Positions 1-58,233 of a stretch of DNA of 58,233 nt are shown in pieces. Under the pieces are notes generated by a model. That model had not been told where the DNA came from. It saw only the letters and a list, made by a program, of their open reading frames with translations, and ran no database searches. The DNA lies in IMG/VR virus record IMGVR_UViG_3300021379_002051, positions 1 through 58,233 of that record. One strand, written 5' to 3'. Positions within the stretch are counted from its first letter, which is position 1. Every line of letters starts with the position of its first letter. A program made the position numbers and the translations under genes. The DNA comes from a virus. Lineage: Duplodnaviria > Caudoviricetes.

Positions 1-1150
1 TTTTAACGCATTTATCACATGTGGTACTAATATTATCTAAAGATGTTATTAAGTTGCTATATGATGAACCAGAAGAACCACTGTTTAGAGTTTTATAAAG
101 TTTAATATCGAAAGTTACGTCATTGGCTTGTGATCCTATGTAACTAGAACCCTGAGAATTAGCAGCAACATAATGCATAGAGCTTGAGCATTCAGAGTCG
201 CTGCAAAAAATAGTATCTAGCTCAAATATGTGTTGAGTTTTATTATTAATGGTACCGCTTTGAGGATAAACTACTATATCTTTATCTGTAATAATATTTT
301 CTATAACATAGTAATACGTTTGAGATGGATTTAGGTTAAGTATATCAACTTTTCTCGTATTGGTATCGCCAGTGCTAGATGTTAAAACTTGATTTTGAAC
401 AGTGAGAATTTCAGGAGAGTCTGGTAAGCAATTCTCGCAAATAGCTTCCACTATAGAGCTAGTGTCCTCCACATCTTCATCATCGATTAGTACAAATTTA
501 AATCCGGCATAATAATCATCCCTGTCGTCCAATTGATATTGCGATAATAAGCCTTCTGTTGGACAACCGACGCCGCTTTCACAAACATCTGCTGTAAATG
601 TTAAAGTTTTGGTTTGCTCATATGTTTTAAAACTTCCTCCTGTAGGAGTAACATACATAGGCCAATTACCAAATAATGATCTTATTTCATAAGTATAATT
701 GGTTCCTATTTCCAATCCGTCAATATGAATATTAAAATCTGCTTGAGCATTATTAGATTTCAACAGATTAACAAATTGAGGAGATTCGATATGCAGAGTA
801 GGTCTACATTCCGGGCAATGTATTTTTTCTGTTTTGGATAAAATAGAAATATCGTTGGAATCTTTAACATCAAGTTGTAAAGTGTTAAATAGGTCTAAAT
901 CTGTCAATAAATTTTCATTAAAAGACAAATAGCCATCAGAAAGAGGATTACAGGCTAGAGATCCACTATTAGCGCAAAAAGATACATTAGCAGAAAGATG
1001 GTATTTCCCTTCATTATCTGTGGTAAAATAACCACTAGCAGGACTTACTATAGCAGGCCAATTTCCTCCCAAACCACTAAATTCAAAGTAGTATCTTTCA
1101 AAAGGTACAAATCCATTTAGATTGGCGTTATATGCTACGTTTTTAGACAT
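1..1150 (-). CDS. Cys-rich repeat virion/tail-associated protein, partial (runs off left edge)
   Basis: Not in ORF track. ATG at 1150 (MSKNVAYNANLNGFVPFERYYFEFSGLGGNWPAIVSPASGYF); the same frame reads ...CDKCVK at the window edge. Same NWP..P.SG.F repeat as the next two ORFs. Confidence 0.75.
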   Translation of the reverse strand, partial: MSKNVAYNANLNGFVPFERYYFEFSGLGGNWPAIVSPASGYFTTDNEGKYHLSANVSFCANSGSLACNPLSDGYLSFNENLLTDLDLFNTLQLDVKDSNDISILSKTEKIHCPECRPTLHIESPQFVNLLKSNNAQADFNIHIDGLEIGTNYTYEIRSLFGNWPMYVTPTGGSFKTYEQTKTLTFTADVCESGVGCPTEGLLSQYQLDDRDDYYAGFKFVLIDDEDVEDTSSIVEAICENCLPDSPEILTVQNQVLTSSTGDTNTRKVDILNLNPSQTYYYVIENIITDKDIVVYPQSGTINNKTQHIFELDTIFCSDSECSSSMHYVAANSQGSSYIGSQANDVTFDIKLYKTLNSGSSGSSYSNLITSLDNISTTCDKCVK

Positions 1151-1225
1151 TTTTTACCCTCTTTAGGTCTTATTATGAGATGCTAGCTTAATATTATTAT
1201 ACACTATATTTGTCGAAATTTCCTA

Positions 1226-2959
1226 TTAATTGCTCACACTAGAGGACACTGCAGCAGACGGCCCTCCTTGCGCAGAGCCCTGAATGGATAACGTGGTTGT
1301 TGGAGAACTATAGAAAATATTATCAGTATCTATGTCTGATAGTATGATATTATATTCTATATATTTGTCTGACCCAATAGAAAACGATTCGGTTGCTGGT
1401 ACCATATTATTAGTACCAGAAGGACAGGAATTATTACTAATACAGAATTTAATATTGCCTTCAATATCTGCATTATAAATATTTCCATTAAATCCAGCGT
1501 TAAGAATACGAATGTCGTTATACCGAACAACACCTGTCGCATTTTCTATAATAATTGGCCAATTAGATTTAGATACGGAAATTTGATATTTTAAATTCCT
1601 GACAGATGTTTGCACAATATGATTATAGGATCCATCGTCTTCGTGAACAGTATCGATCATTGGACCTGGGCCCTGAAGACCATTGATTTCTAAGGTATTT
1701 TCGTATAAAATATTATTAGAATCTGCAGATTTAGCATATAGTCTTGTTGATAATTGGCAAGATCTAGCAACATCTAGACTAGGATTAAAATCTGATCTAT
1801 TGATGTTAGAATTGCCCGAGTTATGAATATCTAAAAAGTTTAATAAGACAGACATTTGATAAGTACCAGTATTTGGTCTATCTTTATATGAATGATCAGA
1901 TAATAAAATATCATGATTAGATATGCTCAAATTTTCAATGTCATCAGAATAAATATACCAATTAGCCTCTGTTTTACTTAGATCTAATTCATAGTCCATA
2001 TAGGGATCAAGATTATGAAAATCAAAATCAACCTTTATTAATCCATCATTTTTATATGTTTGATCTACGGTAAAATTAGTAATTACAGGATAATCTGGAT
2101 CCGATTTAGCAGCATACGCCGTAAAGACATTAGCTATAGCAACGGTGCCTGTGTTATCAATAGTATCTTCTTTAAGCCTTAAGCTCCAACTAGTTGCTCT
2201 CAAACTATTAGCCATCATTCCAATATCAGAAACCTTATAGGTATTATTTAGATAATCAGTTAAATCATTATTATACGGCAATAATCCTTCTACTTGACCT
2301 TCAACACAAACGCCAGTATTAGCGCATGAACATAGCGTGATGGGTAGTCTGTATGTGGTGTTTTGATAAACATTAAACGACCCTGTAGGAGGAGTAACTA
2401 TTGTAGGCCAACTAGAATTATCTGCTTCGATATTGTAATAGTATGTGGTTTGTTTTTTCAGGTTGCTTATTGCAAAATGACCATGATTACAATCATTAAT
2501 ATGCAGTTGATCAAAATCAACAGATGGTACTATATCTACACTAGATGTGTCTTCGCCAAAATCACAGCCATTACAAGTAACAGAAACAAAATCACTGTAG
2601 ATAATTTCGCCATCAGCCTCTAATTTAACCACAAAACTATTGTATACCGGATCATTAGTAATAGTTTCTGTATATTCTAACAGACCCACAGTATCGTCTG
2701 GGCACTCTGTAGTATTACCGCAAAAAACTATATTAAAATCTAGAACTTTAGATTTATCGGTGGCTGTAAAAGTTCCGCTAGCCGGTAAAACAACCGCAGG
2801 ATGATTACCTCCCTTAGGAACTATAGAATAATTATATGTTTGTCTTTTAATCAATCCAACGAACAACACCTCGGTATTAAACAATCTGCTATGAGAATTT
2901 GCTGCGTCTGTCACAACTCCAGTCTGAGCAATAAATTCTGTATTAAAATTTGATTTCAT
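1226..2959 (-). CDS. Cys-rich repeat putative virion protein
   Basis: ORF 1226..3028; likely start MKSNF at 2959 avoids overlap. Repeats of NL..Y.Y...(N/S)WP..P..G.F...FC...C. Confidence 0.7.
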   Translation of the reverse strand: MKSNFNTEFIAQTGVVTDAANSHSRLFNTEVLFVGLIKRQTYNYSIVPKGGNHPAVVLPASGTFTATDKSKVLDFNIVFCGNTTECPDDTVGLLEYTETITNDPVYNSFVVKLEADGEIIYSDFVSVTCNGCDFGEDTSSVDIVPSVDFDQLHINDCNHGHFAISNLKKQTTYYYNIEADNSSWPTIVTPPTGSFNVYQNTTYRLPITLCSCANTGVCVEGQVEGLLPYNNDLTDYLNNTYKVSDIGMMANSLRATSWSLRLKEDTIDNTGTVAIANVFTAYAAKSDPDYPVITNFTVDQTYKNDGLIKVDFDFHNLDPYMDYELDLSKTEANWYIYSDDIENLSISNHDILLSDHSYKDRPNTGTYQMSVLLNFLDIHNSGNSNINRSDFNPSLDVARSCQLSTRLYAKSADSNNILYENTLEINGLQGPGPMIDTVHEDDGSYNHIVQTSVRNLKYQISVSKSNWPIIIENATGVVRYNDIRILNAGFNGNIYNADIEGNIKFCISNNSCPSGTNNMVPATESFSIGSDKYIEYNIILSDIDTDNIFYSSPTTTLSIQGSAQGGPSAAVSSSVSN

Positions 2960-2969
2960 AATTTTGACC

Positions 2970-4205
2970 TTATAAGCAATTATTACAATATATTGTTGTA
3001 CTATAAGAAGTGTATTGTTCTTGCACATCGCATGACGTACTTCGTACAGATATATTCATACTAATATAGTACGATTCTACAAACTTAGCCGCTTGATTGT
3101 AAGCGAATACACTTTCGTTGTCTACTGGGCAAAAACTTGGGGCAGGGCAGAAGCTGATTGACATTGGTTTAATAAACTCTCTATTGGCGGCTGTAAACGT
3201 ACCGCTTGTGGATGTATTGAAAATTACAGGCCAATTAGCGTCTAATACATTCACTTGATATTCATAAGATTTACCGGGAGTCAAATTGTCAAAAAATGCG
3301 AACCAACTATACAAACTTACACCCTCTTCACTAAGCGTGTAATCGGCAAATTCGGTAGATTCTGCTGTTAGATTAAATACTCGCATATTAGGCAGACAAT
3401 CTTTGCAAATAGCTGTAATATCATCACTCAGTATAGAGTCTGCCTCAAAGCTGATTGGTGTAATTTCTAGTCTATATATCTGATATAGATTTAATGTATC
3501 ATTATTACCTGAAACACCTACTGATTCTGGATAATGTAGCAGGCCTGGGTCACCTTCTGAGCAGCAACCTGTAGTCGCACAAAATTTCAAATTACTTTTT
3601 ATAGTCGCTGAATCCAGAATAGGTTTAAATGTTCCGGAAACAGGGCTGAATGTTACTGGCCAATTATTGTCCACATGTTTAAACTCATACTTATATGTCT
3701 CTCCATTTTCCAATCTTGACATATTGAATGCCACAATCTGGCTATTTGTTGGCTCAATAGATAGACTGCCAGCACCAGGCGATGGCCTATCAAAAACCGT
3801 ATCAGTAAATGATATAGATGGAACATTAAATGTTTCCGAACTCTCTAACAATACCTGTGATTCTCCACTAACTACTGGAATCTGTAAAGGTAATGCTGAT
3901 TCGTCTCGTAAAATAAAATAATATCCAGCTTTTGGTTGTAATTTTTGCAGTGTTGAGTTTTCACTAGGACTAAAAGCAACCTGACCTGTACCAAAACCAG
4001 AGTTTTGATCATCTCTTCTAGTCCAAAATACCGGTATAGTGCCACTAGAATTTTGACTAGCATAAATAGACACGATATTTTGCATAAATCTATTGTAGAT
4101 TAATAGAGAATCAGCGTTACCGCTAATTGAAGGTGGAACACTCATAAGGTCTAATGGTTGAGCGCCAGGATAGTAGGATATAAAAAATTGACTATTAATA
4201 TACAT
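2970..4205 (-). CDS. Cys-rich repeat putative virion protein
   Basis: 411 aa; two NWPV..SGTF...FC repeats, each followed by CxxC. Confidence 0.7.
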   Translation of the reverse strand: MYINSQFFISYYPGAQPLDLMSVPPSISGNADSLLIYNRFMQNIVSIYASQNSSGTIPVFWTRRDDQNSGFGTGQVAFSPSENSTLQKLQPKAGYYFILRDESALPLQIPVVSGESQVLLESSETFNVPSISFTDTVFDRPSPGAGSLSIEPTNSQIVAFNMSRLENGETYKYEFKHVDNNWPVTFSPVSGTFKPILDSATIKSNLKFCATTGCCSEGDPGLLHYPESVGVSGNNDTLNLYQIYRLEITPISFEADSILSDDITAICKDCLPNMRVFNLTAESTEFADYTLSEEGVSLYSWFAFFDNLTPGKSYEYQVNVLDANWPVIFNTSTSGTFTAANREFIKPMSISFCPAPSFCPVDNESVFAYNQAAKFVESYYISMNISVRSTSCDVQEQYTSYSTTIYCNNCL

Positions 4206-4250
4206 GTGTTTTGGTCCCGTTAAGCTATATAATTATGCATACACCATATG

Positions 4251-5138
4251 TCAAAGATCTTCATTACAGGGTCCTAATCTATAAATTCTACCACCGATAT
4301 AGAAAGAGCTAGCATTTGGAATATTTGTTTTTTCTGTATCGTTGGGTAGTAAAGTCTGATTTTGCGCTGGTACTCGTACTATAATAGAATTGTCATTAGT
4401 ATTATTAACAAATTTTAATAGGGTTTTACCCTGATAGGAATAAGTCCAGTTATTCTTTTCAGATAAATAAATGTAGTTATCTGTAGAAGATCTTCTTAAC
4501 AAACTCTCAGCACTATCACAGCCCGTTCGTAAGTTTATTGTGATGGGTTTATCTTGAAGACTAATAACTCCACCGGTATTGTTATTTTTAATCGGTGGGA
4601 ATATTTCCACCTGATTACTACCAAAAATACTTACCACTCTTGAACCATCTTCAAAATAATCAGACCCAGAAACTGTACTACCAATATTAATAACTTCTAC
4701 ATTTTTTAATGTAATATATGTACCACCATTTGGGCCATTGAAATTAGTATTAGAAAAATCAAATGTAGTACTATAAGTAACTGTTGATACGCATTTAAGT
4801 TTAATATATTTAGTTTTCAACAATTGATTATATCTATCATATATTTGCAATTTAAACAGAGTATTAGTTTCTCCCTCATGTACAGAATCGATATTTACCA
4901 CAGTAATTGGTATAAAAGATCGTGAAGATAGAGAATATTGATCCGGAGAAATGCTTACCTGATATGGGGGAGTTAAGGGGGCTTGAGACTCTGTGCTAAT
5001 CTTGATGAAATATTCTTCGGCTGGAGGCAAATCTAAGATATCGCCAAAATCTATAGTAACACCATCTTCACATTCTTGATTATCGTAAGAAATGGTATTA
5101 ATCACACCGCCACTAGGTATTACAAAATCTTCTGCCAT
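4251..5138 (-). CDS. hypothetical tail-module protein
   Basis: 295 aa ORF in tight operon. Confidence 0.6.
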   Translation of the reverse strand: MAEDFVIPSGGVINTISYDNQECEDGVTIDFGDILDLPPAEEYFIKISTESQAPLTPPYQVSISPDQYSLSSRSFIPITVVNIDSVHEGETNTLFKLQIYDRYNQLLKTKYIKLKCVSTVTYSTTFDFSNTNFNGPNGGTYITLKNVEVINIGSTVSGSDYFEDGSRVVSIFGSNQVEIFPPIKNNNTGGVISLQDKPITINLRTGCDSAESLLRRSSTDNYIYLSEKNNWTYSYQGKTLLKFVNNTNDNSIIVRVPAQNQTLLPNDTEKTNIPNASSFYIGGRIYRLGPCNEDL

Positions 5139-5153
5139 AATTAAAACCCTATG

Positions 5154-5693
5154 CTATTGTGTTTTCTCGCATCCTATTGTAATCAAATTCTCTGATAGAA
5201 CTTTACCTTCCGACTGAACTGTGAATTTAAAAATAGATATATTATTGGTTTGATTAATTATTAATTCAATCGGTATAATAGCTTGTCTCAAAGATACGTC
5301 TACCTGTTGTTGATTTTCAGTAATAGTTTCTACATATTGTGAGTATTGAGGCGTGGCCATTATAATTTCTGAATTATTATTTGTTAGCTCTACCAGACTA
5401 AAAACATATTCTTTGGGTGCCAGTTTAAGATTTCTGACTATATAAACTAGAGAATCTCCAGAACAGCATAGCTCTTTGATTTGTCCAGAAACTGCAGCAT
5501 TCTTATATTCTAAATAGATTTCTGGAGTTGGCTCAAAACATATGTTTTGCCCTACAAATTCTACGATATTACCCGAAACCAATTTGGTATACAGCTTGCC
5601 TGTTACAGCATTCATTACTAATTCTCCAACTTCCAACTGGTCTGGATGAGGGAAAGATTCGCTTTGTGTGTCTCTTTTTAAAAATATTTTCAT
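5154..5693 (-). CDS. tail-fibre-associated protein with Mtd-N-like head motif
   Basis: N-terminal IFLKR..P..LEVGELVMN..TGKLYTK, typical of phage fibre N-termini; start MKIFLK chosen. Confidence 0.55.
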   Translation of the reverse strand: MKIFLKRDTQSESFPHPDQLEVGELVMNAVTGKLYTKLVSGNIVEFVGQNICFEPTPEIYLEYKNAAVSGQIKELCCSGDSLVYIVRNLKLAPKEYVFSLVELTNNNSEIIMATPQYSQYVETITENQQQVDVSLRQAIIPIELIINQTNNISIFKFTVQSEGKVLSENLITIGCEKTQ

Positions 5694-8389
5694 ACTCTGC
5701 AAACTCCTGTAAACAATATATCTCCGAAATCCCAGTTACTCAAAACCTCTTCTTCCTCAGCTAGTCTTTTTTCTATAGCCTCTTGTTCTAATTCTGGAGG
5801 AATATTACCACTCATATAAACATATGAAAAAGCACTTTGTCCTGACGGATTTATTGCGCTAACTCTATACGTATAATTATTACCGTTAACAAGGCCATAT
5901 ATAGTTTCTTGATACCAATCTGTACCATCTATATCAATAATATTATTGTCGCCAATTAGATTATCCATAGTATTATAATAAATCCATGTTTTGCCTTTGT
6001 CTGTAGATTCTTCAATCAGAAAACCTTCCACAGGTACAGAACCTGCCGATAAAGATGATTGCCAGCTCAATTTAACGTAAGAAGTAGTATTAGTTGTCGA
6101 TTCATCGACGAAATATCTTATTCCACTTAAACCATATACTCTGGAAGGAACATTCAAATTAGACTCATATACACCGTAAGCATTACCGGTATCTGATATG
6201 GCCCTGTCTCCTATACCAATACTATTCTGAGCAGTAATGCCGAATATATACTCTACGCCGGGTATAAGGTTTGAAACAGTAGCATAGCGAGTATAATCTA
6301 GTGGTCTATCAATAGATGATTCTGGTATTTCTGCCCAAGTTTCTCCATTGTCTAATGAAAAATCTATATAATAATATAATACATCCTTACCTCCAGACGG
6401 AGCGTCCGACCAATCAATTGACGCATCTCCATTTCCATTGATCACCACTCTAATGTTTGAGGCAAGTCCTGGTGCAGTAGGGTTAGGAGTAGGTATTCTT
6501 GGTGTAACCTTGCCCTGTCTATCTATTGTTAATAATGAATTAGCAATGTACTCACCACTATTGTCTACCGATGGTGGTGGCACAAAGTACAGCCCGCTAG
6601 TAACAATTTCGTCAGTATATGTTATTCCTCTAACGGTAAAATGAGCATATAAGTTTAACTCATTGTAATCACTAGACGTTTTGTTTGGCGGCATATGATA
6701 AAAAGGTATGTCTAAATCGCCATTATTTTTAATACTATCTACAACATATGGTTTATAAGTATTGACACAAACTTTTGCAGACTGTTCCAGGGTGTATCCA
6801 GAAGGTATGGTTTTTTCTCTATCAAGCCATTGACTAAAAAATACTCCAGATCTAGCTGTTCCTACAGCAGAATCTGGCTGATATGCATCAACAAAAAATC
6901 CAGGCATCATACCCGTAGGAAGTAGAGAATCATCTTTGTCGAAGAAAACACCAGAATAATTATTGTGTTCTAAATTCATTTTGCCGTAAATTGCAAAATC
7001 TACATCTTCTGCCAATGTATTAAAAGCAGTGCTTATATTTGGCCTGATGCTTATTTGGTTTTGAGTACTCGGTTTGAATGTGTACGTTTCTCCATCAATA
7101 TTTGAACTAGCGCTACATCTCAATATTCCTTTAGCATCTTTGTCTAGCCCCATACTCAAATAGGCGCCTCTAGTAACACTATAGATATAATATGCTCCGT
7201 CAGGAATACCGCTAACATCAGAAAGATAAAAGCCGTCTTCTCCGTTATTTGATTCGGGATCAAATCCGGGTTTACTTATTAAACCATTATTATTAGACTG
7301 GGTTTGATCATTATCACTTGGCTGCTCATCGCCTGCTCCGCCTCCGCAAATATCAAAATTCAAAACCGATAATTTGTTACCTAAGGAATCGGTAAAAGGA
7401 CCCTCCGGAGCATCTAATTCGAAGATTTCAGTATCTACATCCGTAGAGTCTGTAGACAGATAGCTAATAACGCTCGCTATTTTGGCGTAAGTTACTTCTC
7501 TTGTAGTAGCCTTAACCAACGCAATAGTATCAGCTATTTTAAATTCTTCATTAAAAGATAATCCTTGCTCAGCTTGATTGTCTAATGCGTCTGGAGAACC
7601 ACTAGCTTTAATACCTAAACCAGCCCATTCTGGCGTAGTAGTTGGTAATAATACAGTGCTATTATTAGGACTAGAAGGTTTTCTACCTAAAATATAACAA
7701 GGTCTTTTAGGGTATCTGTGAAACAAAGCGCCCTCGGCGTCTAAATAGCTGGCCGGGGTCCATACAGCTTCTCCGTCAGAACCACTATGTGTTAAAATGG
7801 AACCTCTGTAAGCAGGAAAAGCTGGTCCTATTTGTATGTGTTCACAAATAAAATTTGCATCATTACCAGAAACATAAACTTTAGGAGGTATAATTATTGG
7901 TTCTCCGCCTTCTTCTTCTGGCGGTATAATCTGTTGTGGCTCTAATACTATTTCAGAAAAACTTTTTAATTTGTTTCCGCTCGGATCTATCCACAAAGCG
8001 TTAGATGCAGATAGTGTTGGCATGGTGATTTCGCCGCTAGTAATTACTATATTTTGATCAACAGCATGGGTATCATCGGTTTCTTTATATATTAAACCTC
8101 CAGAAGGTCCAACATATCTAGGAATAGGATTACCGCTTACATCAACAGACCTGATATTTTCTGCTCTAAGCTCTTTGACTCTTATACCACTAGCATCTAC
8201 AAACCCAGGTGTGATTAATTCTATACCACTACCACCCACAAGATACATAGTAGTAGGAGCAACTAAACAACTATATTTGCTACTAATAATATTTTTATAA
8301 GTAGTGTCTATGGCTCTATTGCCAGTTTCTAGTTTTAGCCCAGCCCAATCATTTGGGCCTAATATTGTATACCATTTTTCAGTTGCCAT
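5690..8389 (-). CDS. tail protein with two C-terminal fibronectin type III domains
   Basis: APG..NIRV..ASIDWSDAPSGG..YYIDFS..NLIPGVEYIFGITAQNSIGIG and a second LSW..GLVNGNNYTYRVSAINPSGQS. Confidence 0.75.
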   Translation of the reverse strand: MATEKWYTILGPNDWAGLKLETGNRAIDTTYKNIISSKYSCLVAPTTMYLVGGSGIELITPGFVDASGIRVKELRAENIRSVDVSGNPIPRYVGPSGGLIYKETDDTHAVDQNIVITSGEITMPTLSASNALWIDPSGNKLKSFSEIVLEPQQIIPPEEEGGEPIIIPPKVYVSGNDANFICEHIQIGPAFPAYRGSILTHSGSDGEAVWTPASYLDAEGALFHRYPKRPCYILGRKPSSPNNSTVLLPTTTPEWAGLGIKASGSPDALDNQAEQGLSFNEEFKIADTIALVKATTREVTYAKIASVISYLSTDSTDVDTEIFELDAPEGPFTDSLGNKLSVLNFDICGGGAGDEQPSDNDQTQSNNNGLISKPGFDPESNNGEDGFYLSDVSGIPDGAYYIYSVTRGAYLSMGLDKDAKGILRCSASSNIDGETYTFKPSTQNQISIRPNISTAFNTLAEDVDFAIYGKMNLEHNNYSGVFFDKDDSLLPTGMMPGFFVDAYQPDSAVGTARSGVFFSQWLDREKTIPSGYTLEQSAKVCVNTYKPYVVDSIKNNGDLDIPFYHMPPNKTSSDYNELNLYAHFTVRGITYTDEIVTSGLYFVPPPSVDNSGEYIANSLLTIDRQGKVTPRIPTPNPTAPGLASNIRVVINGNGDASIDWSDAPSGGKDVLYYYIDFSLDNGETWAEIPESSIDRPLDYTRYATVSNLIPGVEYIFGITAQNSIGIGDRAISDTGNAYGVYESNLNVPSRVYGLSGIRYFVDESTTNTTSYVKLSWQSSLSAGSVPVEGFLIEESTDKGKTWIYYNTMDNLIGDNNIIDIDGTDWYQETIYGLVNGNNYTYRVSAINPSGQSAFSYVYMSGNIPPELEQEAIEKRLAEEEEVLSNWDFGDILFTGVCRV

Positions 8390-8404
8390 AATTATTTGTA
8401 CTCT

Positions 8405-11400
8405 TTAAAAGAAACCAGGACCTATTATCGAATCAAATGCAGGATTATTAATATCAATAACATCAGGTTCAGCTCCGGGCTCAAAAATATTTGGAGGGTC
8501 AGATCCTTCGCAAGAACAACCGCCGCCAACCATAGCTTGACAATTTAAGTTAGCACATGGACATATGCAATATATGCTACCTGCTGCAACCTCTCCAACC
8601 TTAACAGCGTTGATAAGTCTAGGATCATCCAGTGGTACTCCAGACGTTCTTAAAAATTCGCTACAATGGTTGGGGCACAGCCTATCACCAACAACATCTG
8701 CTGGAGGAATCCAATCTGTGCTCAAATCAGGTATTTCTTGACTTACACCATTTATAACAGTAGATTCCGATGTGGTTGTGGCGGAAGACACAGTGCTACC
8801 TATACCACCAACAGTATCGGTACCGCCAGCAAAAGCACCATTGCAATTGATATACTTAGAAGCTGATTTGATGCTGCCATCACCAACAATAATATGATCG
8901 GCATACAGCCAACCTTTTACGCTTAGATTTGCATACGTATTACATATTAACCCTTGGTCATCAATACCGCTGCCAACCAAATGAGGGGTTTCTGTTTTAA
9001 TAGATACAGCAGAGACGTCTTGACTACTATAATTATCTAGATTTTCAAAATAAGCAGCTTTATGCCACTGATTCAAATTCGGTAAATAGTATTTTTGATC
9101 AGGGTTTTTTGTCACAATAAAAGAATCGGTGCCAATTTCAAAGATATTATAGGCTCCATCATCTAGTACCACATCTATATCTGAAGGTGATTGAGGAGCA
9201 CCATTATGTAGCCAATTAATAAATCTTAATGAGCTAATATAATCAATATAAACTACAGGCTTATTCTCCATACCTGTTTTTATAGAATATTCCCATGGAG
9301 ACCCAGAGCTTGATCTATATCTTGTAATGCCACCTACTACATCAGAACCCATTCTGGAATCATAAAGACCTCTATCATTATATTGTGCTACTATATTGAG
9401 GAATTTAACATACTGATCGTTAATAACCGTAAAAATTGCAATTCTATATTTATTTCTGACCATACCAAGATTCATTACTTCAGAAGCAATGTATCTTTGA
9501 TTGTCAGGTAAATACTCATATATTGTTGCTTGGTCAGATAGATTATTTTCATATCCTACTGTAGCAAAATTCATATTGAGACCAGTAGCGTTTTCAATAT
9601 AATCCAAAGAGGCTTCAAACTCTAAGCCTGGTATACTAGCAACTCTCAGACCAACATCATCATGTCCAGAAATAGCAGATAAACTCTGTATACTCCTAAG
9701 ACCACTAGACAGAATACTTGCTCCGTTAAAATCCACACCGCTAGCACTTGTTTTATATGAACCACCAGCAGAATACATGAATGAGGGTCTAGATGTTACC
9801 GCTAAATCATCTATCCATTCGTAAACATTACCATTCTGATCATATGTTCCAAAAAATGAAGGTCTACCATTAGTACCTACATCAGATATCAAACCGTTAT
9901 ATAACACATCACCAGGATCATTAAGCCTATTATAATTAGCAGAATTATTATGATTACTAATACCCTCTCCACTACTATTAATGGTAATAGGAAAAGGTTC
10001 ATATGCTTGAGCCACTCTGTCTTTTGGACAAGGCTCACACTTGGGCAAGCTCATAGCAAAATTATGATAAAATCCAGAAGGTGTATTAATTTTTCCAACA
10101 TTTGCTTTAACATACAAAGCGGGTTCTGCATCTGTGCCATATACCTTAAAATCAATATCCTTCTGAGCAGTATTAAATGTTGTAGCCAGATTGGGTCTAG
10201 AACTAAGTATATTCTGTGTTGAGTCGCTTACCGTTCCAGGAGCAACACTTTTACCCATTACAAAATAACCACCTTTAGTAATATTTACAACTTCAACATC
10301 TGTTAGTTGCGTCCGTCCTAAAGATTGTCCAACAGTAAACTCGCTAATCACACCATCTGCTACAAAAACCGCTCCTATAGTACGATAAGTTCTTACTCCA
10401 TTAATCAATAGTTCTACTTGATCTCCAACAGAATATTCACTGAAAGGAACAACTGTTTGAAAAATAATACTTCTATTGTAAACAGTAGCTAATCTTGTAG
10501 TATATTTAAACCAATTAACATCATTGTCTGTTCTAAAAAATTCATCAACATCATAAATACCCGTAATATATCCGCCAGTAGCAGTAGAAAGAATTTTATT
10601 AGCGCTTACAGGTAATTTAGGAGAAGTCGCTGCTATAATCTGATTATCAGAACCGATAGAAAGAACACTATCTGTAGATATATTAGGTATGATAATATTA
10701 TTTGACGATAATTCTGTTGCAGAAACAGTCGGTAAAGTTAGCGTACTAGCACTACTATTGCCAACACTAATATTGTCTGCATCAATATTTACGGCAGATG
10801 ATATGATCGTAGTATCGCCATCGGGATTACTAATTTTAATGTCAGATGCAGACTCTAGACTAATACCAGTGTTACTAATTTTTATAGCTTCGTTATTATA
10901 TATAGCATTAATACCAGAAGTGTTATCTAAAGAAATGTGATTGCTGGAAATACCAAGCCTGGAATAGTCGGAAGAAGATCTAAAAGTTCTGACGTAAGAC
11001 CCGGCATCGGAAGTGTATACATCAAATCTGCCTTTTCTATTAGCGTCGTCAGACAGTTCGGCCACACCCTTTAATCTAACATAATCAATATCATTAGATA
11101 TATTATCAGAAGAATTAGAAGCCATATAAATTTCTGCAATAACATCGCCATCAGAAATAGTTGTACCTGTTGGTTTATGGAAAAGTGTAATGTTTGCGGG
11201 GTGGCAAACGGATCTATTATCTAATCGTATACCTTCTGAGCAGCTCATATTGACAAGATGCATCAGAGTCTGTGGGCTAGTACCAGAAGGTATGTTAAGA
11301 CCTAACCTTCCATCATAATCAAAATATAAATTTCTGGTTCCGCTACCATTTACAATAAAACTGCTATTTTGTTTATCTTGGTTTATAACAGTATCATAAT

Positions 11401-12199
11401 TACCAGATGTTGGAAAAACAGAAAAGGCCTGTTCCTCATTGCTAGATCCTAATAAGAGTTTATTATCTGTTGTATCCCAATATAACATAGAGGCGCCAAA
11501 AGAACCACCACCAGCATTATATTGAATACTACCGGTATCTCCGATAGAATCAGACAATGCTGAAAAATCTTGTGTAAATATTTCTTTGCTCGGAATACCT
11601 GCTGTCTGTGTATTGTTATAGTTTAATATTTTCCAAGAATTTTCAAAAGCAATAGCTCTACAACCATCGTTAACTTGTAAAATTTTAACTAAAGACTTAT
11701 CAAAGTTTTTCAAGTACACCTTATGGTGGCCAGTCATATGCTGAAATTCTATCAGAAGATTTTCGCTGTCTGAGATTGGTGGTAAAATAATATCAATATC
11801 AGAAGATGAAGAATCTAAAACATAAATTGCCGATATAGCATCAGCCTTAAATGAGGCATTTTTCAGTATTATATTTTTTAAGCCAGTATCAAAATTATAA
11901 GAATTGGCATAAATATACAGCTCATTTTCTACACCAAAAAATTGACCAGATGTTTTTTTATCTATAACCTTATGTTTTTTAACAATTATTTGTCTATTTG
12001 GCAAACTTTCTACAAAACCTATACCAATTTCCCAATGAATACCATTTCTGACCAAATATGGTATATAAACCCCGAAATGTTCTGAACTCAGAGTATTGTA
12101 ATCCGCCAGTTCGCCAGTGACTAGAAAATGGTCTTTTTTATCGCTAACCTGACAACCTATATTATCAAACACATATATTGGGGATTTGAGCATTTTCAT
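8405..12199 (-). CDS. large tail protein with FGE-sulfatase (SUMF1/CLec-fold) domain
   Basis: Motifs FGTYDQNGNVYEW, GGSY, GLRVAS, NKPVVYIDY..RFINWL, LPNLNQWHKAAY; directly downstream of the tape measure. Confidence 0.75.
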   Translation of the reverse strand: MKMLKSPIYVFDNIGCQVSDKKDHFLVTGELADYNTLSSEHFGVYIPYLVRNGIHWEIGIGFVESLPNRQIIVKKHKVIDKKTSGQFFGVENELYIYANSYNFDTGLKNIILKNASFKADAISAIYVLDSSSSDIDIILPPISDSENLLIEFQHMTGHHKVYLKNFDKSLVKILQVNDGCRAIAFENSWKILNYNNTQTAGIPSKEIFTQDFSALSDSIGDTGSIQYNAGGGSFGASMLYWDTTDNKLLLGSSNEEQAFSVFPTSGNYDTVINQDKQNSSFIVNGSGTRNLYFDYDGRLGLNIPSGTSPQTLMHLVNMSCSEGIRLDNRSVCHPANITLFHKPTGTTISDGDVIAEIYMASNSSDNISNDIDYVRLKGVAELSDDANRKGRFDVYTSDAGSYVRTFRSSSDYSRLGISSNHISLDNTSGINAIYNNEAIKISNTGISLESASDIKISNPDGDTTIISSAVNIDADNISVGNSSASTLTLPTVSATELSSNNIIIPNISTDSVLSIGSDNQIIAATSPKLPVSANKILSTATGGYITGIYDVDEFFRTDNDVNWFKYTTRLATVYNRSIIFQTVVPFSEYSVGDQVELLINGVRTYRTIGAVFVADGVISEFTVGQSLGRTQLTDVEVVNITKGGYFVMGKSVAPGTVSDSTQNILSSRPNLATTFNTAQKDIDFKVYGTDAEPALYVKANVGKINTPSGFYHNFAMSLPKCEPCPKDRVAQAYEPFPITINSSGEGISNHNNSANYNRLNDPGDVLYNGLISDVGTNGRPSFFGTYDQNGNVYEWIDDLAVTSRPSFMYSAGGSYKTSASGVDFNGASILSSGLRSIQSLSAISGHDDVGLRVASIPGLEFEASLDYIENATGLNMNFATVGYENNLSDQATIYEYLPDNQRYIASEVMNLGMVRNKYRIAIFTVINDQYVKFLNIVAQYNDRGLYDSRMGSDVVGGITRYRSSSGSPWEYSIKTGMENKPVVYIDYISSLRFINWLHNGAPQSPSDIDVVLDDGAYNIFEIGTDSFIVTKNPDQKYYLPNLNQWHKAAYFENLDNYSSQDVSAVSIKTETPHLVGSGIDDQGLICNTYANLSVKGWLYADHIIVGDGSIKSASKYINCNGAFAGGTDTVGGIGSTVSSATTTSESTVINGVSQEIPDLSTDWIPPADVVGDRLCPNHCSEFLRTSGVPLDDPRLINAVKVGEVAAGSIYCICPCANLNCQAMVGGGCSCEGSDPPNIFEPGAEPDVIDINNPAFDSIIGPGFF

Positions 12200-12248
12200 T
12201 CCTTGTTTTATCTAGATAACACAATATTATACACCTAGTTGAGCTTAT

Positions 12249-15200
12249 TTATTTGAACTGCTGAGGAATAACTATGGAACCTTCATTAGCCACCCCAAGA
12301 TCACCAAAGGCTTTTCTAATAGCGTTATTTACTATACTTTCAGCTGCTTCTGTTAAATTATTAGCCCCTGTTAAGTTAACCTGTACATTACCAGTAAATT
12401 GTATTTGTTCCGGTAGATTTATACTTGCTAAATTAGATACGATATTATTTACACTTCTGGTAAAAGAACTAATAGCATTAACAAAAGATTCAGAATTTTC
12501 TAATATATTAACACCACTCAAGACGCCAGATAATGTTTTGGCTCCTTCAGTTATTGCGGAAGAAATGGCTGTTTTGGCGTCGTTTATAGATTTTTGTTCT
12601 ATTTTTAGTGGAACAGGTTTCATAACCGCATTGCCGCCAGATACCATGCCAGCATCTTGATAATATTTAGGCTGAACTATGCCTCCTGTTGCAAATCTCT
12701 GGATAGCCTGACTAGATGATAGCCCACTACTTCCAGCGTTATTAATAGCCTTTAGCAAGGGTAGGTGCTTTTGTGTGGACTGTCTATTTATAACAAATTC
12801 ACCAGGAGTGAGCATTGCTGGGACAGTATCTGTGCCTTGAGGTTGGAAATTAACTAACGTTCCGTTAGAAGCATAAATTAATCCACCTCTTGCTTTGGTT
12901 TGTACTTCTTGCTCTTTTTGCCTTTGGGCTCTAGCTGCTTTGATTTGCTGTAATTTTTCATTGTCTGGTATAAGTCCTAGAACTCCGTTAGTAAGAAGTA
13001 ATAAATATTGATTCGCTGTTTTAAGAGCCGCATCTTCAGCAGCTGGCGACTGCGCAGCATTAGTTTCGTCTAAAAGAAAATTGTCTTGCTTAGCTAGGTA
13101 GGATCCAACATTTTTAACAGCTTCTGCAGCATTCATAAATCTAGCCTGCATTAAAGTATTAACTAAATTATCTGTAAAAGCCTGCCTTACCCCAGACGGT
13201 AAAACATTGTACGGATTCAATACTAATTTACCTACACTCTTCAAATCTTTGGGAGCTTGAGCCTCGCTAGCTTGAGAGCTGGTAAAACTACCAGTAGCTG
13301 CGTCTACTTCTGCTAATTCTACCTTGCCACTCTTGAATATATCAGCTATGGACTGTCCGTTTATTTTATAGTTTTGATCAACTGGTTGATTTAATGCTGT
13401 GGCATCTCCACCCAAAGACAAAGCACCTTGTTGTGTGAGGAATTGACCATATTTTTGTATAGCCATAGTCATCGAAGCTGCATCTTTCAAGACGGGTGGC
13501 GTTTCACCATCGCTCATAGTAGCTGGGAGACCCAGTTTGCTCAAGACCTCTTGTTTTTTATTTTGAGATATCAAGCTGAATATTTCACCCAAAGCTTTTA
13601 ACTGTCCAAATATAATTGCAGGCATATCTGTAGCACTTCTAGCCCTAGACCCAATATAATCAGCACCTTGGGATACATATTCAGCAAATGCTCCTAGTCC
13701 ATCAATACTACCTATGTTTGGCAAGCGGCCGCCCATAGCTACAATATTTCTAGCATATGGTATAACAACACCCCTAACAATATCTTGAATAACACCAAGA
13801 TCTAACCAATCTTGACCTTTTGTTTTAGGATCTATCGTGGCTGATTTTCCGGTAATAGCTTCTCCACCAACTTGACTTAGATATCTTTCTTTGAGTTTAA
13901 TTAAGCTATCTTGTAATAAAGTGTTTCCTTCTAGTGGTATTTTTTCCTTCGCATTTTTAGCTATAACTGGATCCAGGTTAATTGCTGCAATATCTGGGTT
14001 TATGCCTTTTAATTCCATTAGACCTGTGATACCAGGTTCATTCGCAAATATATTGTTTTCTTTATCATAGGCTGCAGCAAGAGCGTCGTAATAGCTTCTA
14101 AATTTCTCTTGTGCCGCAGCGAGATCTTTAAAATAAAGGGTTTTTCCGGCGAGGGCGGTACCGTCAAAAGGATTCAGGGTTGTATCATAGTTCATTCCAT
14201 CAGAGATCATAACTCCTTTTAATGAATCTCCAACTCCGCTGTATTTATTGGCCTGGGTATAAGAAGGCATCTCAAACTCTTGGGCGTTAAATGCTCCAGT
14301 GATATTTTTTGATCCTAGACCAGGACCTATATCTGCAAAAACACTAGTCAAATCGAAAGACTGTAATTGTTTTTCTCCTATCTTAAAACCTGCAGGTAAT
14401 TCTGCAGCTGTCTCTTTTTGTGTTCTGTCTTCTCCAGCAAAATATTTGCTCACAAAATTTGCTGCTAGTTTAGCTCCTGACCATAGATAACTAGTACCTC
14501 CAACACGGGCACCGTCACCATAGGCGCCAATAGCATCAGCATCTCTTTTTTGTTGAGCATCAAATTTACCTATTGTCTCGTTCCATTTATCACGAATACC
14601 CTCAATAAATAATGCAAGGCTGTCTCCTTTTGTTTTGCTTTTCCACTCTTTATTTAGATTATCAGTCCCGATAGTTGTATAAACACTACCTAAAGAACCA
14701 CTCTCTAAATTCTTTAGCCGATTACCAAGATTAGTATTGGCTGCTTTAGACGTGCTAATACTGTCAAAAAAACCAGGATCTCCAGCATAACTATCTAATG
14801 TAGATTTTATACTCTCTACATCATTTTGAGCAGTGAGTATCTGCTGCGTTAATTTCGCCGGATCTTGATATCCCGTTGTATCGGGACTGGTAATAGTTTG
14901 GGGACCAATCCCAACATGTCCAGGAATTCTAACTTTATTTCCAAAAAAGGTAGAATCTCCAGAATTAACTTCTCCAAAAGTATTGACTTTTGTAGTGCCG
15001 TTGGTTGGTGTTGGCTGATTGCCTTGTAGTTGAGGTAATACGACTAACCCATCATATTGATCTCTATCATTTAGTCTACCAAACGGACCATACCCTCCAG
15101 ATTTGGTATAAAAAGGAATCTTACCATTTCCTGGCTGTAAAAATTTTACATTATTAGCAGGTACCAAATCATTGGTTTTTTTAACAAACTGTAAAGAATT

Positions 15201-18200
15201 TAATTTCTTAGAAATCGCCTGGTATTTATTAATAGCGGCTTCAGCAAGGGATTTCTGACCTTGTATAGAGTAATAAGGCATAGCCAGGTCAGGAGAAGTA
15301 CCAGGATATCCTTCAGGCCCAACCCTTTGTATTTTATCATCATAATACAGATCTGTAGCGCCTGGTGAGATTTGTGGAACAGTACCATCGGTGTTTATAG
15401 GTATACCACCACCAAGATTATCAAATCCTTGTGAGCTAGGTAATGGTTGTTGAGTCTTCCACTTTGGAACTTTATCTCCTCCAGTAAACAATCCAGCCTC
15501 TTGTAAGCTAGCTTGTGTAAAAGGAGGATCACCAATTTTCCAGCCAATAAGAGCCGGCGCAGGACTACCCAACAAATTCATTTGTTCATTTTTTAAAACC
15601 TTCTCAACATCTTCCTGACTACTACTCTTAGAAACCCGTTTCAAGAAATGTGCGGTATAATCAAAATTGCCACCATAAACAGGCACATAATTCCCTTTAG
15701 ATCCAAATATCGCACCTTCACTCAATTCGTCAAATATTTTAGGATTAATATAAGGAATCGGGGATCTACTAACATTCTGCCTATCCTGATCATCCTCATT
15801 CTCTTTAGCCCAATTGGTCTTGTACCCACCAACTGTTCCACCCTCAGCATAATAACTAACGTCCCCACCCTTGCTTTTATTTATAGACTGTAATAAAGGA
15901 AGATGCTTTTGTGTAGAAGCTTTATTGACAACAAACTCTCCGGGTGTAAGCATAGCAGGTACAGTGTCAGTACCTTTAGGTTTAAATATCGTATTAACAT
16001 TTCCTCCATCAGCTTTGTAAATCAAACCTCCGGTGGCTATACCGACAGCAGGAACTGGCGCAGGTTGATCCGCACCAGGATTGTTGATACCTGAGATCAG
16101 ATCCGTAATTTGTTTATCGTCAAAACGCACCACACTATTTTTAATAGCTGCTTCTATACCTTTTTGAGTTTGATTAGCGATATCGTTAGCTAAGTTATTA
16201 TTAATATTGGCCAATTCGACATTTGCTTCTGATTGTTTTTGTATAGCGTCTTGGTATGTCTTTATCGCTTCTGCTTGCACAGGATCAGCTTGAGGATTGC
16301 GCATAGTATCCAATATTTGCTGAAACATTGGTGTTACACCAACTCCGCTCTGTTGCAGCATGCTCTGCAGAACATTGGCTTTTAATGGTTCAGCCTGATC
16401 GCCAAGCAAAGGAGCAATCATATTGAATAATTCCAAGTCCTGGCCTCTTTGCTCGGATGTTGTTCCAAAATTAGCAACACCAGACATATTTCTACTTAGC
16501 CTGAGAGCTGATTGGTTAAGTTCATTAAGTTGTTTAGGAGTACTAGTCACGAGCTTTTCTATGATACCAATACCAGCTCTCTGTTTTTGTTGAGCTTGTT
16601 CTATCTGTCCCAATGCGGCTGATGCTAAATCTGTATTTTCTGCCATATCTTTTAAAGCCATTACATTTTCATTAAGACTGACAGAAGTTTGCTTGATTTG
16701 TTTTTCAAACTCTTGAACGGTCCCCACATCACCAGCAGCTTGAGCAGCAGCTTTACCTGATTCTAAATTGGTTTTTTGATCAGAAAGATTGGTAATATTG
16801 CGTCTAATCTGAGCAGGGTCCGTTGATCCGCCTGTTCGACTGGTAATCTTGCTTTCTATGGCATATCTTTTTTGTGCTAGAGAAGTATTTCTACCTAAAG
16901 CTTGAGATAAAGCATTATAGCCATTAATAACTATCTGTTGAGCATTCAATGCTCTGTTGTTAGAATCTATCTGTAAACCAATCAATTCGTTGGTACTAGC
17001 AGAAAGTTGCTCAAAAGTACTTTGTAAAAATTTTAATCTATTTTCTACAGATTGACTAGCAGTTTTAAACGACTCTAAAGCTTGGCCAACAGCAGGAACC
17101 TTTTCTACGATTTCAGAAAAGTCTATATTATCATCGCCTTCTTTTCTTAAGGTCGCAACCTGTCTACCTATTTCTGCAGACAGTTTCTCTGAAAGACCAG
17201 GAGGTAATCCTATATTTTTCAATTGCTGTTTAACAGCAGAACTAACATCGGCACCCGTTTTTTCTTCTGTGGTACCATCAGCAGAATTAGCCACAGCATT
17301 ATTAACAGCTCCTAATATAGTATCTTCCAGCGTCGCCCCTATTTCTAAAACTTTACTTATAGAATCTGAAGAACTACCGAATCCAGCTGTAGCTTGGCTG
17401 AAAGAACTCTGCCTTTCTTGAGCAGAAAAGGCTCTTGGTGTGGAAATCACATCAAGTAATTGCTGTATCCCTGTAGACGAACCAGAGGTTGCTTGTCCCT
17501 GCATATTAGCTATGTTTTCTTGCATAGCAGAGTCCAACTGTCCTAAAGTGCTTACAGATCTAGCAATAGCCTCGTCCATATTCGCCATAATTCTACTAAA
17601 TGAATAGCTTAATTTCTTGGTAGCGTTGTCTAAATCTTTTAAGGCTAATTCAACATTGACTTGCTTGGCTTTTTCTAATGCTACTCTTTGTGACTCTAAA
17701 GCTATAATATTATCTTTAAGTGCTTTCTTTTGTCCCTCACCCAATCTTGTATCAGACTCTATAAGGACTATTTGCTTTTCTATAGCCTGATTCTGTCTAG
17801 CAAGCGCCTCTGCATTCTGATCAAAAGCAGCAGAATCCATAATGTCGCTTAAAGATTCACCTTCTTTTAATCTTGCAACCAGAACATCTTCGAATTGTTT
17901 GGCCGATTGTGCATATACGTTGGAGCTTTCTTTTGCAATTTTTGGCGCAAGCTCCGACATATATTTTAATTCTTTTGTGGTATCTCCAAGCACTGCAAGA
18001 TATGCCAGTGTGCCCTTTTCTTGTAAAATAATAGATCTGTTTGCTGCTCCTTGTTGTCCTCCTCCAAAATCTCCACCACCTCCCATCACGCCTTCTGTAA
18101 GGGTCTGTAATATGCTAGCTCTTTGAGTCTGTACTCCCATGTTCTTAGCTGCTTCTTGAGCGGCGGCTGCAGATGCTGCTAATGCTTTGTCGAGATTGTC

Positions 18201-21200
18201 AAGTTCATCAGACAATGGGTCTCCGCTTTTTGCTAGTTTCTCTAGGGTGTTTTTTACAGTTTCTGAACCTTCTTCTATTTTATCTTTAGCAGATTCTATT
18301 TTAAATTTTCTAGAAGCTTCTGAGGCATCAACGAAAGCTTTTCCTACAGCTAGAGCAGCTGATACAGCAGTTGTCACACCAGCGCCAAATCTTAATAATC
18401 TACCCTTAGTTCCTTTAACATTTTTTGTAAGATCTCGCAGCTCGCTACCAACAAGAGTTACGACCCCAAGATTAGTAGCAAGGCCATTGGTAAAAGATTG
18501 ATTGGCTGCTTCAGAGGCGGTAGTTGCTTCTCTATTGCCATTAATCGCCGTAGATAATAACGGTAAACCGACAGCAACACTAGTAGCTAAACTAGATAAT
18601 CTATCTAACGAAGATTGGGTTTTTGTTACATCTATATCCGGTGATTGTGCTGGAACCATGGTGGTCCCTCCAGCTCTGCCAGAACGAGTAGCTGATGGCG
18701 AACCACGCATAGCTGCGCTCACAGCGGGACTCCATGCTGTAGCTGCACCGCTGTCAACAGCTTCTCTAGAGGCCGCAGCTCTTTCGGCAGCGGTAGCTCC
18801 ACCTCCAACAGATGCGCCTTCTGGAACAAAGCCCCCAGCAACACCTCTTGCAAAGCTGGCGTTACTAGTTTTTACCTGACTTTGAACAGCAGCTGCAAGA
18901 GCAGCATCAGCGGCTGATGAGTCCGGAGGTTTTGCTCTAGAAAATCTACTTGCTAATCCAGTCAACGCCCCCGTTGCTCCGCTTATAGCTCCAGTAAGAC
19001 TAGTCCAGCTGGATGATAATTTTTGTGTTATAGTTAAGCGTTTCTTTGCAGCTGCAGTTTCTTGCTCTATGCCCTTTATTAGTTTCTTTATGTATTTTTG
19101 TTCCTCTGCGTATCCTAAGCCGCTATCCCTTATACTCTTTATTCGTGCGGCTATCTCTGTGTTAATTCTGGTCTGGGCTGCTGCACCTCTTTTGTGGGCT
19201 GCATGGTTTCTTTGTAATTCAGCAGATAGGTCGCCAGAAAATACAGTTACCTGACGTATAGAAGCATCAGCATTGGCTATATTGTCAGCCTTTAATTGAC
19301 CACTAAATCTTTCTAATGCTCCTATAAAAAATTCAGAAGCCCTTGTGATTTTACCACTAATACCGTCCAAGCCTAATGAACCAACCCTATCGTTTGATTT
19401 TGGCTTGCCTCCCCCTGCCATTTTTTGTACTCTGCCACCACTATGGTATTTATTAAGTTTTTCTAAATTACCATAACCTATAGACCTAGCAGAATTTCTG
19501 TTGATGACATATTCGCCTTCTTGAGCAAGAATGGGTACCTCTCCTCCATAGGCCATGCTTGCCTGCTTTCTCTGTCTATATGACCATCCTTTACCACTTT
19601 TTTCAAAGCCTAGTTTTGAAATCGCACTAGCGCTATTTTTAACTGACAGTCTTTGCGCTAATGCAGAGCCGGAATGTACTCCTGTTTTTAGATCTGCTGG
19701 TATGTCTCTTGTTGGTCCTTCCACCCCTTGTTGCTTCGTAGAGTCTGTTCTTTCATTCATTCTTTGTTGAATGGCAGCTTGCACCTTGGAAAAATCTTCG
19801 ATTGCTAATTGGTTAGAAATTTTCTTTTTAAACTCTGAGGGTTGTGTAGAATTTATACCTTTCTTAGCATCTACATACTTAATCTTTTCATCTATGGCGA
19901 AAAGGCCAGTATCGCCACGCTTCACTAATCTACCCAAACCATTAGTAAAGTCAAATGGTCTTTTATCTTCGCTTGCTGCAGAAGCTATGGGCTCGCCAGC
20001 TAACCCCTGTATCATTTGTTCGAACATAGAACCAACTTGACCGCCAGGAATACTAAAGTCTTCTGCAAATTCTACATTGGACACTGAAACATTAGCACTG
20101 CGTCCCCATGCTTTAGCAGAATTTTCTATCGCTTCTTTAGTATATTTTTGAATAGCGCTATTGAAAGCCTCATTTTGTCCCTCTCCAACACCAGCGACTT
20201 CTGTATTGTATGTTTTAGTTTTTGATCCACCAAGAACAGTCCTTGAAATAATACCTTCTATATCTTTTAATGGTAGTTTACTAGCGGAACCAATCTGAAT
20301 TTTGTTGCCTGTTGGTGCTGCATATAACTTGGCAATGCTACCAGAAGCAAGTGGGGAAACTTGGGGATTGGCAAACGCGACGTCCTTAGCAGAAATTGGT
20401 ACTTTCCCTAATTTATTATCCAAAATCTCTGATATAACCATACCAGCTTTAACTTCTCCACCAATGTCAAACTTTTGTACAAATTGAACATTACCAAACT
20501 TTTTATATAAGTTACTATCAATTTGAGTTGGGGCTTTCATAGTGCCCTTAAGCTGACCTATAGATCTAGTATCAGGCAAGCCAGACGACTCAGCATCAAC
20601 AATTCTTTGTTGTCTTTGACTCATAACCTGTTCTGAAGAAGGCTGTAAAGCAATTACCTGAGCAGCCCCAGACATTAAAGATTGAGCTTCTGTGCTAAAA
20701 TCTCCGGTTTTGGTAGCACCAGCACCACTTAATACAGCAAATCTAGCATATTTCTCTATATCAGCAGCAGAACGTATAAAATTTTTACCAAATTTCCTAG
20801 TAGCAAAAGTTGTTTTTCCAGAACCAGCAGGACCACTTATTACGCTATACGGCTTGCCAGAACTTCTAATAGCGTTAAGAATCTGTTTACTACCAGCACC
20901 AATCATGTCACTATCAAAAACACCAACACCCCCGACCTGCTTGCCTTGTTGTGTTTTTTTTGTCTGACCTCCGTCTGCAAACTTTTGCCTACCGCTAGCA
21001 ATATCACTAATAGTTTTATCGCCTAGAGCGTTGGTAGCATCAGTCCTAATAACATAACTCTTTGCTGGAATTTGAGTATAAAAACTATCGGCTCTACCAG
21101 TTCCAGGAACTTTTGCCAAGCCTCCTTTTGCCATTTTGTCTGCTTTATTCATCCTGTTTAAGGTGCCAACGCCTATTTTCTTAACAACTTCAGGAGAAAC

Positions 21201-22826
21201 AACAGTTTCACCAGGCATTAGCGCAACGTCAACTAGGCCTCCTGCTGCATACTTAGTAACAAGTCCTCCACTAGCTTTACCTTTTAATTCTTTACCAAAA
21301 CCTTTGGCAAAACCGAATCCTGCTCTTAAGCCTTTGCCGGCCAAAAGAACACCAAGCACAGGAAGTACGCCTTTCACACTATCAGCTATTTGTATCAATG
21401 CGCTTGCAAGATCTAATGCACTCTTGGTAATAGCTTTAAAGCTATCAGTACCTCCTATCTCTCTAATGAGACCAAGAAACTCTTCCCTAACCTTGGATAT
21501 TTGATTAGACAATGATAGTTGAGCAGTGGCCGCGTCCTCTGCTAACGAACCCTGACCGGCTTGAGCAACAGCAAGTGCTTTTTGTGCGGTTGCAAATTGT
21601 TGTATTAAAGGAATAACCTTACCAATCTGTCTGAAACCGCCAAGCTCTTCAACAAGTGTAGAAAATTTAACATCTCTGGGATCTAATTGATTTAACCCCT
21701 GGGAAAGTAATTGAATTGCTTTATAGGCTCCAACAAATTTACCATCTACATCTGTTAATGTGATACCAAACTCTTTAAGAGCTTCAATGGTAGAACCTCT
21801 TTGGATTCTGGTAAAAATAGTTCTCAAACCAGTAGCAATAGTTTCTGCGCTTTCACGAGTAGTAGCTCTGACGCTAGTAAAAACAGCAACAAATTCATTT
21901 AAAGCGTCTGTGCCTTCACTGACTCCACGACTAGCAGCGGCAAATACACCACCAGTACGCTGAATCGCAGCAATAATATCACCTGCTTCAACAGCAAAAC
22001 TAGCAGCTACGGCGTTGACGGAACCTAAGGCTTTTTCTAGATCGCCAGCAGAAATGCCAAACTGTCTCATTAACGCAATACTACCTTCGACAGTTCTGTT
22101 TAAGTCATCAAATGACGGAGCTAATGCACTAAGAGCCAAAGCCTTTAATGCCTTCTCTGTTTCTCTTGCAGACAAACCCGCTTGTGCTAATGTAGTAGAA
22201 ACAGAGATTAAATCGCTTGAAGCAACGCCAAGGCTTGTGGACAGATTAGTTATCTCGCTACTGATAGCTTTTAAACCATCAGCTGTTTTACCAGTTACCT
22301 GTTGTAGTCTTACTAATTGTCTATCGAACTCTATGAATTGTTTAAACGCTTGATTAATAGCATTAGTCAATGAAAAGACAGCGCTAGTTACCAAACTAAA
22401 AGCTGCAAATCTTTTGACAGCTAAAGCTGACTGTTTTCCGAAATCTTCCATCAGGGTAGTTGCTTTGGCCACTTGAGCGCCCGCCGCTTGTGCTTGTTTG
22501 CCGGTATTAGAAATATTTTGACTTACATTGGCGGTGCTAGAGGCAGCTTTAGTAGCTGCGGTGCTCATAGTATTAAATTGAGCAGCGATGCCTGATATGT
22601 TGGTGGAAACACTTTTGGAGGTTGCTTGTACTGATTTAAGAGTTTTGTTTAAACCAATAAGATTTCTGTTTATACTAGCTATATTTTTAGCACTATTAGG
22701 GTCTATAGTCAGGTTAACCGATGCCTTAACACCCTTAAGTTGTTTATTAATATTAGACACAACCTGTCTAACATTAGAAGGTCCCCTAAGATTTAGCTCA
22801 GCAGTTAGATTAAAGCCTTTGGCCAT
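12249..22826 (-). CDS. tail tape measure protein with inserted domains
   Basis: 3525 aa; TP901-type core (FDRQLVRLQQVTG..LAQAG..FAVEAGDI..ESAETIATGLRTIFTRI); Ala/Gln-rich helical stretches; GTDTVPAMLTPGEFV motifs. Confidence 0.9.
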   Translation of the reverse strand: MAKGFNLTAELNLRGPSNVRQVVSNINKQLKGVKASVNLTIDPNSAKNIASINRNLIGLNKTLKSVQATSKSVSTNISGIAAQFNTMSTAATKAASSTANVSQNISNTGKQAQAAGAQVAKATTLMEDFGKQSALAVKRFAAFSLVTSAVFSLTNAINQAFKQFIEFDRQLVRLQQVTGKTADGLKAISSEITNLSTSLGVASSDLISVSTTLAQAGLSARETEKALKALALSALAPSFDDLNRTVEGSIALMRQFGISAGDLEKALGSVNAVAASFAVEAGDIIAAIQRTGGVFAAASRGVSEGTDALNEFVAVFTSVRATTRESAETIATGLRTIFTRIQRGSTIEALKEFGITLTDVDGKFVGAYKAIQLLSQGLNQLDPRDVKFSTLVEELGGFRQIGKVIPLIQQFATAQKALAVAQAGQGSLAEDAATAQLSLSNQISKVREEFLGLIREIGGTDSFKAITKSALDLASALIQIADSVKGVLPVLGVLLAGKGLRAGFGFAKGFGKELKGKASGGLVTKYAAGGLVDVALMPGETVVSPEVVKKIGVGTLNRMNKADKMAKGGLAKVPGTGRADSFYTQIPAKSYVIRTDATNALGDKTISDIASGRQKFADGGQTKKTQQGKQVGGVGVFDSDMIGAGSKQILNAIRSSGKPYSVISGPAGSGKTTFATRKFGKNFIRSAADIEKYARFAVLSGAGATKTGDFSTEAQSLMSGAAQVIALQPSSEQVMSQRQQRIVDAESSGLPDTRSIGQLKGTMKAPTQIDSNLYKKFGNVQFVQKFDIGGEVKAGMVISEILDNKLGKVPISAKDVAFANPQVSPLASGSIAKLYAAPTGNKIQIGSASKLPLKDIEGIISRTVLGGSKTKTYNTEVAGVGEGQNEAFNSAIQKYTKEAIENSAKAWGRSANVSVSNVEFAEDFSIPGGQVGSMFEQMIQGLAGEPIASAASEDKRPFDFTNGLGRLVKRGDTGLFAIDEKIKYVDAKKGINSTQPSEFKKKISNQLAIEDFSKVQAAIQQRMNERTDSTKQQGVEGPTRDIPADLKTGVHSGSALAQRLSVKNSASAISKLGFEKSGKGWSYRQRKQASMAYGGEVPILAQEGEYVINRNSARSIGYGNLEKLNKYHSGGRVQKMAGGGKPKSNDRVGSLGLDGISGKITRASEFFIGALERFSGQLKADNIANADASIRQVTVFSGDLSAELQRNHAAHKRGAAAQTRINTEIAARIKSIRDSGLGYAEEQKYIKKLIKGIEQETAAAKKRLTITQKLSSSWTSLTGAISGATGALTGLASRFSRAKPPDSSAADAALAAAVQSQVKTSNASFARGVAGGFVPEGASVGGGATAAERAAASREAVDSGAATAWSPAVSAAMRGSPSATRSGRAGGTTMVPAQSPDIDVTKTQSSLDRLSSLATSVAVGLPLLSTAINGNREATTASEAANQSFTNGLATNLGVVTLVGSELRDLTKNVKGTKGRLLRFGAGVTTAVSAALAVGKAFVDASEASRKFKIESAKDKIEEGSETVKNTLEKLAKSGDPLSDELDNLDKALAASAAAAQEAAKNMGVQTQRASILQTLTEGVMGGGGDFGGGQQGAANRSIILQEKGTLAYLAVLGDTTKELKYMSELAPKIAKESSNVYAQSAKQFEDVLVARLKEGESLSDIMDSAAFDQNAEALARQNQAIEKQIVLIESDTRLGEGQKKALKDNIIALESQRVALEKAKQVNVELALKDLDNATKKLSYSFSRIMANMDEAIARSVSTLGQLDSAMQENIANMQGQATSGSSTGIQQLLDVISTPRAFSAQERQSSFSQATAGFGSSSDSISKVLEIGATLEDTILGAVNNAVANSADGTTEEKTGADVSSAVKQQLKNIGLPPGLSEKLSAEIGRQVATLRKEGDDNIDFSEIVEKVPAVGQALESFKTASQSVENRLKFLQSTFEQLSASTNELIGLQIDSNNRALNAQQIVINGYNALSQALGRNTSLAQKRYAIESKITSRTGGSTDPAQIRRNITNLSDQKTNLESGKAAAQAAGDVGTVQEFEKQIKQTSVSLNENVMALKDMAENTDLASAALGQIEQAQQKQRAGIGIIEKLVTSTPKQLNELNQSALRLSRNMSGVANFGTTSEQRGQDLELFNMIAPLLGDQAEPLKANVLQSMLQQSGVGVTPMFQQILDTMRNPQADPVQAEAIKTYQDAIQKQSEANVELANINNNLANDIANQTQKGIEAAIKNSVVRFDDKQITDLISGINNPGADQPAPVPAVGIATGGLIYKADGGNVNTIFKPKGTDTVPAMLTPGEFVVNKASTQKHLPLLQSINKSKGGDVSYYAEGGTVGGYKTNWAKENEDDQDRQNVSRSPIPYINPKIFDELSEGAIFGSKGNYVPVYGGNFDYTAHFLKRVSKSSSQEDVEKVLKNEQMNLLGSPAPALIGWKIGDPPFTQASLQEAGLFTGGDKVPKWKTQQPLPSSQGFDNLGGGIPINTDGTVPQISPGATDLYYDDKIQRVGPEGYPGTSPDLAMPYYSIQGQKSLAEAAINKYQAISKKLNSLQFVKKTNDLVPANNVKFLQPGNGKIPFYTKSGGYGPFGRLNDRDQYDGLVVLPQLQGNQPTPTNGTTKVNTFGEVNSGDSTFFGNKVRIPGHVGIGPQTITSPDTTGYQDPAKLTQQILTAQNDVESIKSTLDSYAGDPGFFDSISTSKAANTNLGNRLKNLESGSLGSVYTTIGTDNLNKEWKSKTKGDSLALFIEGIRDKWNETIGKFDAQQKRDADAIGAYGDGARVGGTSYLWSGAKLAANFVSKYFAGEDRTQKETAAELPAGFKIGEKQLQSFDLTSVFADIGPGLGSKNITGAFNAQEFEMPSYTQANKYSGVGDSLKGVMISDGMNYDTTLNPFDGTALAGKTLYFKDLAAAQEKFRSYYDALAAAYDKENNIFANEPGITGLMELKGINPDIAAINLDPVIAKNAKEKIPLEGNTLLQDSLIKLKERYLSQVGGEAITGKSATIDPKTKGQDWLDLGVIQDIVRGVVIPYARNIVAMGGRLPNIGSIDGLGAFAEYVSQGADYIGSRARSATDMPAIIFGQLKALGEIFSLISQNKKQEVLSKLGLPATMSDGETPPVLKDAASMTMAIQKYGQFLTQQGALSLGGDATALNQPVDQNYKINGQSIADIFKSGKVELAEVDAATGSFTSSQASEAQAPKDLKSVGKLVLNPYNVLPSGVRQAFTDNLVNTLMQARFMNAAEAVKNVGSYLAKQDNFLLDETNAAQSPAAEDAALKTANQYLLLLTNGVLGLIPDNEKLQQIKAARAQRQKEQEVQTKARGGLIYASNGTLVNFQPQGTDTVPAMLTPGEFVINRQSTQKHLPLLKAINNAGSSGLSSSQAIQRFATGGIVQPKYYQDAGMVSGGNAVMKPVPLKIEQKSINDAKTAISSAITEGAKTLSGVLSGVNILENSESFVNAISSFTRSVNNIVSNLASINLPEQIQFTGNVQVNLTGANNLTEAAESIVNNAIRKAFGDLGVANEGSIVIPQQFK

Positions 22827-22845
22827 ATAAGATTTTCCTGTATAT

Positions 22846-22887
22846 AAAAATTATCCCCAAGCCAAAAAATATTTTAGCTGGGGATAA
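22846..22887 (-). terminator. possible intrinsic terminator/hairpin upstream of tape measure
   Basis: TTATCCCCA...TGGGGATAA inverted repeat followed by a T-run on the minus strand. Confidence 0.4.
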
Positions 22888-22920
22888 CTATCATTGAAAT
22901 TACAAAAAATTAGACTTAGA

Positions 22921-23847
22921 CTATTTTTTTCTAGTTCTTGATTTACTAGTTTTTTCTTCGGGCTCCTTGTCTTCTGAAGTTTCTGTATTCTCAGACTCCG
23001 AATCATCATTAGTTGATTCTGAATCTTCATCAGTTGATTCTGAATCTTCATCATCAAGAATAATAGGGTTACCATCGTCGTCCAAAAATGGCTGACTGTC
23101 AACAATATAGTCTCCGTCTTCATTGATAAGTTTTCCGTATTTGTCAACATATTTACCTTCTTCATTAATAAATCTTCCGTTTGCATCAACCAATCGCCCT
23201 TCTTGATCAATTAATCTTCCTTGCTTATCAATAAATCTCAGATCTTTGTCAATAAATTTGTATTTCTTTAAAAACTTATTTTCTGGCAAATTGCTTTCAT
23301 AGTTGCTATCCAAACCGTACATCATATTGGCCAAAATTTGAGCGCCATTTAGAGCAACTGGCTCCGTGGATCTCTGCAAATAGTCGGCTAAATTATCGAA
23401 ATATTTTTGTTTACTATCATTATACACCACACAAACACTAACTAAATAATTAAATCTAGCATTATCAGCTTGTCCTTCAGCAGTGTGTGTGTCTAAATTG
23501 GTTCTAACGCTAATAAGCTCCCTTATCTTTTCTCTTTTTTCTTTGATTTTAATAGCTAAATCTTTAGCTTCGTTTAGGCTGAAACCACCAGCAGCAATAC
23601 GCTGTTCGCCATCTAATATCTCTTTTTGTAAAGTGTTAAATTCTGCTTCCTTCTGATCGTTCCACAAACCTTGCTCTTTTAAGAGATCATCTAATTTTGC
23701 TCTCACAATACTATCTGATTTAATAGCATCTGTAAAAGCTTGATTATATGCTTTCTGGGCTCCTCTCTGATCATCCAGAGTTGGACTCCTAACTAAGAAG
23801 GTAACTTCTTTATCATCAATAGTTGCAGTAAATGTTTTCTTATTCAT
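22921..23847 (-). CDS. putative tail assembly chaperone
   Basis: Immediately upstream of tape measure; short GRLID/GKYVD repeats and acidic tail. Confidence 0.5.
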   Translation of the reverse strand: MNKKTFTATIDDKEVTFLVRSPTLDDQRGAQKAYNQAFTDAIKSDSIVRAKLDDLLKEQGLWNDQKEAEFNTLQKEILDGEQRIAAGGFSLNEAKDLAIKIKEKREKIRELISVRTNLDTHTAEGQADNARFNYLVSVCVVYNDSKQKYFDNLADYLQRSTEPVALNGAQILANMMYGLDSNYESNLPENKFLKKYKFIDKDLRFIDKQGRLIDQEGRLVDANGRFINEEGKYVDKYGKLINEDGDYIVDSQPFLDDDGNPIILDDEDSESTDEDSESTNDDSESENTETSEDKEPEEKTSKSRTRKK

Positions 23848-23861
23848 AATGTATCTATCTC

Positions 23862-24155
23862 CTATTTGTCCTTTGATTCTGAATTAAAATAATATGTATT
23901 CTTTACTTTTGTCTGGTTATTATTAGCATTTATGTATTCTTTGAGTTCATTTATGGCTAGTCTTGATTGCTTATTACCATTATTTAATATGTCATTTCTG
24001 GTATATTCCCAAATCTCTTGAAATTTTTCAATGTTGGTATTATCTTGGGTCCATAAATACCCAAAAGCTTTTTCAAATTTAGCCAAAGAGCCTATCATTG
24101 TAGTTTGAAATTTTTTGTATATAGAATCTAATAAATCTTTATCTCTGTTATTCAT
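23862..24155 (-). CDS. hypothetical protein
   Basis: Likely start MNNRDK with GAGG upstream. Confidence 0.6.
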   Translation of the reverse strand: MNNRDKDLLDSIYKKFQTTMIGSLAKFEKAFGYLWTQDNTNIEKFQEIWEYTRNDILNNGNKQSRLAINELKEYINANNNQTKVKNTYYFNSESKDK

Positions 24156-24156
24156 T

Positions 24157-25200
24157 TTATTTCCTCTTGTTCTGTTTTTTTTGCAAATCATTCATTTGAG
24201 ATTGTATTTTATGTTTTTCGGATGGTAGCTCATATGATTTTAATTTTTGATCAGAATTCTTAATCGCTTGATTATCTTGAGCTATTAAAACCTTAGCTGT
24301 AGCATCGTTTAAGTTATTTATCTCTTGTATATCCTTTTGGCTTTCTGCAGGAAAGTAAACATTTTGGGCATTTTTTAATTTTGGATTTATAGACTGAAAT
24401 TGCTTTTCTTTCTTCTCCTTCTTTCTGTTCTCTTTCTGTAACAGCATCCATCCGTCTAAAGCATCATCATCTTCTATAACATCGTCATCTGGACATTCTG
24501 GGTGGTCGTATACACTATCATACATTCGAGACACATTAACAAGTATTCTTTGATCATCAGACCAATTAATAACACTGTCTGGAAATATATTATTTTTGTC
24601 AGCATTCCAATACGATCTCCATAACTGAGATCTAGCCAATAATTTCAGCTTATCTATATCAATATTATATTCATTTATCTGCCTTAATAAAGCATTAAAA
24701 AAAACATAGTCTATATTATCAGATGTAAAAACTTTTTTACCTTTATGTCTCAAAGTATTTTTGATAATGTATTGATTCTTTAGATTAAGAGCATGAAATT
24801 CCAGAGTATGACTAGCAAAATCATTTTTAATATCTAATATAGACGATAATTGTTTCTTAAGCCTAGATAATTGTTTTTTATTGTTTTTCTTTTGCTCGGG
24901 TATGCGATAATTCTTAAATAAATCTATCTTTACTTTGTCAATACCCTGCTCAATATTCTTAATTTGGTCTTTGGTGTTTGGCATCCATAATCCTAATACT
25001 ATAAGATAATTTTCCACATCATTGAATCTTAGCCAGTCTTCATATTTTTCATCATTAATAATATGATCGTATATAATTTCTGCTTTATACTTAATTCTGC
25101 TATTTGGTTGATATAGTGTATAATCTTTGTCATTATAAGAAAAAATAAGAGACCTGTTAATAATCCTTTGAAGTAAAAACTCCAAATCTGAATCATTCAT
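24157..25200 (-). CDS. hypothetical tail-module protein (possible chaperone)
   Basis: 347 aa between tube and tape measure; HPECPDDDVIEDDDALDGW motif. Confidence 0.55.
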   Translation of the reverse strand: MNDSDLEFLLQRIINRSLIFSYNDKDYTLYQPNSRIKYKAEIIYDHIINDEKYEDWLRFNDVENYLIVLGLWMPNTKDQIKNIEQGIDKVKIDLFKNYRIPEQKKNNKKQLSRLKKQLSSILDIKNDFASHTLEFHALNLKNQYIIKNTLRHKGKKVFTSDNIDYVFFNALLRQINEYNIDIDKLKLLARSQLWRSYWNADKNNIFPDSVINWSDDQRILVNVSRMYDSVYDHPECPDDDVIEDDDALDGWMLLQKENRKKEKKEKQFQSINPKLKNAQNVYFPAESQKDIQEINNLNDATAKVLIAQDNQAIKNSDQKLKSYELPSEKHKIQSQMNDLQKKQNKRK

Positions 25201-25345
25201 CTTCCTTCTTTGCGCTAGAATTCCTTAATAATAAAAGCTGCTGATCTTTTTCCTGAATTTGTTTTTGTAGATCTTCTATATAATTTTTCATCTGGTAAAA
25301 ATCTACATACATTTTACCTATAATAGAAAAAATTTCGTCATTCAT
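25193..25345 (-). CDS. small coiled-coil protein (50 aa)
   Basis: Hand-translated MNDEIFSIIGKMYVDFYQMKNYIEDLQKQIQEKDQQLLLLRNSSAKKEDE; fills the gap and overlaps the next start. Confidence 0.55.
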   Translation of the reverse strand: MNDEIFSIIGKMYVDFYQMKNYIEDLQKQIQEKDQQLLLLRNSSAKKEDE

Positions 25346-25402
25346 AACTTCCTTATCCTTTAAATAGTCCTTGTATCTTATTACAAATTACATCAACACT
25401 TT

Positions 25403-26380
25403 TTAAGTAAGAGTTGCAAATGTGCCAGAAACAGTAATACTGAAACTGTTATAGTTTCTGTAACTAGTAGTTACGGTAACATTTCCACCACCAGCATCTC
25501 CACCACTATAGTTGACACTAGTAATTACATTATTGCTACCTAAATTAATAGTCATCGTATTGCTACTACCGCTACTACCGCTACTAGCGCCATTACAAAT
25601 ACTCACAGATAAAGACTCGCCAGTGCTGCTACCATAACTACTACAACCAGGCTCGCTGGCACTAGCATCTCCTGCACCAGCACCCAATGCTAAGCTTTCC
25701 CACTCTGAAGTAACTTCAACAGGGAAATTTAAAAGCCTGACTGTAGGAGCAAAAGTTCCTAATTGATATAATGGTTCTCTAGAAAGATCCACACTAATAG
25801 TTACTTGCTGCATACCACTTGCAGCACCAACCATCTGTCTTCTACCAACAAAACCTCCAGCGCCAGGAAATGCGGCAGTACCTGTGGTCGTGCTGTGATT
25901 TTGTCCAATTAGAGTAACATCTTCGGTTAAATTGCCTTCTACAGGCAGGGTATATGACACATTGCTAAGGTACATACCATTCATTTGAACAGCATTCACA
26001 GCTGTTCTGGTGTTCAGATCCAGATTATTAGCAGTATCATCAAAAGCAGTCACTGTTACATCGCATGTGCGTTCAGCTAATGTATTTAATGGTAATCCGC
26101 TACCTAGACCAAGGCTACCACTACTACCACCACTACTACCACTACTACCACTACTACTAGCAGTACATAGTAAGTACAAAGGAGCAGTACCATTAATTAA
26201 TTTGGAGATAGTAACCTCTACATCTGCCAAGTCCTGTACATCTTCATATACGCTCAATCTTCCTAGCTGAAAAACCGGTTCGAGATTATATGTGGTGCTA
26301 ATTCCTAAACTTTGTACGCCAGTGATGACGCTTCCATTAATAGATACGGCTTGTGCAGCGTAATAAAGTCTATTGGCCAT
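25403..26380 (-). CDS. putative major tail tube protein
   Basis: Position after neck genes; beta-rich, with internal duplication LEPVFQLG / REPLYQLG; GGAG RBS; Ser/Gly insertions. Confidence 0.65.
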   Translation of the reverse strand: MANRLYYAAQAVSINGSVITGVQSLGISTTYNLEPVFQLGRLSVYEDVQDLADVEVTISKLINGTAPLYLLCTASSSGSSGSSGGSSGSLGLGSGLPLNTLAERTCDVTVTAFDDTANNLDLNTRTAVNAVQMNGMYLSNVSYTLPVEGNLTEDVTLIGQNHSTTTGTAAFPGAGGFVGRRQMVGAASGMQQVTISVDLSREPLYQLGTFAPTVRLLNFPVEVTSEWESLALGAGAGDASASEPGCSSYGSSTGESLSVSICNGASSGSSGSSNTMTINLGSNNVITSVNYSGGDAGGGNVTVTTSYRNYNSFSITVSGTFATLT

Positions 26381-26432
26381 GGTTTATCTCCATATGGTTG
26401 TAATTTGTACGGTTAAAATGATATACACCAAA

Positions 26433-27356
26433 CTATGGAAAAATTTCTATCTTCCATCTAATAATGGATCCAAAAAGAGCTGAACTAAAAGTATTAAACT
26501 CAACAGTGTTAGTATCAGATATATTACACCATAAAGAGGGGTAATTACTCACCAGTTGCTCGTATGTATACCCGCTTGTATTTAATGAGCCATTATAATT
26601 CAAGGTATATTTTTGATTCGATACGGCCAATTTGCTATTAAAGAGCCTGATACCCTTTTCTTTTTGATATAGCAATATTTCCGATATGGTATTTCGTTGA
26701 TTAATATTTTCAGTAAATATGTGTAAAAATACGTCCTGATATATAATATTGTCAACATTACCAAGACTATGTGGTTTAAGTTCTGTATTAGGCGCAATTT
26801 CTATCATGATCGCAGGCATTTGCATTCTGTGTGAAGCATCCATATCGTAATCACCCTGATTGTTTAGATGATTAGCTAATAAATATGTTTGTTTTTGTAG
26901 CTCCTTCCACCAAACACAATCGCTACTTTTGTAAGTCTGTATATATCGATAGCTATAATTAAGTTTAACATCAGATGTCGCAGCGATGGCGTTGTCAAAA
27001 ATAATGGCCCCTAACGGATAATTAATTGTGTAGGTTGTACTTCCAGAACCCGTCGGGCCTGCAAAAAAAGCAGAATTAACATATACGCCAGATACAGGAG
27101 TAGGAGAAGAACTGTTCACAGATACTCCAGTTTCATAAACCCAATCTTTTCTAGCAGATTGCCAAATTTTGGGATTAGATTCTGAGGGTTTTAATTTATT
27201 GAAATAATTACCAGCTAGATCTGTCGTAACACCATCAACATTGATAAAACCACCAATATTTAAAAAAGACCAATCCAAAAAAGCCTTGATATTCTCTTCT
27301 AGAGAAGCTATGCTATATCTTTGCGAAACCGATGAAACGTTATGAAAACCTATCAT
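26433..27356 (-). CDS. putative tail completion/terminator protein
   Basis: Synteny, just upstream of the tube gene. Confidence 0.45.
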   Translation of the reverse strand: MIGFHNVSSVSQRYSIASLEENIKAFLDWSFLNIGGFINVDGVTTDLAGNYFNKLKPSESNPKIWQSARKDWVYETGVSVNSSSPTPVSGVYVNSAFFAGPTGSGSTTYTINYPLGAIIFDNAIAATSDVKLNYSYRYIQTYKSSDCVWWKELQKQTYLLANHLNNQGDYDMDASHRMQMPAIMIEIAPNTELKPHSLGNVDNIIYQDVFLHIFTENINQRNTISEILLYQKEKGIRLFNSKLAVSNQKYTLNYNGSLNTSGYTYEQLVSNYPSLWCNISDTNTVEFNTFSSALFGSIIRWKIEIFP

Positions 27357-27994
27357 ATGTATCTCTCAATATTATTTTTGACTATATTCATTATATCGTT
27401 ATCATTTATACTTTTAGCTGCTCTAGTAGTCCAGTTATCGTTTTGTTTACCAGCAAAGCTGGGTGACACAGACCAACTGGAGTCGGATTTGACCATAATT
27501 GCATTACCTGTTCGTGAATGGATATTTGGTCCATATTGAACTTGATATTGTTTGATAATAGGAGATGTTCCATGATATAGTAACCACTGTAACCAAGGTA
27601 ATACATTTCCGCTATCTACTACAGAAGCGATATCAGTATATATTAAACCGTTCATATCATCTGTTTTCATAAAGCCTATAAAAAAACCACCAGTAATACC
27701 ACCAGATCCAGCCGTAATGTTTTTTGTTGTAATAGTTGCATTACTAGCCAGAAACTCTACTATTTTATTGACGCTTCCGCTATCAGCAATGCCAAAATCG
27801 TATTTTAATGTACCAGACATTAATGATCCATATTCTGGTTGTTTTTTCAAAGCATCTGTAATTAATGGTCTAAAATCTGATTCTATGGCTGGTAGAGCTT
27901 TTTTTATGACGTTATTAATTTCTTTAGTTAAAGACTGTGTAATCTTTTTTGAAACGTCGCTAGGTTTGTCTAAAAGTTTTAAGCTAAAATTCAT
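27353..27994 (-). CDS. putative neck/tail-completion protein
   Basis: Synteny; LPWLQWLL motif; start MNFSLK gives a 4-bp overlap. Confidence 0.45.
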   Translation of the reverse strand: MNFSLKLLDKPSDVSKKITQSLTKEINNVIKKALPAIESDFRPLITDALKKQPEYGSLMSGTLKYDFGIADSGSVNKIVEFLASNATITTKNITAGSGGITGGFFIGFMKTDDMNGLIYTDIASVVDSGNVLPWLQWLLYHGTSPIIKQYQVQYGPNIHSRTGNAIMVKSDSSWSVSPSFAGKQNDNWTTRAAKSINDNDIMNIVKNNIERYI

Positions 27995-28515
27995 TTTCTT
28001 TTCCACATAGTAGTAATGTAGTCGTTTGAACCCAAACCTACCGGTGTGGGATCTCCAGACCTTTCATATCTATATAAACCATATTTTTCTAAACTAGTAT
28101 CGAAAATAATTTCTGTAGCATTTCTTAATTTTGGTAATAGCTCTATTTTTGATAAAGTTTGCACATCTCCATCGGCAATTTTAACATTCGAAGAAGAAAG
28201 ATTGATCCAATACTTGCTATTAAACACAGCTATAATATCTATAATTTCAGAAGACTGAGAACTTAAAAATCCATGACCAATACACACCGGACATATGGCT
28301 CCGTCAGGAAATGGAGAAGGTCCAGAACCATTATATATTGAGCTAGAGAAATGAGATATAGGATCTCTAACACAATTATTACAGGTAGCTTCCTTGCCTC
28401 CATCGTATAGCAGTCTGCTTTTGACACTAAAACCCTGATCGCTCAATAAGTAATCTATAGCTGAATTAAATATACTCTTAAATTCTGGACCTAGTATATT
28501 ATTAAAATTTATCAT
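27991..28515 (-). CDS. putative head-closure protein with Zn-finger
   Basis: CNNC...CPVCIGHG; neck-region synteny. Confidence 0.5.
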   Translation of the reverse strand: MINFNNILGPEFKSIFNSAIDYLLSDQGFSVKSRLLYDGGKEATCNNCVRDPISHFSSSIYNGSGPSPFPDGAICPVCIGHGFLSSQSSEIIDIIAVFNSKYWINLSSSNVKIADGDVQTLSKIELLPKLRNATEIIFDTSLEKYGLYRYERSGDPTPVGLGSNDYITTMWKRK

Positions 28516-28706
28516 TGAATTACTATTTTAGGGCTTTTAAGATTATTATCGTTTTCTAAAACAACTCCGTATTGTCCAGCTGTAGCAACATTAGCGACCA
28601 CAAAAGTTTTTTTTATGGTATTAGGCGAAATATTGTCAGATATTCGCATGTCTAATATAGTAGCACTAATTTGATTTGATGATATTGTTGTATTAATAAT
28701 TTTCAT
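28512..28706 (-). CDS. hypothetical protein
   Basis: 64 aa in tight operon. Confidence 0.45.
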   Translation of the reverse strand: MKIINTTISSNQISATILDMRISDNISPNTIKKTFVVANVATAGQYGVVLENDNNLKSPKIVIQ

Positions 28707-28712
28707 ATGATT

Positions 28713-29894
28713 TTAAGCATTATAAGTGACTATAACTTTCCAGGAATCTATAGCACCAGAAGCAATAGGGTCGGTATCCTGTATAGACAAAACCCAATCT
28801 CCAGATGGTACATGATTAGTAAAATGGTCTAAAGACGCTAGGTAGTCAGGGTTAGATTTGTCGTAAATTCTGCAGTACCCGCCATTTTTGACATTATGTA
28901 AATATGTAGTAGGAGGTGCTTTGTTGGAGAATATATAATTAAAATTATCCTGATAGTTAGGTATTTTATGGTTAGAAGATAAAAGCACTCCCGATCCAGA
29001 CGGCGGAATTAATGCAAATATCAAATCTTGAGGATTGCTGTGAGAAAGACCTCCAATAGCTATATCAATACTTTCAACGGTTCTAATAGTTTCGTCAATA
29101 GCGATAGTGCCGCTAGTAGTAGCTTCATCCAAAATATCAATACCAGAACCTGTATAAACGACAGAGTACAAATCTAGAGCAATACAGCTATCTATACATA
29201 AATTACTTTGGGTACTACTAGTATCAGTATCTTGATCTATAATACCCCCTGTTTGATTATTGTCTGTTGTACCTGTACCTGTGATGAGCTCAGCAAAGTT
29301 AGCATCTGTAGTATCTGAATTCGTAAAATTAGCATTGCTAAAAACACAATTATCAAATACTGCTGATGAAAAATTTACATTAGTAAATGAGCTACCTGTA
29401 AATGACGAATCAACAAAACTAGAATTGGTATAATCTTTTCTTGTTTGTAGTACCCCGCCAATAGTACCACATGCTCCTCTATAAGTAGTAGAGGCTGGAC
29501 AGCTTGTAAGAAAACTAGAAACCCTGTTTATAAGAAAGATGGTACCTGTGGCTATTCGGGTGTTAGAAACAAAATTATTATTTTGAGCATATTCTATAAC
29601 ATCCAAGTCATATTGCGCTGTAGTAAAATCGAACTCATTGGTTTCTGAACCTAACAGCTTAAATACTATTTGACCGTCAGCATTACCAGATAATGACCAG
29701 CCATCAACGTTTAAACTAGCATTAGCCTCAGAAGAAAAAGTAAAACAAGACCCATCACCACCGGACGTCACTAATTGCATAACAATACATTTATCTACCA
29801 AATTTATAGGATTTCCATTGGTATCATTATACTGAAATGTAATTTGAAAATCCGTACCTTTTTCTATACTGTAATTAAGGGTCGCAGCTGGCAT
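28713..29894 (-). CDS. virion protein: BppU-like N-domain, pentapeptide repeats, proprotein-convertase P-like domain
   Basis: N-terminus paralogous to 37432..37836; SSFTG/SSFTN/VNFSS/AVFDN/CVFSN/ANFTN repeats; LSHSNPQDLIFALIPPSG..GDWVLSIQD..GAIDSW. Confidence 0.65.
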   Translation of the reverse strand: MPAATLNYSIEKGTDFQITFQYNDTNGNPINLVDKCIVMQLVTSGGDGSCFTFSSEANASLNVDGWSLSGNADGQIVFKLLGSETNEFDFTTAQYDLDVIEYAQNNNFVSNTRIATGTIFLINRVSSFLTSCPASTTYRGACGTIGGVLQTRKDYTNSSFVDSSFTGSSFTNVNFSSAVFDNCVFSNANFTNSDTTDANFAELITGTGTTDNNQTGGIIDQDTDTSSTQSNLCIDSCIALDLYSVVYTGSGIDILDEATTSGTIAIDETIRTVESIDIAIGGLSHSNPQDLIFALIPPSGSGVLLSSNHKIPNYQDNFNYIFSNKAPPTTYLHNVKNGGYCRIYDKSNPDYLASLDHFTNHVPSGDWVLSIQDTDPIASGAIDSWKVIVTYNA

Positions 29895-29905
29895 TAATAT
29901 TCTCC

Positions 29906-30427
29906 TTAGCTATATATATCTCTACGAAAATCGCCAGGATATGATAGTGAAGTAGGATCAAAATTATTACCAACAAACGGACTAAGTACTGCTCTAATGG
30001 CTTGAGCACCACCAAACTCATAATCCATTCTTAATTTATTGTATAATGCGCATGGACCTTGATTTATAATCGTTTCATATCCCTTGAGCGCTCCAGCTAC
30101 TTGCAGCGATGCCCCAGCCAAAGAAGCTCTAATACCCTCAGTTGCTGCTTTAGTTCTTAGTGAACTGTGATCTAAAATACACGCTGCTTTTAACGCTGTA
30201 AGTCCGATAAAATCTAAATCTTTATTTGGCAATAATGTGGGGTCTGGTGTAATTTCCATATCTATCAAATTGATTGCATATTGGTTCTTCAGATTAACCT
30301 CCAAAGCAACATATTGACCAGCAACCAGTATAAGCTGCTGCACCCTTTCGTCACTATATGTTGGAGAATCAGACAGATCATTAATCCATGATCTTACTAT
30401 AATTGGTATTTCTAGTTGCCACGACAT
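29906..30427 (-). CDS. putative head-tail adaptor
   Basis: Likely start MSWQLEIPIIVRSWINDL..YSDERV, resembling adaptor N-termini; synteny. Confidence 0.5.
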   Translation of the reverse strand: MSWQLEIPIIVRSWINDLSDSPTYSDERVQQLILVAGQYVALEVNLKNQYAINLIDMEITPDPTLLPNKDLDFIGLTALKAACILDHSSLRTKAATEGIRASLAGASLQVAGALKGYETIINQGPCALYNKLRMDYEFGGAQAIRAVLSPFVGNNFDPTSLSYPGDFRRDIYS

Positions 30428-30470
30428 AATTATTAGCCTTTTGTGTTGGTAAGCTATAACCTTAAATACA

Positions 30471-31409
30471 CTAATTATCAAGATGAATTTGATTTATGTA
30501 TTTGTTTTTGGCGATTTTGATATATTTTGCCAGTATATTGCCCTGTTTTTTTGTCCATATTATATTTAATTGATTTGGAGTGATGTGTGAAACCCTTCCA
30601 TAAATATTTGGCTGCCTTACGCAGTAAATATCATCATTATACATATGGCGAAAAGACAGAAATTTTGAATTTATATCTAGATTTTTAGGAGCCTTAATCT
30701 TAAGGTTATTAGTAATAGAGCAACCTATACCTTTTTCACATCCTATGTACCCTAGTATTCTCTCTATGGCGTGGCTATAATTACCATCATGTTTTTCATT
30801 TACCTTACCTGATTCTTTATGTAAGAATTTTTCTAGATTATATTTATTGGGAATAATATACTTTTGATATAATTTAACATCTCCCATAAACATATTACCA
30901 CCAACAAAAATTCTGACATCTGGATTAAAATTTATAAACTTTGCAACCTCTGCAATTTTGTCTTTATGTAAACCTTCGGTATTTTTATACATCAAAGGAC
31001 AGCAACCCAGGCATCCATAGTTATATTTCTTCATTATATTTGCATTACGTTTTACATTATCTAAATCACCAATTAAAGAATCTATTAACATAGCTCGCCA
31101 ATTACAAATCCGATGAATACCCCATTTGCTTTTTTTGCTATGTAACTTAATAAAGTAATCATATTCTTGATCACTAAGTAAAGATATCTGATCTATAAAA
31201 GAATAAATATCAGCTCCAACATTAGGATAAAATTGAATAGATTTTACATTTTGTAGTGTGTGCAGATAAAAAATGGTTTTGCTATTATTGTTCTTGTCGC
31301 AGAGCCCAACGTATATATCAAAAATATCAGTAGTATTATCTAATACTGATATAAATTCTTTAGTTAGATCATTGTGATATATCCAAATTAAAACTGCTAT
31401 TTTTTTCAT
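30471..31409 (-). CDS. RgpF-like rhamnan synthesis/glycosyltransferase
   Basis: IAVLIWIYH, PNVGADIYSF, YFIKLHSKKS, WR..LIDSL, FVGGNMF, DGNYSHAIER match RgpF-family motifs. Confidence 0.75.
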   Translation of the reverse strand: MKKIAVLIWIYHNDLTKEFISVLDNTTDIFDIYVGLCDKNNNSKTIFYLHTLQNVKSIQFYPNVGADIYSFIDQISLLSDQEYDYFIKLHSKKSKWGIHRICNWRAMLIDSLIGDLDNVKRNANIMKKYNYGCLGCCPLMYKNTEGLHKDKIAEVAKFINFNPDVRIFVGGNMFMGDVKLYQKYIIPNKYNLEKFLHKESGKVNEKHDGNYSHAIERILGYIGCEKGIGCSITNNLKIKAPKNLDINSKFLSFRHMYNDDIYCVRQPNIYGRVSHITPNQLNIIWTKKQGNILAKYIKIAKNKYINQIHLDN

Positions 31410-31433
31410 TTATTGTTTTTCGATATTTGAACA

Positions 31434-31619
31434 CTAACTAAATTCTGATATTGCCACTCTTTTCCACGTATCTGTAGCAGTACACACATACAAGTAATCA
31501 CTATCCCAACTAATATCTCCTTGAGTTCCAGTATCAGTATTACTAGAGGGAACAGTTGGATTTGATAATCTTAATCCGCTTGCTGCAACGATATTGTCTA
31601 TTTCTAATTGTGATGGCAT
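31434..31619 (-). CDS. small fibre-associated protein
   Basis: PSSNTDTGTQGDISWDSDYLYVCTATDTWKRV, a common phage fibre motif. Confidence 0.6.
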   Translation of the reverse strand: MPSQLEIDNIVAASGLRLSNPTVPSSNTDTGTQGDISWDSDYLYVCTATDTWKRVAISEFS

Positions 31620-31621
31620 GA

Positions 31622-32821
31622 TTACGGTATTGTCTCCGCATCTATATTTAATGTATTTGCTTCTGTATATCCACTAATATCTCCTCCAACTTCTAGTAAA
31701 TCAAGTTTACATACCCAATTCACATTTTTACTAGCTGCACCCTTACCCTGTATGAGTAAATAGTCACTAGCTCCAGCTCCGCCACCAGAAAGTATTGCCT
31801 GAACATCCCAGGAGCTATCACTTTCATAAAAAATAGTCTTAACGGGAGTACCTAATATCGATGCCTCATAACCGTCATTAACAAGAACGCCCTCAAGCTT
31901 ATATGCTGCGTTATCTTGTCCGTTTGTTCTACGAGCTACAATATTTGCTGTAAACATCATGGTTCTGTTAGATGCTAATATAACGTTTGATCCATTGTTT
32001 TGAATAGTGGTGAAAGTGTCATCTGTTGTAGACGTTCTTAATACATAAGAACTATTTTGAGCATCTCCATTATCAGTGAAATTACCATGAGACAGAGTTG
32101 TTTGTCCATCATTATAAAGCCAGCCACTAGTGCCTACCATGACTCCTGTAGGACTAGCATAAAAACCGCTGTCTGTAAGTCCAATATCTCCATTTACTTC
32201 TAACTTATAGGATGGCGAAGCCGTCCCTATACCAACTCTATCTGTACTAGCGTCTGCAAATAACAGGTTTGCATCGCCCGTACCTGCTACACTAAAATCA
32301 CAATCATCTCTCACATAATTAAATTTAACATTGCCATTACCATCTATTATTAGTCTAGAGTCACCAAACCCATTGCCCTGTGCAATATAAAAATAACCGC
32401 CTGATGGCATAAACATTCTTATTCCATCCCCAACCGAACTTTCGATACCAACATTAGACGAGGAGCTACTATCTAAATAAATTGTACCATTCATATAGCA
32501 ATCGTCATCAACACCCAAGTCTCCGTATACAAAAAGCTTTCTTGGTGATGTATAAGCATACCCTATAGCAACCCCTGATCCGTAATCAAAGATAGTGCTA
32601 TTACCTATACTGTTAGATGTTGTCCACTTAGTAACATAAGACCCAAAAGCACTAGTAGTACCAACACCAGTAGGCACAGGTATTCCACTTACTTCTAATG
32701 AAGTGGTAAAATTTCCAGTAGCAGCAGTTATGCTATCAGTAGTTATACTAGCAGCAGTTATACTATCAGCAGTTATGCTGCCGGATGTGCTGATATCATT
32801 ATTTCCGAAATTCGCTGACAT
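31622..32821 (-). CDS. tail/head fibre protein
   Basis: RVGIGTASPSYKLEVNG repeat; C-terminal domain paralogous to 33161..35221. Confidence 0.7.
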   Translation of the reverse strand: MSANFGNNDISTSGSITADSITAASITTDSITAATGNFTTSLEVSGIPVPTGVGTTSAFGSYVTKWTTSNSIGNSTIFDYGSGVAIGYAYTSPRKLFVYGDLGVDDDCYMNGTIYLDSSSSSNVGIESSVGDGIRMFMPSGGYFYIAQGNGFGDSRLIIDGNGNVKFNYVRDDCDFSVAGTGDANLLFADASTDRVGIGTASPSYKLEVNGDIGLTDSGFYASPTGVMVGTSGWLYNDGQTTLSHGNFTDNGDAQNSSYVLRTSTTDDTFTTIQNNGSNVILASNRTMMFTANIVARRTNGQDNAAYKLEGVLVNDGYEASILGTPVKTIFYESDSSWDVQAILSGGGAGASDYLLIQGKGAASKNVNWVCKLDLLEVGGDISGYTEANTLNIDAETIP

Positions 32822-32828
32822 AATTTAC

Positions 32829-33149
32829 CTACTCAGTAATTGTGACTGTTCCATCTTCATTCATGGTTGCTAGACCAATTTGTGTCATCTTATCTGCTAT
32901 GGCGCTCATATCATATTTATATATCAGTTCGCCAAGATCATAATGTAGTTGAAATATTTCAGCAGCATTTGTACCAAGAGCGTCTGCTATTTCTTGAGGA
33001 GTAGCTCTAGGATTTCTCCAAAAAATATCTACTCCGTGCCTATAAGACTTAACCATCCTATCAAAAGTCGAATTTGTTATTTCTAATAAATTATTCTTAG
33101 CTTCGTTGGCCCAATCAGGTTGTTGATTATTTGTATTTATAATTGGCAT
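32829..33149 (-). CDS. hypothetical protein (possible fibre chaperone)
   Basis: 106 aa between two fibre genes. Confidence 0.5.
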   Translation of the reverse strand: MPIINTNNQQPDWANEAKNNLLEITNSTFDRMVKSYRHGVDIFWRNPRATPQEIADALGTNAAEIFQLHYDLGELIYKYDMSAIADKMTQIGLATMNEDGTVTITE

Positions 33150-33160
33150 AATTTAAACCC

Positions 33161-35221
33161 CTAAAAACATGAGACGACACCATCTAGCGAACACACCCAC
33201 CTGATGGTTTTTCCCGATATTCCGTTAATTTTAATGTTCATGCGATCAAAAGTGCCATTTGGAACAACACTAACAGACGCTGAACTCATAGACGCATCTG
33301 CAAAATTTTCAGTAATTAAGGAACCAACCACTTGCGGAGTGCCTGTACTGTTTTTAATACACCCTCTGATTATCCAGCCAGCTGCTGTATCGTCTGTATC
33401 ATTATTGGCTGCTATGTGTAATGTAAAAGTTAATACCGTACCCAAACCAACATAAAACGCAGAACTATAGTTTGATCCAGATTTATCAGTACTTAAATAA
33501 CGGTCACTAGCATCAGTACTCTGACCTTGTATTACATGAAAAACTCTTTGGGCGTCTCCTTTGTTGGTAAAGTAATTAGTGGCAAAAACCATACTGTTAG
33601 GCGCATAATTTTTTGCTCCTTCTCCAATAAGTAGTCCTGGTGAACCAGCTTGTTGATTAGTAACAGATGGGTCAAGTTGAACGCTAAGATCTTTTACCGA
33701 CGAATACCAGTATCCTCCATCCAAGGTCTGCCATCCACCATTTTCTTGAGCAACGATGGTCGGACAGGAAAATGTTCCATTAACGTCTAATGTATTTTCA
33801 GGAGCTAGCTCAGAATAAACACTACCATCATGCATATTGATACCAACTCTGTGGTTGGTAGAATCAGTAACAATATCGTATAATTTATATGAGCTAACAT
33901 ATGTAGGAGGAGCACCCTGTTGAATTCTAACCTCTCCAACAGATAAATATCCGGGATTTTCTAGGTCAGAAGGTTGATAGCCGCCAATTTTTAATTCACC
34001 GCTAGCTACAATATCGTTGTTGATGTTTATTCCTCCAACGCCAGTAACACTATAGGTGTCAAGATCAAGATTTCCACCAAGCTGAGGAGATGTATCCTCT
34101 ACCACATTAGCTAGCAGACTAGTTCCCCAAACTCTACTATCAATCTCATCTGTGCGCAGTTTGCCACCACTATCTAAAACTACAACACTATCATCTTCTC
34201 CGGTACCAATGTTAGGGGCTGTAATAGTTCCTGTTATATCTAAAGAATTAGGGGTATCGTTGGTTCTACCAGGGCCTAGAACCAATATTCTGCCTTGACT
34301 AGAATCGCTTCTTAAAACTCTGCCAATGTTTTGAACCAGATCTGTGGCACCAGAAGGTCTGCTGTTGGTTAAACCGCCACCACTAGCCACATAAACGGTT
34401 TGTCCTACTGTAAAACTAGAAGTATCAAAACCTTTAGACAAACCAAAACAATGAACATGTCCCTCACTGTCACTAGTAAGAGCAGTTTCTATTATTCCGA
34501 TAGCGGGCATTTTAGAAGGGTCTGCAGCATCAGCAGGAGCGACAGAGGCTTTACCATTAGTTCCGTAGTAGCCACTTACATAAACCGGAGTGCCAGCAGC
34601 TATATCGGAACCTGTTTGATTCTTACATTCTACTACTATAGGACCATCTAAATCTCCATAAAAATTTTCAGCGGTAATATCACCATCAATATTTATATTA
34701 CCAACACCAGTAACGCTATACGTATTAATATCTAGATTAGCACCTAACTGAGGACTAGTATCGTCAATTAGATCGTTCAATCCTCCCCCACCAGCTCCTC
34801 CTATAGAACTCCCATTAAATTTGAGTGTACCGTTATCATTATATAGTTTATTTGTGGTGTCAGCAGGCACATTAGAAGCTAAAGCGATATATCTGGTGTC
34901 TAAGCCAGTAGCATATATAGTGTTGAAGCTATTACCAGGCTCTCCTATATTATGGGATCCCTGTATAGGAATAATATCTCCGTCTTCTGATATTTTAATT
35001 CTAGGAACAGCAGCATTAGAATCATCTGCAGACGTAATAAAAACAAGAGAAGCAGGATTAGAAGAGGAGCCAAAAGACCCCTCTCCCATTCCATAAATTC
35101 CAGCCCCTATAAGTTGCGATGCACCGCCATCCGCTTCTGCGGAGGCGGCGAATTGCAATCTTCCCAGTATATCACCAGACGACACTACCGTATCGTTGGT
35201 CTGAAGTGTAATACTATACAT
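33161..35221 (-). CDS. fibre protein with capsid-cement-like internal domain
   Basis: Two DTSPQLGxNLD motifs; KNQTGSDIAAGTPVYV..MPAIG..GQTVYV domain. Confidence 0.7.
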   Translation of the reverse strand: MYSITLQTNDTVVSSGDILGRLQFAASAEADGGASQLIGAGIYGMGEGSFGSSSNPASLVFITSADDSNAAVPRIKISEDGDIIPIQGSHNIGEPGNSFNTIYATGLDTRYIALASNVPADTTNKLYNDNGTLKFNGSSIGGAGGGGLNDLIDDTSPQLGANLDINTYSVTGVGNINIDGDITAENFYGDLDGPIVVECKNQTGSDIAAGTPVYVSGYYGTNGKASVAPADAADPSKMPAIGIIETALTSDSEGHVHCFGLSKGFDTSSFTVGQTVYVASGGGLTNSRPSGATDLVQNIGRVLRSDSSQGRILVLGPGRTNDTPNSLDITGTITAPNIGTGEDDSVVVLDSGGKLRTDEIDSRVWGTSLLANVVEDTSPQLGGNLDLDTYSVTGVGGININNDIVASGELKIGGYQPSDLENPGYLSVGEVRIQQGAPPTYVSSYKLYDIVTDSTNHRVGINMHDGSVYSELAPENTLDVNGTFSCPTIVAQENGGWQTLDGGYWYSSVKDLSVQLDPSVTNQQAGSPGLLIGEGAKNYAPNSMVFATNYFTNKGDAQRVFHVIQGQSTDASDRYLSTDKSGSNYSSAFYVGLGTVLTFTLHIAANNDTDDTAAGWIIRGCIKNSTGTPQVVGSLITENFADASMSSASVSVVPNGTFDRMNIKINGISGKTIRWVCSLDGVVSCF

Positions 35222-35248
35222 CCTGGACCTTATTAAAAAAAATAATTA

Positions 35249-36898
35249 CTAGATAACAAACCAATTCGTACCATCAGATACAAAAGTCATTGCTTCATAC
35301 TGATAGTAAAGAGCAACACTAGTCGCACCATCAATAGTTTCGCTACCATTCTGACCAATCGTTACTGCACCAGCAGCACTATCAGTCTTTTTAACAATAA
35401 CCATTTTACCAGCAACAGGAGCTGGAAGATCAACTGTGAAACCTCCAGCACCACCGGCTATAAGATTAATGTCGGCAGTTACAGGATCTCCAGATGAGTA
35501 ATCTGAAGTAGTAGCCACGGTTCTGCTAATCTTAACCTCAGTTACTGAGCTATCGGCAAGGTGAGCGTTGTCGATAGAACCATCAACGTAATGCTCGCTG
35601 TCGATACTGTCGTCAGCAATCTTATCGCCGTTCACAGAATCAGCAGCAAGATGAGCGTTGTCGATAGAACCATCAACGTAATGCTCGCTGTCGATACTGT
35701 CGTCAGCGATTTTATCGCCATTAACAGAGTCAGCAGCAAGATGAACGTTGTCGATAGAGCCATCAACGTAGTGCTCACTGTCGATACTATCATCAGCAAT
35801 TTTATCACCATTTACAGCATCAGCAGCAAGCTTATCTGTAGTAATACCAAGATCCTTCACTCTCACAGCACCAGTACCGTCACTAGCACTTAATTCAATA
35901 GTACTATTATCAACAGTAACTTCTACCTCATCAGCATTAACAGTAATACCATCTCCACCAACCACATTAACGGTACTGCTACTAGAAGTTAAACCATCAC
36001 CAGCAGCATCAAAGAACAAACTATTAGCATTAGAGTAGTTAGCAAGATCATCGTCTACAACGAAATCAAGCTTGCCAGCGCCAGCGCCATTGTCAATATA
36101 GCTAACCGTAATACGTGTTTCAGTATTACCTGTGACCATATCTCCTATAAAATCTTCAACCTGTTCTTGGGTTAAAGTAGCACCAGCAACAAGATTTGCT
36201 CTACTAATCTTTTTAAGCGAAGTAGCACTAGCATCGTAAATTAATAGCATATCGCTATCATTAGCAGTTTCTGCTAGCTCAGATTGAGCTGTAACAGCAG
36301 TTTCATCTACAGTGGTGGTTATACTAATATTACCGCTCAAATCAGTGGTAGTACTACCAGTAACCTCACCCGCTAATTCGATAGTTAAAGCACTAGGAAG
36401 AGTAACATTACCCTCAAGATTTGCAACAAGAGTACCTACGGTTACGCTAATATCGCCAGTGCTAGCACCAGTAGCAGTAGTAGTACCAAGAGTAAACTTA
36501 TCAGCACTTTCATCCCAGATAAAAGCAGCATTATCTCCGGTACTACCTCTTTCTATGATTAAACCAGCATCATTAGCATTACTGGCAGCACCAGTATTCA
36601 GCTCTAATAATGTATCTTCCACCACAGAATTAGTAGTGCTAAGAGTTGTAAGATCTCCATTAACCGTTAAACTACCGGCAATGGTAAGATCTTGACTCAT
36701 TGTTACATCGCCATTGCTAGCAATTTGAATAGCGTCATGAGTTGTCTGACTACCAACATAGCCATTATCGGGCACTTTTAGTGCGCTATTGCTAGTATCA
36801 ATTGTAAAATTAGCATTTGACTCAAATGCTTGGTCCGAAGCCGATGGTCCAAAAAAAACAATACCAGAGGCATTGTTATCAAAAGGTCTATATGACAT
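35249..36898 (-). CDS. fibre/decoration protein with tandem repeats
   Basis: DLTIAGSLTVNG..DAGLIIERG..FIWDES motif; three 30-aa repeats. Confidence 0.7.
   Translation of the reverse strand: MSYRPFDNNASGIVFFGPSASDQAFESNANFTIDTSNSALKVPDNGYVGSQTTHDAIQIASNGDVTMSQDLTIAGSLTVNGDLTTLSTTNSVVEDTLLELNTGAASNANDAGLIIERGSTGDNAAFIWDESADKFTLGTTTATGASTGDISVTVGTLVANLEGNVTLPSALTIELAGEVTGSTTTDLSGNISITTTVDETAVTAQSELAETANDSDMLLIYDASATSLKKISRANLVAGATLTQEQVEDFIGDMVTGNTETRITVSYIDNGAGAGKLDFVVDDDLANYSNANSLFFDAAGDGLTSSSSTVNVVGGDGITVNADEVEVTVDNSTIELSASDGTGAVRVKDLGITTDKLAADAVNGDKIADDSIDSEHYVDGSIDNVHLAADSVNGDKIADDSIDSEHYVDGSIDNAHLAADSVNGDKIADDSIDSEHYVDGSIDNAHLADSSVTEVKISRTVATTSDYSSGDPVTADINLIAGGAGGFTVDLPAPVAGKMVIVKKTDSAAGAVTIGQNGSETIDGATSVALYYQYEAMTFVSDGTNWFVI
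35561..35830 (-). repeat. 3 x 90-bp coding tandem repeat
   Basis: LAAD(S/A)VNGDKIADDSIDSEHYVDGSIDN(A/V)H x3. Confidence 0.9.
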
Positions 36899-36925
36899 TT
36901 TTTATCTCTCCATTCAATTTAAAAA

Positions 36926-37444
36926 TTAAATAATATACCAGTTGTTATTGTTAGAGATGAACGAAAAACTTTCGAAACCATAGTTAAGAGTAAAAGAACT
37001 TTGACCGTCTATATTTGCTGTTCCGCTAGGAATAACCGTTACAGAGCCATTACCAATATTTTTAACCAAAATTTCACCACCACCAAAACCGCTAGCAGAT
37101 GGAAGATACACACTAATATCAGACAGTTCGGAGTTTACAAAAACAACCTGACTTTCTTGAGTTAAATATGTATCATTATCTACATTAGTATATTCTCTAG
37201 TAGTTATTACACCGCTATCAGGATCTTGTACAGTATCTAAAATAAAATTTGTAAGACCAACAACATCAGAAGCATAAACTATACTGCCAGCTAAACCAGT
37301 ATTAACTTCTACTGTATTAGAAGCAGGATCACTAATTTCGATTGTTACAGAAGACGCAAGATTGTCTGAAGAAGTGTCTACCTCAATAGTATAATTATTA
37401 GTGGTAACCTCTACAGAATATTCTTCTTCACTCATGTTTGACAC
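36926..37444 (-). CDS. virion protein
   Basis: C-terminal LPSA..VKN..IDG..SNNNNWYII domain paralogous to the end of 35249..36898. Confidence 0.6.
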   Translation of the reverse strand: MSNMSEEEYSVEVTTNNYTIEVDTSSDNLASSVTIEISDPASNTVEVNTGLAGSIVYASDVVGLTNFILDTVQDPDSGVITTREYTNVDNDTYLTQESQVVFVNSELSDISVYLPSASGFGGGEILVKNIGNGSVTVIPSGTANIDGQSSFTLNYGFESFSFISNNNNWYII

Positions 37445-37836
37445 TCTAATAGATCAGTTGATTTACTGTATCTCTTGACGATTGTAATAGTGCCATATAA
37501 AATACGCACAGTATATTTGCCACCATCTGTATAATAATCATCGTCAGACTGAAGTTCTAAATCATATTTAGCATTATTGAAAGCAAAACTATTGGTTTTA
37601 GATGCAGGAAACTTTAGGTCTAACTTACCTTGAGCCCCTGACAACTCAAATTTATATTGGGTATAATCCATATTTTCAGTGGAGAAAATTTCTACACTAT
37701 TATTACTAGTTTTCCAAATCAATCTAGCGCACCAACCAGTGATATCAACAGGGTTACCATTACCATCCTTATACACAACAGACATATGAAAAGAAGATCC
37801 TTGCTCTATGCTGAAATCGTGTTTTCCTGCGGCCAT
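37432..37836 (-). CDS. virion structural protein (BppU-N-like)
   Basis: MAAGKHDFSIEQGSSF..PVDITG..AKYDLEL..RILYG. Confidence 0.65.
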   Translation of the reverse strand: MAAGKHDFSIEQGSSFHMSVVYKDGNGNPVDITGWCARLIWKTSNNSVEIFSTENMDYTQYKFELSGAQGKLDLKFPASKTNSFAFNNAKYDLELQSDDDYYTDGGKYTVRILYGTITIVKRYSKSTDLLECQT

Positions 37837-37891
37837 AGAACTACCTTTATTGTATTAAAACATATCTTATATTTAAGTATACACCTTTAAT

Positions 37892-37922
37892 AAAAAAGCC
37901 GCCCTGAATAGAGCGGCTTTAA
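37892..37922 (-). terminator. intrinsic terminator after major capsid gene
   Basis: Minus strand AAAGCCGCTC-TATTCA-GGGCGGCTTTTTT. Confidence 0.85.
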
Positions 37923-37950
37923 ATAAACTCTATCTCTTTAAGTGTCTATA

Positions 37951-38967
37951 TTAGATAGCACCTAGAAGAACTCTACGATTATCGAGAACAGCAAAACCCT
38001 GCTCAGCCCAACCGTAGAAACCAGCTCTCTTCTGACGATGTAGGCTATCGTCTTCGAAAATCTGTACTTCTTGTCGTACTGGCATGATAAAGCTATCTCT
38101 GCGAGATAGGTCAAGACCCACAACGTACTCCTCTTTGGAAGAAATGCTACCACTAAATGTTCTACCAAGAACATCAACAGCAAAGTCTTGATACTCTTGA
38201 TCAACACCTAGTTCATCTAGGTCATGAAGATTAACCCCAAATACACGGTTAACAGCACCGTCTCCTGCTGTGTAAATCTCTCTGCGAGTAACCTCGTCAA
38301 GCTGATCAACACCCCAGTTACGGATATCTTCCATAGCCTCTGGAGATACATAAAGATCTGTTAAAGCACCACGATTGTTGCTAGCGCTGTTACCGCCACC
38401 GTTACGACGCATAACAGTTTTCATAAGGCTAACAAGTCTCTTGGTGAATTGACCCTGATCACCATCAGCATCATAAACAACAAGATCTCTATCAACGGCA
38501 GCAGCAAGAAGAGTGTGCCAGCCGTCGTCGTTCATCTTTTTGACAAACGAACCTTCTAGAACTTCCATGGCTCTACCAACAACATCCCAACGAGCATCAC
38601 GAGCATATTTTAAAAGATAGTCGATGCTTGCTCCAATGTCATAAGTTGGAACCATGACATAATCACTTTCGACATGTCTTTCTGGAATATATCCATGATT
38701 AGGGATGGTGTAAGCTACGAAATCTCTTTCGTCACCTGGAGTTAGAAAATCTAGAGGAAATTCTGGAGTAGCACTTTGAGCTAATCTAATGGGCTCAAAA
38801 ATACCATCCAGAATATTACCACTCATCAAACCTTGACGTAGTGGCAATTCTAAAGCTTTAGCAAACTGAGCATTTGCTTCGACAGATTCTTGCTTGTTAG
38901 CAGAACCAGAGCGTACAAGTAGTTCAGTTAACTCTGGAGTTGGCTGAAAATTATCGACTTTGGACAT
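37951..38967 (-). CDS. major capsid protein (HK97 fold expected)
   Basis: 338 aa after scaffold and decoration genes; strong AAGGAG RBS; own terminator; C-terminal GFYGWAEQGFAVLDNR. Confidence 0.85.
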   Translation of the reverse strand: MSKVDNFQPTPELTELLVRSGSANKQESVEANAQFAKALELPLRQGLMSGNILDGIFEPIRLAQSATPEFPLDFLTPGDERDFVAYTIPNHGYIPERHVESDYVMVPTYDIGASIDYLLKYARDARWDVVGRAMEVLEGSFVKKMNDDGWHTLLAAAVDRDLVVYDADGDQGQFTKRLVSLMKTVMRRNGGGNSASNNRGALTDLYVSPEAMEDIRNWGVDQLDEVTRREIYTAGDGAVNRVFGVNLHDLDELGVDQEYQDFAVDVLGRTFSGSISSKEEYVVGLDLSRRDSFIMPVRQEVQIFEDDSLHRQKRAGFYGWAEQGFAVLDNRRVLLGAI

Positions 38968-38993
38968 AAGTAATCTCCTTACAGATAAATAAA

Positions 38994-39452
38994 TTATAGG
39001 TTAACTGAAACTTTAACGTAATCGTCTGAATCTTTAGAACTTAAGAAAGTTCCAACTTTAGCATAAGTGTCGTCGGTGGTAAATTCACCAGCATCACCAA
39101 GATGGGCAGGATCACCAGCCTTTGGCGTGTCGCTTGAAACAACATTATTGGTGGTAATTTGACCTTGGCGAAGTAATGTTACTTTGCCTCCCTTAACAAC
39201 TTCATCTTTATGCCAGTTAATATGCTGTCTAGTTAAATCGATGTCAACAACATCGTTCAACAGAACGCCAACAGGCAAGGTAGTGGCTGACGCAGTTGCA
39301 GCATACTCTACAGCAGCATTTGAGTCATCCATAGAAACACCAACGCCGCTTGCTGAATTGACAGCACATACAATACCACCCCTGGTAGCTGCAGCATTCA
39401 TAAAGAATGAAACGTCAGTTAAAAGTTCGATACGATCTGGTTTTAGAGCCAT
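38994..39452 (-). CDS. head decoration/cement protein
   Basis: 152 aa between scaffold and capsid; PVGVLLNDV..GGKVTLL..VGTFLS. Confidence 0.7.
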   Translation of the reverse strand: MALKPDRIELLTDVSFFMNAAATRGGIVCAVNSASGVGVSMDDSNAAVEYAATASATTLPVGVLLNDVVDIDLTRQHINWHKDEVVKGGKVTLLRQGQITTNNVVSSDTPKAGDPAHLGDAGEFTTDDTYAKVGTFLSSKDSDDYVKVSVNL

Positions 39453-39480
39453 AGTTTAATCTCCATTAAAGAAATAGTGT

Positions 39481-41112
39481 TTATTTTTTACCTAGTCTGG
39501 AACGAACAAAGTCTACAAGAGCCGCTCTAGTAGATTCACCCTCATCAATAATCTCACCTCCAACGCTTACAGCAGCACTTGTATCTACTTCAACGTCATC
39601 AAGCAATTCTTCGTCGGATGATTCTTCTGCTGATGCCTCTTTCTTAGCCATCTCTTCTTCTTTTTTCATCATGGCTTCTTTTTTGGCCATCTCTTCTTCT
39701 TTTTTCATCGTGGCTTCTTTCTTAGCCATATCTTCATTCTTTTTGGCTATCAAAGCTGACATAGCCTCAAAAGCATCATCATCTAGATTTTCGAATTTTG
39801 TAATAAAAGCTTCTGCTTCTTCATGGTCAATGCCACTTTCGGTAAGAGAAGCCATTCTTTTTTGCATCTTTTCTTTCTTCTTCATCTCCTCTTCTTTTTG
39901 CTTGTATTCAGCAACAGTTTCGGATAAAGTATCAATCTGAGCTTGCATATCTTCTTTTTCTTTGAGAAGTTCAGCAAGAGTTGCTTCTTGAGATGCTTTC
40001 ATTTCTTCTAAAGAAGTCTGAGCTTCTGTTTTTTCAGAAATAGTAGCTTCTAATTCAGAGATACTTTTTTCTAATTTTTCAATTTTACTATTGTACTCTG
40101 CTTTGACACTTTCTAGTTCTTCGGCATGTTTAACTTCTGCACTACTCATAGCTACCTCATGTTCTTTAGTTAAATCGGAAATAGACGCATTTAGTGTATT
40201 GTTTGCATTTTCTAGCTCAGATACTTTTTGTTCAAGCTCTGCAGCCTTTACTGATAAATCTTCATGTTCTTTTTGTTCATTCATATTATCTTTCTCCACG
40301 CTAGAAATTGACTTATGATTAGATACACCTAAAAAATTAAATTTGTCATTTTTTTGTTCTTGATAAATCTTAGCAAAAACATCTTTTGTAAATATTATAC
40401 TATCTTCATTAGCAGGCTTGTCAACAAATCCTTTACCGCTAAAAGTAATATCTTTTAAAACTCTACCAATTCTGTAATTATCTTTTTCTCCTGTTCCGCC
40501 GTAAGCTCTTAAGTGTTTAGTGAGATGAGATGTGTCTTCATTTCTCTCTAAAACCTTATACTCTCCAGTAGAAACATCTTCTATCCCGTAATCAAAAGAT
40601 TTGAAATAGCACTCCATGCTAACATATTTGGTACCATTTTCTATTTCGCTAATTAATTTTTGTGCTCTCTCGGCTAAACTTTTACTACTATACCCTTTGT
40701 ATATTACAGAGCCAGTTACTATATGAAATTTAGTTGGTATATTTTCTAAATCGGTATCTTCTGGAATGATTTCGCCATCGACAGTAATGGGATAGTTGGA
40801 AGTAATATGTCCAACAATTTCATGTTCATCATGCTCTATATTTGTTGGTTTATCTTCTGGCGTATGCCTGGCAGCCCATACCTCAGCCTTATCAAAAATA
40901 TCATCATTTTTATTCCAGGATGAGCTAACCAATATAGATCTAACATAAAATAGATCTTTATCATCTATAGCAGCAATACTTTTTAAGGCATTTGGTAGTA
41001 CTATTTCTGATTTATCATTAACAATAATAGCTTCAGAAGCCATGGCCACGGACTCTGCAGCAATAAGCTTATCTGTTAAACCGTCATCTATTTCATTCTG
41101 ATATATGATCAT
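39481..41112 (-). CDS. prohead protease-scaffold fusion
   Basis: NKNDDIF, KPTNIEH, VSMEC, FSGKGFVDKPAN N-domain; C-terminal coiled coil with EEEMAKKEA repeats. Confidence 0.75.
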   Translation of the reverse strand: MIIYQNEIDDGLTDKLIAAESVAMASEAIIVNDKSEIVLPNALKSIAAIDDKDLFYVRSILVSSSWNKNDDIFDKAEVWAARHTPEDKPTNIEHDEHEIVGHITSNYPITVDGEIIPEDTDLENIPTKFHIVTGSVIYKGYSSKSLAERAQKLISEIENGTKYVSMECYFKSFDYGIEDVSTGEYKVLERNEDTSHLTKHLRAYGGTGEKDNYRIGRVLKDITFSGKGFVDKPANEDSIIFTKDVFAKIYQEQKNDKFNFLGVSNHKSISSVEKDNMNEQKEHEDLSVKAAELEQKVSELENANNTLNASISDLTKEHEVAMSSAEVKHAEELESVKAEYNSKIEKLEKSISELEATISEKTEAQTSLEEMKASQEATLAELLKEKEDMQAQIDTLSETVAEYKQKEEEMKKKEKMQKRMASLTESGIDHEEAEAFITKFENLDDDAFEAMSALIAKKNEDMAKKEATMKKEEEMAKKEAMMKKEEEMAKKEASAEESSDEELLDDVEVDTSAAVSVGGEIIDEGESTRAALVDFVRSRLGKK

Positions 41113-41144
41113 ATCGATTACCTCAATATAGTTTTGTTTGGCTA

Positions 41145-43334
41145 TTAAGCTGTATACACCATTGAATAATACGAAGCTTTAATTTGTCTTTTTTCTTCTT
41201 GTGATAGTTCTCTGCCAAAATCTTTCTGCAGATCTATAAGCCAATTTGAATATTCTGTGTACAATGAGTCATCAATGCTATTGAGACTCTCCATATGGTC
41301 AACACTTATAGTTTGGTTGGGTTTTAAATTGAGCAGGATATTTGTTTTGATTTTCTCTAGCTCTTTGTATTCTTCGCTAGATAGGGCTCTTAAGTTTTTC
41401 TTGTTGACTATTTCTAGAAAAATAGGATTAATAATCTGGTTTATTTTGTCTTGTGCTGAGAGTGCCCACACATTTAATTTAGCTCCTGTTCGGGGCTGAA
41501 ATGTTCTTTCTTTTCTGGTGGTAGAATCTTTAGAGTTTTTGGGGCGCCCTTGTTGTGGTTCTTCTGGCAAAGATTCTGATGGCGAATCATTTGCCAACTT
41601 CGTCCTCTTTGCCTCCTTTTGCTTTAGGTCTAGTACTGAAGATTCGCCTTCTTTTTTAGGTAACAAATCCAGACCTACTTCACTTGGGCTAGCAATACCG
41701 GACTGCAAAGCTATTTTCCTCAATGAATTCTCCGGCTGAGGATCGTGCCAAGGTGATGCTTTTTGGCTCATGTTCTTATTTTTCCTAGATCGATATTCTT
41801 TTTTAATTCTGATATTTTCCATTTCTGGATCAAATCCAAATCTTGATTGCAATAATTCATCAGAGATTAAGCTTCTATCTGCTAATTGTATCAACAAAGC
41901 TTTTTCGGATTCTTCGTTAGATAAGTCCATTCTATCAAATTGTATTCTAGCTGGATATTTGAAACCCATAGCTTTTTGTAGATCTTCTATCTCTTTATTC
42001 CAGAAAGAAACCAGCACATCCCTGCCGTACTGCAATCTTTGAGTCAAGGTTTTTAAGCTGATAAAATTATTGGTCGTACCAGCTGCTCCAAAAGTACCAG
42101 TCAATGTTGGAGGAATACCAAGACCAGCATACACACTATTCAAGTGAGGTATATATTTACCTTCTCCTAAGAACTGATGTACATTGGTCTTAGATTCTAA
42201 TAATTCTATATCTGGACCCCATACAAGATCCATAGTTCCTCCGCCAACATTATTACCAAGTATCTGTGCTAATTTAGCGGTTGCTGCTTTGGTGGGAGCT
42301 ATTTTGTGCTCTAAATTTCCTAACTTAAATATTCTGATATTAGAAATAGCACCATCTAAAGCTGCCATATCTGCCAATTTTAGTTTTTCAATAACTGTAA
42401 TATCGTCCATAATAGAATATATCATTGGAAAAGCCCAACTTTGCCAATCGTCTTTCTTATAATGAAAGACTGATACTTTTTCTGGGTCTAATGGATATTT
42501 ATTTTTTTCTTTTGCTGCTTCTATGATATATTCTGGTAAATTACTAACAATAGTTTTTTCTGCTTCACTTTTTGGTGAATTAATTATTTTTCTAATAGAT
42601 GCTGGTAAAATAACCTCATACCTTTTATCATGTACAAAAGACGATAATGCCCCAGATGCTGAGTCTACATACGCAGGATCTAAGAATGTATATATCCAAG
42701 GTATCTCTTTTTTTGATATGCTCGACTTATCAATAATATCAATAGTTTTTAGATCTTCCACTCCCATGCTTTTGTATAAAGAGTCTTCTATTTTTTTGTT
42801 AATTTTAGCTGTTTGTTTACTAACAACAACATTACCAGTTTTGTATAGATTATTAAGAAATCTCTCGCTACGATCTTTACCGTTTACTTTTTTAAACCAT
42901 TTACGATAAAATCTTTCTATTTTCTTGTCTGGATGTACTAAAGCTATACCTTGAGCTGCAAAATCACCCATTAAATCAATAACATTTTTTACTAGACCAA
43001 CCCTATTGTATATATCTTCAGCCCTTTTAATAATAAGCTTAGTATGTTTTGAGTTGGGAACAGCTTCATCTGGCCTAAAATAATCATAATCGGTTCTAGT
43101 AAGTCCAGGTCTACCTGAAGTATTAGAATCCAGATTGGAATAATCGATACTGTATCTCCTGCTAGCTGCAGTGGATTTTTGTACCAACGTAAATTCTTCC
43201 AACGATTTAGAAGCTTCATTTAATGCTATTTGTTTAGCTTCTATATTATCGTCAGACCATGTTAAATAAGCTTTTTCAGGAACTGTTTCTGCGTCTTGAA
43301 TGATATCTTTAGGTGATTTTTTATTATTGGCCAT
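41145..43334 (-). CDS. portal protein
   Basis: 729 aa directly after terminase; VKNVIDLMGDF, AGLGIPPTL. Confidence 0.8.
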   Translation of the reverse strand: MANNKKSPKDIIQDAETVPEKAYLTWSDDNIEAKQIALNEASKSLEEFTLVQKSTAASRRYSIDYSNLDSNTSGRPGLTRTDYDYFRPDEAVPNSKHTKLIIKRAEDIYNRVGLVKNVIDLMGDFAAQGIALVHPDKKIERFYRKWFKKVNGKDRSERFLNNLYKTGNVVVSKQTAKINKKIEDSLYKSMGVEDLKTIDIIDKSSISKKEIPWIYTFLDPAYVDSASGALSSFVHDKRYEVILPASIRKIINSPKSEAEKTIVSNLPEYIIEAAKEKNKYPLDPEKVSVFHYKKDDWQSWAFPMIYSIMDDITVIEKLKLADMAALDGAISNIRIFKLGNLEHKIAPTKAATAKLAQILGNNVGGGTMDLVWGPDIELLESKTNVHQFLGEGKYIPHLNSVYAGLGIPPTLTGTFGAAGTTNNFISLKTLTQRLQYGRDVLVSFWNKEIEDLQKAMGFKYPARIQFDRMDLSNEESEKALLIQLADRSLISDELLQSRFGFDPEMENIRIKKEYRSRKNKNMSQKASPWHDPQPENSLRKIALQSGIASPSEVGLDLLPKKEGESSVLDLKQKEAKRTKLANDSPSESLPEEPQQGRPKNSKDSTTRKERTFQPRTGAKLNVWALSAQDKINQIINPIFLEIVNKKNLRALSSEEYKELEKIKTNILLNLKPNQTISVDHMESLNSIDDSLYTEYSNWLIDLQKDFGRELSQEEKRQIKASYYSMVYTA

Positions 43335-43381
43335 TTTAATTCTATTGTAATTGTTATGTTATTCGTTTGGAATGCTATACA

Positions 43382-45406
43382 CTATTTTCTGTATACCCCG
43401 CCATAAATATTATCTTCATTAACGGCGGATGTAAACCATGCTGGCCCTTTATACATCTCACCTTTATGAGATACCATATTTCTAGTATCGCCTCCTACAA
43501 CATCATATTCGACCGAAGGCATACTATTTCTGATTTGTCTCGCTAGCATATTAGCTATAACTAGAGAACTATATCGGTCTTTTCTTAGTCTTCCTTTTTT
43601 ACCGTTTTCTAACTTCACTTCTGGGGTGTCCCATCTGTCTCTAGCATTAGGACCATTACTAGTTTGAGACATGACTATTGTGGTAAGTTCATTTTTAAGC
43701 TCTTCTATTTCCAGTATGCAAGTTGTCAATGTGTCGTGTAAGAGATCTACATCATCTACCTCAACATTTTGTCCACTTTCTGCCATAGATAAACCTATGC
43801 TAAGATTATCAAAAAACGGAAATAATAATAATTTGTCCTCTAAATCTTTTCTTAGTCCATGATTAGCCTGAGATGTCCAGTCAGCTTTGGCAAATTGCAC
43901 TAAATCTAAAATATGTAAACCTGCTTGATTATCGGAATCTCTACTTTTACCATCTTCTATAGATGGCCACAGCGGTAATTCTCCTTCTTGTATCTTTGAA
44001 GGATCATGTAAAGCTTCTTCGATAGCAATGCCTCCTCCCTGTGCATCCATACCTATTCTTACAGGAGGAAATATTTTCATCAGATCACGAATTTTTCTAG
44101 CGCAGAATCCGTAAAAATCATGATCGTTAGTAATACCGACTTTATTTCTCACTCTAAAGTTTGCTCTATTTGTTGTCCAACAATATACTATGCGAGAATG
44201 ATCGGGATGACACTCTAATATGACAATACTAAAATTATCTTTCTCTGAAGCTGGGTCAATGCCGTATATGTATTCTAGTTTAGGATCACCTTTAATTTTT
44301 GCCTCAAACCATATATCTCGACCATTAATTTGAATAGTATTATTGTTAGATATAACACAGCTTTCTATCAAACTTCTTTTGAAAAAACCACGGCTGTCAT
44401 TTACAAAACATGCAGCATATTCCATGTTATATATTCCAGAATGTATAGTAGCTTTGGCTCTTGCAACCTGTTTGTCATCCATAAAACCTTTGGGTATTAA
44501 TTCATAAGGAACCCTGATTACTGAATAATCTTTCCAGTTAAAATTTTCAGGAACCTCTCCCTTAAAGATCTTAGACAGTTTAGTGTGATCTCCACCACTC
44601 TCAATAATGGATTTATATCTATTCCAATACTGTGCGAAGTGTTTAAAACCATAATCAGCAGTACCGCTAATAATGGCTTGATTACCATTTTTCTTGGATA
44701 AAATATCTAATTCCTCTGTCCACAAACCAGCATCAATCAATGCCTGTCTTTTAGCCTGTGCTTTTACATTTTCTATAGGGCTTGCACTAACAGCAGCAAA
44801 ACCCGCTACTACAGTTTCGTAGATTTCGGGAGACATAGATGCAAATTCATCGGCTATGATTATATGGGCTCTAAGGCCTCTAATTTTACTACCATCGCCC
44901 ATTGGGATAGCTATAGTCCAACTGTCTCCCAATCTTAAAGTACATCTGTCCACATCTCTTCTTGGACCATCTTCATTGCCGCTAAAAATACTTCTTAATA
45001 TAGGACTATTACGCCAAATATTTTCCATATACTCAAAAAGAATTTTACTCTGTCTGAACCCGGCACCAACCACCACGATTTTAGTGCCGGGAACAAATGA
45101 GCACTTCAATATGCAATATAAGCTCATCAAAAAAGATTTACCAAAACCACGACTAGCTATAAACATAGGAAAAGGTCTGTGCCAAAACTCTTGTAATATA
45201 GCCACTTGTATAGGATGTAATTCTATACCAAATAGCATTTTACAAGTTGCACCCAGATATTCTGTTTGCCTCATAATTTTTAACAAATGCTTATCTGGAT
45301 GCTCTATGTCATCTTTGGACCTATTTACCATCAGATTTTTCTTTATATCTAATGTAGATAAGTCTCCAAGTCCTAACCAAGCATTTTCATATATCAAATT
45401 AGCCAT
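43382..45406 (-). CDS. terminase large subunit
   Basis: Walker A ASRGFGKS, Walker B IRGLRAHIIIADEF, coupling ISGT, nuclease YGIDPA and KDRYSS. Confidence 0.92.
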   Translation of the reverse strand: MANLIYENAWLGLGDLSTLDIKKNLMVNRSKDDIEHPDKHLLKIMRQTEYLGATCKMLFGIELHPIQVAILQEFWHRPFPMFIASRGFGKSFLMSLYCILKCSFVPGTKIVVVGAGFRQSKILFEYMENIWRNSPILRSIFSGNEDGPRRDVDRCTLRLGDSWTIAIPMGDGSKIRGLRAHIIIADEFASMSPEIYETVVAGFAAVSASPIENVKAQAKRQALIDAGLWTEELDILSKKNGNQAIISGTADYGFKHFAQYWNRYKSIIESGGDHTKLSKIFKGEVPENFNWKDYSVIRVPYELIPKGFMDDKQVARAKATIHSGIYNMEYAACFVNDSRGFFKRSLIESCVISNNNTIQINGRDIWFEAKIKGDPKLEYIYGIDPASEKDNFSIVILECHPDHSRIVYCWTTNRANFRVRNKVGITNDHDFYGFCARKIRDLMKIFPPVRIGMDAQGGGIAIEEALHDPSKIQEGELPLWPSIEDGKSRDSDNQAGLHILDLVQFAKADWTSQANHGLRKDLEDKLLLFPFFDNLSIGLSMAESGQNVEVDDVDLLHDTLTTCILEIEELKNELTTIVMSQTSNGPNARDRWDTPEVKLENGKKGRLRKDRYSSLVIANMLARQIRNSMPSVEYDVVGGDTRNMVSHKGEMYKGPAWFTSAVNEDNIYGGVYRK

Positions 45407-46004
45407 TAGCTGCAGCTGTCTGTTGTTCTTTAGCCTTTAGCTTTCTTGATTTATTAATTGCTCTATTAACCATTACTCTAGCAACAGTTTCAACATATGG
45501 CAAGCTTCTCTTTTGACTTTCATCCTTAAGCCAATTGAGTATAGTATCTATATTCTGCTCACACCAATCCGGACCTTCATCATTCATCTGCAAAGCATGT
45601 CTCCTACAAGAGCATGTGGATGTACTCTTAATTCCAAGAGCGCTAATCATGCCAGTTAAAATACTACCAGGGCCATTAGGGTCTTGCTCTAATGTTCTTG
45701 GATAATTAGCTTGTAGTTTTACCTGTATCTCTTCGCTTGTTGTGCCTATAACACCAGCCAATAATGTGTCTAACTCTGATCTTGTATAATCCCCAAGACC
45801 ATCATAGGTTTGACCTGTCGCCAAATAATAGCTACCTGGAGCACTTTCTATAGTGGCATACAGATACTTTCTGCTAGTGTCATCATGATAAGTAATTTTT
45901 AATTCTTCCAAAACTACAGGATCAGGCGTAACCACTTTATTGGTTTGCTGATCAGTAGTAGGTGGTGGATTCAAAGTAATGGGACTATCTAGTTTCATAA
46001 TCAA
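45399..46004 (-). CDS. hypothetical protein
   Basis: 201 aa; CSC..A..MN..GPDWC motif. Confidence 0.6.
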   Translation of the reverse strand: MIMKLDSPITLNPPPTTDQQTNKVVTPDPVVLEELKITYHDDTSRKYLYATIESAPGSYYLATGQTYDGLGDYTRSELDTLLAGVIGTTSEEIQVKLQANYPRTLEQDPNGPGSILTGMISALGIKSTSTCSCRRHALQMNDEGPDWCEQNIDTILNWLKDESQKRSLPYVETVARVMVNRAINKSRKLKAKEQQTAAANG

Positions 46005-46480
46005 TTCTCCTTGTTATTTAACTCTAAGTAATAAACTCTTTTAAATATGTATTCCGCTATATCTATAGCATTTGTGGTATTATCGCAAAATAAAACATTG
46101 ATACCATATTTTAACTGCCAATCCAAAATACATTTAACTAAAAAATTTGGTGAAATTTTAATCTTGTTCCACACCCTTTCTGGTAACTCTGAACCAATAG
46201 GAAATTTTAAAACTTTGGACATATCAAACTCTAACAGGAAAAACGGATATTTGAATGTAGACATTCTTTCAAGCACATCCGTAAAACGCTTTTCCGTAAT
46301 ATTATTTGCTATCTCTCCAACAGTTTTCTTTCTTTCGATAGCCAAAATATCTTCAAAACCAGCAATAGTGTAATCTCCGGTATCCAATTTTTGTTTAGCT
46401 GTAGTATAATTATAAAACTCCCAAGGTATTTGTTCTCTAGTATCAACTAATATAGTAACATCTGGATATTTACTTGTCAT
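46001..46480 (-). CDS. ERCC4-type nuclease
   Basis: VDTREQ, LDTGDY, IERK motifs. Confidence 0.85.
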   Translation of the reverse strand: MTSKYPDVTILVDTREQIPWEFYNYTTAKQKLDTGDYTIAGFEDILAIERKKTVGEIANNITEKRFTDVLERMSTFKYPFFLLEFDMSKVLKFPIGSELPERVWNKIKISPNFLVKCILDWQLKYGINVLFCDNTTNAIDIAEYIFKRVYYLELNNKEN

Positions 46481-46748
46481 TATTCTTTTTGTTATTAATG
46501 GCTATTTTTTTAAAGACACTCTCATAATAGGTTTCTTGTCCAGAAATCATCTTATGATGTAAGTTACATAATGTAATACCATTATCCTCATTATATCTTA
46601 AACCTGGATTATCACACCATCTATGTATATGATGTACATTTAACTTGCTTTTTTTATTACACCCAATCCACTGACATCTGTGCCTATCTCTGGCTAAAAC
46701 TTTCTGCCTAAATTTTTTATACGCTGGATCACTATAGTCTCTCTTCAT
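46470..46748 (-). CDS. HNH endonuclease
   Basis: RD..RCQ..C..LNVHHI..NGITLC..HH. Confidence 0.85.
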   Translation of the reverse strand: MKRDYSDPAYKKFRQKVLARDRHRCQWIGCNKKSKLNVHHIHRWCDNPGLRYNEDNGITLCNLHHKMISGQETYYESVFKKIAINNKKNNDK

Positions 46749-47727
46749 AGTATTTGATATCCGATTTTACCATTTCAGAAACAAGTTGATTGAAACTAAT
46801 ACTAGGGGACCATCCTAGTTTTCTCTTAGCCTTGCTACAATCACCCAACAAAAAATCTACCTCTGCGGGTCTATAGAGACTAGGATCAATTTCAAGGTAA
46901 TCCTTATAATTTAGATCGATTTCATTAAAAGCTAGTTCTAAAAATTCTTGTACGCTATGTGTGCTACCTGTGGCTATTACATAATCATCTGGATATTCTT
47001 GATTAAGCATCATTCTCATAGCTTCGACATAATCTCTAGCATGCCCCCAATCACGATAACTATAAATATTACCTAGTTTCAGCTTATCCTCAGTTAGTCC
47101 ATTAATCAACCTACCCAAATATTTAGTAATTTTTCTGGTAACAAAATTCTCCCCTCTTTTAGGACTCTCGTGATTAAATAATATTCCACTACAAGCATAT
47201 AGACCGTAGCTCTCTCTGTATAATTTTACCATTTGATGAGAAGCAACTTTAGATACAGCATATGGACTTTGGGGGCTGAAATCTGTAGATTCATCTTGAT
47301 ATTTTTCTTTTTCCGTAGAAGAACTATAATTAGAACCAAACATTTCGCTAGTGCTAGCTTGATAAAATCTAGTTTTAGGTGAAACACTTCTAATAATCTC
47401 AAGGATAGATACTACGCCATGAGTATTTATATTAAAGGTATTGATAGGTTGATCAAAACTAGTCCCGACATGGCTCTGGGCAGCTAAATTATAGAATTCA
47501 TCCGGTAAATATTGCGTGATAATTCTATGTAAGGAAGAGTAGTCTGTCAAATCAAATTCTTGCAAATTCAACATAGGATGTTTTATATGTTTTTCAATTC
47601 TCCAAAAATTATTGGTACTATTTCTTCTATATAAACCAATAACATTGTATCCTCTAGACAGTAAAGAACTCATTAAATAGCTGCCATCTTGTCCTGTAAT
47701 ACCAGTAATAATAGCTGTTTTATTCAT
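46732..47727 (-). CDS. gmd: GDP-mannose 4,6-dehydratase
   Basis: ITGITGQDGSYL, YNLAAQSHV, YQASTSE, SPYAVSK, FNHESP.RGENFVTRKI, RDWGHA. Confidence 0.95.
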   Translation of the reverse strand: MNKTAIITGITGQDGSYLMSSLLSRGYNVIGLYRRNSTNNFWRIEKHIKHPMLNLQEFDLTDYSSLHRIITQYLPDEFYNLAAQSHVGTSFDQPINTFNINTHGVVSILEIIRSVSPKTRFYQASTSEMFGSNYSSSTEKEKYQDESTDFSPQSPYAVSKVASHQMVKLYRESYGLYACSGILFNHESPKRGENFVTRKITKYLGRLINGLTEDKLKLGNIYSYRDWGHARDYVEAMRMMLNQEYPDDYVIATGSTHSVQEFLELAFNEIDLNYKDYLEIDPSLYRPAEVDFLLGDCSKAKRKLGWSPSISFNQLVSEMVKSDIKYYEERL

Positions 47728-48553
47728 GATTTTCCTCTTCTACCTGCTCAGGAAAAAGAAAAGGTTTATCTAAATTTCCGTCTGCATATTCGTGTAAGGT
47801 CTGTAAGTTCTGTTTAAATTTTTGTGTTGCCATACTCAAGATTTCCATTTCCCTGCCTTGCTTTTCTCTGGTTTCCTCATCCTCTAGCATTCTTATTAAA
47901 CCAATCCAACTACTCTTACCATCTTCGATACGCTTAATTCTTTGCTCTCTAGTAGCTTTTAGATCTTTACTAATTCTTTGCTGCTCTGCTAACAACTTAG
48001 TATATTCATTAGTATAATTAGCTATACTATTTCTGGCAAAACTTAACTGGGTTTCTAGATTGCTTAACTTAGCAGTGTCTCTATCTGATTCTGGCATAGA
48101 ATATTCAAAATCTACTTGCTTCTGTAATTTTTCTGTTTCACTAATATGTCTTTTTCTCTCCTTCATGCTGCGATTAATTAATATATCAATCGTAATAAAC
48201 TGTTTAATTTGCAGTTCCTCGGCTGGCAATACATCCTCTCTAAATTGTTTGATTAAATTAATCCAAGTAGCTTCAAAATATTGTAACTCACCACTCGGCT
48301 CATCAAACTGCTTTTGTATCTCAGACCAGAAGCTTTTAGCATACAATTTTTGTCGAATCATAGAATCTACAACACTATCCTCACTCAAAGAGTTTTCGCT
48401 AATATACTTTTTTATCGGAGCTGTACTTCTATTGAGATGGTCTGCAATTTGATCAATAGAAAGCTTGTTGAAATTTTGTTTAATATAATCTTGCTCCTCT
48501 AAAGACAACTGTCCTTTTTTTCTAGGAACACTACTTTTTTTTCTGGTAGTCAT
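47720..48553 (-). CDS. HTH plus coiled-coil protein, candidate terminase small subunit
   Basis: N-terminal HTH (SIDQIADHLNRS), long coiled coil, upstream of terL. Confidence 0.45.
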   Translation of the reverse strand: MTTRKKSSVPRKKGQLSLEEQDYIKQNFNKLSIDQIADHLNRSTAPIKKYISENSLSEDSVVDSMIRQKLYAKSFWSEIQKQFDEPSGELQYFEATWINLIKQFREDVLPAEELQIKQFITIDILINRSMKERKRHISETEKLQKQVDFEYSMPESDRDTAKLSNLETQLSFARNSIANYTNEYTKLLAEQQRISKDLKATREQRIKRIEDGKSSWIGLIRMLEDEETREKQGREMEILSMATQKFKQNLQTLHEYADGNLDKPFLFPEQVEEENHE

Positions 48554-49205
48554 TTAGCATCTCTTGTATATGTTTCTGTAATTTATCTAAATACTTTTTA
48601 CTAATTTTAGATCCGTGTTTAAGTTTTAGATAATGCTCCCTATATTCTTTAGAAATATTATTGTCTATATATTCTAATATCTCCTTATCCTCTATAAAAG
48701 ATAAGCTTAAGTTATCATCGTTAATTATATTATGATCTGAAATATGATTAAGCTGCATAATATTTTTCTTAGATTCATTTCTTTCATGCCAAGACCTATA
48801 CTCTTTGCACGATAATTTATCATTAAATTTCGTACATTGATTTGAGCTTTGTTTTAGATGCTTATCATAAAAAGGACAGGATTTGCAAGGTAAATCAGGT
48901 CTCTGATAATTGTTCCTTTTAAAATTAAACAACCTGTTTCTGACATGAGTCCATAGAAAGTTTTCTAATGGTCTGACTCCATCATATTTTTCTAATCCTT
49001 CTAGTGCAAAAATAGCAGCTTGTTGCTTCATGTCTTCAATATCATGATATCCAAATTTAAACTTATAGCTTAATTTTTTGGATATTTTATTCCAAACATT
49101 AACAAATTCTTCATCTGAAACTTTAACCTGCTTATTGTCCGGATTCTGGTCCGGATTCTTGTTCTTTGTCTGTTTCTGTTTCTTCTTGGCTTTGTTTTGA
49201 GTCAT
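48531..49205 (-). CDS. sigma-70-family region-2-like factor (putative late sigma)
   Basis: DIEDMKQQAAIFALEGLEKYD..LENFLWTHVRNRLFN; Cys-rich insert. Confidence 0.7.
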   Translation of the reverse strand: MTQNKAKKKQKQTKNKNPDQNPDNKQVKVSDEEFVNVWNKISKKLSYKFKFGYHDIEDMKQQAAIFALEGLEKYDGVRPLENFLWTHVRNRLFNFKRNNYQRPDLPCKSCPFYDKHLKQSSNQCTKFNDKLSCKEYRSWHERNESKKNIMQLNHISDHNIINDDNLSLSFIEDKEILEYIDNNISKEYREHYLKLKHGSKISKKYLDKLQKHIQEMLNDYQKKK

Positions 49206-49311
49206 TCAATAAAGATGCTATGCTTTTTCCTTCGGGTTTATGTAAATCTTCCCCAACATCTATGTCTGATACGATATTTAATATGCTGCCTGTTAATTGT
49301 GCTTGCTTCAT
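49132..49311 (-). CDS. possible 59-aa protein
   Basis: Hand-translated MKQAQLTGSILNIVSDIDVGEDLHKPEGK...; preceded by the RGTGTAT motif; overlaps the next ORF by 74 bp. Confidence 0.4.
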   Translation of the reverse strand: MKQAQLTGSILNIVSDIDVGEDLHKPEGKSIASLLNDSKQSQEETETDKEQESGPESGQ

Positions 49312-49391
49312 AATGTAACTTGCCTTTTGTTAAGGTTCTACTATAATAATACACCGGTTTATAAAATTGTCAATGTATCCCAGAGACTATC

Positions 49392-49595
49392 ATGAAATAT
49401 AAAAAATGGAATAATCAAGAACTAGATTTCATCAAAAATAATTTTACAGTTATGTCTGATGCTGATCTGGCTCAAAGACTAAGCAAAGAAAATGAAAAAA
49501 TTACTGTATATATGATTAGAAGACAGCGCAGAAGTATACAGGCTAATAAAAAAAGAGGAAGACCCAGAAAAACAAATAACAATGATAATCAATGA
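49392..49595 (+). CDS. small DNA-binding protein (HTH plus AT-hook-like)
   Basis: KWNNQELDFIK..SDADLAQRL..RRQR..KKRGRPRK. Confidence 0.7.
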   Translation: MKYKKWNNQELDFIKNNFTVMSDADLAQRLSKENEKITVYMIRRQRRSIQANKKRGRPRKTNNNDNQ

Positions 49596-50106
49596 TTTGA
49601 TATCTATTTTTCAGTACTGTCTGATAATTTTTGCATTCATATCCATAATAATGATTATGATTTATAGCAATGCTTATTATTATACAATAATGTCCTATAT
49701 ATATCAACACAGCATATTCAACACTATCAATAATGGTCTACAATTCAGTCATGCCTGGAACCATTTTGGAGGACCGTCTATGCCGTTCGACGTATCAATA
49801 AAAGCTATTATTTATCAGGATGAAAAGAGATACGAGATTGTTTTATATGATCCTGCCACAAACACGACTTGGCAAAATAAAAAAATCAATGTGCTAGATG
49901 CTAAGTGGTTTGAATATGTGAAAAACGGTAATCAAGATGCAGTGAAAGCATTATATAATTATTTACAAAGACTGTATCGTACTGATCGCATACAAATACA
50001 GGCACACTTTCAGCCAATGAAAGGTTTTCATGCTATAAATTACCAACATCAAGGTTTTGTACATGATATAAATATACAACAAGAAGGTGGTCAAGACGCT
50101 CATTAA
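49582..50106 (+). CDS. membrane-anchored SdpA/DUF5819-like protein
   Basis: N-terminal TM; GLQFSHAWNHFGGP recalls the W.MFAP motif; upstream of HTTM gene. Confidence 0.45.
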   Translation: MIINDLISIFQYCLIIFAFISIIMIMIYSNAYYYTIMSYIYQHSIFNTINNGLQFSHAWNHFGGPSMPFDVSIKAIIYQDEKRYEIVLYDPATNTTWQNKKINVLDAKWFEYVKNGNQDAVKALYNYLQRLYRTDRIQIQAHFQPMKGFHAINYQHQGFVHDINIQQEGGQDAH

Positions 50107-50134
50107 CCAGCAGCCATAGAAGGAAACACCGTGG

Positions 50135-51034
50135 ATGTTTGAGATAAACGATATTTATGATTTGTTGCTACTACTAGTAGATAACACAAAATATTTTTTA
50201 TTTGAGCCAACTATGTCTACTACTACAGGACTGGCTAGAATCATGATAGCCATTGCAAATATAATATTACTTATGGAATATCGTGATAGAACAGATAGGT
50301 ATCTTAGTACAGCTAGTGTTGCTACATTTCCTAAAGTACATATAAAATATGTAGATTTGCTTGTGTGGGATAGATGGAATAACTGTAATGCTAATAGTTT
50401 TATTATATTTGGTATTTTATGTAGTATAAGTTTCATGGTTGGTTTTTGCTCTAATATATGCGCCCTGTTATTGTATATAGTATCTTTGTCTACGTATAGT
50501 AGAAACTATCTGATAGAAAACGCAGGTCACTGTCAAATGAGAGCAATGCTGCTGCTCATGATATTTAGTAGATGTGGAGATGCTTTATCACTGGACACAA
50601 TAATACAAAATAAAAATTTTATAGGATCTATGGGAGAACCTTGGTGTGATAGATTTATGCAAGTTTTTATAGCGCTAATGTACTATAAAACTATTACATA
50701 TAAAATGATTAGTGGACCATCCTGGTGGAAAGGAGAAGTATTAAGCTATGCTCTTAACTCATTAGAGTTCGGTAAATATTCTCAACATTTTACATTTCCC
50801 AGATGGTTATGTATTATGGGATCATACTATACAATAGCTACACAAAACGCCCTAGTGTATCTAATATGGTTTAAAGAATTTAGGTATTATGTGTTGATCA
50901 ACTCTATGCTACATCATGCTATGATGCTTATGCTTATGAAACTAGGAGCTTTTCCTATTGTTGCTATTAGTTGCTTGAGTGTTTTTGTTCCTTCAGATGA
51001 TCTGGCTAAATTTTTATCTAGATTTATACAATGA
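50135..51034 (+). CDS. HTTM-domain membrane protein (SdpB/vitamin-K-dependent carboxylase-like)
   Basis: Multi-TM; GLARI, SRNYLIENAG, GDALSLD, YK..GPSWWKGE, LIWFKEFR. Confidence 0.75.
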   Translation: MFEINDIYDLLLLLVDNTKYFLFEPTMSTTTGLARIMIAIANIILLMEYRDRTDRYLSTASVATFPKVHIKYVDLLVWDRWNNCNANSFIIFGILCSISFMVGFCSNICALLLYIVSLSTYSRNYLIENAGHCQMRAMLLLMIFSRCGDALSLDTIIQNKNFIGSMGEPWCDRFMQVFIALMYYKTITYKMISGPSWWKGEVLSYALNSLEFGKYSQHFTFPRWLCIMGSYYTIATQNALVYLIWFKEFRYYVLINSMLHHAMMLMLMKLGAFPIVAISCLSVFVPSDDLAKFLSRFIQ

Positions 51035-51300
51035 TAGTGATACTAGACGGATATTGTAAATTTTGCAGAAGGGTGGGCGAATATATGGGGAAATTTACGA
51101 AAATTGGTGATCTAACCGTATTGTATAGTGATATGGAAGATGCTAGGGGCTTAATGTATAAGTATGGTATGGGGGATAGTATTGATAATATAGTGGGAAT
51201 AGTGGGAAACTATAAGGTTGTAGAGGGTGTTTATTGTTGGATTGTAGAATTAATTAAAAGGAGATTGTGGGATGGGAAGAAGAATAGGAAGCAAGGATAA
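51031..51300 (+). CDS. DCC1-like thiol-disulfide oxidoreductase
   Basis: N-terminal VILDGYCKFC (DGxCxxC). Confidence 0.7.
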   Translation: MIVILDGYCKFCRRVGEYMGKFTKIGDLTVLYSDMEDARGLMYKYGMGDSIDNIVGIVGNYKVVEGVYCWIVELIKRRLWDGKKNRKQG

Positions 51301-52354
51301 GAAATCAAGGAAAAAGAAGGTGTTTGTTGATTCTGCACAGGAAAGACAAATTGTGTGTGACTATAATAATGGTATGAGTTCTGCAGACATAAGAAGTAAG
51401 TATGGGATTAGTAATAGTCAGTTGAGCAGAATAAGGGGGGATAGAGGGGTAAAGGTCAAACTAAGAAGAGATATTGTTGATAGTTGGGAGGTAGTAGGGG
51501 ATTTTAAAGACTATAAGGAAACTAGTGGTATATATGCTATATATTTTATCTGGAATTATGATAAAGAAGATCCTGATAAAAACCATAAAATCAATAATAT
51601 AAAAGCTTATATAGGTAGTAGTGTCAATATAGGACAAAGATTAATGGCTCATGATAATGAGTTAAAAAATAATAAGCATTTTAATAAAAATCTGCAGGAT
51701 AGATATAATGATTGTGAATTTTCTGTAAGGTATGCCATAATAGAAGAATGTGGTGAAGATGAGATTATGCAGAAGGAAGGGGGCTATCTTGATAGGTGGA
51801 ATATGGGGTGTCTTTTTAATACGTGGAAGGTTATTAAAAAAGAAGATATAGAGCCGTGGCTAGAAAAAGCTATAACCATGGATGCTTATGATAAAAACTA
51901 TACTATTAGCAAAACGAACTTCTATAATGGAACTGCTTGTAAAGAAACGAATAATGTGCATAAAAGCGGATATGGAAGAATGCAAACAACTATTGAAGGA
52001 GTTACGAAATATCTAGCAAAACATAGAGTAGCATACTGGCATAAGCATGGAGAATATGTTGAGTTGGTGAGACATATGTGTGATAATCCGAAATGTTTTA
52101 ATCCTGAGCATTTAGCAGCAGGGAATCATAGACAGAATAATTTGGATAGGCGAGGCGATTTTCCTGAAGAATTTGAAAGGAAATGGCTGGAGTGTAAAGG
52201 AGATGTGATAAAATTAACAGAAGAATTTGGATGGAAGGCTAACGCTAAACTAAAAGACGGAGGTGTAAGCTGTAGTGTTTATGAATGGGAGAAGAAGCTA
52301 GACTTAAGGAATAAGTATCCTGAAATCGTTAAGAACAGGGGCCTATTAAGATAG
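51272..52354 (+). CDS. GIY-YIG plus HNH homing-type endonuclease
   Basis: SGIYAI..AYIGSSVNIGQRL and KHRVAY..VRHMCDNPKCFNPEHL..GNHRQN. Confidence 0.8.
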   Translation: MGRRIGSKDKKSRKKKVFVDSAQERQIVCDYNNGMSSADIRSKYGISNSQLSRIRGDRGVKVKLRRDIVDSWEVVGDFKDYKETSGIYAIYFIWNYDKEDPDKNHKINNIKAYIGSSVNIGQRLMAHDNELKNNKHFNKNLQDRYNDCEFSVRYAIIEECGEDEIMQKEGGYLDRWNMGCLFNTWKVIKKEDIEPWLEKAITMDAYDKNYTISKTNFYNGTACKETNNVHKSGYGRMQTTIEGVTKYLAKHRVAYWHKHGEYVELVRHMCDNPKCFNPEHLAAGNHRQNNLDRRGDFPEEFERKWLECKGDVIKLTEEFGWKANAKLKDGGVSCSVYEWEKKLDLRNKYPEIVKNRGLLR

Positions 52355-52571
52355 TTTAGGTAATACTTTTTTATTTATATGTCCCTACTGTAATTGCACC
52401 CCGGTGCGTTTTTTATATGGTGGGGATACATCATAATATAATGAAAAAACCCCCCTATATGTAGATATATATGTAAAGTATTGATACGTATAGACTTATG
52501 TGATATACTGCCGGCCGACCCCCTCTGTGGTGGGGTGAACATTATTATACCATGCTAATGAGGGGGATGAT

Positions 52572-52619
52572 AGCAAACTGTGTGCCGAAACACAAAAAAC
52601 TTTTGGCACGATATTTGCA
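52572..52619. promoter_or_regulatory. back-to-back sigma-54 -24/-12 sites
   Basis: Minus TCGGCACACAGTTTGCT (52572-52588); plus TTGGCACGATATTTGCA (52603-52619). Confidence 0.7.
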
Positions 52620-52654
52620 GTAGAAAAAAAATAAAAAAATTTTTCAGAAAGTAC

Positions 52655-52683
52655 TTGACACCTGACGATACTAGGTATATACT
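52655..52683 (+). promoter_or_regulatory. sigma-70 promoter
   Basis: TTGACA-N17-TATACT. Confidence 0.8.
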
Positions 52684-52722
52684 TGAAGCATAACAAGCAA
52701 CCAAGAAAGAAAAGGAAAAGAC

Positions 52723-52917
52723 ATGAAAAAGTTTCTCTCATACTTCGAAGCAAACGGAATTCGCTACACTATCCTCAACAAGATGAGAATCTTTCTCTCA
52801 CAGAATAATCGAGTAGTTGCTGTTCAGCCTCAAGATGCTGTGCTGCAAAAGCCTTCACAAGATCCTCTGCTTGTTCGCTTTTGGCAGAATGAGTTGAATC
52901 GGGAATACGCCCGATAA
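52723..52917 (+). CDS. small early protein
   Basis: Promoter plus AAGGA RBS. Confidence 0.7.
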   Translation: MKKFLSYFEANGIRYTILNKMRIFLSQNNRVVAVQPQDAVLQKPSQDPLLVRFWQNELNREYAR

Positions 52918-52955
52918 AGTAACATATTTACACTACTACTAAAGAGGTACTCACT

Positions 52956-53147
52956 ATGGGTGGTTTCTATTCTAGCGACAAGCGTATCATGGGTTGGATC
53001 AGTGGTTGGATCGACAGGGGATCATCCCCCCATTATAGGGGTGTTCTTGCTGCTCAACTGCGACTGATTCGCAAGAAGCATGGTACCCTACTTGCGAGGG
53101 GGTATCGAGATCATATGCTCTGGATAGGTTCATACCCTACTAGGTAG
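52956..53147 (+). CDS. small early protein
   Basis: GAGGT RBS; 63 aa, basic. Confidence 0.65.
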   Translation: MGGFYSSDKRIMGWISGWIDRGSSPHYRGVLAAQLRLIRKKHGTLLARGYRDHMLWIGSYPTR

Positions 53148-53304
53148 GTTTACCCCCCAAAAGAATTACTAGCCGAACGTAAGTGCTTGGTAGATAAGGA
53201 CTTACGAGCGATTCGGCCGGCCGACCCCCACTGCAGGGGGGTATCACCTAAAGTATCTAGCTAGGGAAGCATACCACACCAAAGAGGGGTATCGCTATTC
53301 TGCT

Positions 53305-53321
53305 AGCAAACGCTGTGCCAA
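53305..53321 (-). promoter_or_regulatory. sigma-54 site
   Basis: TTGGCACAGCGTTTGCT. Confidence 0.75.
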
Positions 53322-53384
53322 ACGAGCAAAAAATGCCGGAAAGTTTTGTCAAATTTTCTTGACATAAAAATTCCAAAATTATTG

Positions 53385-53413
53385 TTGACAACTAAAGATT
53401 GCTTTGGTATAAT
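53385..53413 (+). promoter_or_regulatory. sigma-70 promoter
   Basis: Perfect TTGACA-N17-TATAAT. Confidence 0.88.
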
Positions 53414-53453
53414 GTCGATATAAGGAATAAGGAAGAAAGAAAAGGAGAAAAAA

Positions 53454-53600
53454 ATGGAAATGCAAATCCTCTACATTTCAGATTGCTGCGGTTCATATCT
53501 TGACGATACTCAGATTGAGTATGGTATCTGCAACGATTGCGGTGAGCATTGTGAAGTGCTAACCGAAGAATATCCTGCCACCCCCGTTTGTGGGGGTTGA
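53454..53600 (+). CDS. 48-aa Cys-rich (Zn-ribbon-like) protein
   Basis: Hand-translated MEMQILYISDCCGSYLDDTQIEYGICNDCGEHCEVLTEEYPATPVCGG; AAGGAG RBS. Confidence 0.75.
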   Translation: MEMQILYISDCCGSYLDDTQIEYGICNDCGEHCEVLTEEYPATPVCGG

Positions 53601-53652
53601 CAAACAAAAAACTTTTGGTAGACTGTTGGAAAGTAAGAAAGAGAGAAAGAAA

Positions 53653-53856
53653 ATGAAAACGATTGAAATTTCACCACGTTACGTTGACTATCAAAACTAC
53701 TTCCACGAGATGAGTGACGAGTTGCTCGCAGTGTGGATTGAAGTTGCAGAGCGTAGGCTTCCTACCTATCGTCGGAAGTCTGACTTGGTGTCCGTTGCTT
53801 TGGGTATCCGTGCTGCTAAAAGTGTTCAGCGTTTACGAGAAAGGAATTGGGAATGA
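53653..53856 (+). CDS. small early protein
   Basis: Start MKTIEI after TTGACA-N16-TAGACT (53597-53624). Confidence 0.7.
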   Translation: MKTIEISPRYVDYQNYFHEMSDELLAVWIEVAERRLPTYRRKSDLVSVALGIRAAKSVQRLRERNWE

Positions 53857-53938
53857 TCGTCTTGACCGTTGCTGTTTCGTTTGCTATACTGTTCTGCGGG
53901 TTCGCCGCCCTCTATCTCACCCTATAAGGAAAACCACA

Positions 53939-54262
53939 ATGAGTACCGAAAGCCTAATGGCACAGTTCCCAATTACTCGCAAGGCTTGGAATCAAGTTTC
54001 TGGAATCTGGAAAGGCATCGCCATCCCATGCGAAAAGAGTACCCCTAATGGTGGGGTTGTGCAGAGTGAAAAGGTTCTCAAGTTTACACGCTCGGCCTTG
54101 CGTGAATTGAGAATCACCAAGAAAGTTGATCCCCGTCTTATTGGGGGTGAGGATAGAATGATTGAAAAGGTAGGAAAGCCTGGCTCCCCCGAAAGGGTGG
54201 CTGCATTGGCTGCTCAATATGCTAGGTTGAGTGAAAGTGAATCATCCCCCTTTGGAGAGTGA
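53939..54262 (+). CDS. early hypothetical protein (107 aa)
   Basis: Start MSTESL with AAGGA RBS; TTGACC-N17-TATACT upstream. Confidence 0.7.
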   Translation: MSTESLMAQFPITRKAWNQVSGIWKGIAIPCEKSTPNGGVVQSEKVLKFTRSALRELRITKKVDPRLIGGEDRMIEKVGKPGSPERVAALAAQYARLSESESSPFGE

Positions 54263-54266
54263 AAGC

Positions 54267-54428
54267 ATGAACAGTACCAAACTGACCTATGTACAAGTGA
54301 ACAGCACCGGCGAGAAGCAGTGGGTAAAGGATACGTATGTTCAGGCCTACCCTAAGTTATATACGCCTGTGCAGTTCAAGGGTATCAAAATCCAGGCCGA
54401 GGTGAAGGATATCTATTCCCCTCGATAG
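54267..54428 (+). CDS. small early protein
   Basis: Start MNSTKL with GGAG upstream. Confidence 0.6.
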   Translation: MNSTKLTYVQVNSTGEKQWVKDTYVQAYPKLYTPVQFKGIKIQAEVKDIYSPR

Positions 54429-54590
54429 AGGGGGCCGGCCGGCCAAAATACTTGTAAGTTGTTGATATATAAGCACTTAGGTATACAACGTGCCGCCGAG
54501 CCCCGCCGATGGGGGGTATGGCTACTAGGATGGGTGGTATACATAGGTGTACCACCTAAGCCTACAGGCTAAGTGAACATAGGTACAGCC

Positions 54591-54607
54591 AGCAAACCCC
54601 GTGCCAA
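54591..54607 (-). promoter_or_regulatory. sigma-54 site
   Basis: TTGGCACGGGGTTTGCT. Confidence 0.75.
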
Positions 54608-54680
54608 ACGTACACAAAATTCCAGAAAGTTGTGTCAAAATTTCTTGACATAAAAAATCGAAAAAAACTTCAGAAGTCTA

Positions 54681-54709
54681 TTGACAAATGACGATAAGTA
54701 TGGTATACT
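54681..54709 (+). promoter_or_regulatory. sigma-70 promoter
   Basis: TTGACA-N17-TATACT. Confidence 0.8.
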
Positions 54710-54751
54710 TAACACATAAGAAAGAAAGTTGGAAAGAAAGAGAGTCTGAAA

Positions 54752-54955
54752 ATGGAAGATTATTCGAAACCGTTTGACATCATCGCCAATCTGCCCCGTA
54801 TTCGGAAACGGAAGATTTGGCAAGTTATCATCGACGATACTGTTGTTCAGTTGGTTGGTGCTACCGACAATCGCAAGGCTACTGCCGAGCGATATATCGC
54901 TGGTAAGTATCCAGACGTTCAGTTCACACTGAAATTTTTGGAATATCGCATCTAG
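54752..54955 (+). CDS. small early protein
   Basis: 67 aa downstream of promoter. Confidence 0.7.
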   Translation: MEDYSKPFDIIANLPRIRKRKIWQVIIDDTVVQLVGATDNRKATAERYIAGKYPDVQFTLKFLEYRI

Positions 54956-55026
54956 TCCCCCAGTGTGGGGGTTGACAAACGCAAAATCTTTGGTATAATG
55001 TTCGCAACAGAAAAAAAGGAGAAAAG

Positions 55027-55203
55027 ATGTTCAAAGCAATTGCAAAAGGATTCGACGGTTCGACTCACTACACTTCAGAGTTTCGCAACTACGCTGACGT
55101 TCTCAACTACGTTTTTGCGACTTTCATCGGTTGGGACGTTATTCGAGATATAGAAATTATCGACGCTCAGACTGGTGAGTTGGTTGACGTTGTAGAAAAT
55201 TGA
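55027..55203 (+). CDS. small early protein (58 aa)
   Basis: Hand-translated MFKAIAKGFDGSTHYTSEF...IIDAQTGELVDVVEN; AAGGAG RBS; TTGACA-N16-TATAAT at 54972-54999. Confidence 0.75.
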   Translation: MFKAIAKGFDGSTHYTSEFRNYADVLNYVFATFIGWDVIRDIEIIDAQTGELVDVVEN

Positions 55204-55278
55204 ACTGACCCCCACTAGGGGGGTTGACACGGCAGGAAAAATTTGGTAGAATTGGAAAATCAGAAAGAGAGAAAGAAG

Positions 55279-55470
55279 ATGAGAAAGCCTAGTTTCAAAA
55301 CCGTCGATAGCAAACTGTCCCACTACTGCCGCCGTTTCGGTATGCAGCTGTGGAACCACGGTGATGGCACATATTCATTGTACGATACAAAAATGCAGTA
55401 TCTGGTACTGAATCGTGTTGACCGTCGCCGTGTGGCAATTGAAGTGTACGCATGTTTCAACAACTGCTGA
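55279..55470 (+). CDS. small early protein
   Basis: Start MRKPSF after TTGACA-N17-TAGAAT (55224-55252). Confidence 0.7.
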   Translation: MRKPSFKTVDSKLSHYCRRFGMQLWNHGDGTYSLYDTKMQYLVLNRVDRRRVAIEVYACFNNC

Positions 55471-55653
55471 TCAGTTGTTCACCTATTGCTAGCCAAACGT
55501 AAGTGCTTGGTAGATAAGGACTTACGAGCGATTCGGCCGGCCCGCCCCCACCTTTGGGGGGTACAGTGCCTAGAAGGGGTGGCGTACATAGGTGTACCAG
55601 CTAAGCCTACAGGCTAGGTCAACATAGGCATAGCCAGCCAATTTGGGGGTATG

Positions 55654-55670
55654 AGCAAACTTCATGCCAA
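55654..55670 (-). promoter_or_regulatory. sigma-54 site
   Basis: TTGGCATGAAGTTTGCT. Confidence 0.75.
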
Positions 55671-55802
55671 ACGAGCAGAAAATCTCCAAAAGTTGTGTCA
55701 AAATTTCTTGACATAAAAATGCAGAAAAATCTCTTGACAATTCAAGTTTCACCTGGTAAAATGTCGATATAAGAAGTAAGGAAAGAACGAAAGGAAAAGA
55801 AA

Positions 55803-56030
55803 ATGATGTTCGCAAGCAGGACTGAAATCCAAGACCATATCCAAGACCGTTCAGCCGGCTGGTATGATCAACTGGTGAACGACGGTTCAGTAAGCCCCGA
55901 GCTACTAGCCGATGCTATCGATAATGATGGCGAACTTGAAATCGGCTACGATTTTGGTACGCTCACTATCGACAGTGAAGGGTACATCACCGCTTGGGAT
56001 GCTCTCAACACTGACTGGTATGAGGACTAA
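55803..56030 (+). CDS. small acidic early protein
   Basis: 75 aa; TTGACA-N17-TAAAAT at 55734-55762. Confidence 0.7.
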   Translation: MMFASRTEIQDHIQDRSAGWYDQLVNDGSVSPELLADAIDNDGELEIGYDFGTLTIDSEGYITAWDALNTDWYED

Positions 56031-56119
56031 AAAAATCCAAAAAAATACTTGACAAGCTCAAGTTCATCTGATAAAATGTCGATATAGAAAGTAAGGAAGA
56101 AAGAAAGAGAGAGTGAAAG

Positions 56120-56296
56120 ATGAGTAAGTATCAAATGTTCAGTACCTATCGTCGCCATGATGGCGGTTACTTTGAATGCTACAAGAACGATGAGTATCTT
56201 GGTAACGTGTACGCTAGTACAGAGAAGGCTGCAAGGTATAAAGCCTTCAAGTTGTTTGGTGTTTGGTGCAATGTTTATTGGCAAGATGGAGAATGA
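56120..56296 (+). CDS. small early protein (58 aa)
   Basis: Hand-translated MSKYQMFSTYRRHDGGYFECYKNDEYLGNVYA...; TTGACA-N17-TAAAAT at 56049-56077. Confidence 0.7.
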   Translation: MSKYQMFSTYRRHDGGYFECYKNDEYLGNVYASTEKAARYKAFKLFGVWCNVYWQDGE

Positions 56297-56541
56297 ACAT
56301 GAAAAAGCCTGAGTTTAAAACTAAATTCAAAAGTGTTCGTGATGAAATCATGGCTCTTGAGTGTGAGCAAGAATCAGAATCTGGTGGGTTAGAGTTTCAA
56401 GAAGCAGTCCGTTGGCGACTTGCTCAACTTGAAAATGATTATTGGGAAGATGATGAACCAGAAGAAGAGTTTGTTGTTAGGAAAAAGAAAAAGTCGAAAT
56501 GTTATAGTAGGTTCAACGGTGGTTGGATGTTTGTGGATTGA
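56293..56541 (+). CDS. small early protein
   Basis: ATGA overlap with the previous ORF. Confidence 0.65.
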   Translation: MNMKKPEFKTKFKSVRDEIMALECEQESESGGLEFQEAVRWRLAQLENDYWEDDEPEEEFVVRKKKKSKCYSRFNGGWMFVD

Positions 56542-56550
56542 GGAGAAAAG

Positions 56551-56733
56551 ATGAAAACTAAACTTTACCATTCGGAAACTGTACCGCCTTCACACAAGGA
56601 ATGCCCAACGGGTTACTGTAGAACAGAAAACGGGTTTTGGACTTATTCAAGAAGAGCGGCTCGTGATTATCGCTTCTTTCGTCTGAATGGTGGTTGGATG
56701 TTTGTGGATATGAGGAAGCAAGATGAAAAGTAA
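56551..56733 (+). CDS. small early protein
   Basis: GAGGAG RBS. Confidence 0.65.
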   Translation: MKTKLYHSETVPPSHKECPTGYCRTENGFWTYSRRAARDYRFFRLNGGWMFVDMRKQDEK

Positions 56734-56891
56734 ACTTGACAATGACGGCCTGGCCGTTATACTGTTTCTTATGGTGTGTGTTGTGGTAATATTTATGGAA
56801 AGATTAGGGTAAGGGATAGTCCCCTCTTTGGTGGGGGCCGGCCGGCCGAGTCGGCCATAAGTCCTTACGCCCCAATGACTTACGATCACAG

Positions 56892-56908
56892 AGCAAATTC
56901 TGTGCCAA
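56892..56908 (-). promoter_or_regulatory. sigma-54 site
   Basis: TTGGCACAGAATTTGCT. Confidence 0.75.
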
Positions 56909-56995
56909 AAAAGAAAATAATTTTTCCAGATTTTTTCTCTTGACATTCAAGTTTGCTGTGGTAGAATTCCGATATAGAAAGTAAGGAGAACAAAA

Positions 56996-57301
56996 ATGAA
57001 GGCACACAACCCACGAATCGTTTGCAAAGATGGTTTCAGTATCAGTGTTCAGGCCCGTGAGACTGCATACTGCACGCCACGAAGCGACCACGGCCCATAC
57101 TCGCATGTAGAGTGTGGATACCCTAGCGAGGTTCCAAAGAGTTGGACATTTCGGGAATTCTCGGAAGCCGCCCAATTTGGCAAGGGTTATCCAAAGGATG
57201 AAGAATACACGGACACGGTATATCCGTATGTTCCGGTTGATCTTGTTCGGCATGAGTTGGATTTGCATGGTGGAATTGTTGAAGGAAGGTTGCCAGAATA
57301 G
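56996..57301 (+). CDS. phage hypothetical protein
   Basis: RIVCKDGFSISVQA..YCTPR..VECGYPS..VYPYVP; AAGGAG RBS; TTGACA-N16-TAGAAT at 56940-56967. Confidence 0.75.
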   Translation: MKAHNPRIVCKDGFSISVQARETAYCTPRSDHGPYSHVECGYPSEVPKSWTFREFSEAAQFGKGYPKDEEYTDTVYPYVPVDLVRHELDLHGGIVEGRLPE

Positions 57302-57312
57302 GAGAGATTGAA

Positions 57313-57477
57313 ATGGCTTGTATCCAGATGATTGTTGAGTTGACAATTCGTGACCCCAATTATCCAGAGGGGGATGAGCGTAATACTCGGGTAATAAGGA
57401 ACGGAACTTGTTTCTCTGCCACGCCAGAGTGGCAATGGTTGATTGATGCTGGGTTTGCAGTTTGGTACTATGTTTAG
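57313..57477 (+). CDS. small early protein (54 aa)
   Basis: Hand-translated MACIQMIVELTIRDPNYPEGDERNTRV...; AGGAG RBS. Confidence 0.6.
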   Translation: MACIQMIVELTIRDPNYPEGDERNTRVIRNGTCFSATPEWQWLIDAGFAVWYYV

Positions 57478-57487
57478 GGAGAATGAA

Positions 57488-57622
57488 ATGACTGAGTATG
57501 ATGAGGGATATGAGGATGGATACCATGATGCTTGGGATGAACTTGAGGCATGGTATGGTATAGATGATATGGGTTGGGATTGGTATGTGGTGGGTGAGGA
57601 TGAGTATGAGACCGTGGATTGA
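57488..57622 (+). CDS. 44-aa acidic/aromatic peptide
   Basis: MTEYDEGYEDGYHDAWDELEAWYGIDDMGWDWYVVGEDEYETVD; GGGAG RBS. Confidence 0.6.
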   Translation: MTEYDEGYEDGYHDAWDELEAWYGIDDMGWDWYVVGEDEYETVD

Positions 57623-57836
57623 TGAGGGGCCTTGGCTTGATGAGTATGGTTGGATACTGGCCGTATGCTATCATGTAACATTTACTATTATGTTTACTAG
57701 ACTAATGTTCAGTGATAAACGTAAGTAATTGAAAATAAAGGACTTACGAGCGGCGAGGCCGGCCGGGCCCCTCGGCTGGGGGGTTGACCCACTTGTATTA
57801 CCTAAGCCTGCCGGCTAAGGCTTAGATGGTATAGCC

Positions 57837-57853
57837 AGCGAAAACCGTGCCAA
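57837..57853 (-). promoter_or_regulatory. sigma-54 site
   Basis: TTGGCACGGTTTTCGCT. Confidence 0.65.
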
Positions 57854-57937
57854 ATAAAAATTATTTTTTCCTATAGTTTAGCCGGCCGAATGTCGATATA
57901 TAAAGTATTGGCAAGGATAACCCACGGAGAATGAAAG

Positions 57938-58099
57938 ATGATGACGCTCTACACGATTTTTGGAATGTTCGTTGGTTTCGAGGGATACGATAATGGCAAG
58001 GTTTATTTTGGGATTTATACCCCCCAATATGAGTATGGGTATGTGGTTACGCCGAACGAGATTTATCTGGACACAATTTTGGAAAAAACTCAAGATTAG
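57938..58099 (+). CDS. small early protein (53 aa)
   Basis: Hand-translated MMTLYTIFGMFVGFEGYDNGKVYFGIYTPQYEYG...; GGAG RBS. Confidence 0.6.
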   Translation: MMTLYTIFGMFVGFEGYDNGKVYFGIYTPQYEYGYVVTPNEIYLDTILEKTQD

Positions 58100-58169
58100 G
58101 GGTTGACTTGGCCGATCTAAGGAGTATAATTCGGGAATGACACGCAACCAACACCACGGAGGCTTGAAA

Positions 58170-58233
58170 ATGGACGATATCAACACCACTCTCTTGATTG
58201 CTTCTCTTGAGGCTGAAGGAATCGTTGAACCTT
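58170..58233 (+). CDS. partial early ORF
   Basis: MDDINTTLLIASLEAEGIVEP...; GGAGG RBS; TTGACT-N16-TATAAT at 58103-58130. Confidence 0.55.
   Translation, partial: MDDINTTLLIASLEAEGIVEP

Follow-up and report, generated by a model that had tools for sequence, protein, structure and literature searches.

Palindromic operators scattered over a replicon and recognised by one global regulator are known from plasmid RK2 (KorB operators) and phage P1 (C1 operators). Architectural sites at sigma-54 and strong sigma-70 promoters are bound by IHF and Fis, and the kinks introduced by DNABII proteins are spaced 9 bp apart. REP/BIME elements are multi-copy extragenic imperfect palindromes associated with RAYT transposases, often organised as inverted pairs with a linker and located at operon ends; REP sequences also act as 3' hairpins stabilising the upstream mRNA. 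Among phages, those of T4 type possess mobile regulatory cassettes, the PeSL (Arbiol et al. 2010, PMC2839356; Comeau et al. 2014, PMC4122927), and a single sigma-54-like promoter is reported for Pseudomonas phage YuA (Ceyssens et al. 2008, as cited in bioRxiv 10.1101/2023.10.13.562163). We consider here a 29-bp palindrome (hereafter referred to as HP) repeated in a phage DNA of 58,233 bases, the whole of which is referred to as the window.

The palindromic sites of the window

The first-pass annotation described six palindromic 29-bp sites with variable 7-bp cores and neighbouring GC boxes, one copy being degenerate, one inverted and one having such arms on both sides. This observation was upheld, and the repeats are genuine (Table 1). 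Of the six sites, five fit CGTAAGTnnTT-N7-AAGGACTTACG at three mismatches or fewer, with none expected (search pattern CGTAAGTNNTT-N7-AAGGACTTACG, up to three mismatches allowed; 0 matches in 100 dinucleotide-preserving shuffles). The sixth, at 52472, is recognisable through its context alone, as a member of a 79-nt repeat family. The half-site is CGTAAGTCCTTG, and the whole forms an imperfect palindrome. The cores read as previously listed: GGTAGAT in two copies, GATATAT, GGGGCGT (reverse strand) and GAAAATA. The copy at 56856 matches on the minus strand and is therefore inverted, and the 79-nt surroundings of the copies at 53178 and 55498 are 90% identical. No additional copy was found in the whole window, even when up to seven of the 22 positions of the symmetric consensus were allowed to differ.

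Table 1. Coordinates of HP copies and neighbouring elements in the window.
Feature	Position	Strand	Remarks
HP, degenerate copy	52472..52500		TGTAAAGTATTGATACGTATAGACTTATG; 6/20 specified positions deviate; D2 member, 62% identity
HP, core GGTAGAT	53178..53206	+	0 mismatches
HP, core GATATAT, GC boxes on either side	54453..54481		3 mismatches; boxes 54418-54444 and 54501-54516
HP, identical to the 53178 copy	55498..55526	+	0 mismatches
HP, inverted orientation	56856..56884	-	1 mismatch on minus strand; inverted repeats I1-I3
HP, core GAAAATA	57720..57748	+	0 mismatches; 88% identical region in relative L090
GGCCGGCC box and CCCCC-N6-GGGGGG hairpin	53215..53241	+	Predicted stem on folding
Box and hairpin equivalents	52510-52535, 54418-54444, 54501-54516, 55535-55561, 56821-56847, 57757-57783		
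Sigma-54-type motif TGGCACGATATTTGC, directed at genes	52604..52618	+	
Sigma-54-type motif	53306..53320	-	
Sigma-54-type motif, further strict copies	54592-54606, 55655-55669, 56893-56907		
Sigma-54-type motif, weaker variants	52573-52587, 57838-57852		Repeat families D7 and D11
Tandem sigma-70-type promoters heading next operon	53359..53413	+	11-12/12 consensus matches
Sigma-70-type promoter equivalents	52655-52683, 54645-54709, 55708-55762, 56940-56967		
Internal PeSL-like unit: CCCCC-loop-GGGGG stem-loop, directly followed by TTGACA-16-TAGACT	53581..53624	+	
Other PeSL-like units	54957-54999, 55209-55252		All three units: repeat families D10, D12; compared with PeSL description in PMC2839356
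Conserved structured insert of ~90 nt, lying between HP and promoters	54501..54596	+	Families D8, D9 (81%, 72% identity)
Insert of ~90 nt, further copies	55546-55641; partial at 57766-57819		

All copies are accompanied, without exception, by a (G)GCCGGCC box followed by a C4-6/G4-7 hairpin. The spacing of 8 bp claimed for the box was recovered for five boxes (at 53215, 55535, 57757, 54433-54444 and 56836-56847) and is about 9 nt for the box at 52510. The successive intervals between sites contain two, five, three, five and three small plus-strand ORFs, and 13 sigma-70-like sites, each agreeing with the consensus at 10 or more of its 12 positions, lie on the plus strand, in agreement with the earlier description of two to five tiny ORFs with their own promoters. 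The strict sigma-54-type matches in the window (5/5) all fall inside the array, within 52.6-56.9 kb, and four of these five are directed away from genes. The sites begin 25-44 nt past the last stop codon, and the first -35 hexamer is 57-183 nt from them, versus 29 nt elsewhere. Terminators or RNA-stabilising hairpins also occupy such positions, directly past stop codons or, as for bacterial copies, past tRNA/tmRNA genes.

Copies in related phages and in bacteria

HP is widespread: the exact pattern is present in at least 120 IMG/VR stretches, and 663 unique sites were counted in 1.1 Mb of loci, versus one in a shuffle (up to five of 22 mismatches permitted). Four complete relatives (CheckV-100%, 166-205 kb), with only 23 protein families in common at the BLASTP level, contain 16, 15, 29 and 12 sites, every one of them inside a single early-gene stretch accounting for 7-10% of the genome. 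In a large clade of uncultured tailed phages (about 165-205 kb), composite control regions separate the early operons, and HP is their signature. Compared with the large terminases of cultured phages, that of the window phage reaches only 24-27% identity.

HP is often paired, the two copies flanking a short linker with mirror symmetry, and the start-to-start offset is 53 bp in seven of seven pairs of G007 and 50 bp in G009. Within a pair, the two cores are unrelated. In the operon-by-operon map of G007, HP starts at the stop codon or a few nucleotides away. In the relatives, HP adjoins promoters of sigma-70 type and also a motif of sigma-54 type (TGGCAC-N5-TTGC). The -35 hexamer starts 29-31 nt from the edge of HP in 48 cases, with a second group of 26 at 82-83 nt, and sigma-54-type motifs directed at the site cluster at 27-28 nt (21 cases) and 80-81 nt (17 cases), so the predicted start falls at the edge of HP. 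This motif is directed into HP, not away from it, in many phage copies. It was matched 75 times in 120 loci, versus 3.0 expected, and 20 of the 22 matches in five related phage records lay in the array region (reversed control, 0). The positions left free by the search had preferences (R 98%, T 78%, W 86%) agreeing with the sigma-54 consensus. Searches of the four complete relatives yielded no match to PF04552, PF00216 or PF02195, and for PF00158 a weak AAA+ match in one relative and nothing more; no candidate HP-binding protein encoded by the phages emerged from them.

HP was also found in bacteria, at two mismatches or fewer, with 29, 16, 9, 3 and 1 copies in five genomes (reversed-palindrome control, 0), and a sample of 301 Planctomycetota genomes had HP at 42 places in 27 genomes (control, 3). 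At locus L224, it lies 14 nt upstream of TGGCAC-N5-CTGC, adjoining a divergent GAF/sigma-54-activator gene, and the arrangement at L311 and L212 is similar. Fifteen of 125 bacterial copies are located 2-22 nt past tRNA/tmRNA genes. A putative HP-binding protein is likely to be supplied by the host, because HP is multi-copy in some bacteria, beside sigma-54 promoters or tRNA/tmRNA ends. In G014, HP lies at the centre of a dispersed repeat of 150-200 nt at which contigs break, suggesting a mobile repeat.

Arm conservation and possible functions

Arm variation was analysed in 502 distinct phage copies. T3A4A5, T10T11, A19A20 and T25T26A27 are invariant at 93-100%, the TT and AA steps being 9 bp apart and symmetric about the dyad. 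No compensatory changes between the arms were detected among these copies, and the arms vary independently: Watson-Crick pairing at the variable arm positions did not exceed that of column shuffles (0.58 versus 0.61, 0.65 versus 0.70, 0.58 versus 0.62 and 0.38 versus 0.45). The variant half-site CGTAAAC is about equally frequent in the left arm (78-80 copies) and, mirrored, in the right arm (59-71 copies), and there is therefore no strand bias. As the arms are conserved in sequence and vary independently, without compensatory changes, HP appears to behave as the double-stranded site of a dimeric protein rather than as an RNA hairpin.

Judging from sequence, we give an even chance to the interpretation of HP as the signature of early-operon control regions and a double-stranded DNA site of a putative dimeric protein, probably from the host, and not as a crossover site. 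The "repeated operator for a dimeric protein" put forward in the first-pass annotation is the best fit to the independent conserved half-sites, the 53-bp pair offset and the preferred distance of the -35 hexamer. The sites look like putative protein-binding regulatory sites because they are placed in control regions ahead of each early operon. The role of the bound protein would be to organise or control transcription from the adjoining promoters, namely strong ones of sigma-70 type that fire into the following operon and, for many copies, also the sigma-54-type promoter beside HP. Against this reading, the fixed spacings could be a legacy of whole-cassette duplication rather than of functional upkeep. 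The larger -35 distances and the four outward-directed sigma-54-type motifs of the window also count against it, as do the positions past stop codons and tRNA/tmRNA genes, the arm complementarity of bacterial copies given below and the dispersed repeat of G014.

HP might instead act as an RNA or single-strand hairpin ending each operon, as a terminator lacking a U-tract, a processing site or a REP-like mRNA-stabilising 3' hairpin, which we consider unlikely. The location of the sites relative to stop codons in the window and in G007 would suit such a role, as would the predicted folding at -11.8 and -6.9 kcal/mol (z about -5) and, in bacteria, the copies past tRNA/tmRNA genes and an arm complementarity above expectation (0.54 versus 0.39, 0.45 versus 0.26). 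The array shows no enrichment of canonical intrinsic terminators (four found, 6.0 expected), with none at the HP sites themselves, and something else must therefore end the operons. Metatranscriptome contigs from run X18 stop at 53215 and 54483 and start at 57754; nevertheless, assemblies are expected to break at repeats, and RNA ends cannot be read from contigs. The absence of compensatory changes also argues against a hairpin, as do the G.G mismatch that is the commonest state of pair 9-21 (167 copies) and the GT-to-AC change that about 150 copies carry on one arm, at the cost of two stem pairs and with no strand bias. Furthermore, HP has no U-tract and is found in either orientation, and its primary sequence is kept far past the requirements of a stem.

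We find it improbable that HP is a REP/BIME-like selfish repeat that a host Y1 (RAYT/IS200-type) transposase spreads through bacterial and phage DNA, any function being secondary. Its multi-copy, extragenic occurrence in bacteria, the dispersed repeat of G014 and the BIME-like symmetry of paired copies around a short linker are consistent with such an origin, and PF01797 gave six matches in G012 and two in G014, one lying about 1.3 kb from an HP copy. However, Y1 transposases are common in bacteria (6/14 control genomes), so their presence in G012 and G014 says little, and PF01797 was absent from the three complete relatives searched (G007, G008 and G010). The phage copies are, moreover, restricted to the early array, at operon boundaries, and retain one consensus throughout phages with so few protein families in common; the unrelated cores of pair members imply that these copies are not inverted duplicates.

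Cassette exchange and comparison with known systems

The early region is highly mosaic, and cassette exchange between relatives is real and involves every kind of repeated regulatory sequence, a feature in common with the PeSL cassettes of T4-type phages. Most of the joints among the 15 of 38 listed connect leaders, promoters or GC hairpins, and none of these 15 links 53178 to 55498, a joint that the earlier annotation had proposed seeking. Only two of 93 homology breakpoints in five arrays lay within 4 nt of the HP centre (random, about 1%); eight of the 93 lay within 20 nt, about twice the random 4-6%. Homology to the close relative L088 continues unbroken across site 53178, and the gene differences from this relative set in either where an ORF starts or at a point 35 nt upstream of the site. 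In one metagenomic contig, the partner switches exactly at the right-arm edge, from 53206 to 54502, with 20 other letters between. The cassettes would be swapped by ordinary homologous recombination between repeats, whether leaders, promoters, GC hairpins or palindromes.

It is very improbable that HP is the target of a structure- or sequence-specific phage nuclease, the breaks seeding early-region recombination or replication. The candidate, an ERCC4-type protein (46001-46480), is among the few common to the four complete relatives and the window, a dimeric PD-(D/E)XK enzyme would be suited to a palindrome, and the region is mosaic, but the gene lies in the packaging module, adjoining the terminase and an HNH gene, as would befit a debranching enzyme, the sites show no concentration of breakpoints, and the bacterial copies and the promoter link are left unexplained. 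An integron-like array, with HP as the core site of a phage or XerC/D-like host tyrosine recombinase excising, inserting and inverting cassettes, is close to refuted: the 11-7-11 geometry with independently varying arms, the copy inverted along with its boxes, the switch at an arm edge and the excess of breakpoints within 20 nt would suit recombinase sites, but PF00589 has no match in any of the four complete relatives or in the window, cores are unlike between copies within every genome, which bars exchange between copies, and the breakpoints near the centre, the L088 homology and the listed joints point the same way. The earlier interpretation is, overall, partly supported, its operator-like form being the best supported and its integron-like form not supported.

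The putative protein-binding site resembles KorB and C1 operators in that one palindromic site is present in many copies at set distances from the promoters of many operons in one replicon; unlike these operators, HP is also found in bacterial chromosomes, and searches yielded no gene for a matching regulator, with ParB_N (PF02195) absent from the four complete relatives. Like IHF/Fis sites, HP lies upstream of promoters, and directly upstream of the -24/-12 motif in L224, L311 and L212, and its TT/AA steps have the DNABII kink spacing. Unlike IHF sites, it is a true palindrome, generally with no match to WATCAANNNNTTR, the four complete relatives lack a phage HU/IHF gene (PF00216), and, in contrast to IHF/Fis sites, many phage copies have the sigma-54 motif directed into them. 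HP shares with REP/BIME elements its nature as a multi-copy extragenic imperfect palindrome, often paired with a linker, at operon ends, but its phage copies are confined to one region, its consensus is constant among very distant phages and its arms are not maintained complementary. By contrast to the single promoter reported for YuA, dozens of sigma-54-type copies are present here, linked to palindromes and, in many cases, antisense to early genes.

The window phage is not T4-like, having a 3,525-aa tape measure and the distant terminase mentioned above, unlike PeSL phages. The first-pass comparison with T4-type promoter/stem-loop cassettes is nonetheless apt, in terms of both the small CCCCC-loop-GGGGG+TTGACA units and the shuffling itself. 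As in the PeSL cassettes, small ORFans are densely packed in the arrays, every gene or short operon comes with its own consensus sigma-70 promoter, together with AT-rich DNA upstream and a stem-loop of poly-C/poly-G, and the indels and replacements in relatives are bounded by these repeats. Layers that go beyond the PeSL description used here are HP itself, the HP pairs with their GC-rich linker, and the sigma-54-type motif.

The small-ORF array and its spread among uncultured phages

The virus record is linear (58,233 bases), with an estimated completeness of 39%, and gene direction is plus-strand from 49.4 kb on. The features of the window are listed in the table below. The 29-bp pattern was matched at five places in the window, with 0–3 mismatches (0.00 expected), and a sixth copy was recognized as a degenerate member of the same repeat family; no further copies were found in the window, even when 7 mismatches in 22 positions were allowed. 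The six sites described in the first-pass annotation, with their cores and orientations, the GGCCGGCC box at a distance of 8 nt and the hairpin formed by a C-run and a G-run, were all recovered. Five different cores occurred among the six copies, only those at 53178 and 55498 being identical.

Features of the window and their coordinates
Feature	Position	Strand	Remarks
Structural and packaging genes	1-49,205	minus	include 3,525-aa tape measure and large terminase
Tape measure gene	12249-22826	minus	
277-aa protein	47720-48553		
Sigma-70-family factor	48531-49205	minus	heads leftward operon
A+T-rich island	49300-52360		about 31-33% G+C; between sigma operon and array
HTTM-domain membrane protein	50135-51034		in A+T-rich island; 26.8 bits, slightly below cut-off
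HNH homing-endonuclease-like gene	51272-52354		in A+T-rich island; 360 aa; N-terminal half GIY-YIG-like by eye
Small-ORF array	52.4 kb to window end		near-perfect sigma-70-type promoters; G+C 41-46% vs 31-39% elsewhere
29-bp palindromes	52472, 53178, 54453, 55498, 56856, 57720		52472 degenerate
Promoters with conserved spacer word	52655-52683, 54681-54709		
Promoter/stem-loop (PeSL)-type units	53581-53624, 54957-54999, 55209-55252		
Adjacent ORFs with common end	56299-56541, 56551-56733		
NGGWMFVD-encoding repeat	56515-56538, 56686-56709		24 nt, 96% identical

The tape measure matched PHROG tape-measure families (E down to 3e-25 with the first 500 residues), and a protein of this length would imply an unusually long tail. 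Hairpin promoters of the N4 type were rejected, as this ORF encodes a tape measure and no virion RNA polymerase. Within the array, the NGGWMFVD end common to two adjacent ORFs indicates a probable local duplication or a common C-terminal module.

At least 120 IMG/VR contig stretches contained the exact pattern. These loci and the window (1.1 Mb) contained 663 unique sites with no more than 5 mismatches in 22 positions, against one in the shuffled sequence, and the 11-7-11 geometry (inverted arms about a 7-bp core) was found at five window sites and at the 663 related sites. The usual form in the relatives is a pair, in which two palindromes surround a linker of some 24 nt that is rich in G+C; the arms beside the linker are close to the consensus and the outer arms vary more. 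The start-to-start offset was 53 bp in all seven pairs of G007, a complete relative, and in locus L029; two further complete relatives showed an offset of 50 bp, G009 and, in one pair, G010. In the four records estimated to be 100% complete (166.6, 170.5, 194.8 and 204.6 kb), all 16, 15, 12 and 29 sites, respectively, lay within a single 13–19 kb stretch of small plus-strand ORFs and tRNA genes resembling the array of the window. The early arrays of these relatives carry 4–8 tRNA genes each, and the portion of the array in the window carries none. A suppressor tRNA considered for L029 was rejected, the gene being tRNA-Lys(ttt).

Only 23 protein families are common to the four complete phages at the BLASTP level, so the DNA word has been kept better than most of the proteins of these phages. 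Searches of 50,697 phage records (INPHARED copy), by megablast with the array and by short blastn with the site, yielded nothing relevant among cultured phages, and the large terminase is at most 24–27% identical to that of any cultured phage. The core families of the four complete phages (loci L251, L252 and L258 in G010) include a dCMP deaminase, a nucleoside deoxyribosyltransferase-like protein and a dNMP kinase, together with GMP reductase/IMPDH, PhoH, UvdE and a GT4 glycosyltransferase, a gene set that suggests putative modified DNA bases. Public runs from 13 studies (estuary, oyster, freshwater, marine and plastic metagenomes) contained 30–41% of the sampled array words (52400-58233).

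Conservation of the palindrome at the sequence level

A conservation profile was built from 530 sites, each oriented according to which side carried the G+C-rich box. Conservation reached 93–100% at T3 A4 A5, T10 T11, A19 A20 and T25 T26 A27, and the central positions 13–17 were close to random. No covariation between the arms was detected, as Watson-Crick pairing at the variable positions did not exceed that obtained with shuffled columns: 0.58 observed against 0.61 expected for pair 6-24, 0.65 against 0.70 for 7-23, 0.58 against 0.62 for 8-22 and 0.38 against 0.45 for 9-21, at which G opposite G was the most frequent state. The half-site variant CGTAAAC, replacing CGTAAGT, occurred in one arm at a time, in 78–80 left arms and, mirrored, in 59–71 right arms, a near-equality showing that G.U-compatible changes have no strand preference. 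Taken together, the pairing values and the one-armed variants suggest that the arms are independent copies of a recognized sequence, as would be predicted for a dimeric DNA-binding protein and not for a selected RNA hairpin. Our favoured reading, held with moderate confidence, is that the palindrome is a protein-binding site, regulatory or architectural, within composite early control regions.

The palindromes can be folded as hairpins (-6.9 to -11.8 kcal/mol), which leaves room for action at the RNA level, as a terminator or stabilizer, a role that we consider unlikely. Rfam yielded no match at the gathering score in the window and none at E values up to 1 in 52300-58233, and neither compensatory changes nor a curated match point to a structured RNA family. 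The search for intrinsic terminators returned four terminator-like sites, against 6.0 expected, none of them at a palindrome; the palindromes lack the combination of GC-rich stem and U-tract, and the stretches that follow them are not T-rich.

Composite control regions, bacterial copies and candidate binders

The repeat unit exceeds the palindrome, and the whole intergenic module recurs. Its order is palindrome, GGCCGGCC with a CCCCC-loop-GGGGG hairpin, an optional insert (about 90 nt and conserved in three modules; repeat families D8 and D9), AGCAAA-N5-GTGCCAAA, a single or double TTGACA-17-TATAAT promoter, then a leader that is itself conserved and a purine-rich stretch for ribosome binding. 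In the G007 array, each operon is laid out as last ORF, palindrome pair, optional sigma-54-type motif, promoter and next ORFs. Within 200 bp of 743 sites, 373 sigma-70-like promoters fired away from the site and 39 towards it, a bias due partly to all genes facing one direction. The -35 hexamer most commonly began 29–31 nt (48 cases) or 82–83 nt (26 cases) from the site edge, the latter class corresponding to the far member of a palindrome pair; these fixed distances could have been inherited along with the cassette. The distances in the window are longer (57–183 nt). Many sigma-70-type promoters of the clade have the word (G/A)CGATA(A)T conserved in the spacer that separates the -35 and -10 elements (two instances in the window and throughout L125, the G007 array), and in many the transcribed leader GTCGATATAAG is conserved; either might act as an additional operator or signal the start site.

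On the minus strand, AGCAAA-N5-GTGCCAAA reads TGGCAC-N5-TTGC, the -24/-12 hallmark of a sigma-54 promoter. There are five strict copies in the window (one plus, four minus), all at 52.6–56.9 kb, and two weaker variants. The motif occurs 75 times in the 120 loci, being present in 33 of them, against a mean of 3.0 and a maximum of 7 over 20 shuffles. Of the 22 matches in five related records, 20 fell inside the array stretch, and the reversed control had none. At positions not fixed by the search pattern, 79 distinct instances had TT before TGGCA (81–82%), a purine after TGGCAY (98%), T before TTGC (78%) and A/T after TTGC (86%), in agreement with the sigma-54 consensus; GG and GC elements, fixed spacing and flanking consensus are all present. 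Motifs facing the palindrome numbered 85, against 51 facing away, and the first base of the former clustered at a distance of 27–28 nt (21 cases) or 80–81 nt (17 cases) from the edge of the site. The start expected for such a promoter, about 12 nt past the GC, would thus coincide with the palindrome edge. No sigma-54 (PF04552) and no clear enhancer-binding ATPase is encoded in the four complete phages or the window, and PF00158 gave a weak match in one of five records and none in five fragments; the candidate promoters, if real, would use host factors.

The palindrome is also found in bacteria. A search with the symmetric pattern of one genome per prokaryote species returned at least 120 stretches. 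Among the matches listed, nine were small MAG contigs that carry arrays of phage type and are probably mis-binned phage, and the remaining stretches were single intergenic copies; 15 of 125 copies lay 2–22 nt past a tRNA or tmRNA gene, and 19 of 125 fell within crude ORF calls. Rfam identified only the adjacent tmRNA and tRNAs at the bacterial loci. Five bacterial genomes contained 29, 16, 9, 3 and 1 copies with no more than two mismatches, and none of the backward-read pattern, which is also a palindrome and has the same composition; the nine-copy genome (G011) belongs to an Aeoliella isolate. Among 301 Planctomycetota genomes sampled, 27 had matches with at most one mismatch, at 42 places in all, against three control places. 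Given these reversed-palindrome controls, chance palindromes or hairpins were discarded as an explanation. Integration scars were likewise rejected for the tRNA-adjacent copies, since ten neighbouring genes comprised one integrase, one transposase, one TnsA-like gene and otherwise ordinary genes.

In the genome with 16 copies (G012), one palindrome (locus L224) lies 14 nt upstream of TGGCAC-N5-CTGC, beside a divergent gene for a GAF/sigma-54 activator, and a further copy precedes a second -24/-12 motif by 24 nt; others are located behind tRNA or tmRNA genes. At L224 (2801-5194), the TGGCAC-N5-CTGC promoter heads a CMD (AhpD-like)/thioredoxin/SDR operon, the activator gene being divergent, and the interval between activator gene and promoter contains GAAATTTC inverted repeats and one phage-type palindrome. 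A joint reading, in which the early programme is wired to host sigma-54 and the site is coupled to a -24/-12 promoter in phages and bacteria alike, appears rather improbable to us. Each early control region would then combine a site for a bacterial DNA-binding protein conserved across phyla with a -24/-12 promoter predicted to start at the site edge, many copies firing antisense into the preceding early operon, and the whole would act as an activator-gated switch, for example in antisense early-gene shut-off or the sensing of host state. If true, the occurrence of the site-plus-sigma-54 module in Planctomycetota and other bacteria would point to the hosts of these phages. A sigma-54-like promoter is on record for phage YuA, as cited in bioRxiv 10.1101/2023.10.13.562163, the only phage case that literature searches on sigma-54 returned. 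If the operator reading is right, the arrays would add a rare example of a phage early region that contains sigma-54-type promoters.

The genome with 29 copies (G014; loci L289-L308) has the palindrome at the centre of a dispersed repeat of 150–200 nt. On the flanks of the palindrome are a GCGC-GAAAAA-GCGC hairpin and ACCCAGTTACA, directly repeated two or three times at a distance of 21 nt, and many contigs of this MAG terminate within the dispersed repeat. Such an arrangement recalls a REP-like selfish repeat, and the Y1 transposase family associated with REP/BIME elements (PF01797) was matched in both many-copy genomes (two in G014, six in G012); it had no match in three phage genomes, and we regard this explanation as improbable for the palindrome. 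A nuclease target is more doubtful still.

Searches of the complete phages for integrase, sigma-54, HU/IHF, ParB and Y1 transposase families were negative, and profiles of 60 array-associated small-protein families did not reveal any small DNA-binding protein that all four phages encode. The only profiles reaching all four genomes were those of a sigma factor, an epimerase, an ERCC4 nuclease and a 216-aa family. The sigma-70-family factor is the sole transcription protein in common (30 bits in G010, against a cut-off of 24; 17.9 in the window, below the Pfam cut-off). Its gene is present in all four complete relatives and adjoins the early array in 27 other loci; the factor more likely serves later genes. 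The 277-aa protein, encoded beside the sigma factor, resembles a small terminase and was not proposed as the binder; its AF2 model (mean pLDDT 81) has an N-terminal three-helix bundle and long coiled coils, with no PDB sequence match better than E 0.017, no Foldseek match at E ≤0.001 and a weak match to a PHROG 'D5-like regulator' (E 2e-4). The simplest guess is a host protein, because the site is strongly conserved across very different phages and present in bacterial chromosomes. The invariant TT and AA steps are 9 bp apart and symmetric about the dyad, which is the spacing between the two kinks made by IHF/HU-type proteins, and this provides a lead.

A search of the open literature with 11-nt motif strings returned only unrelated eukaryotic primer matches, so the element seems to be undescribed there. 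If the protein-binding reading is right, a single short word of DNA would be the hallmark of early control regions throughout a clade of uncultured large phages sampled from estuarine, freshwater and marine environments, and the same word, given its presence in bacterial chromosomes, would serve as a probe for early regions, a bait for the binding protein in a cultivable bacterium with the site, and a lead to hosts.

Cassette exchange and comparison with known systems

The first-pass annotation had offered two readings, a repeated operator, which stands as the best reading, and an integron-like array served by a tyrosine recombinase, which is not supported: only the arm-core geometry fits, such sites having inverted arms and an overlap of 6–8 bp. 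PF00589 was found in none of the four complete relatives and nowhere in the window, the control being positive in 14 of 14 genomes, although a host enzyme might still act at the sites. Identical overlaps, as required of partner sites, are shared only by 53178 and 55498. Gene changes had been expected to break at the 7-bp core. Comparison of five reference arrays with all other loci yielded 93 homology breakpoints, a coarse measure because HSP ends are imprecise, of which 8 lay within 20 nt of a site centre (random 4–6%) and 2 within 4 nt (random about 1%). We therefore consider a recombinase site barely credible.

A close relative (locus L088) differs from the window in lacking the ORF at 52956-53147, in carrying a different gene in place of 54267-54428 and in having a paralogue of the ORF at 53654-53856 in place of two ORFs. 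Homology (72%, 867 nt) nevertheless runs unbroken through site 53178, and the differences start 35 nt upstream of this site or at ORF starts. Contigs from two DNA and two metatranscriptome runs were placed on the array, and among the best 15 of 38 joints most were leader-to-leader (53434 to 55022, 53440 to 56098 and 53632 to 55262) or involved units of GC-hairpin plus promoter (such as 55229 back to 53607). One listed joint switched exactly at the right-arm edge of 53178, followed by 20 different letters, and two omitted the entire 57720 module, beginning 9 nt ahead of it. RNA-contig ends near sites, dismissed as evidence because repeats break assemblies, were set aside with the RNA-uncovered bin at 54545-54739. 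The varied joints across leaders, hairpins and promoters show that cassette exchange is real and frequent in nature, proceeding through every repeated regulatory sequence. The claim of a phage integron is accordingly removed, and genes are shuffled here without the need for a dedicated recombinase.

Exchange through repeated regulatory sequences resembles that described for the promoter/stem-loop (PeSL) cassettes of T4-type phages (PMC2839356 and PMC4122927). Small ORFans in the array are headed by a consensus sigma-70 promoter with AT-rich sequence upstream and a stem-loop of the poly-C/poly-G type, the composition given for PeSLs in PMC2839356. At the sequence level, the indels and replacements that separate relatives are delimited by such cassettes, as seen in the leader-to-leader and hairpin-to-hairpin joints and in the mosaic of L088. 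The intra-operon CCCCC-loop-GGGGG plus TTGACA units of the window fit the PeSL description well.

Follow-up and report, generated by a model that had tools for sequence, protein, structure and literature searches.

The window analysed here, a stretch of 58,233 bases, is a fragment of an uncultured large tailed phage and carries a tape-measure gene and TerL. Its small-gene region is rich in sigma-70-like promoters, ten of which, all on the plus strand between 52.6 and 58.1 kb, score 11-12 of 12. Repeat families D1-D13 were found in the window, and six modules bear the following features.

52572..52587, minus strand: sigma-54-like unit of module 1, CGGCACACAGTTTGCT, pointing left
52604..52619, plus strand: sigma-54-like unit of module 1, TGGCACGATATTTGCA, pointing right and starting 51 nt before the -35 hexamer
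52655..52683, plus strand: sigma-70-like promoter of module 1, TTGACA-17-TATACT
53178..53206: inverted repeat CGTAAGT...ACTTACG of module 2, left of the unit; copies at 55498-55526 and 57720-57748
53215..53243: GGCCGGCC followed by a C5-N6-G6 hairpin
53305..53320, minus strand: sigma-54-like unit of module 2, TGGCACAGCGTTTGCT, at the left edge of the L020-homologous block
53347..53364: palindrome TGTCAA-N6-TTGACA of module 2, between unit and promoter; copies at 54633-54650 and 55696-55713
53385..53413, plus strand: sigma-70-like promoter of module 2, TTGACA-17-TATAAT, 12/12 and TG-extended
54591..54606, minus strand: sigma-54-like unit of module 3, TGGCACGGGGTTTGCT
54681..54709, plus strand: sigma-70-like promoter of module 3
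55654..55669, minus strand: sigma-54-like unit of module 4, TGGCATGAAGTTTGCT; the L020 orthologue has the same arms and a different spacer
55734..55762, plus strand: sigma-70-like promoter of module 4
56892..56907, minus strand: sigma-54-like unit of module 5, TGGCACAGAATTTGCT, starting 48 nt before the -35 hexamer
56940..56967, plus strand: sigma-70-like promoter of module 5
57837..57852, minus strand: sigma-54-like unit of module 6, TGGCACGGTTTTCGCT, with no intact sigma-70-like promoter after it

The signature GGCAY-N5-TYGC occurs seven times in the 58,233-base window against 1.03 expected, a count that 0 of 100 shuffles reached. All seven matches lie within 52572-57853, six on the minus strand and one on the plus strand, and the stricter form TGGCAY-N5-TYGCT has five matches against 0.14 expected. 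The seven units contain the -24 GG and -12 GC elements of sigma-54 sites (TGGCAC-N5-TTGCW type). The motif count thus confirms the original prediction of seven sigma-54 consensus sites, six minus and one plus, and the 52572 copy, with CGGCAC, still fits the T(T/C)GGCAY given there. The predicted plus-strand copy is also present, but not with the ending T(T/C)GCT ascribed to it, as its 3' end is TTGCA, not TTGCT. This unit, at 52604, precedes genes.

In five modules a plus-strand sigma-70-like promoter scoring 11-12 of 12 lies to the right of the unit (-35 hexamers at 52655, 53385, 54681, 55734 and 56940). Module 6 (57837) has no such promoter, and GGCCGGCC occupies the expected -10 position; the earlier description of a rightward sigma-70 promoter in five modules, with the sixth unclear, therefore stands. 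GGCCGGCC is restricted to modules 2-6, where seven matches fall at five places against 0.14 expected. Modules 2-4 share 61-77% identity across 152 nt and are paralogous, and the palindrome TGTCAA-N6-TTGACA is also retained in the relatives L035, L080 and L057. The arrangement, a repeated hairpin and an early sigma-70 promoter flanking small ORFs, is that of PeSL-like mobile cassettes. Indeed, homology between the window and L020 starts exactly at the module 2 unit, placing a breakpoint at a cassette edge. The relatives L063 and L072 retain the cassettes and lack the units, which are thus dispensable. On the best reading, the mobile early-promoter cassettes of this lineage carry the sigma-54-like unit optionally, at their upstream edge.

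The unit is rigidly spaced. A spacer scan of the lineage loci gave 111 matches for N5 and 0-4 each for N2, N3, N4, N6, N8 and N9; the 18 matches for N7 all represent one orthologous coding site. The logo of 146 unique instances reads TTTGGCAY-RNN-ATTTGCT. When orthologous modules of L020 and the window are compared, the arms are unchanged and the spacer bases have diverged, suggesting that selection acts on the arms and not on the spacer. Loss of the GG-N10-GC spacing in homologous modules had been named beforehand as a possible refutation; the exact spacing is conserved along with the arms, which strengthens the identification as an RpoN -24/-12 element. A check of genome-wide enrichment had also been proposed, and in complete relatives of 187-200 kb all copies of the motif fall within a few kb.

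The signature extends well beyond this lineage. A convergent pair of N5 units occurs in 118 IMG/VR stretches, and the same pair with an N4 or N6 spacer occurs in 0 and 0. The 80 listed of these 118 stretches form 39 DNA-unrelated groups (blastn components) with GC contents of 33-66%. In 596 Gb of cellular genomes the pair was found in four stretches, at least two of which resemble phage contigs binned into MAGs. The convergent-unit arrangement is virus-specific. The presence of dense arrays in many unrelated viruses and almost never in bacterial genomes suggests that phages exploit a host factor in an undescribed way, and the recurrence of the same unit across unrelated viruses implies a universal reader.

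These observations bear on whether the units have a function of their own. They could simply hitch-hike in duplicated promoter cassettes; some relatives lack them, and because modules 2-4 are paralogous the six copies in the window are not independent. Conservation of the arms while the spacer diverges, the rigid spacing, the recurrence of the unit in unrelated viruses and the zero counts of the N4 and N6 controls make this scarcely credible. The arrays might instead be packaging sites, bound by the terminase small subunit as at lambda cosB, or replication-origin iterons. In a second lineage, whose TerL is only remotely related to that of the window, arrays lie directly upstream of two paired genes, the second of which encodes a large terminase (PF03237, PF17289), and of all neighbouring families TerL recurs in the largest number of groups (5/39). 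The R sites of lambda cosB are likewise 16-bp asymmetric sites in both orientations. A single cluster beside terminase genes or a genome end, as in cosB or pac arrays, is thus seen in a different lineage but not in the window, where the units are single and spread over six cassettes across 5.3 kb, 7-12 kb from TerL. Iterons are normally direct repeats in one cluster with an initiator gene, whereas the units alternate and are dispersed, and no initiator was identified among the early ORFs. As packaging and initiator proteins are lineage-specific and the motif is not, we regard both possibilities as very improbable.

Relatives usually carry arrays of alternating forward and reverse units at fixed distances upstream of promoters, with neighbours alternating in 20 of 24 unique pairs. 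The antisense orientation originally proposed therefore holds for six of the seven window units but is not the rule. Array offsets are tight, at 19 and 23-24 bp, and convergent units start only 18-20 bp apart, so that each predicted transcription start falls within the neighbouring site. Of the 33 promoters that have sites, 22 have their nearest unit beginning 45-53 nt ahead of the -35 hexamer; ten of these units are forward and 12 reverse, so orientation flips while position stays constant. In the window lineage the units are flanked by palindromes, either CGTAAG-N2-CTTACG or CTGCCAAAATGGCAG twice, 30 bp apart.

Alone among bacterial sigma factors, sigma-54 can stay stably bound to DNA and not transcribe; from the form of the motif it is probably the reader of the units. 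An unlikely but substantial alternative is that the unit is an operator of another DNA-binding protein, a phage early or host regulator controlling the adjacent sigma-70 early promoters, with a coincidental or convergent likeness to sigma-54 sites. A proximal unit 45-53 nt before the -35 hexamer would lie at roughly -70 to -90 from the start, a position typical of upstream activators or repressors, and the tight offsets of the alternating arrays suggest protein-protein contacts. Candidate proteins are not lacking, as there are many uncharacterised small early proteins and none of the 17 early ORFs tested has a Pfam family. However, chance is a very unlikely source of a bipartite, 14-position motif that equals the sigma-54 consensus. 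The specificity of phage regulators normally differs from one lineage to another, whereas the N5 unit is found in 39 DNA-unrelated groups, and no neighbouring protein family is common to more than 5 of the 39. The isolated single units of the window retain both arms; hence the unit, and not a palindrome, is read.

If sigma-54 is the reader, the units may be working promoters, fired by a host activator or an unrecognised phage activator. Leftward units would then produce antisense RNA colliding with or silencing the upstream early operon, and rightward units, common in relatives, would be a second early-gene promoter in tandem with the sigma-70 promoter. The consensus match and rigid spacing are consistent with this proposal, as is the order found in L193 and L199, which represent two other lineages, an array followed by three lineage-specific palindromes, a solitary forward unit and then, after about 75 nt in L193 and about 430 nt in L199, the first gene. 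An unrecognised phage activator would bind such lineage-specific palindromes, which also flank the window-lineage units. In addition, according to part of the text of a Salmonella study, four of eight tested intragenic sigma-54 sites could act as promoters (PMC3844500).

Several results argue against promoter function. No PF00158 match, the mark of the phage-encoded bEBP suggested earlier, was found in four complete relatives or in five records of other lineages, two of them complete, that is, in any of the nine phage records searched. The activator could still be host-encoded. An ORF scan (at least 30 aa) agrees with the initial observation that no credible ORF starts downstream of the minus-strand units in the window, nor does a conserved element follow them there. 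The leftward units are followed by no terminator-like site on the minus strand within about 500 nt and by no Rfam family, leaving the suggested role as small-RNA promoters unsupported. Convergent units 18-20 bp apart could not both be productive, and orientation flips while position stays fixed. CGTAAG words also occur in relatives without sigma-54-like units, so these elements are not dedicated enhancers. We consider working promoters unlikely, about as much so as the operator reading.

The reading that we prefer, with a probability of about 0.4, is that the units are genuine sites for host sigma-54 holoenzyme, or for sigma-54, which form an optional cassette element and act mainly by occupancy. 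On such sites the holoenzyme forms a stable closed complex that does not fire without an ATPase activator. Because this complex needs an activator and none was found in the phages examined, we infer that the sites work mainly by occupancy; that occupancy and not transcription is their function is put forward more tentatively than the identity of the reader. The units would sequester sigma-54 and its polymerase on the phage genome or hold them parked there; alternatively or in addition, occupied units would separate each early transcription unit from the promoter that follows by a protein barrier. RNA production would not be their chief role. Among the functions first considered, a decoy for RpoN, a roadblock or antisense switch, and small-RNA promoters, the decoy and the roadblock are favoured here.

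Occupancy is consistent with the alternating, tightly convergent units, the flipped orientation at constant position, the lack of PF00158, the lack of a downstream ORF or conserved element at the minus-strand window units and the dispensability of the units in L063 and L072. Against it, 19-bp convergent spacing and a fixed promoter distance are expected of a cooperative transcription factor, and by known footprints two holoenzymes face to face 19 bp apart hardly fit. The solitary forward unit behind three palindromes in L193 and L199, lying ahead of the first gene at a distance suited to a promoter, also resembles a real enhancer-dependent promoter. Since the cassettes are paralogous, the positional regularity could be partly inherited. 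The reading also presupposes a host with rpoN: Sigma54_DBD has no match in the window or the four complete relatives, and of two MAGs with a TerL-related contig one contains rpoN and the other, of 1.1 Mb and with no completeness given, has no match.

To our knowledge, previous work has linked sigma-54 to phages solely as something that their inhibitors act on. The early-promoter cassettes of the phages examined here contain a conserved sigma-54 signature of rigid spacing, and arrays of this signature are common in viral contigs but nearly missing from 596 Gb of cellular genomes. Should sigma-54 bind these sites, this would suggest that phages interact with the transcription machinery of the host in a way not yet described, whether the sites act as a DNA sponge, act as an insulator or make use of sigma-54 independently of any activator. 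A wider reading, which as a whole is doubtful, is that virulent phages from dozens of lineages with no relationship to one another use dense arrays of consensus sigma-54 sites as a takeover device that needs no protein. The small sigma-54 pool of the cell would be titrated by phage DNA as it enters and replicates, or sigma-54 polymerase would be parked in dead-end closed complexes, and sigma-54-dependent host responses would be switched off. In the window lineage, the edge of every early-promoter cassette would gain a stable, polymerase-sized barrier.

Several known systems share features with these units. The lambda cosB and terminase arrays likewise consist of 16-bp asymmetric sites in two orientations, and some phage arrays of other lineages adjoin terminase genes; unlike in lambda, the window units are dispersed and far from TerL, and the motif is common to unrelated phages, whereas packaging sites are not. 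The PeSL cassettes of T4-type phages likewise combine a repeated intergenic hairpin with an early sigma-70 promoter, flank small novel ORFs and have recombination breakpoints at the cassette edge, as far as the titles and abstract openings describe them; these mention no sigma-54-like unit (PMC2839356, PMC4122927). The window phage is not T4-like, as its TerL shares about 25% identity with the TerL proteins of phages of Bacillus and Microcystis. Transcription-factor decoy arrays, described as synthetic or theoretical in the parts of the reports drawn on (PMC7826281, PMC3322331), are clusters of high-affinity sites able to titrate a scarce DNA-binding protein, as the phage arrays may be; no natural phage-borne sigma-factor decoy was found in the literature searched.

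Sigma-54 promoters such as glnAp2 and pspA have the same TGGCAY-N5-TTGCW with exact GG-N10-GC spacing. The window units TGGCACGGTTTTCGCT, TGGCACAGCGTTTGCT and similar ones resemble ChIP-bound sigma-54 sites of Salmonella, among them TGGCACAGATTTCGCTTT (glnA), TGGCATAGCCTTTGCTTT (prpB) and TGGCACATCCTTTGCAAT (glnK), and the rarer TTCGCT variant of glnA also occurs in the window (PMC3844500, from part of the text). Unlike such promoters, the phage units occur in records that, where searched, have no activator gene, most have no gene or RNA behind them, and they form convergent or divergent arrays 19-24 bp apart upstream of sigma-70-like promoters, an arrangement nearly absent from cellular genomes. 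Intragenic and antisense sigma-54 sites of Salmonella and E. coli, for which repression, transcriptional interference and sRNA expression have been proposed, are, in the sections of these reports that describe them, single, scattered and often weaker than consensus (PMC3844500; PMC4591121). By contrast, the phage units are near-consensus, repeated in each cassette or packed in arrays, and virus-borne.

The window spans an entire linear IMG/VR virus record (58,233 bases; CheckV completeness 39 %) and carries its structural genes on the minus strand (1–49.2 kb) and plus-strand genes from 49.5 kb. Its main landmarks are:

12249–22826, minus strand, tape-measure-domain protein of 3525 aa; the sole Pfam match, PF10145, covers residues 191–384, near the N terminus
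43382–45406, minus strand, large terminase (TerL), within the structural block
50135–51034, plus strand, 299-aa protein with a borderline HTTM match (E 4.6e-06; 26.8 bits vs a 27.7-bit cut-off)
51272–52354, plus strand, HNH endonuclease, in the plus-strand gene block

The minus-strand structural genes also include tail-fibre-like proteins. If the 3525-aa ORF encodes one protein, it would be an unusually long tape measure, implying a very long tail. A locus search found no IMG/VR relatives of the 299-aa protein, and no tRNA genes were found in the window. Small ORFs of 44–107 aa run from 52.4 kb to the record end, with no Pfam family among the 17 tested, and are interspersed with near-consensus sigma-70-like promoters. 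Ten of these, each on the plus strand, reach a score of 11–12 of 12. By analogy, we infer that these ORFs form the early region. GC content is 41–46 % in the small-gene region (49000–58233) vs 31–44 %, mostly 33–39 %, in the structural region (1–49000), and the GC skew switches sign at about 50 kb.

Megablast of 52300–58233 and tblastn of one 347-aa window protein against the cultured-phage collection returned no match, and the closest cultured TerL proteins, from Bacillus and Microcystis phages, share only about 24–27 % identity. In these comparisons the window is without a close cultured phage. Matches to a 15-nt module word were mostly single and apparently arose by chance. IMG/VR holds 328 TerL relatives, the longest of their contigs reaching 206 kb; psbA was absent from four complete relatives. 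Two MAGs contain a TerL-related contig, with rpoN present in one and no match in the other, which is too weak for naming a host. Two small early proteins lack a Pfam family and are kept across the lineage: one of 48–80 aa with a zinc-ribbon-like motif, DCCG...C-x2-CGEHCE (window 53454–53600, plus strand, and the relatives' loci L028, L034, L035, L010 and L014), and one of ~107 aa (window 53939–54262). In L028 a run of ~17 CA dinucleotides separates two small early genes (about 1470–1500).

The sigma-54-like −24/−12 motif GGCAY-N5-TYGC, hereafter the unit, matches seven times in the 58,233-base window vs 1.03 expected, a count that none of 100 shuffles reached, and all seven copies are confined to 52572–57853. 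The stricter TGGCAY-N5-TYGCT matches five times in the window vs 0.14 expected. Each of the six intergenic repeat modules has one minus-strand unit, and module 1 has a plus-strand unit as well. Every copy is of near-consensus quality. The original prediction, which described seven copies in this strand arrangement, was correct in every material point. From left to right, the modules contain:

end of the preceding small-gene cluster
inverted repeat CGTAAGT...ACTTACG, after the cluster end and left of the unit
GGCCGGCC, 53215–57764, seven matches at five places vs 0.14 expected, only in modules 2–6
C5-N6-G5/6 hairpin without a T run, right of GGCCGGCC
two extra hairpins, in three modules, between the C5 hairpin and the unit
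the unit, pointing left, right of the hairpins
palindrome TGTCAA-N6-TTGACA, modules 2–4, right of the unit
A/T-rich stretch, between the palindrome or unit and the promoter
TG-extended sigma-70-like promoter, right of the A/T-rich stretch
conserved GTCGATATA, then a purine-rich leader that contains a Shine-Dalgarno sequence, at the right end

GGCCGGCC always adjoins the C5/G5 hairpin, and in module 6 an overlapping CCGGCC stands in place of the promoter −10 element.

In the TerL neighbourhoods retrieved from relatives, units cluster in the syntenic stretch upstream of that gene. Of the complete relatives, G001 (199,884 bp) has seven matches, all within 58903–62263, and G002 has four within 6916–8581; G003 has none and G004 has two, scattered. 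A logo of 146 unique instances reads TTTGGCAY-RNN-ATTTGCT, with a variable centre. The GG-N10-GC spacing that the original prediction expected homologous modules to conserve is kept, and the N5 spacer between the two arms is almost exclusive: N5 gave 111 matches in the lineage loci and N2, N3, N4, N6, N8 and N9 gave 0–4 each, while the 18 matches with N7 are all one orthologous coding site. In the orthologous modules of the window and the related locus L020, the unit arms are kept and the spacer bases altered. Homology between the two starts exactly at the unit and continues through the promoter, with unrelated DNA leftward; thus, a shuffling promoter cassette has the unit as its left edge. 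The unit is also optional, since some relatives, L063 and L072 among them, retain the CGTAAG elements and promoters without it. In L034 and L042 (e.g. L042 rc 16020–16100), two copies of the palindrome CTGCCAAAATGGCAG, ~30 bp apart, directly adjoin the unit and occupy the place of the window's CGTAAG palindromes.

Most relatives carry arrays of two to four units in alternating orientation. The 24 unique pairs of neighbouring units comprise 10 convergent ones, whose starts lie 18–20 bp apart (8 at 19), 10 divergent ones, at 23–24 or 31–34 bp, and only 4 with a shared orientation. A hairpin reading of the convergent pair was rejected, since complementarity is lacking between the N5 spacers of its two units. 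Units occur within 220 nt upstream of 33 of 133 unique sigma-70-like promoter matches; for 22 of these 33, the distance from the start of the nearest unit to the downstream −35 hexamer is 45–53 nt (10 forward and 12 reverse units), and for 5 more it is 80–90 nt. The A/T-rich sequence between unit and promoter varies among cassettes at a constant distance.

The arrangement extends beyond the lineage. The convergent pair TGGCAY-N5-TTGCW-N3-WGCAA-N5-RTGCCA occurs in 118 IMG/VR stretches, several with arrays of 6–8 alternating units, and in none when the spacer within each unit is N6 or N4. The reading that the units have no function is the least credible of those considered. The 80 stretches listed of the 118 fall into 39 blastn components of 33–66 % GC, with 21 stretches from the window lineage, 17 from a second lineage and the rest mostly singletons. 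By comparison, bacterial and archaeal genomes totalling 596 Gb contain four such stretches, two of which are small contigs resembling viral ones. Thus, the arrangement is specific to viruses; if the 2.9 million viral contigs have a mean length of at most 50 kb, as we assume, the pair is at least a hundredfold denser in them. Among the listed stretches, the protein family most widely shared within 4 kb of the arrays, TerL, occurs in 5 of the 39 components. In the second lineage, arrays lie just upstream of a gene pair whose last member is the large terminase, and one T7-like contig has its arrays between the genes for DNA polymerase and DNA ligase. That the units serve packaging or replication we consider very improbable. 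L199 has a ~30 T run between its solitary unit and a putative small-terminase gene (4100–4135; second lineage). In nine loci from several other viral lineages (L175, L182, L197, L198, L200, L224, L231, L243 and L291), arrays adjoin a Fur-box-like palindrome (e.g. gaatgattatcattatc or aatgagaatgattctcatt); such a second host-regulator site would fit a decoy or host-sensing region.

Sigma-54 is a universal, conserved factor. A universal, conserved reader is indicated by the unit itself, as it is a 16-bp asymmetric site with one rigid spacing, identical in viruses of 33–66 % GC and with no conserved neighbour gene. The unit is identical to the sigma-54 −24/−12 signature of sites bound in vivo in Salmonella (PMC3844500), and E. 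coli ChIP-seq gave this signature as the motif of 135 out of 145 peaks (PMC4591121). By motif and spacing the unit is a member of this class, a membership that does not establish it as a working promoter, and sigma-54 is its probable reader. The phage records searched encode no sigma-54 DNA-binding domain and no activator domain, which would leave the host's own sigma-54 as the reader, and the phage-encoded activator for which the original prediction proposed to look did not appear. A presence/absence comparison of 24 array-positive and 7 array-negative loci for a phage-encoded reader yielded only broadly conserved early proteins, also present in the negatives. Against sigma-54 as the reader, rpoN was matched in just one of the two MAGs. 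A cooperative transcription factor would likewise fit the tight convergent spacing and the fixed place upstream of a sigma-70-like promoter, features that favour the rather unlikely alternative that the unit is the operator of another protein. Readings as an IHF, lambda CII (TTGC-N6-TTGC) or T4 MotA-box site were rejected because their spacing or key positions do not fit.

Solitary forward units in L193 and L199, loci of other lineages ordered as array, three lineage-specific palindromes, one solitary forward unit and genes, and the plus-strand unit at 52604 would suit true sigma-54 promoters. Against this stand the missing activator, the pairs facing each other 19 bp apart and the lack of a downstream ORF, the latter as originally predicted: none of ≥30 aa begins credibly after the leftward units. 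We regard true promoters as rather unlikely. The further suggestion of small-RNA promoters was not borne out, as an Rfam scan of 49000–58233 gave no family (one sub-threshold chance match only) and no terminator-like site lies on the minus strand within about 500 nt of the leftward units. RNA-library contigs of related phages (four runs; assembled, without strand or ends) cover early genes, and some bridge units (56871–57025 and 57754–57915 in X18). Their cover is low over the intergenic modules, which also diverge, so that low cover is uninformative on transcription.

Sigma-54 closed complexes are stable, and firing requires an ATPase activator. We tentatively predict, with a probability of about 0.4, that the units act by occupancy, whereby host sigma-54 holoenzyme would sit on them as stable, non-firing closed complexes, and the occupied units would either sequester scarce sigma-54, with its attached polymerase, or form a barrier at the cassette edge. 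Several features fit occupancy better than directional transcription, namely opposing units at a 19-bp distance, either orientation at a constant position, the failure to find an activator, the lack of anything downstream to express, the dispensability of the units and the near-consensus quality of every copy.

BLAST of two arrays against the cultured-phage collection gave nothing usable, and in the full-text literature searched, a set without most subscription journals, we found no description of sigma-54 site arrays in phages. Sigma-54 promoters share motif and spacing with the unit but depend on an activator, which was not found in the phage records searched. Judged by the abstracts on them, the PeSL cassettes of T4-type phages resemble the window's cassettes.
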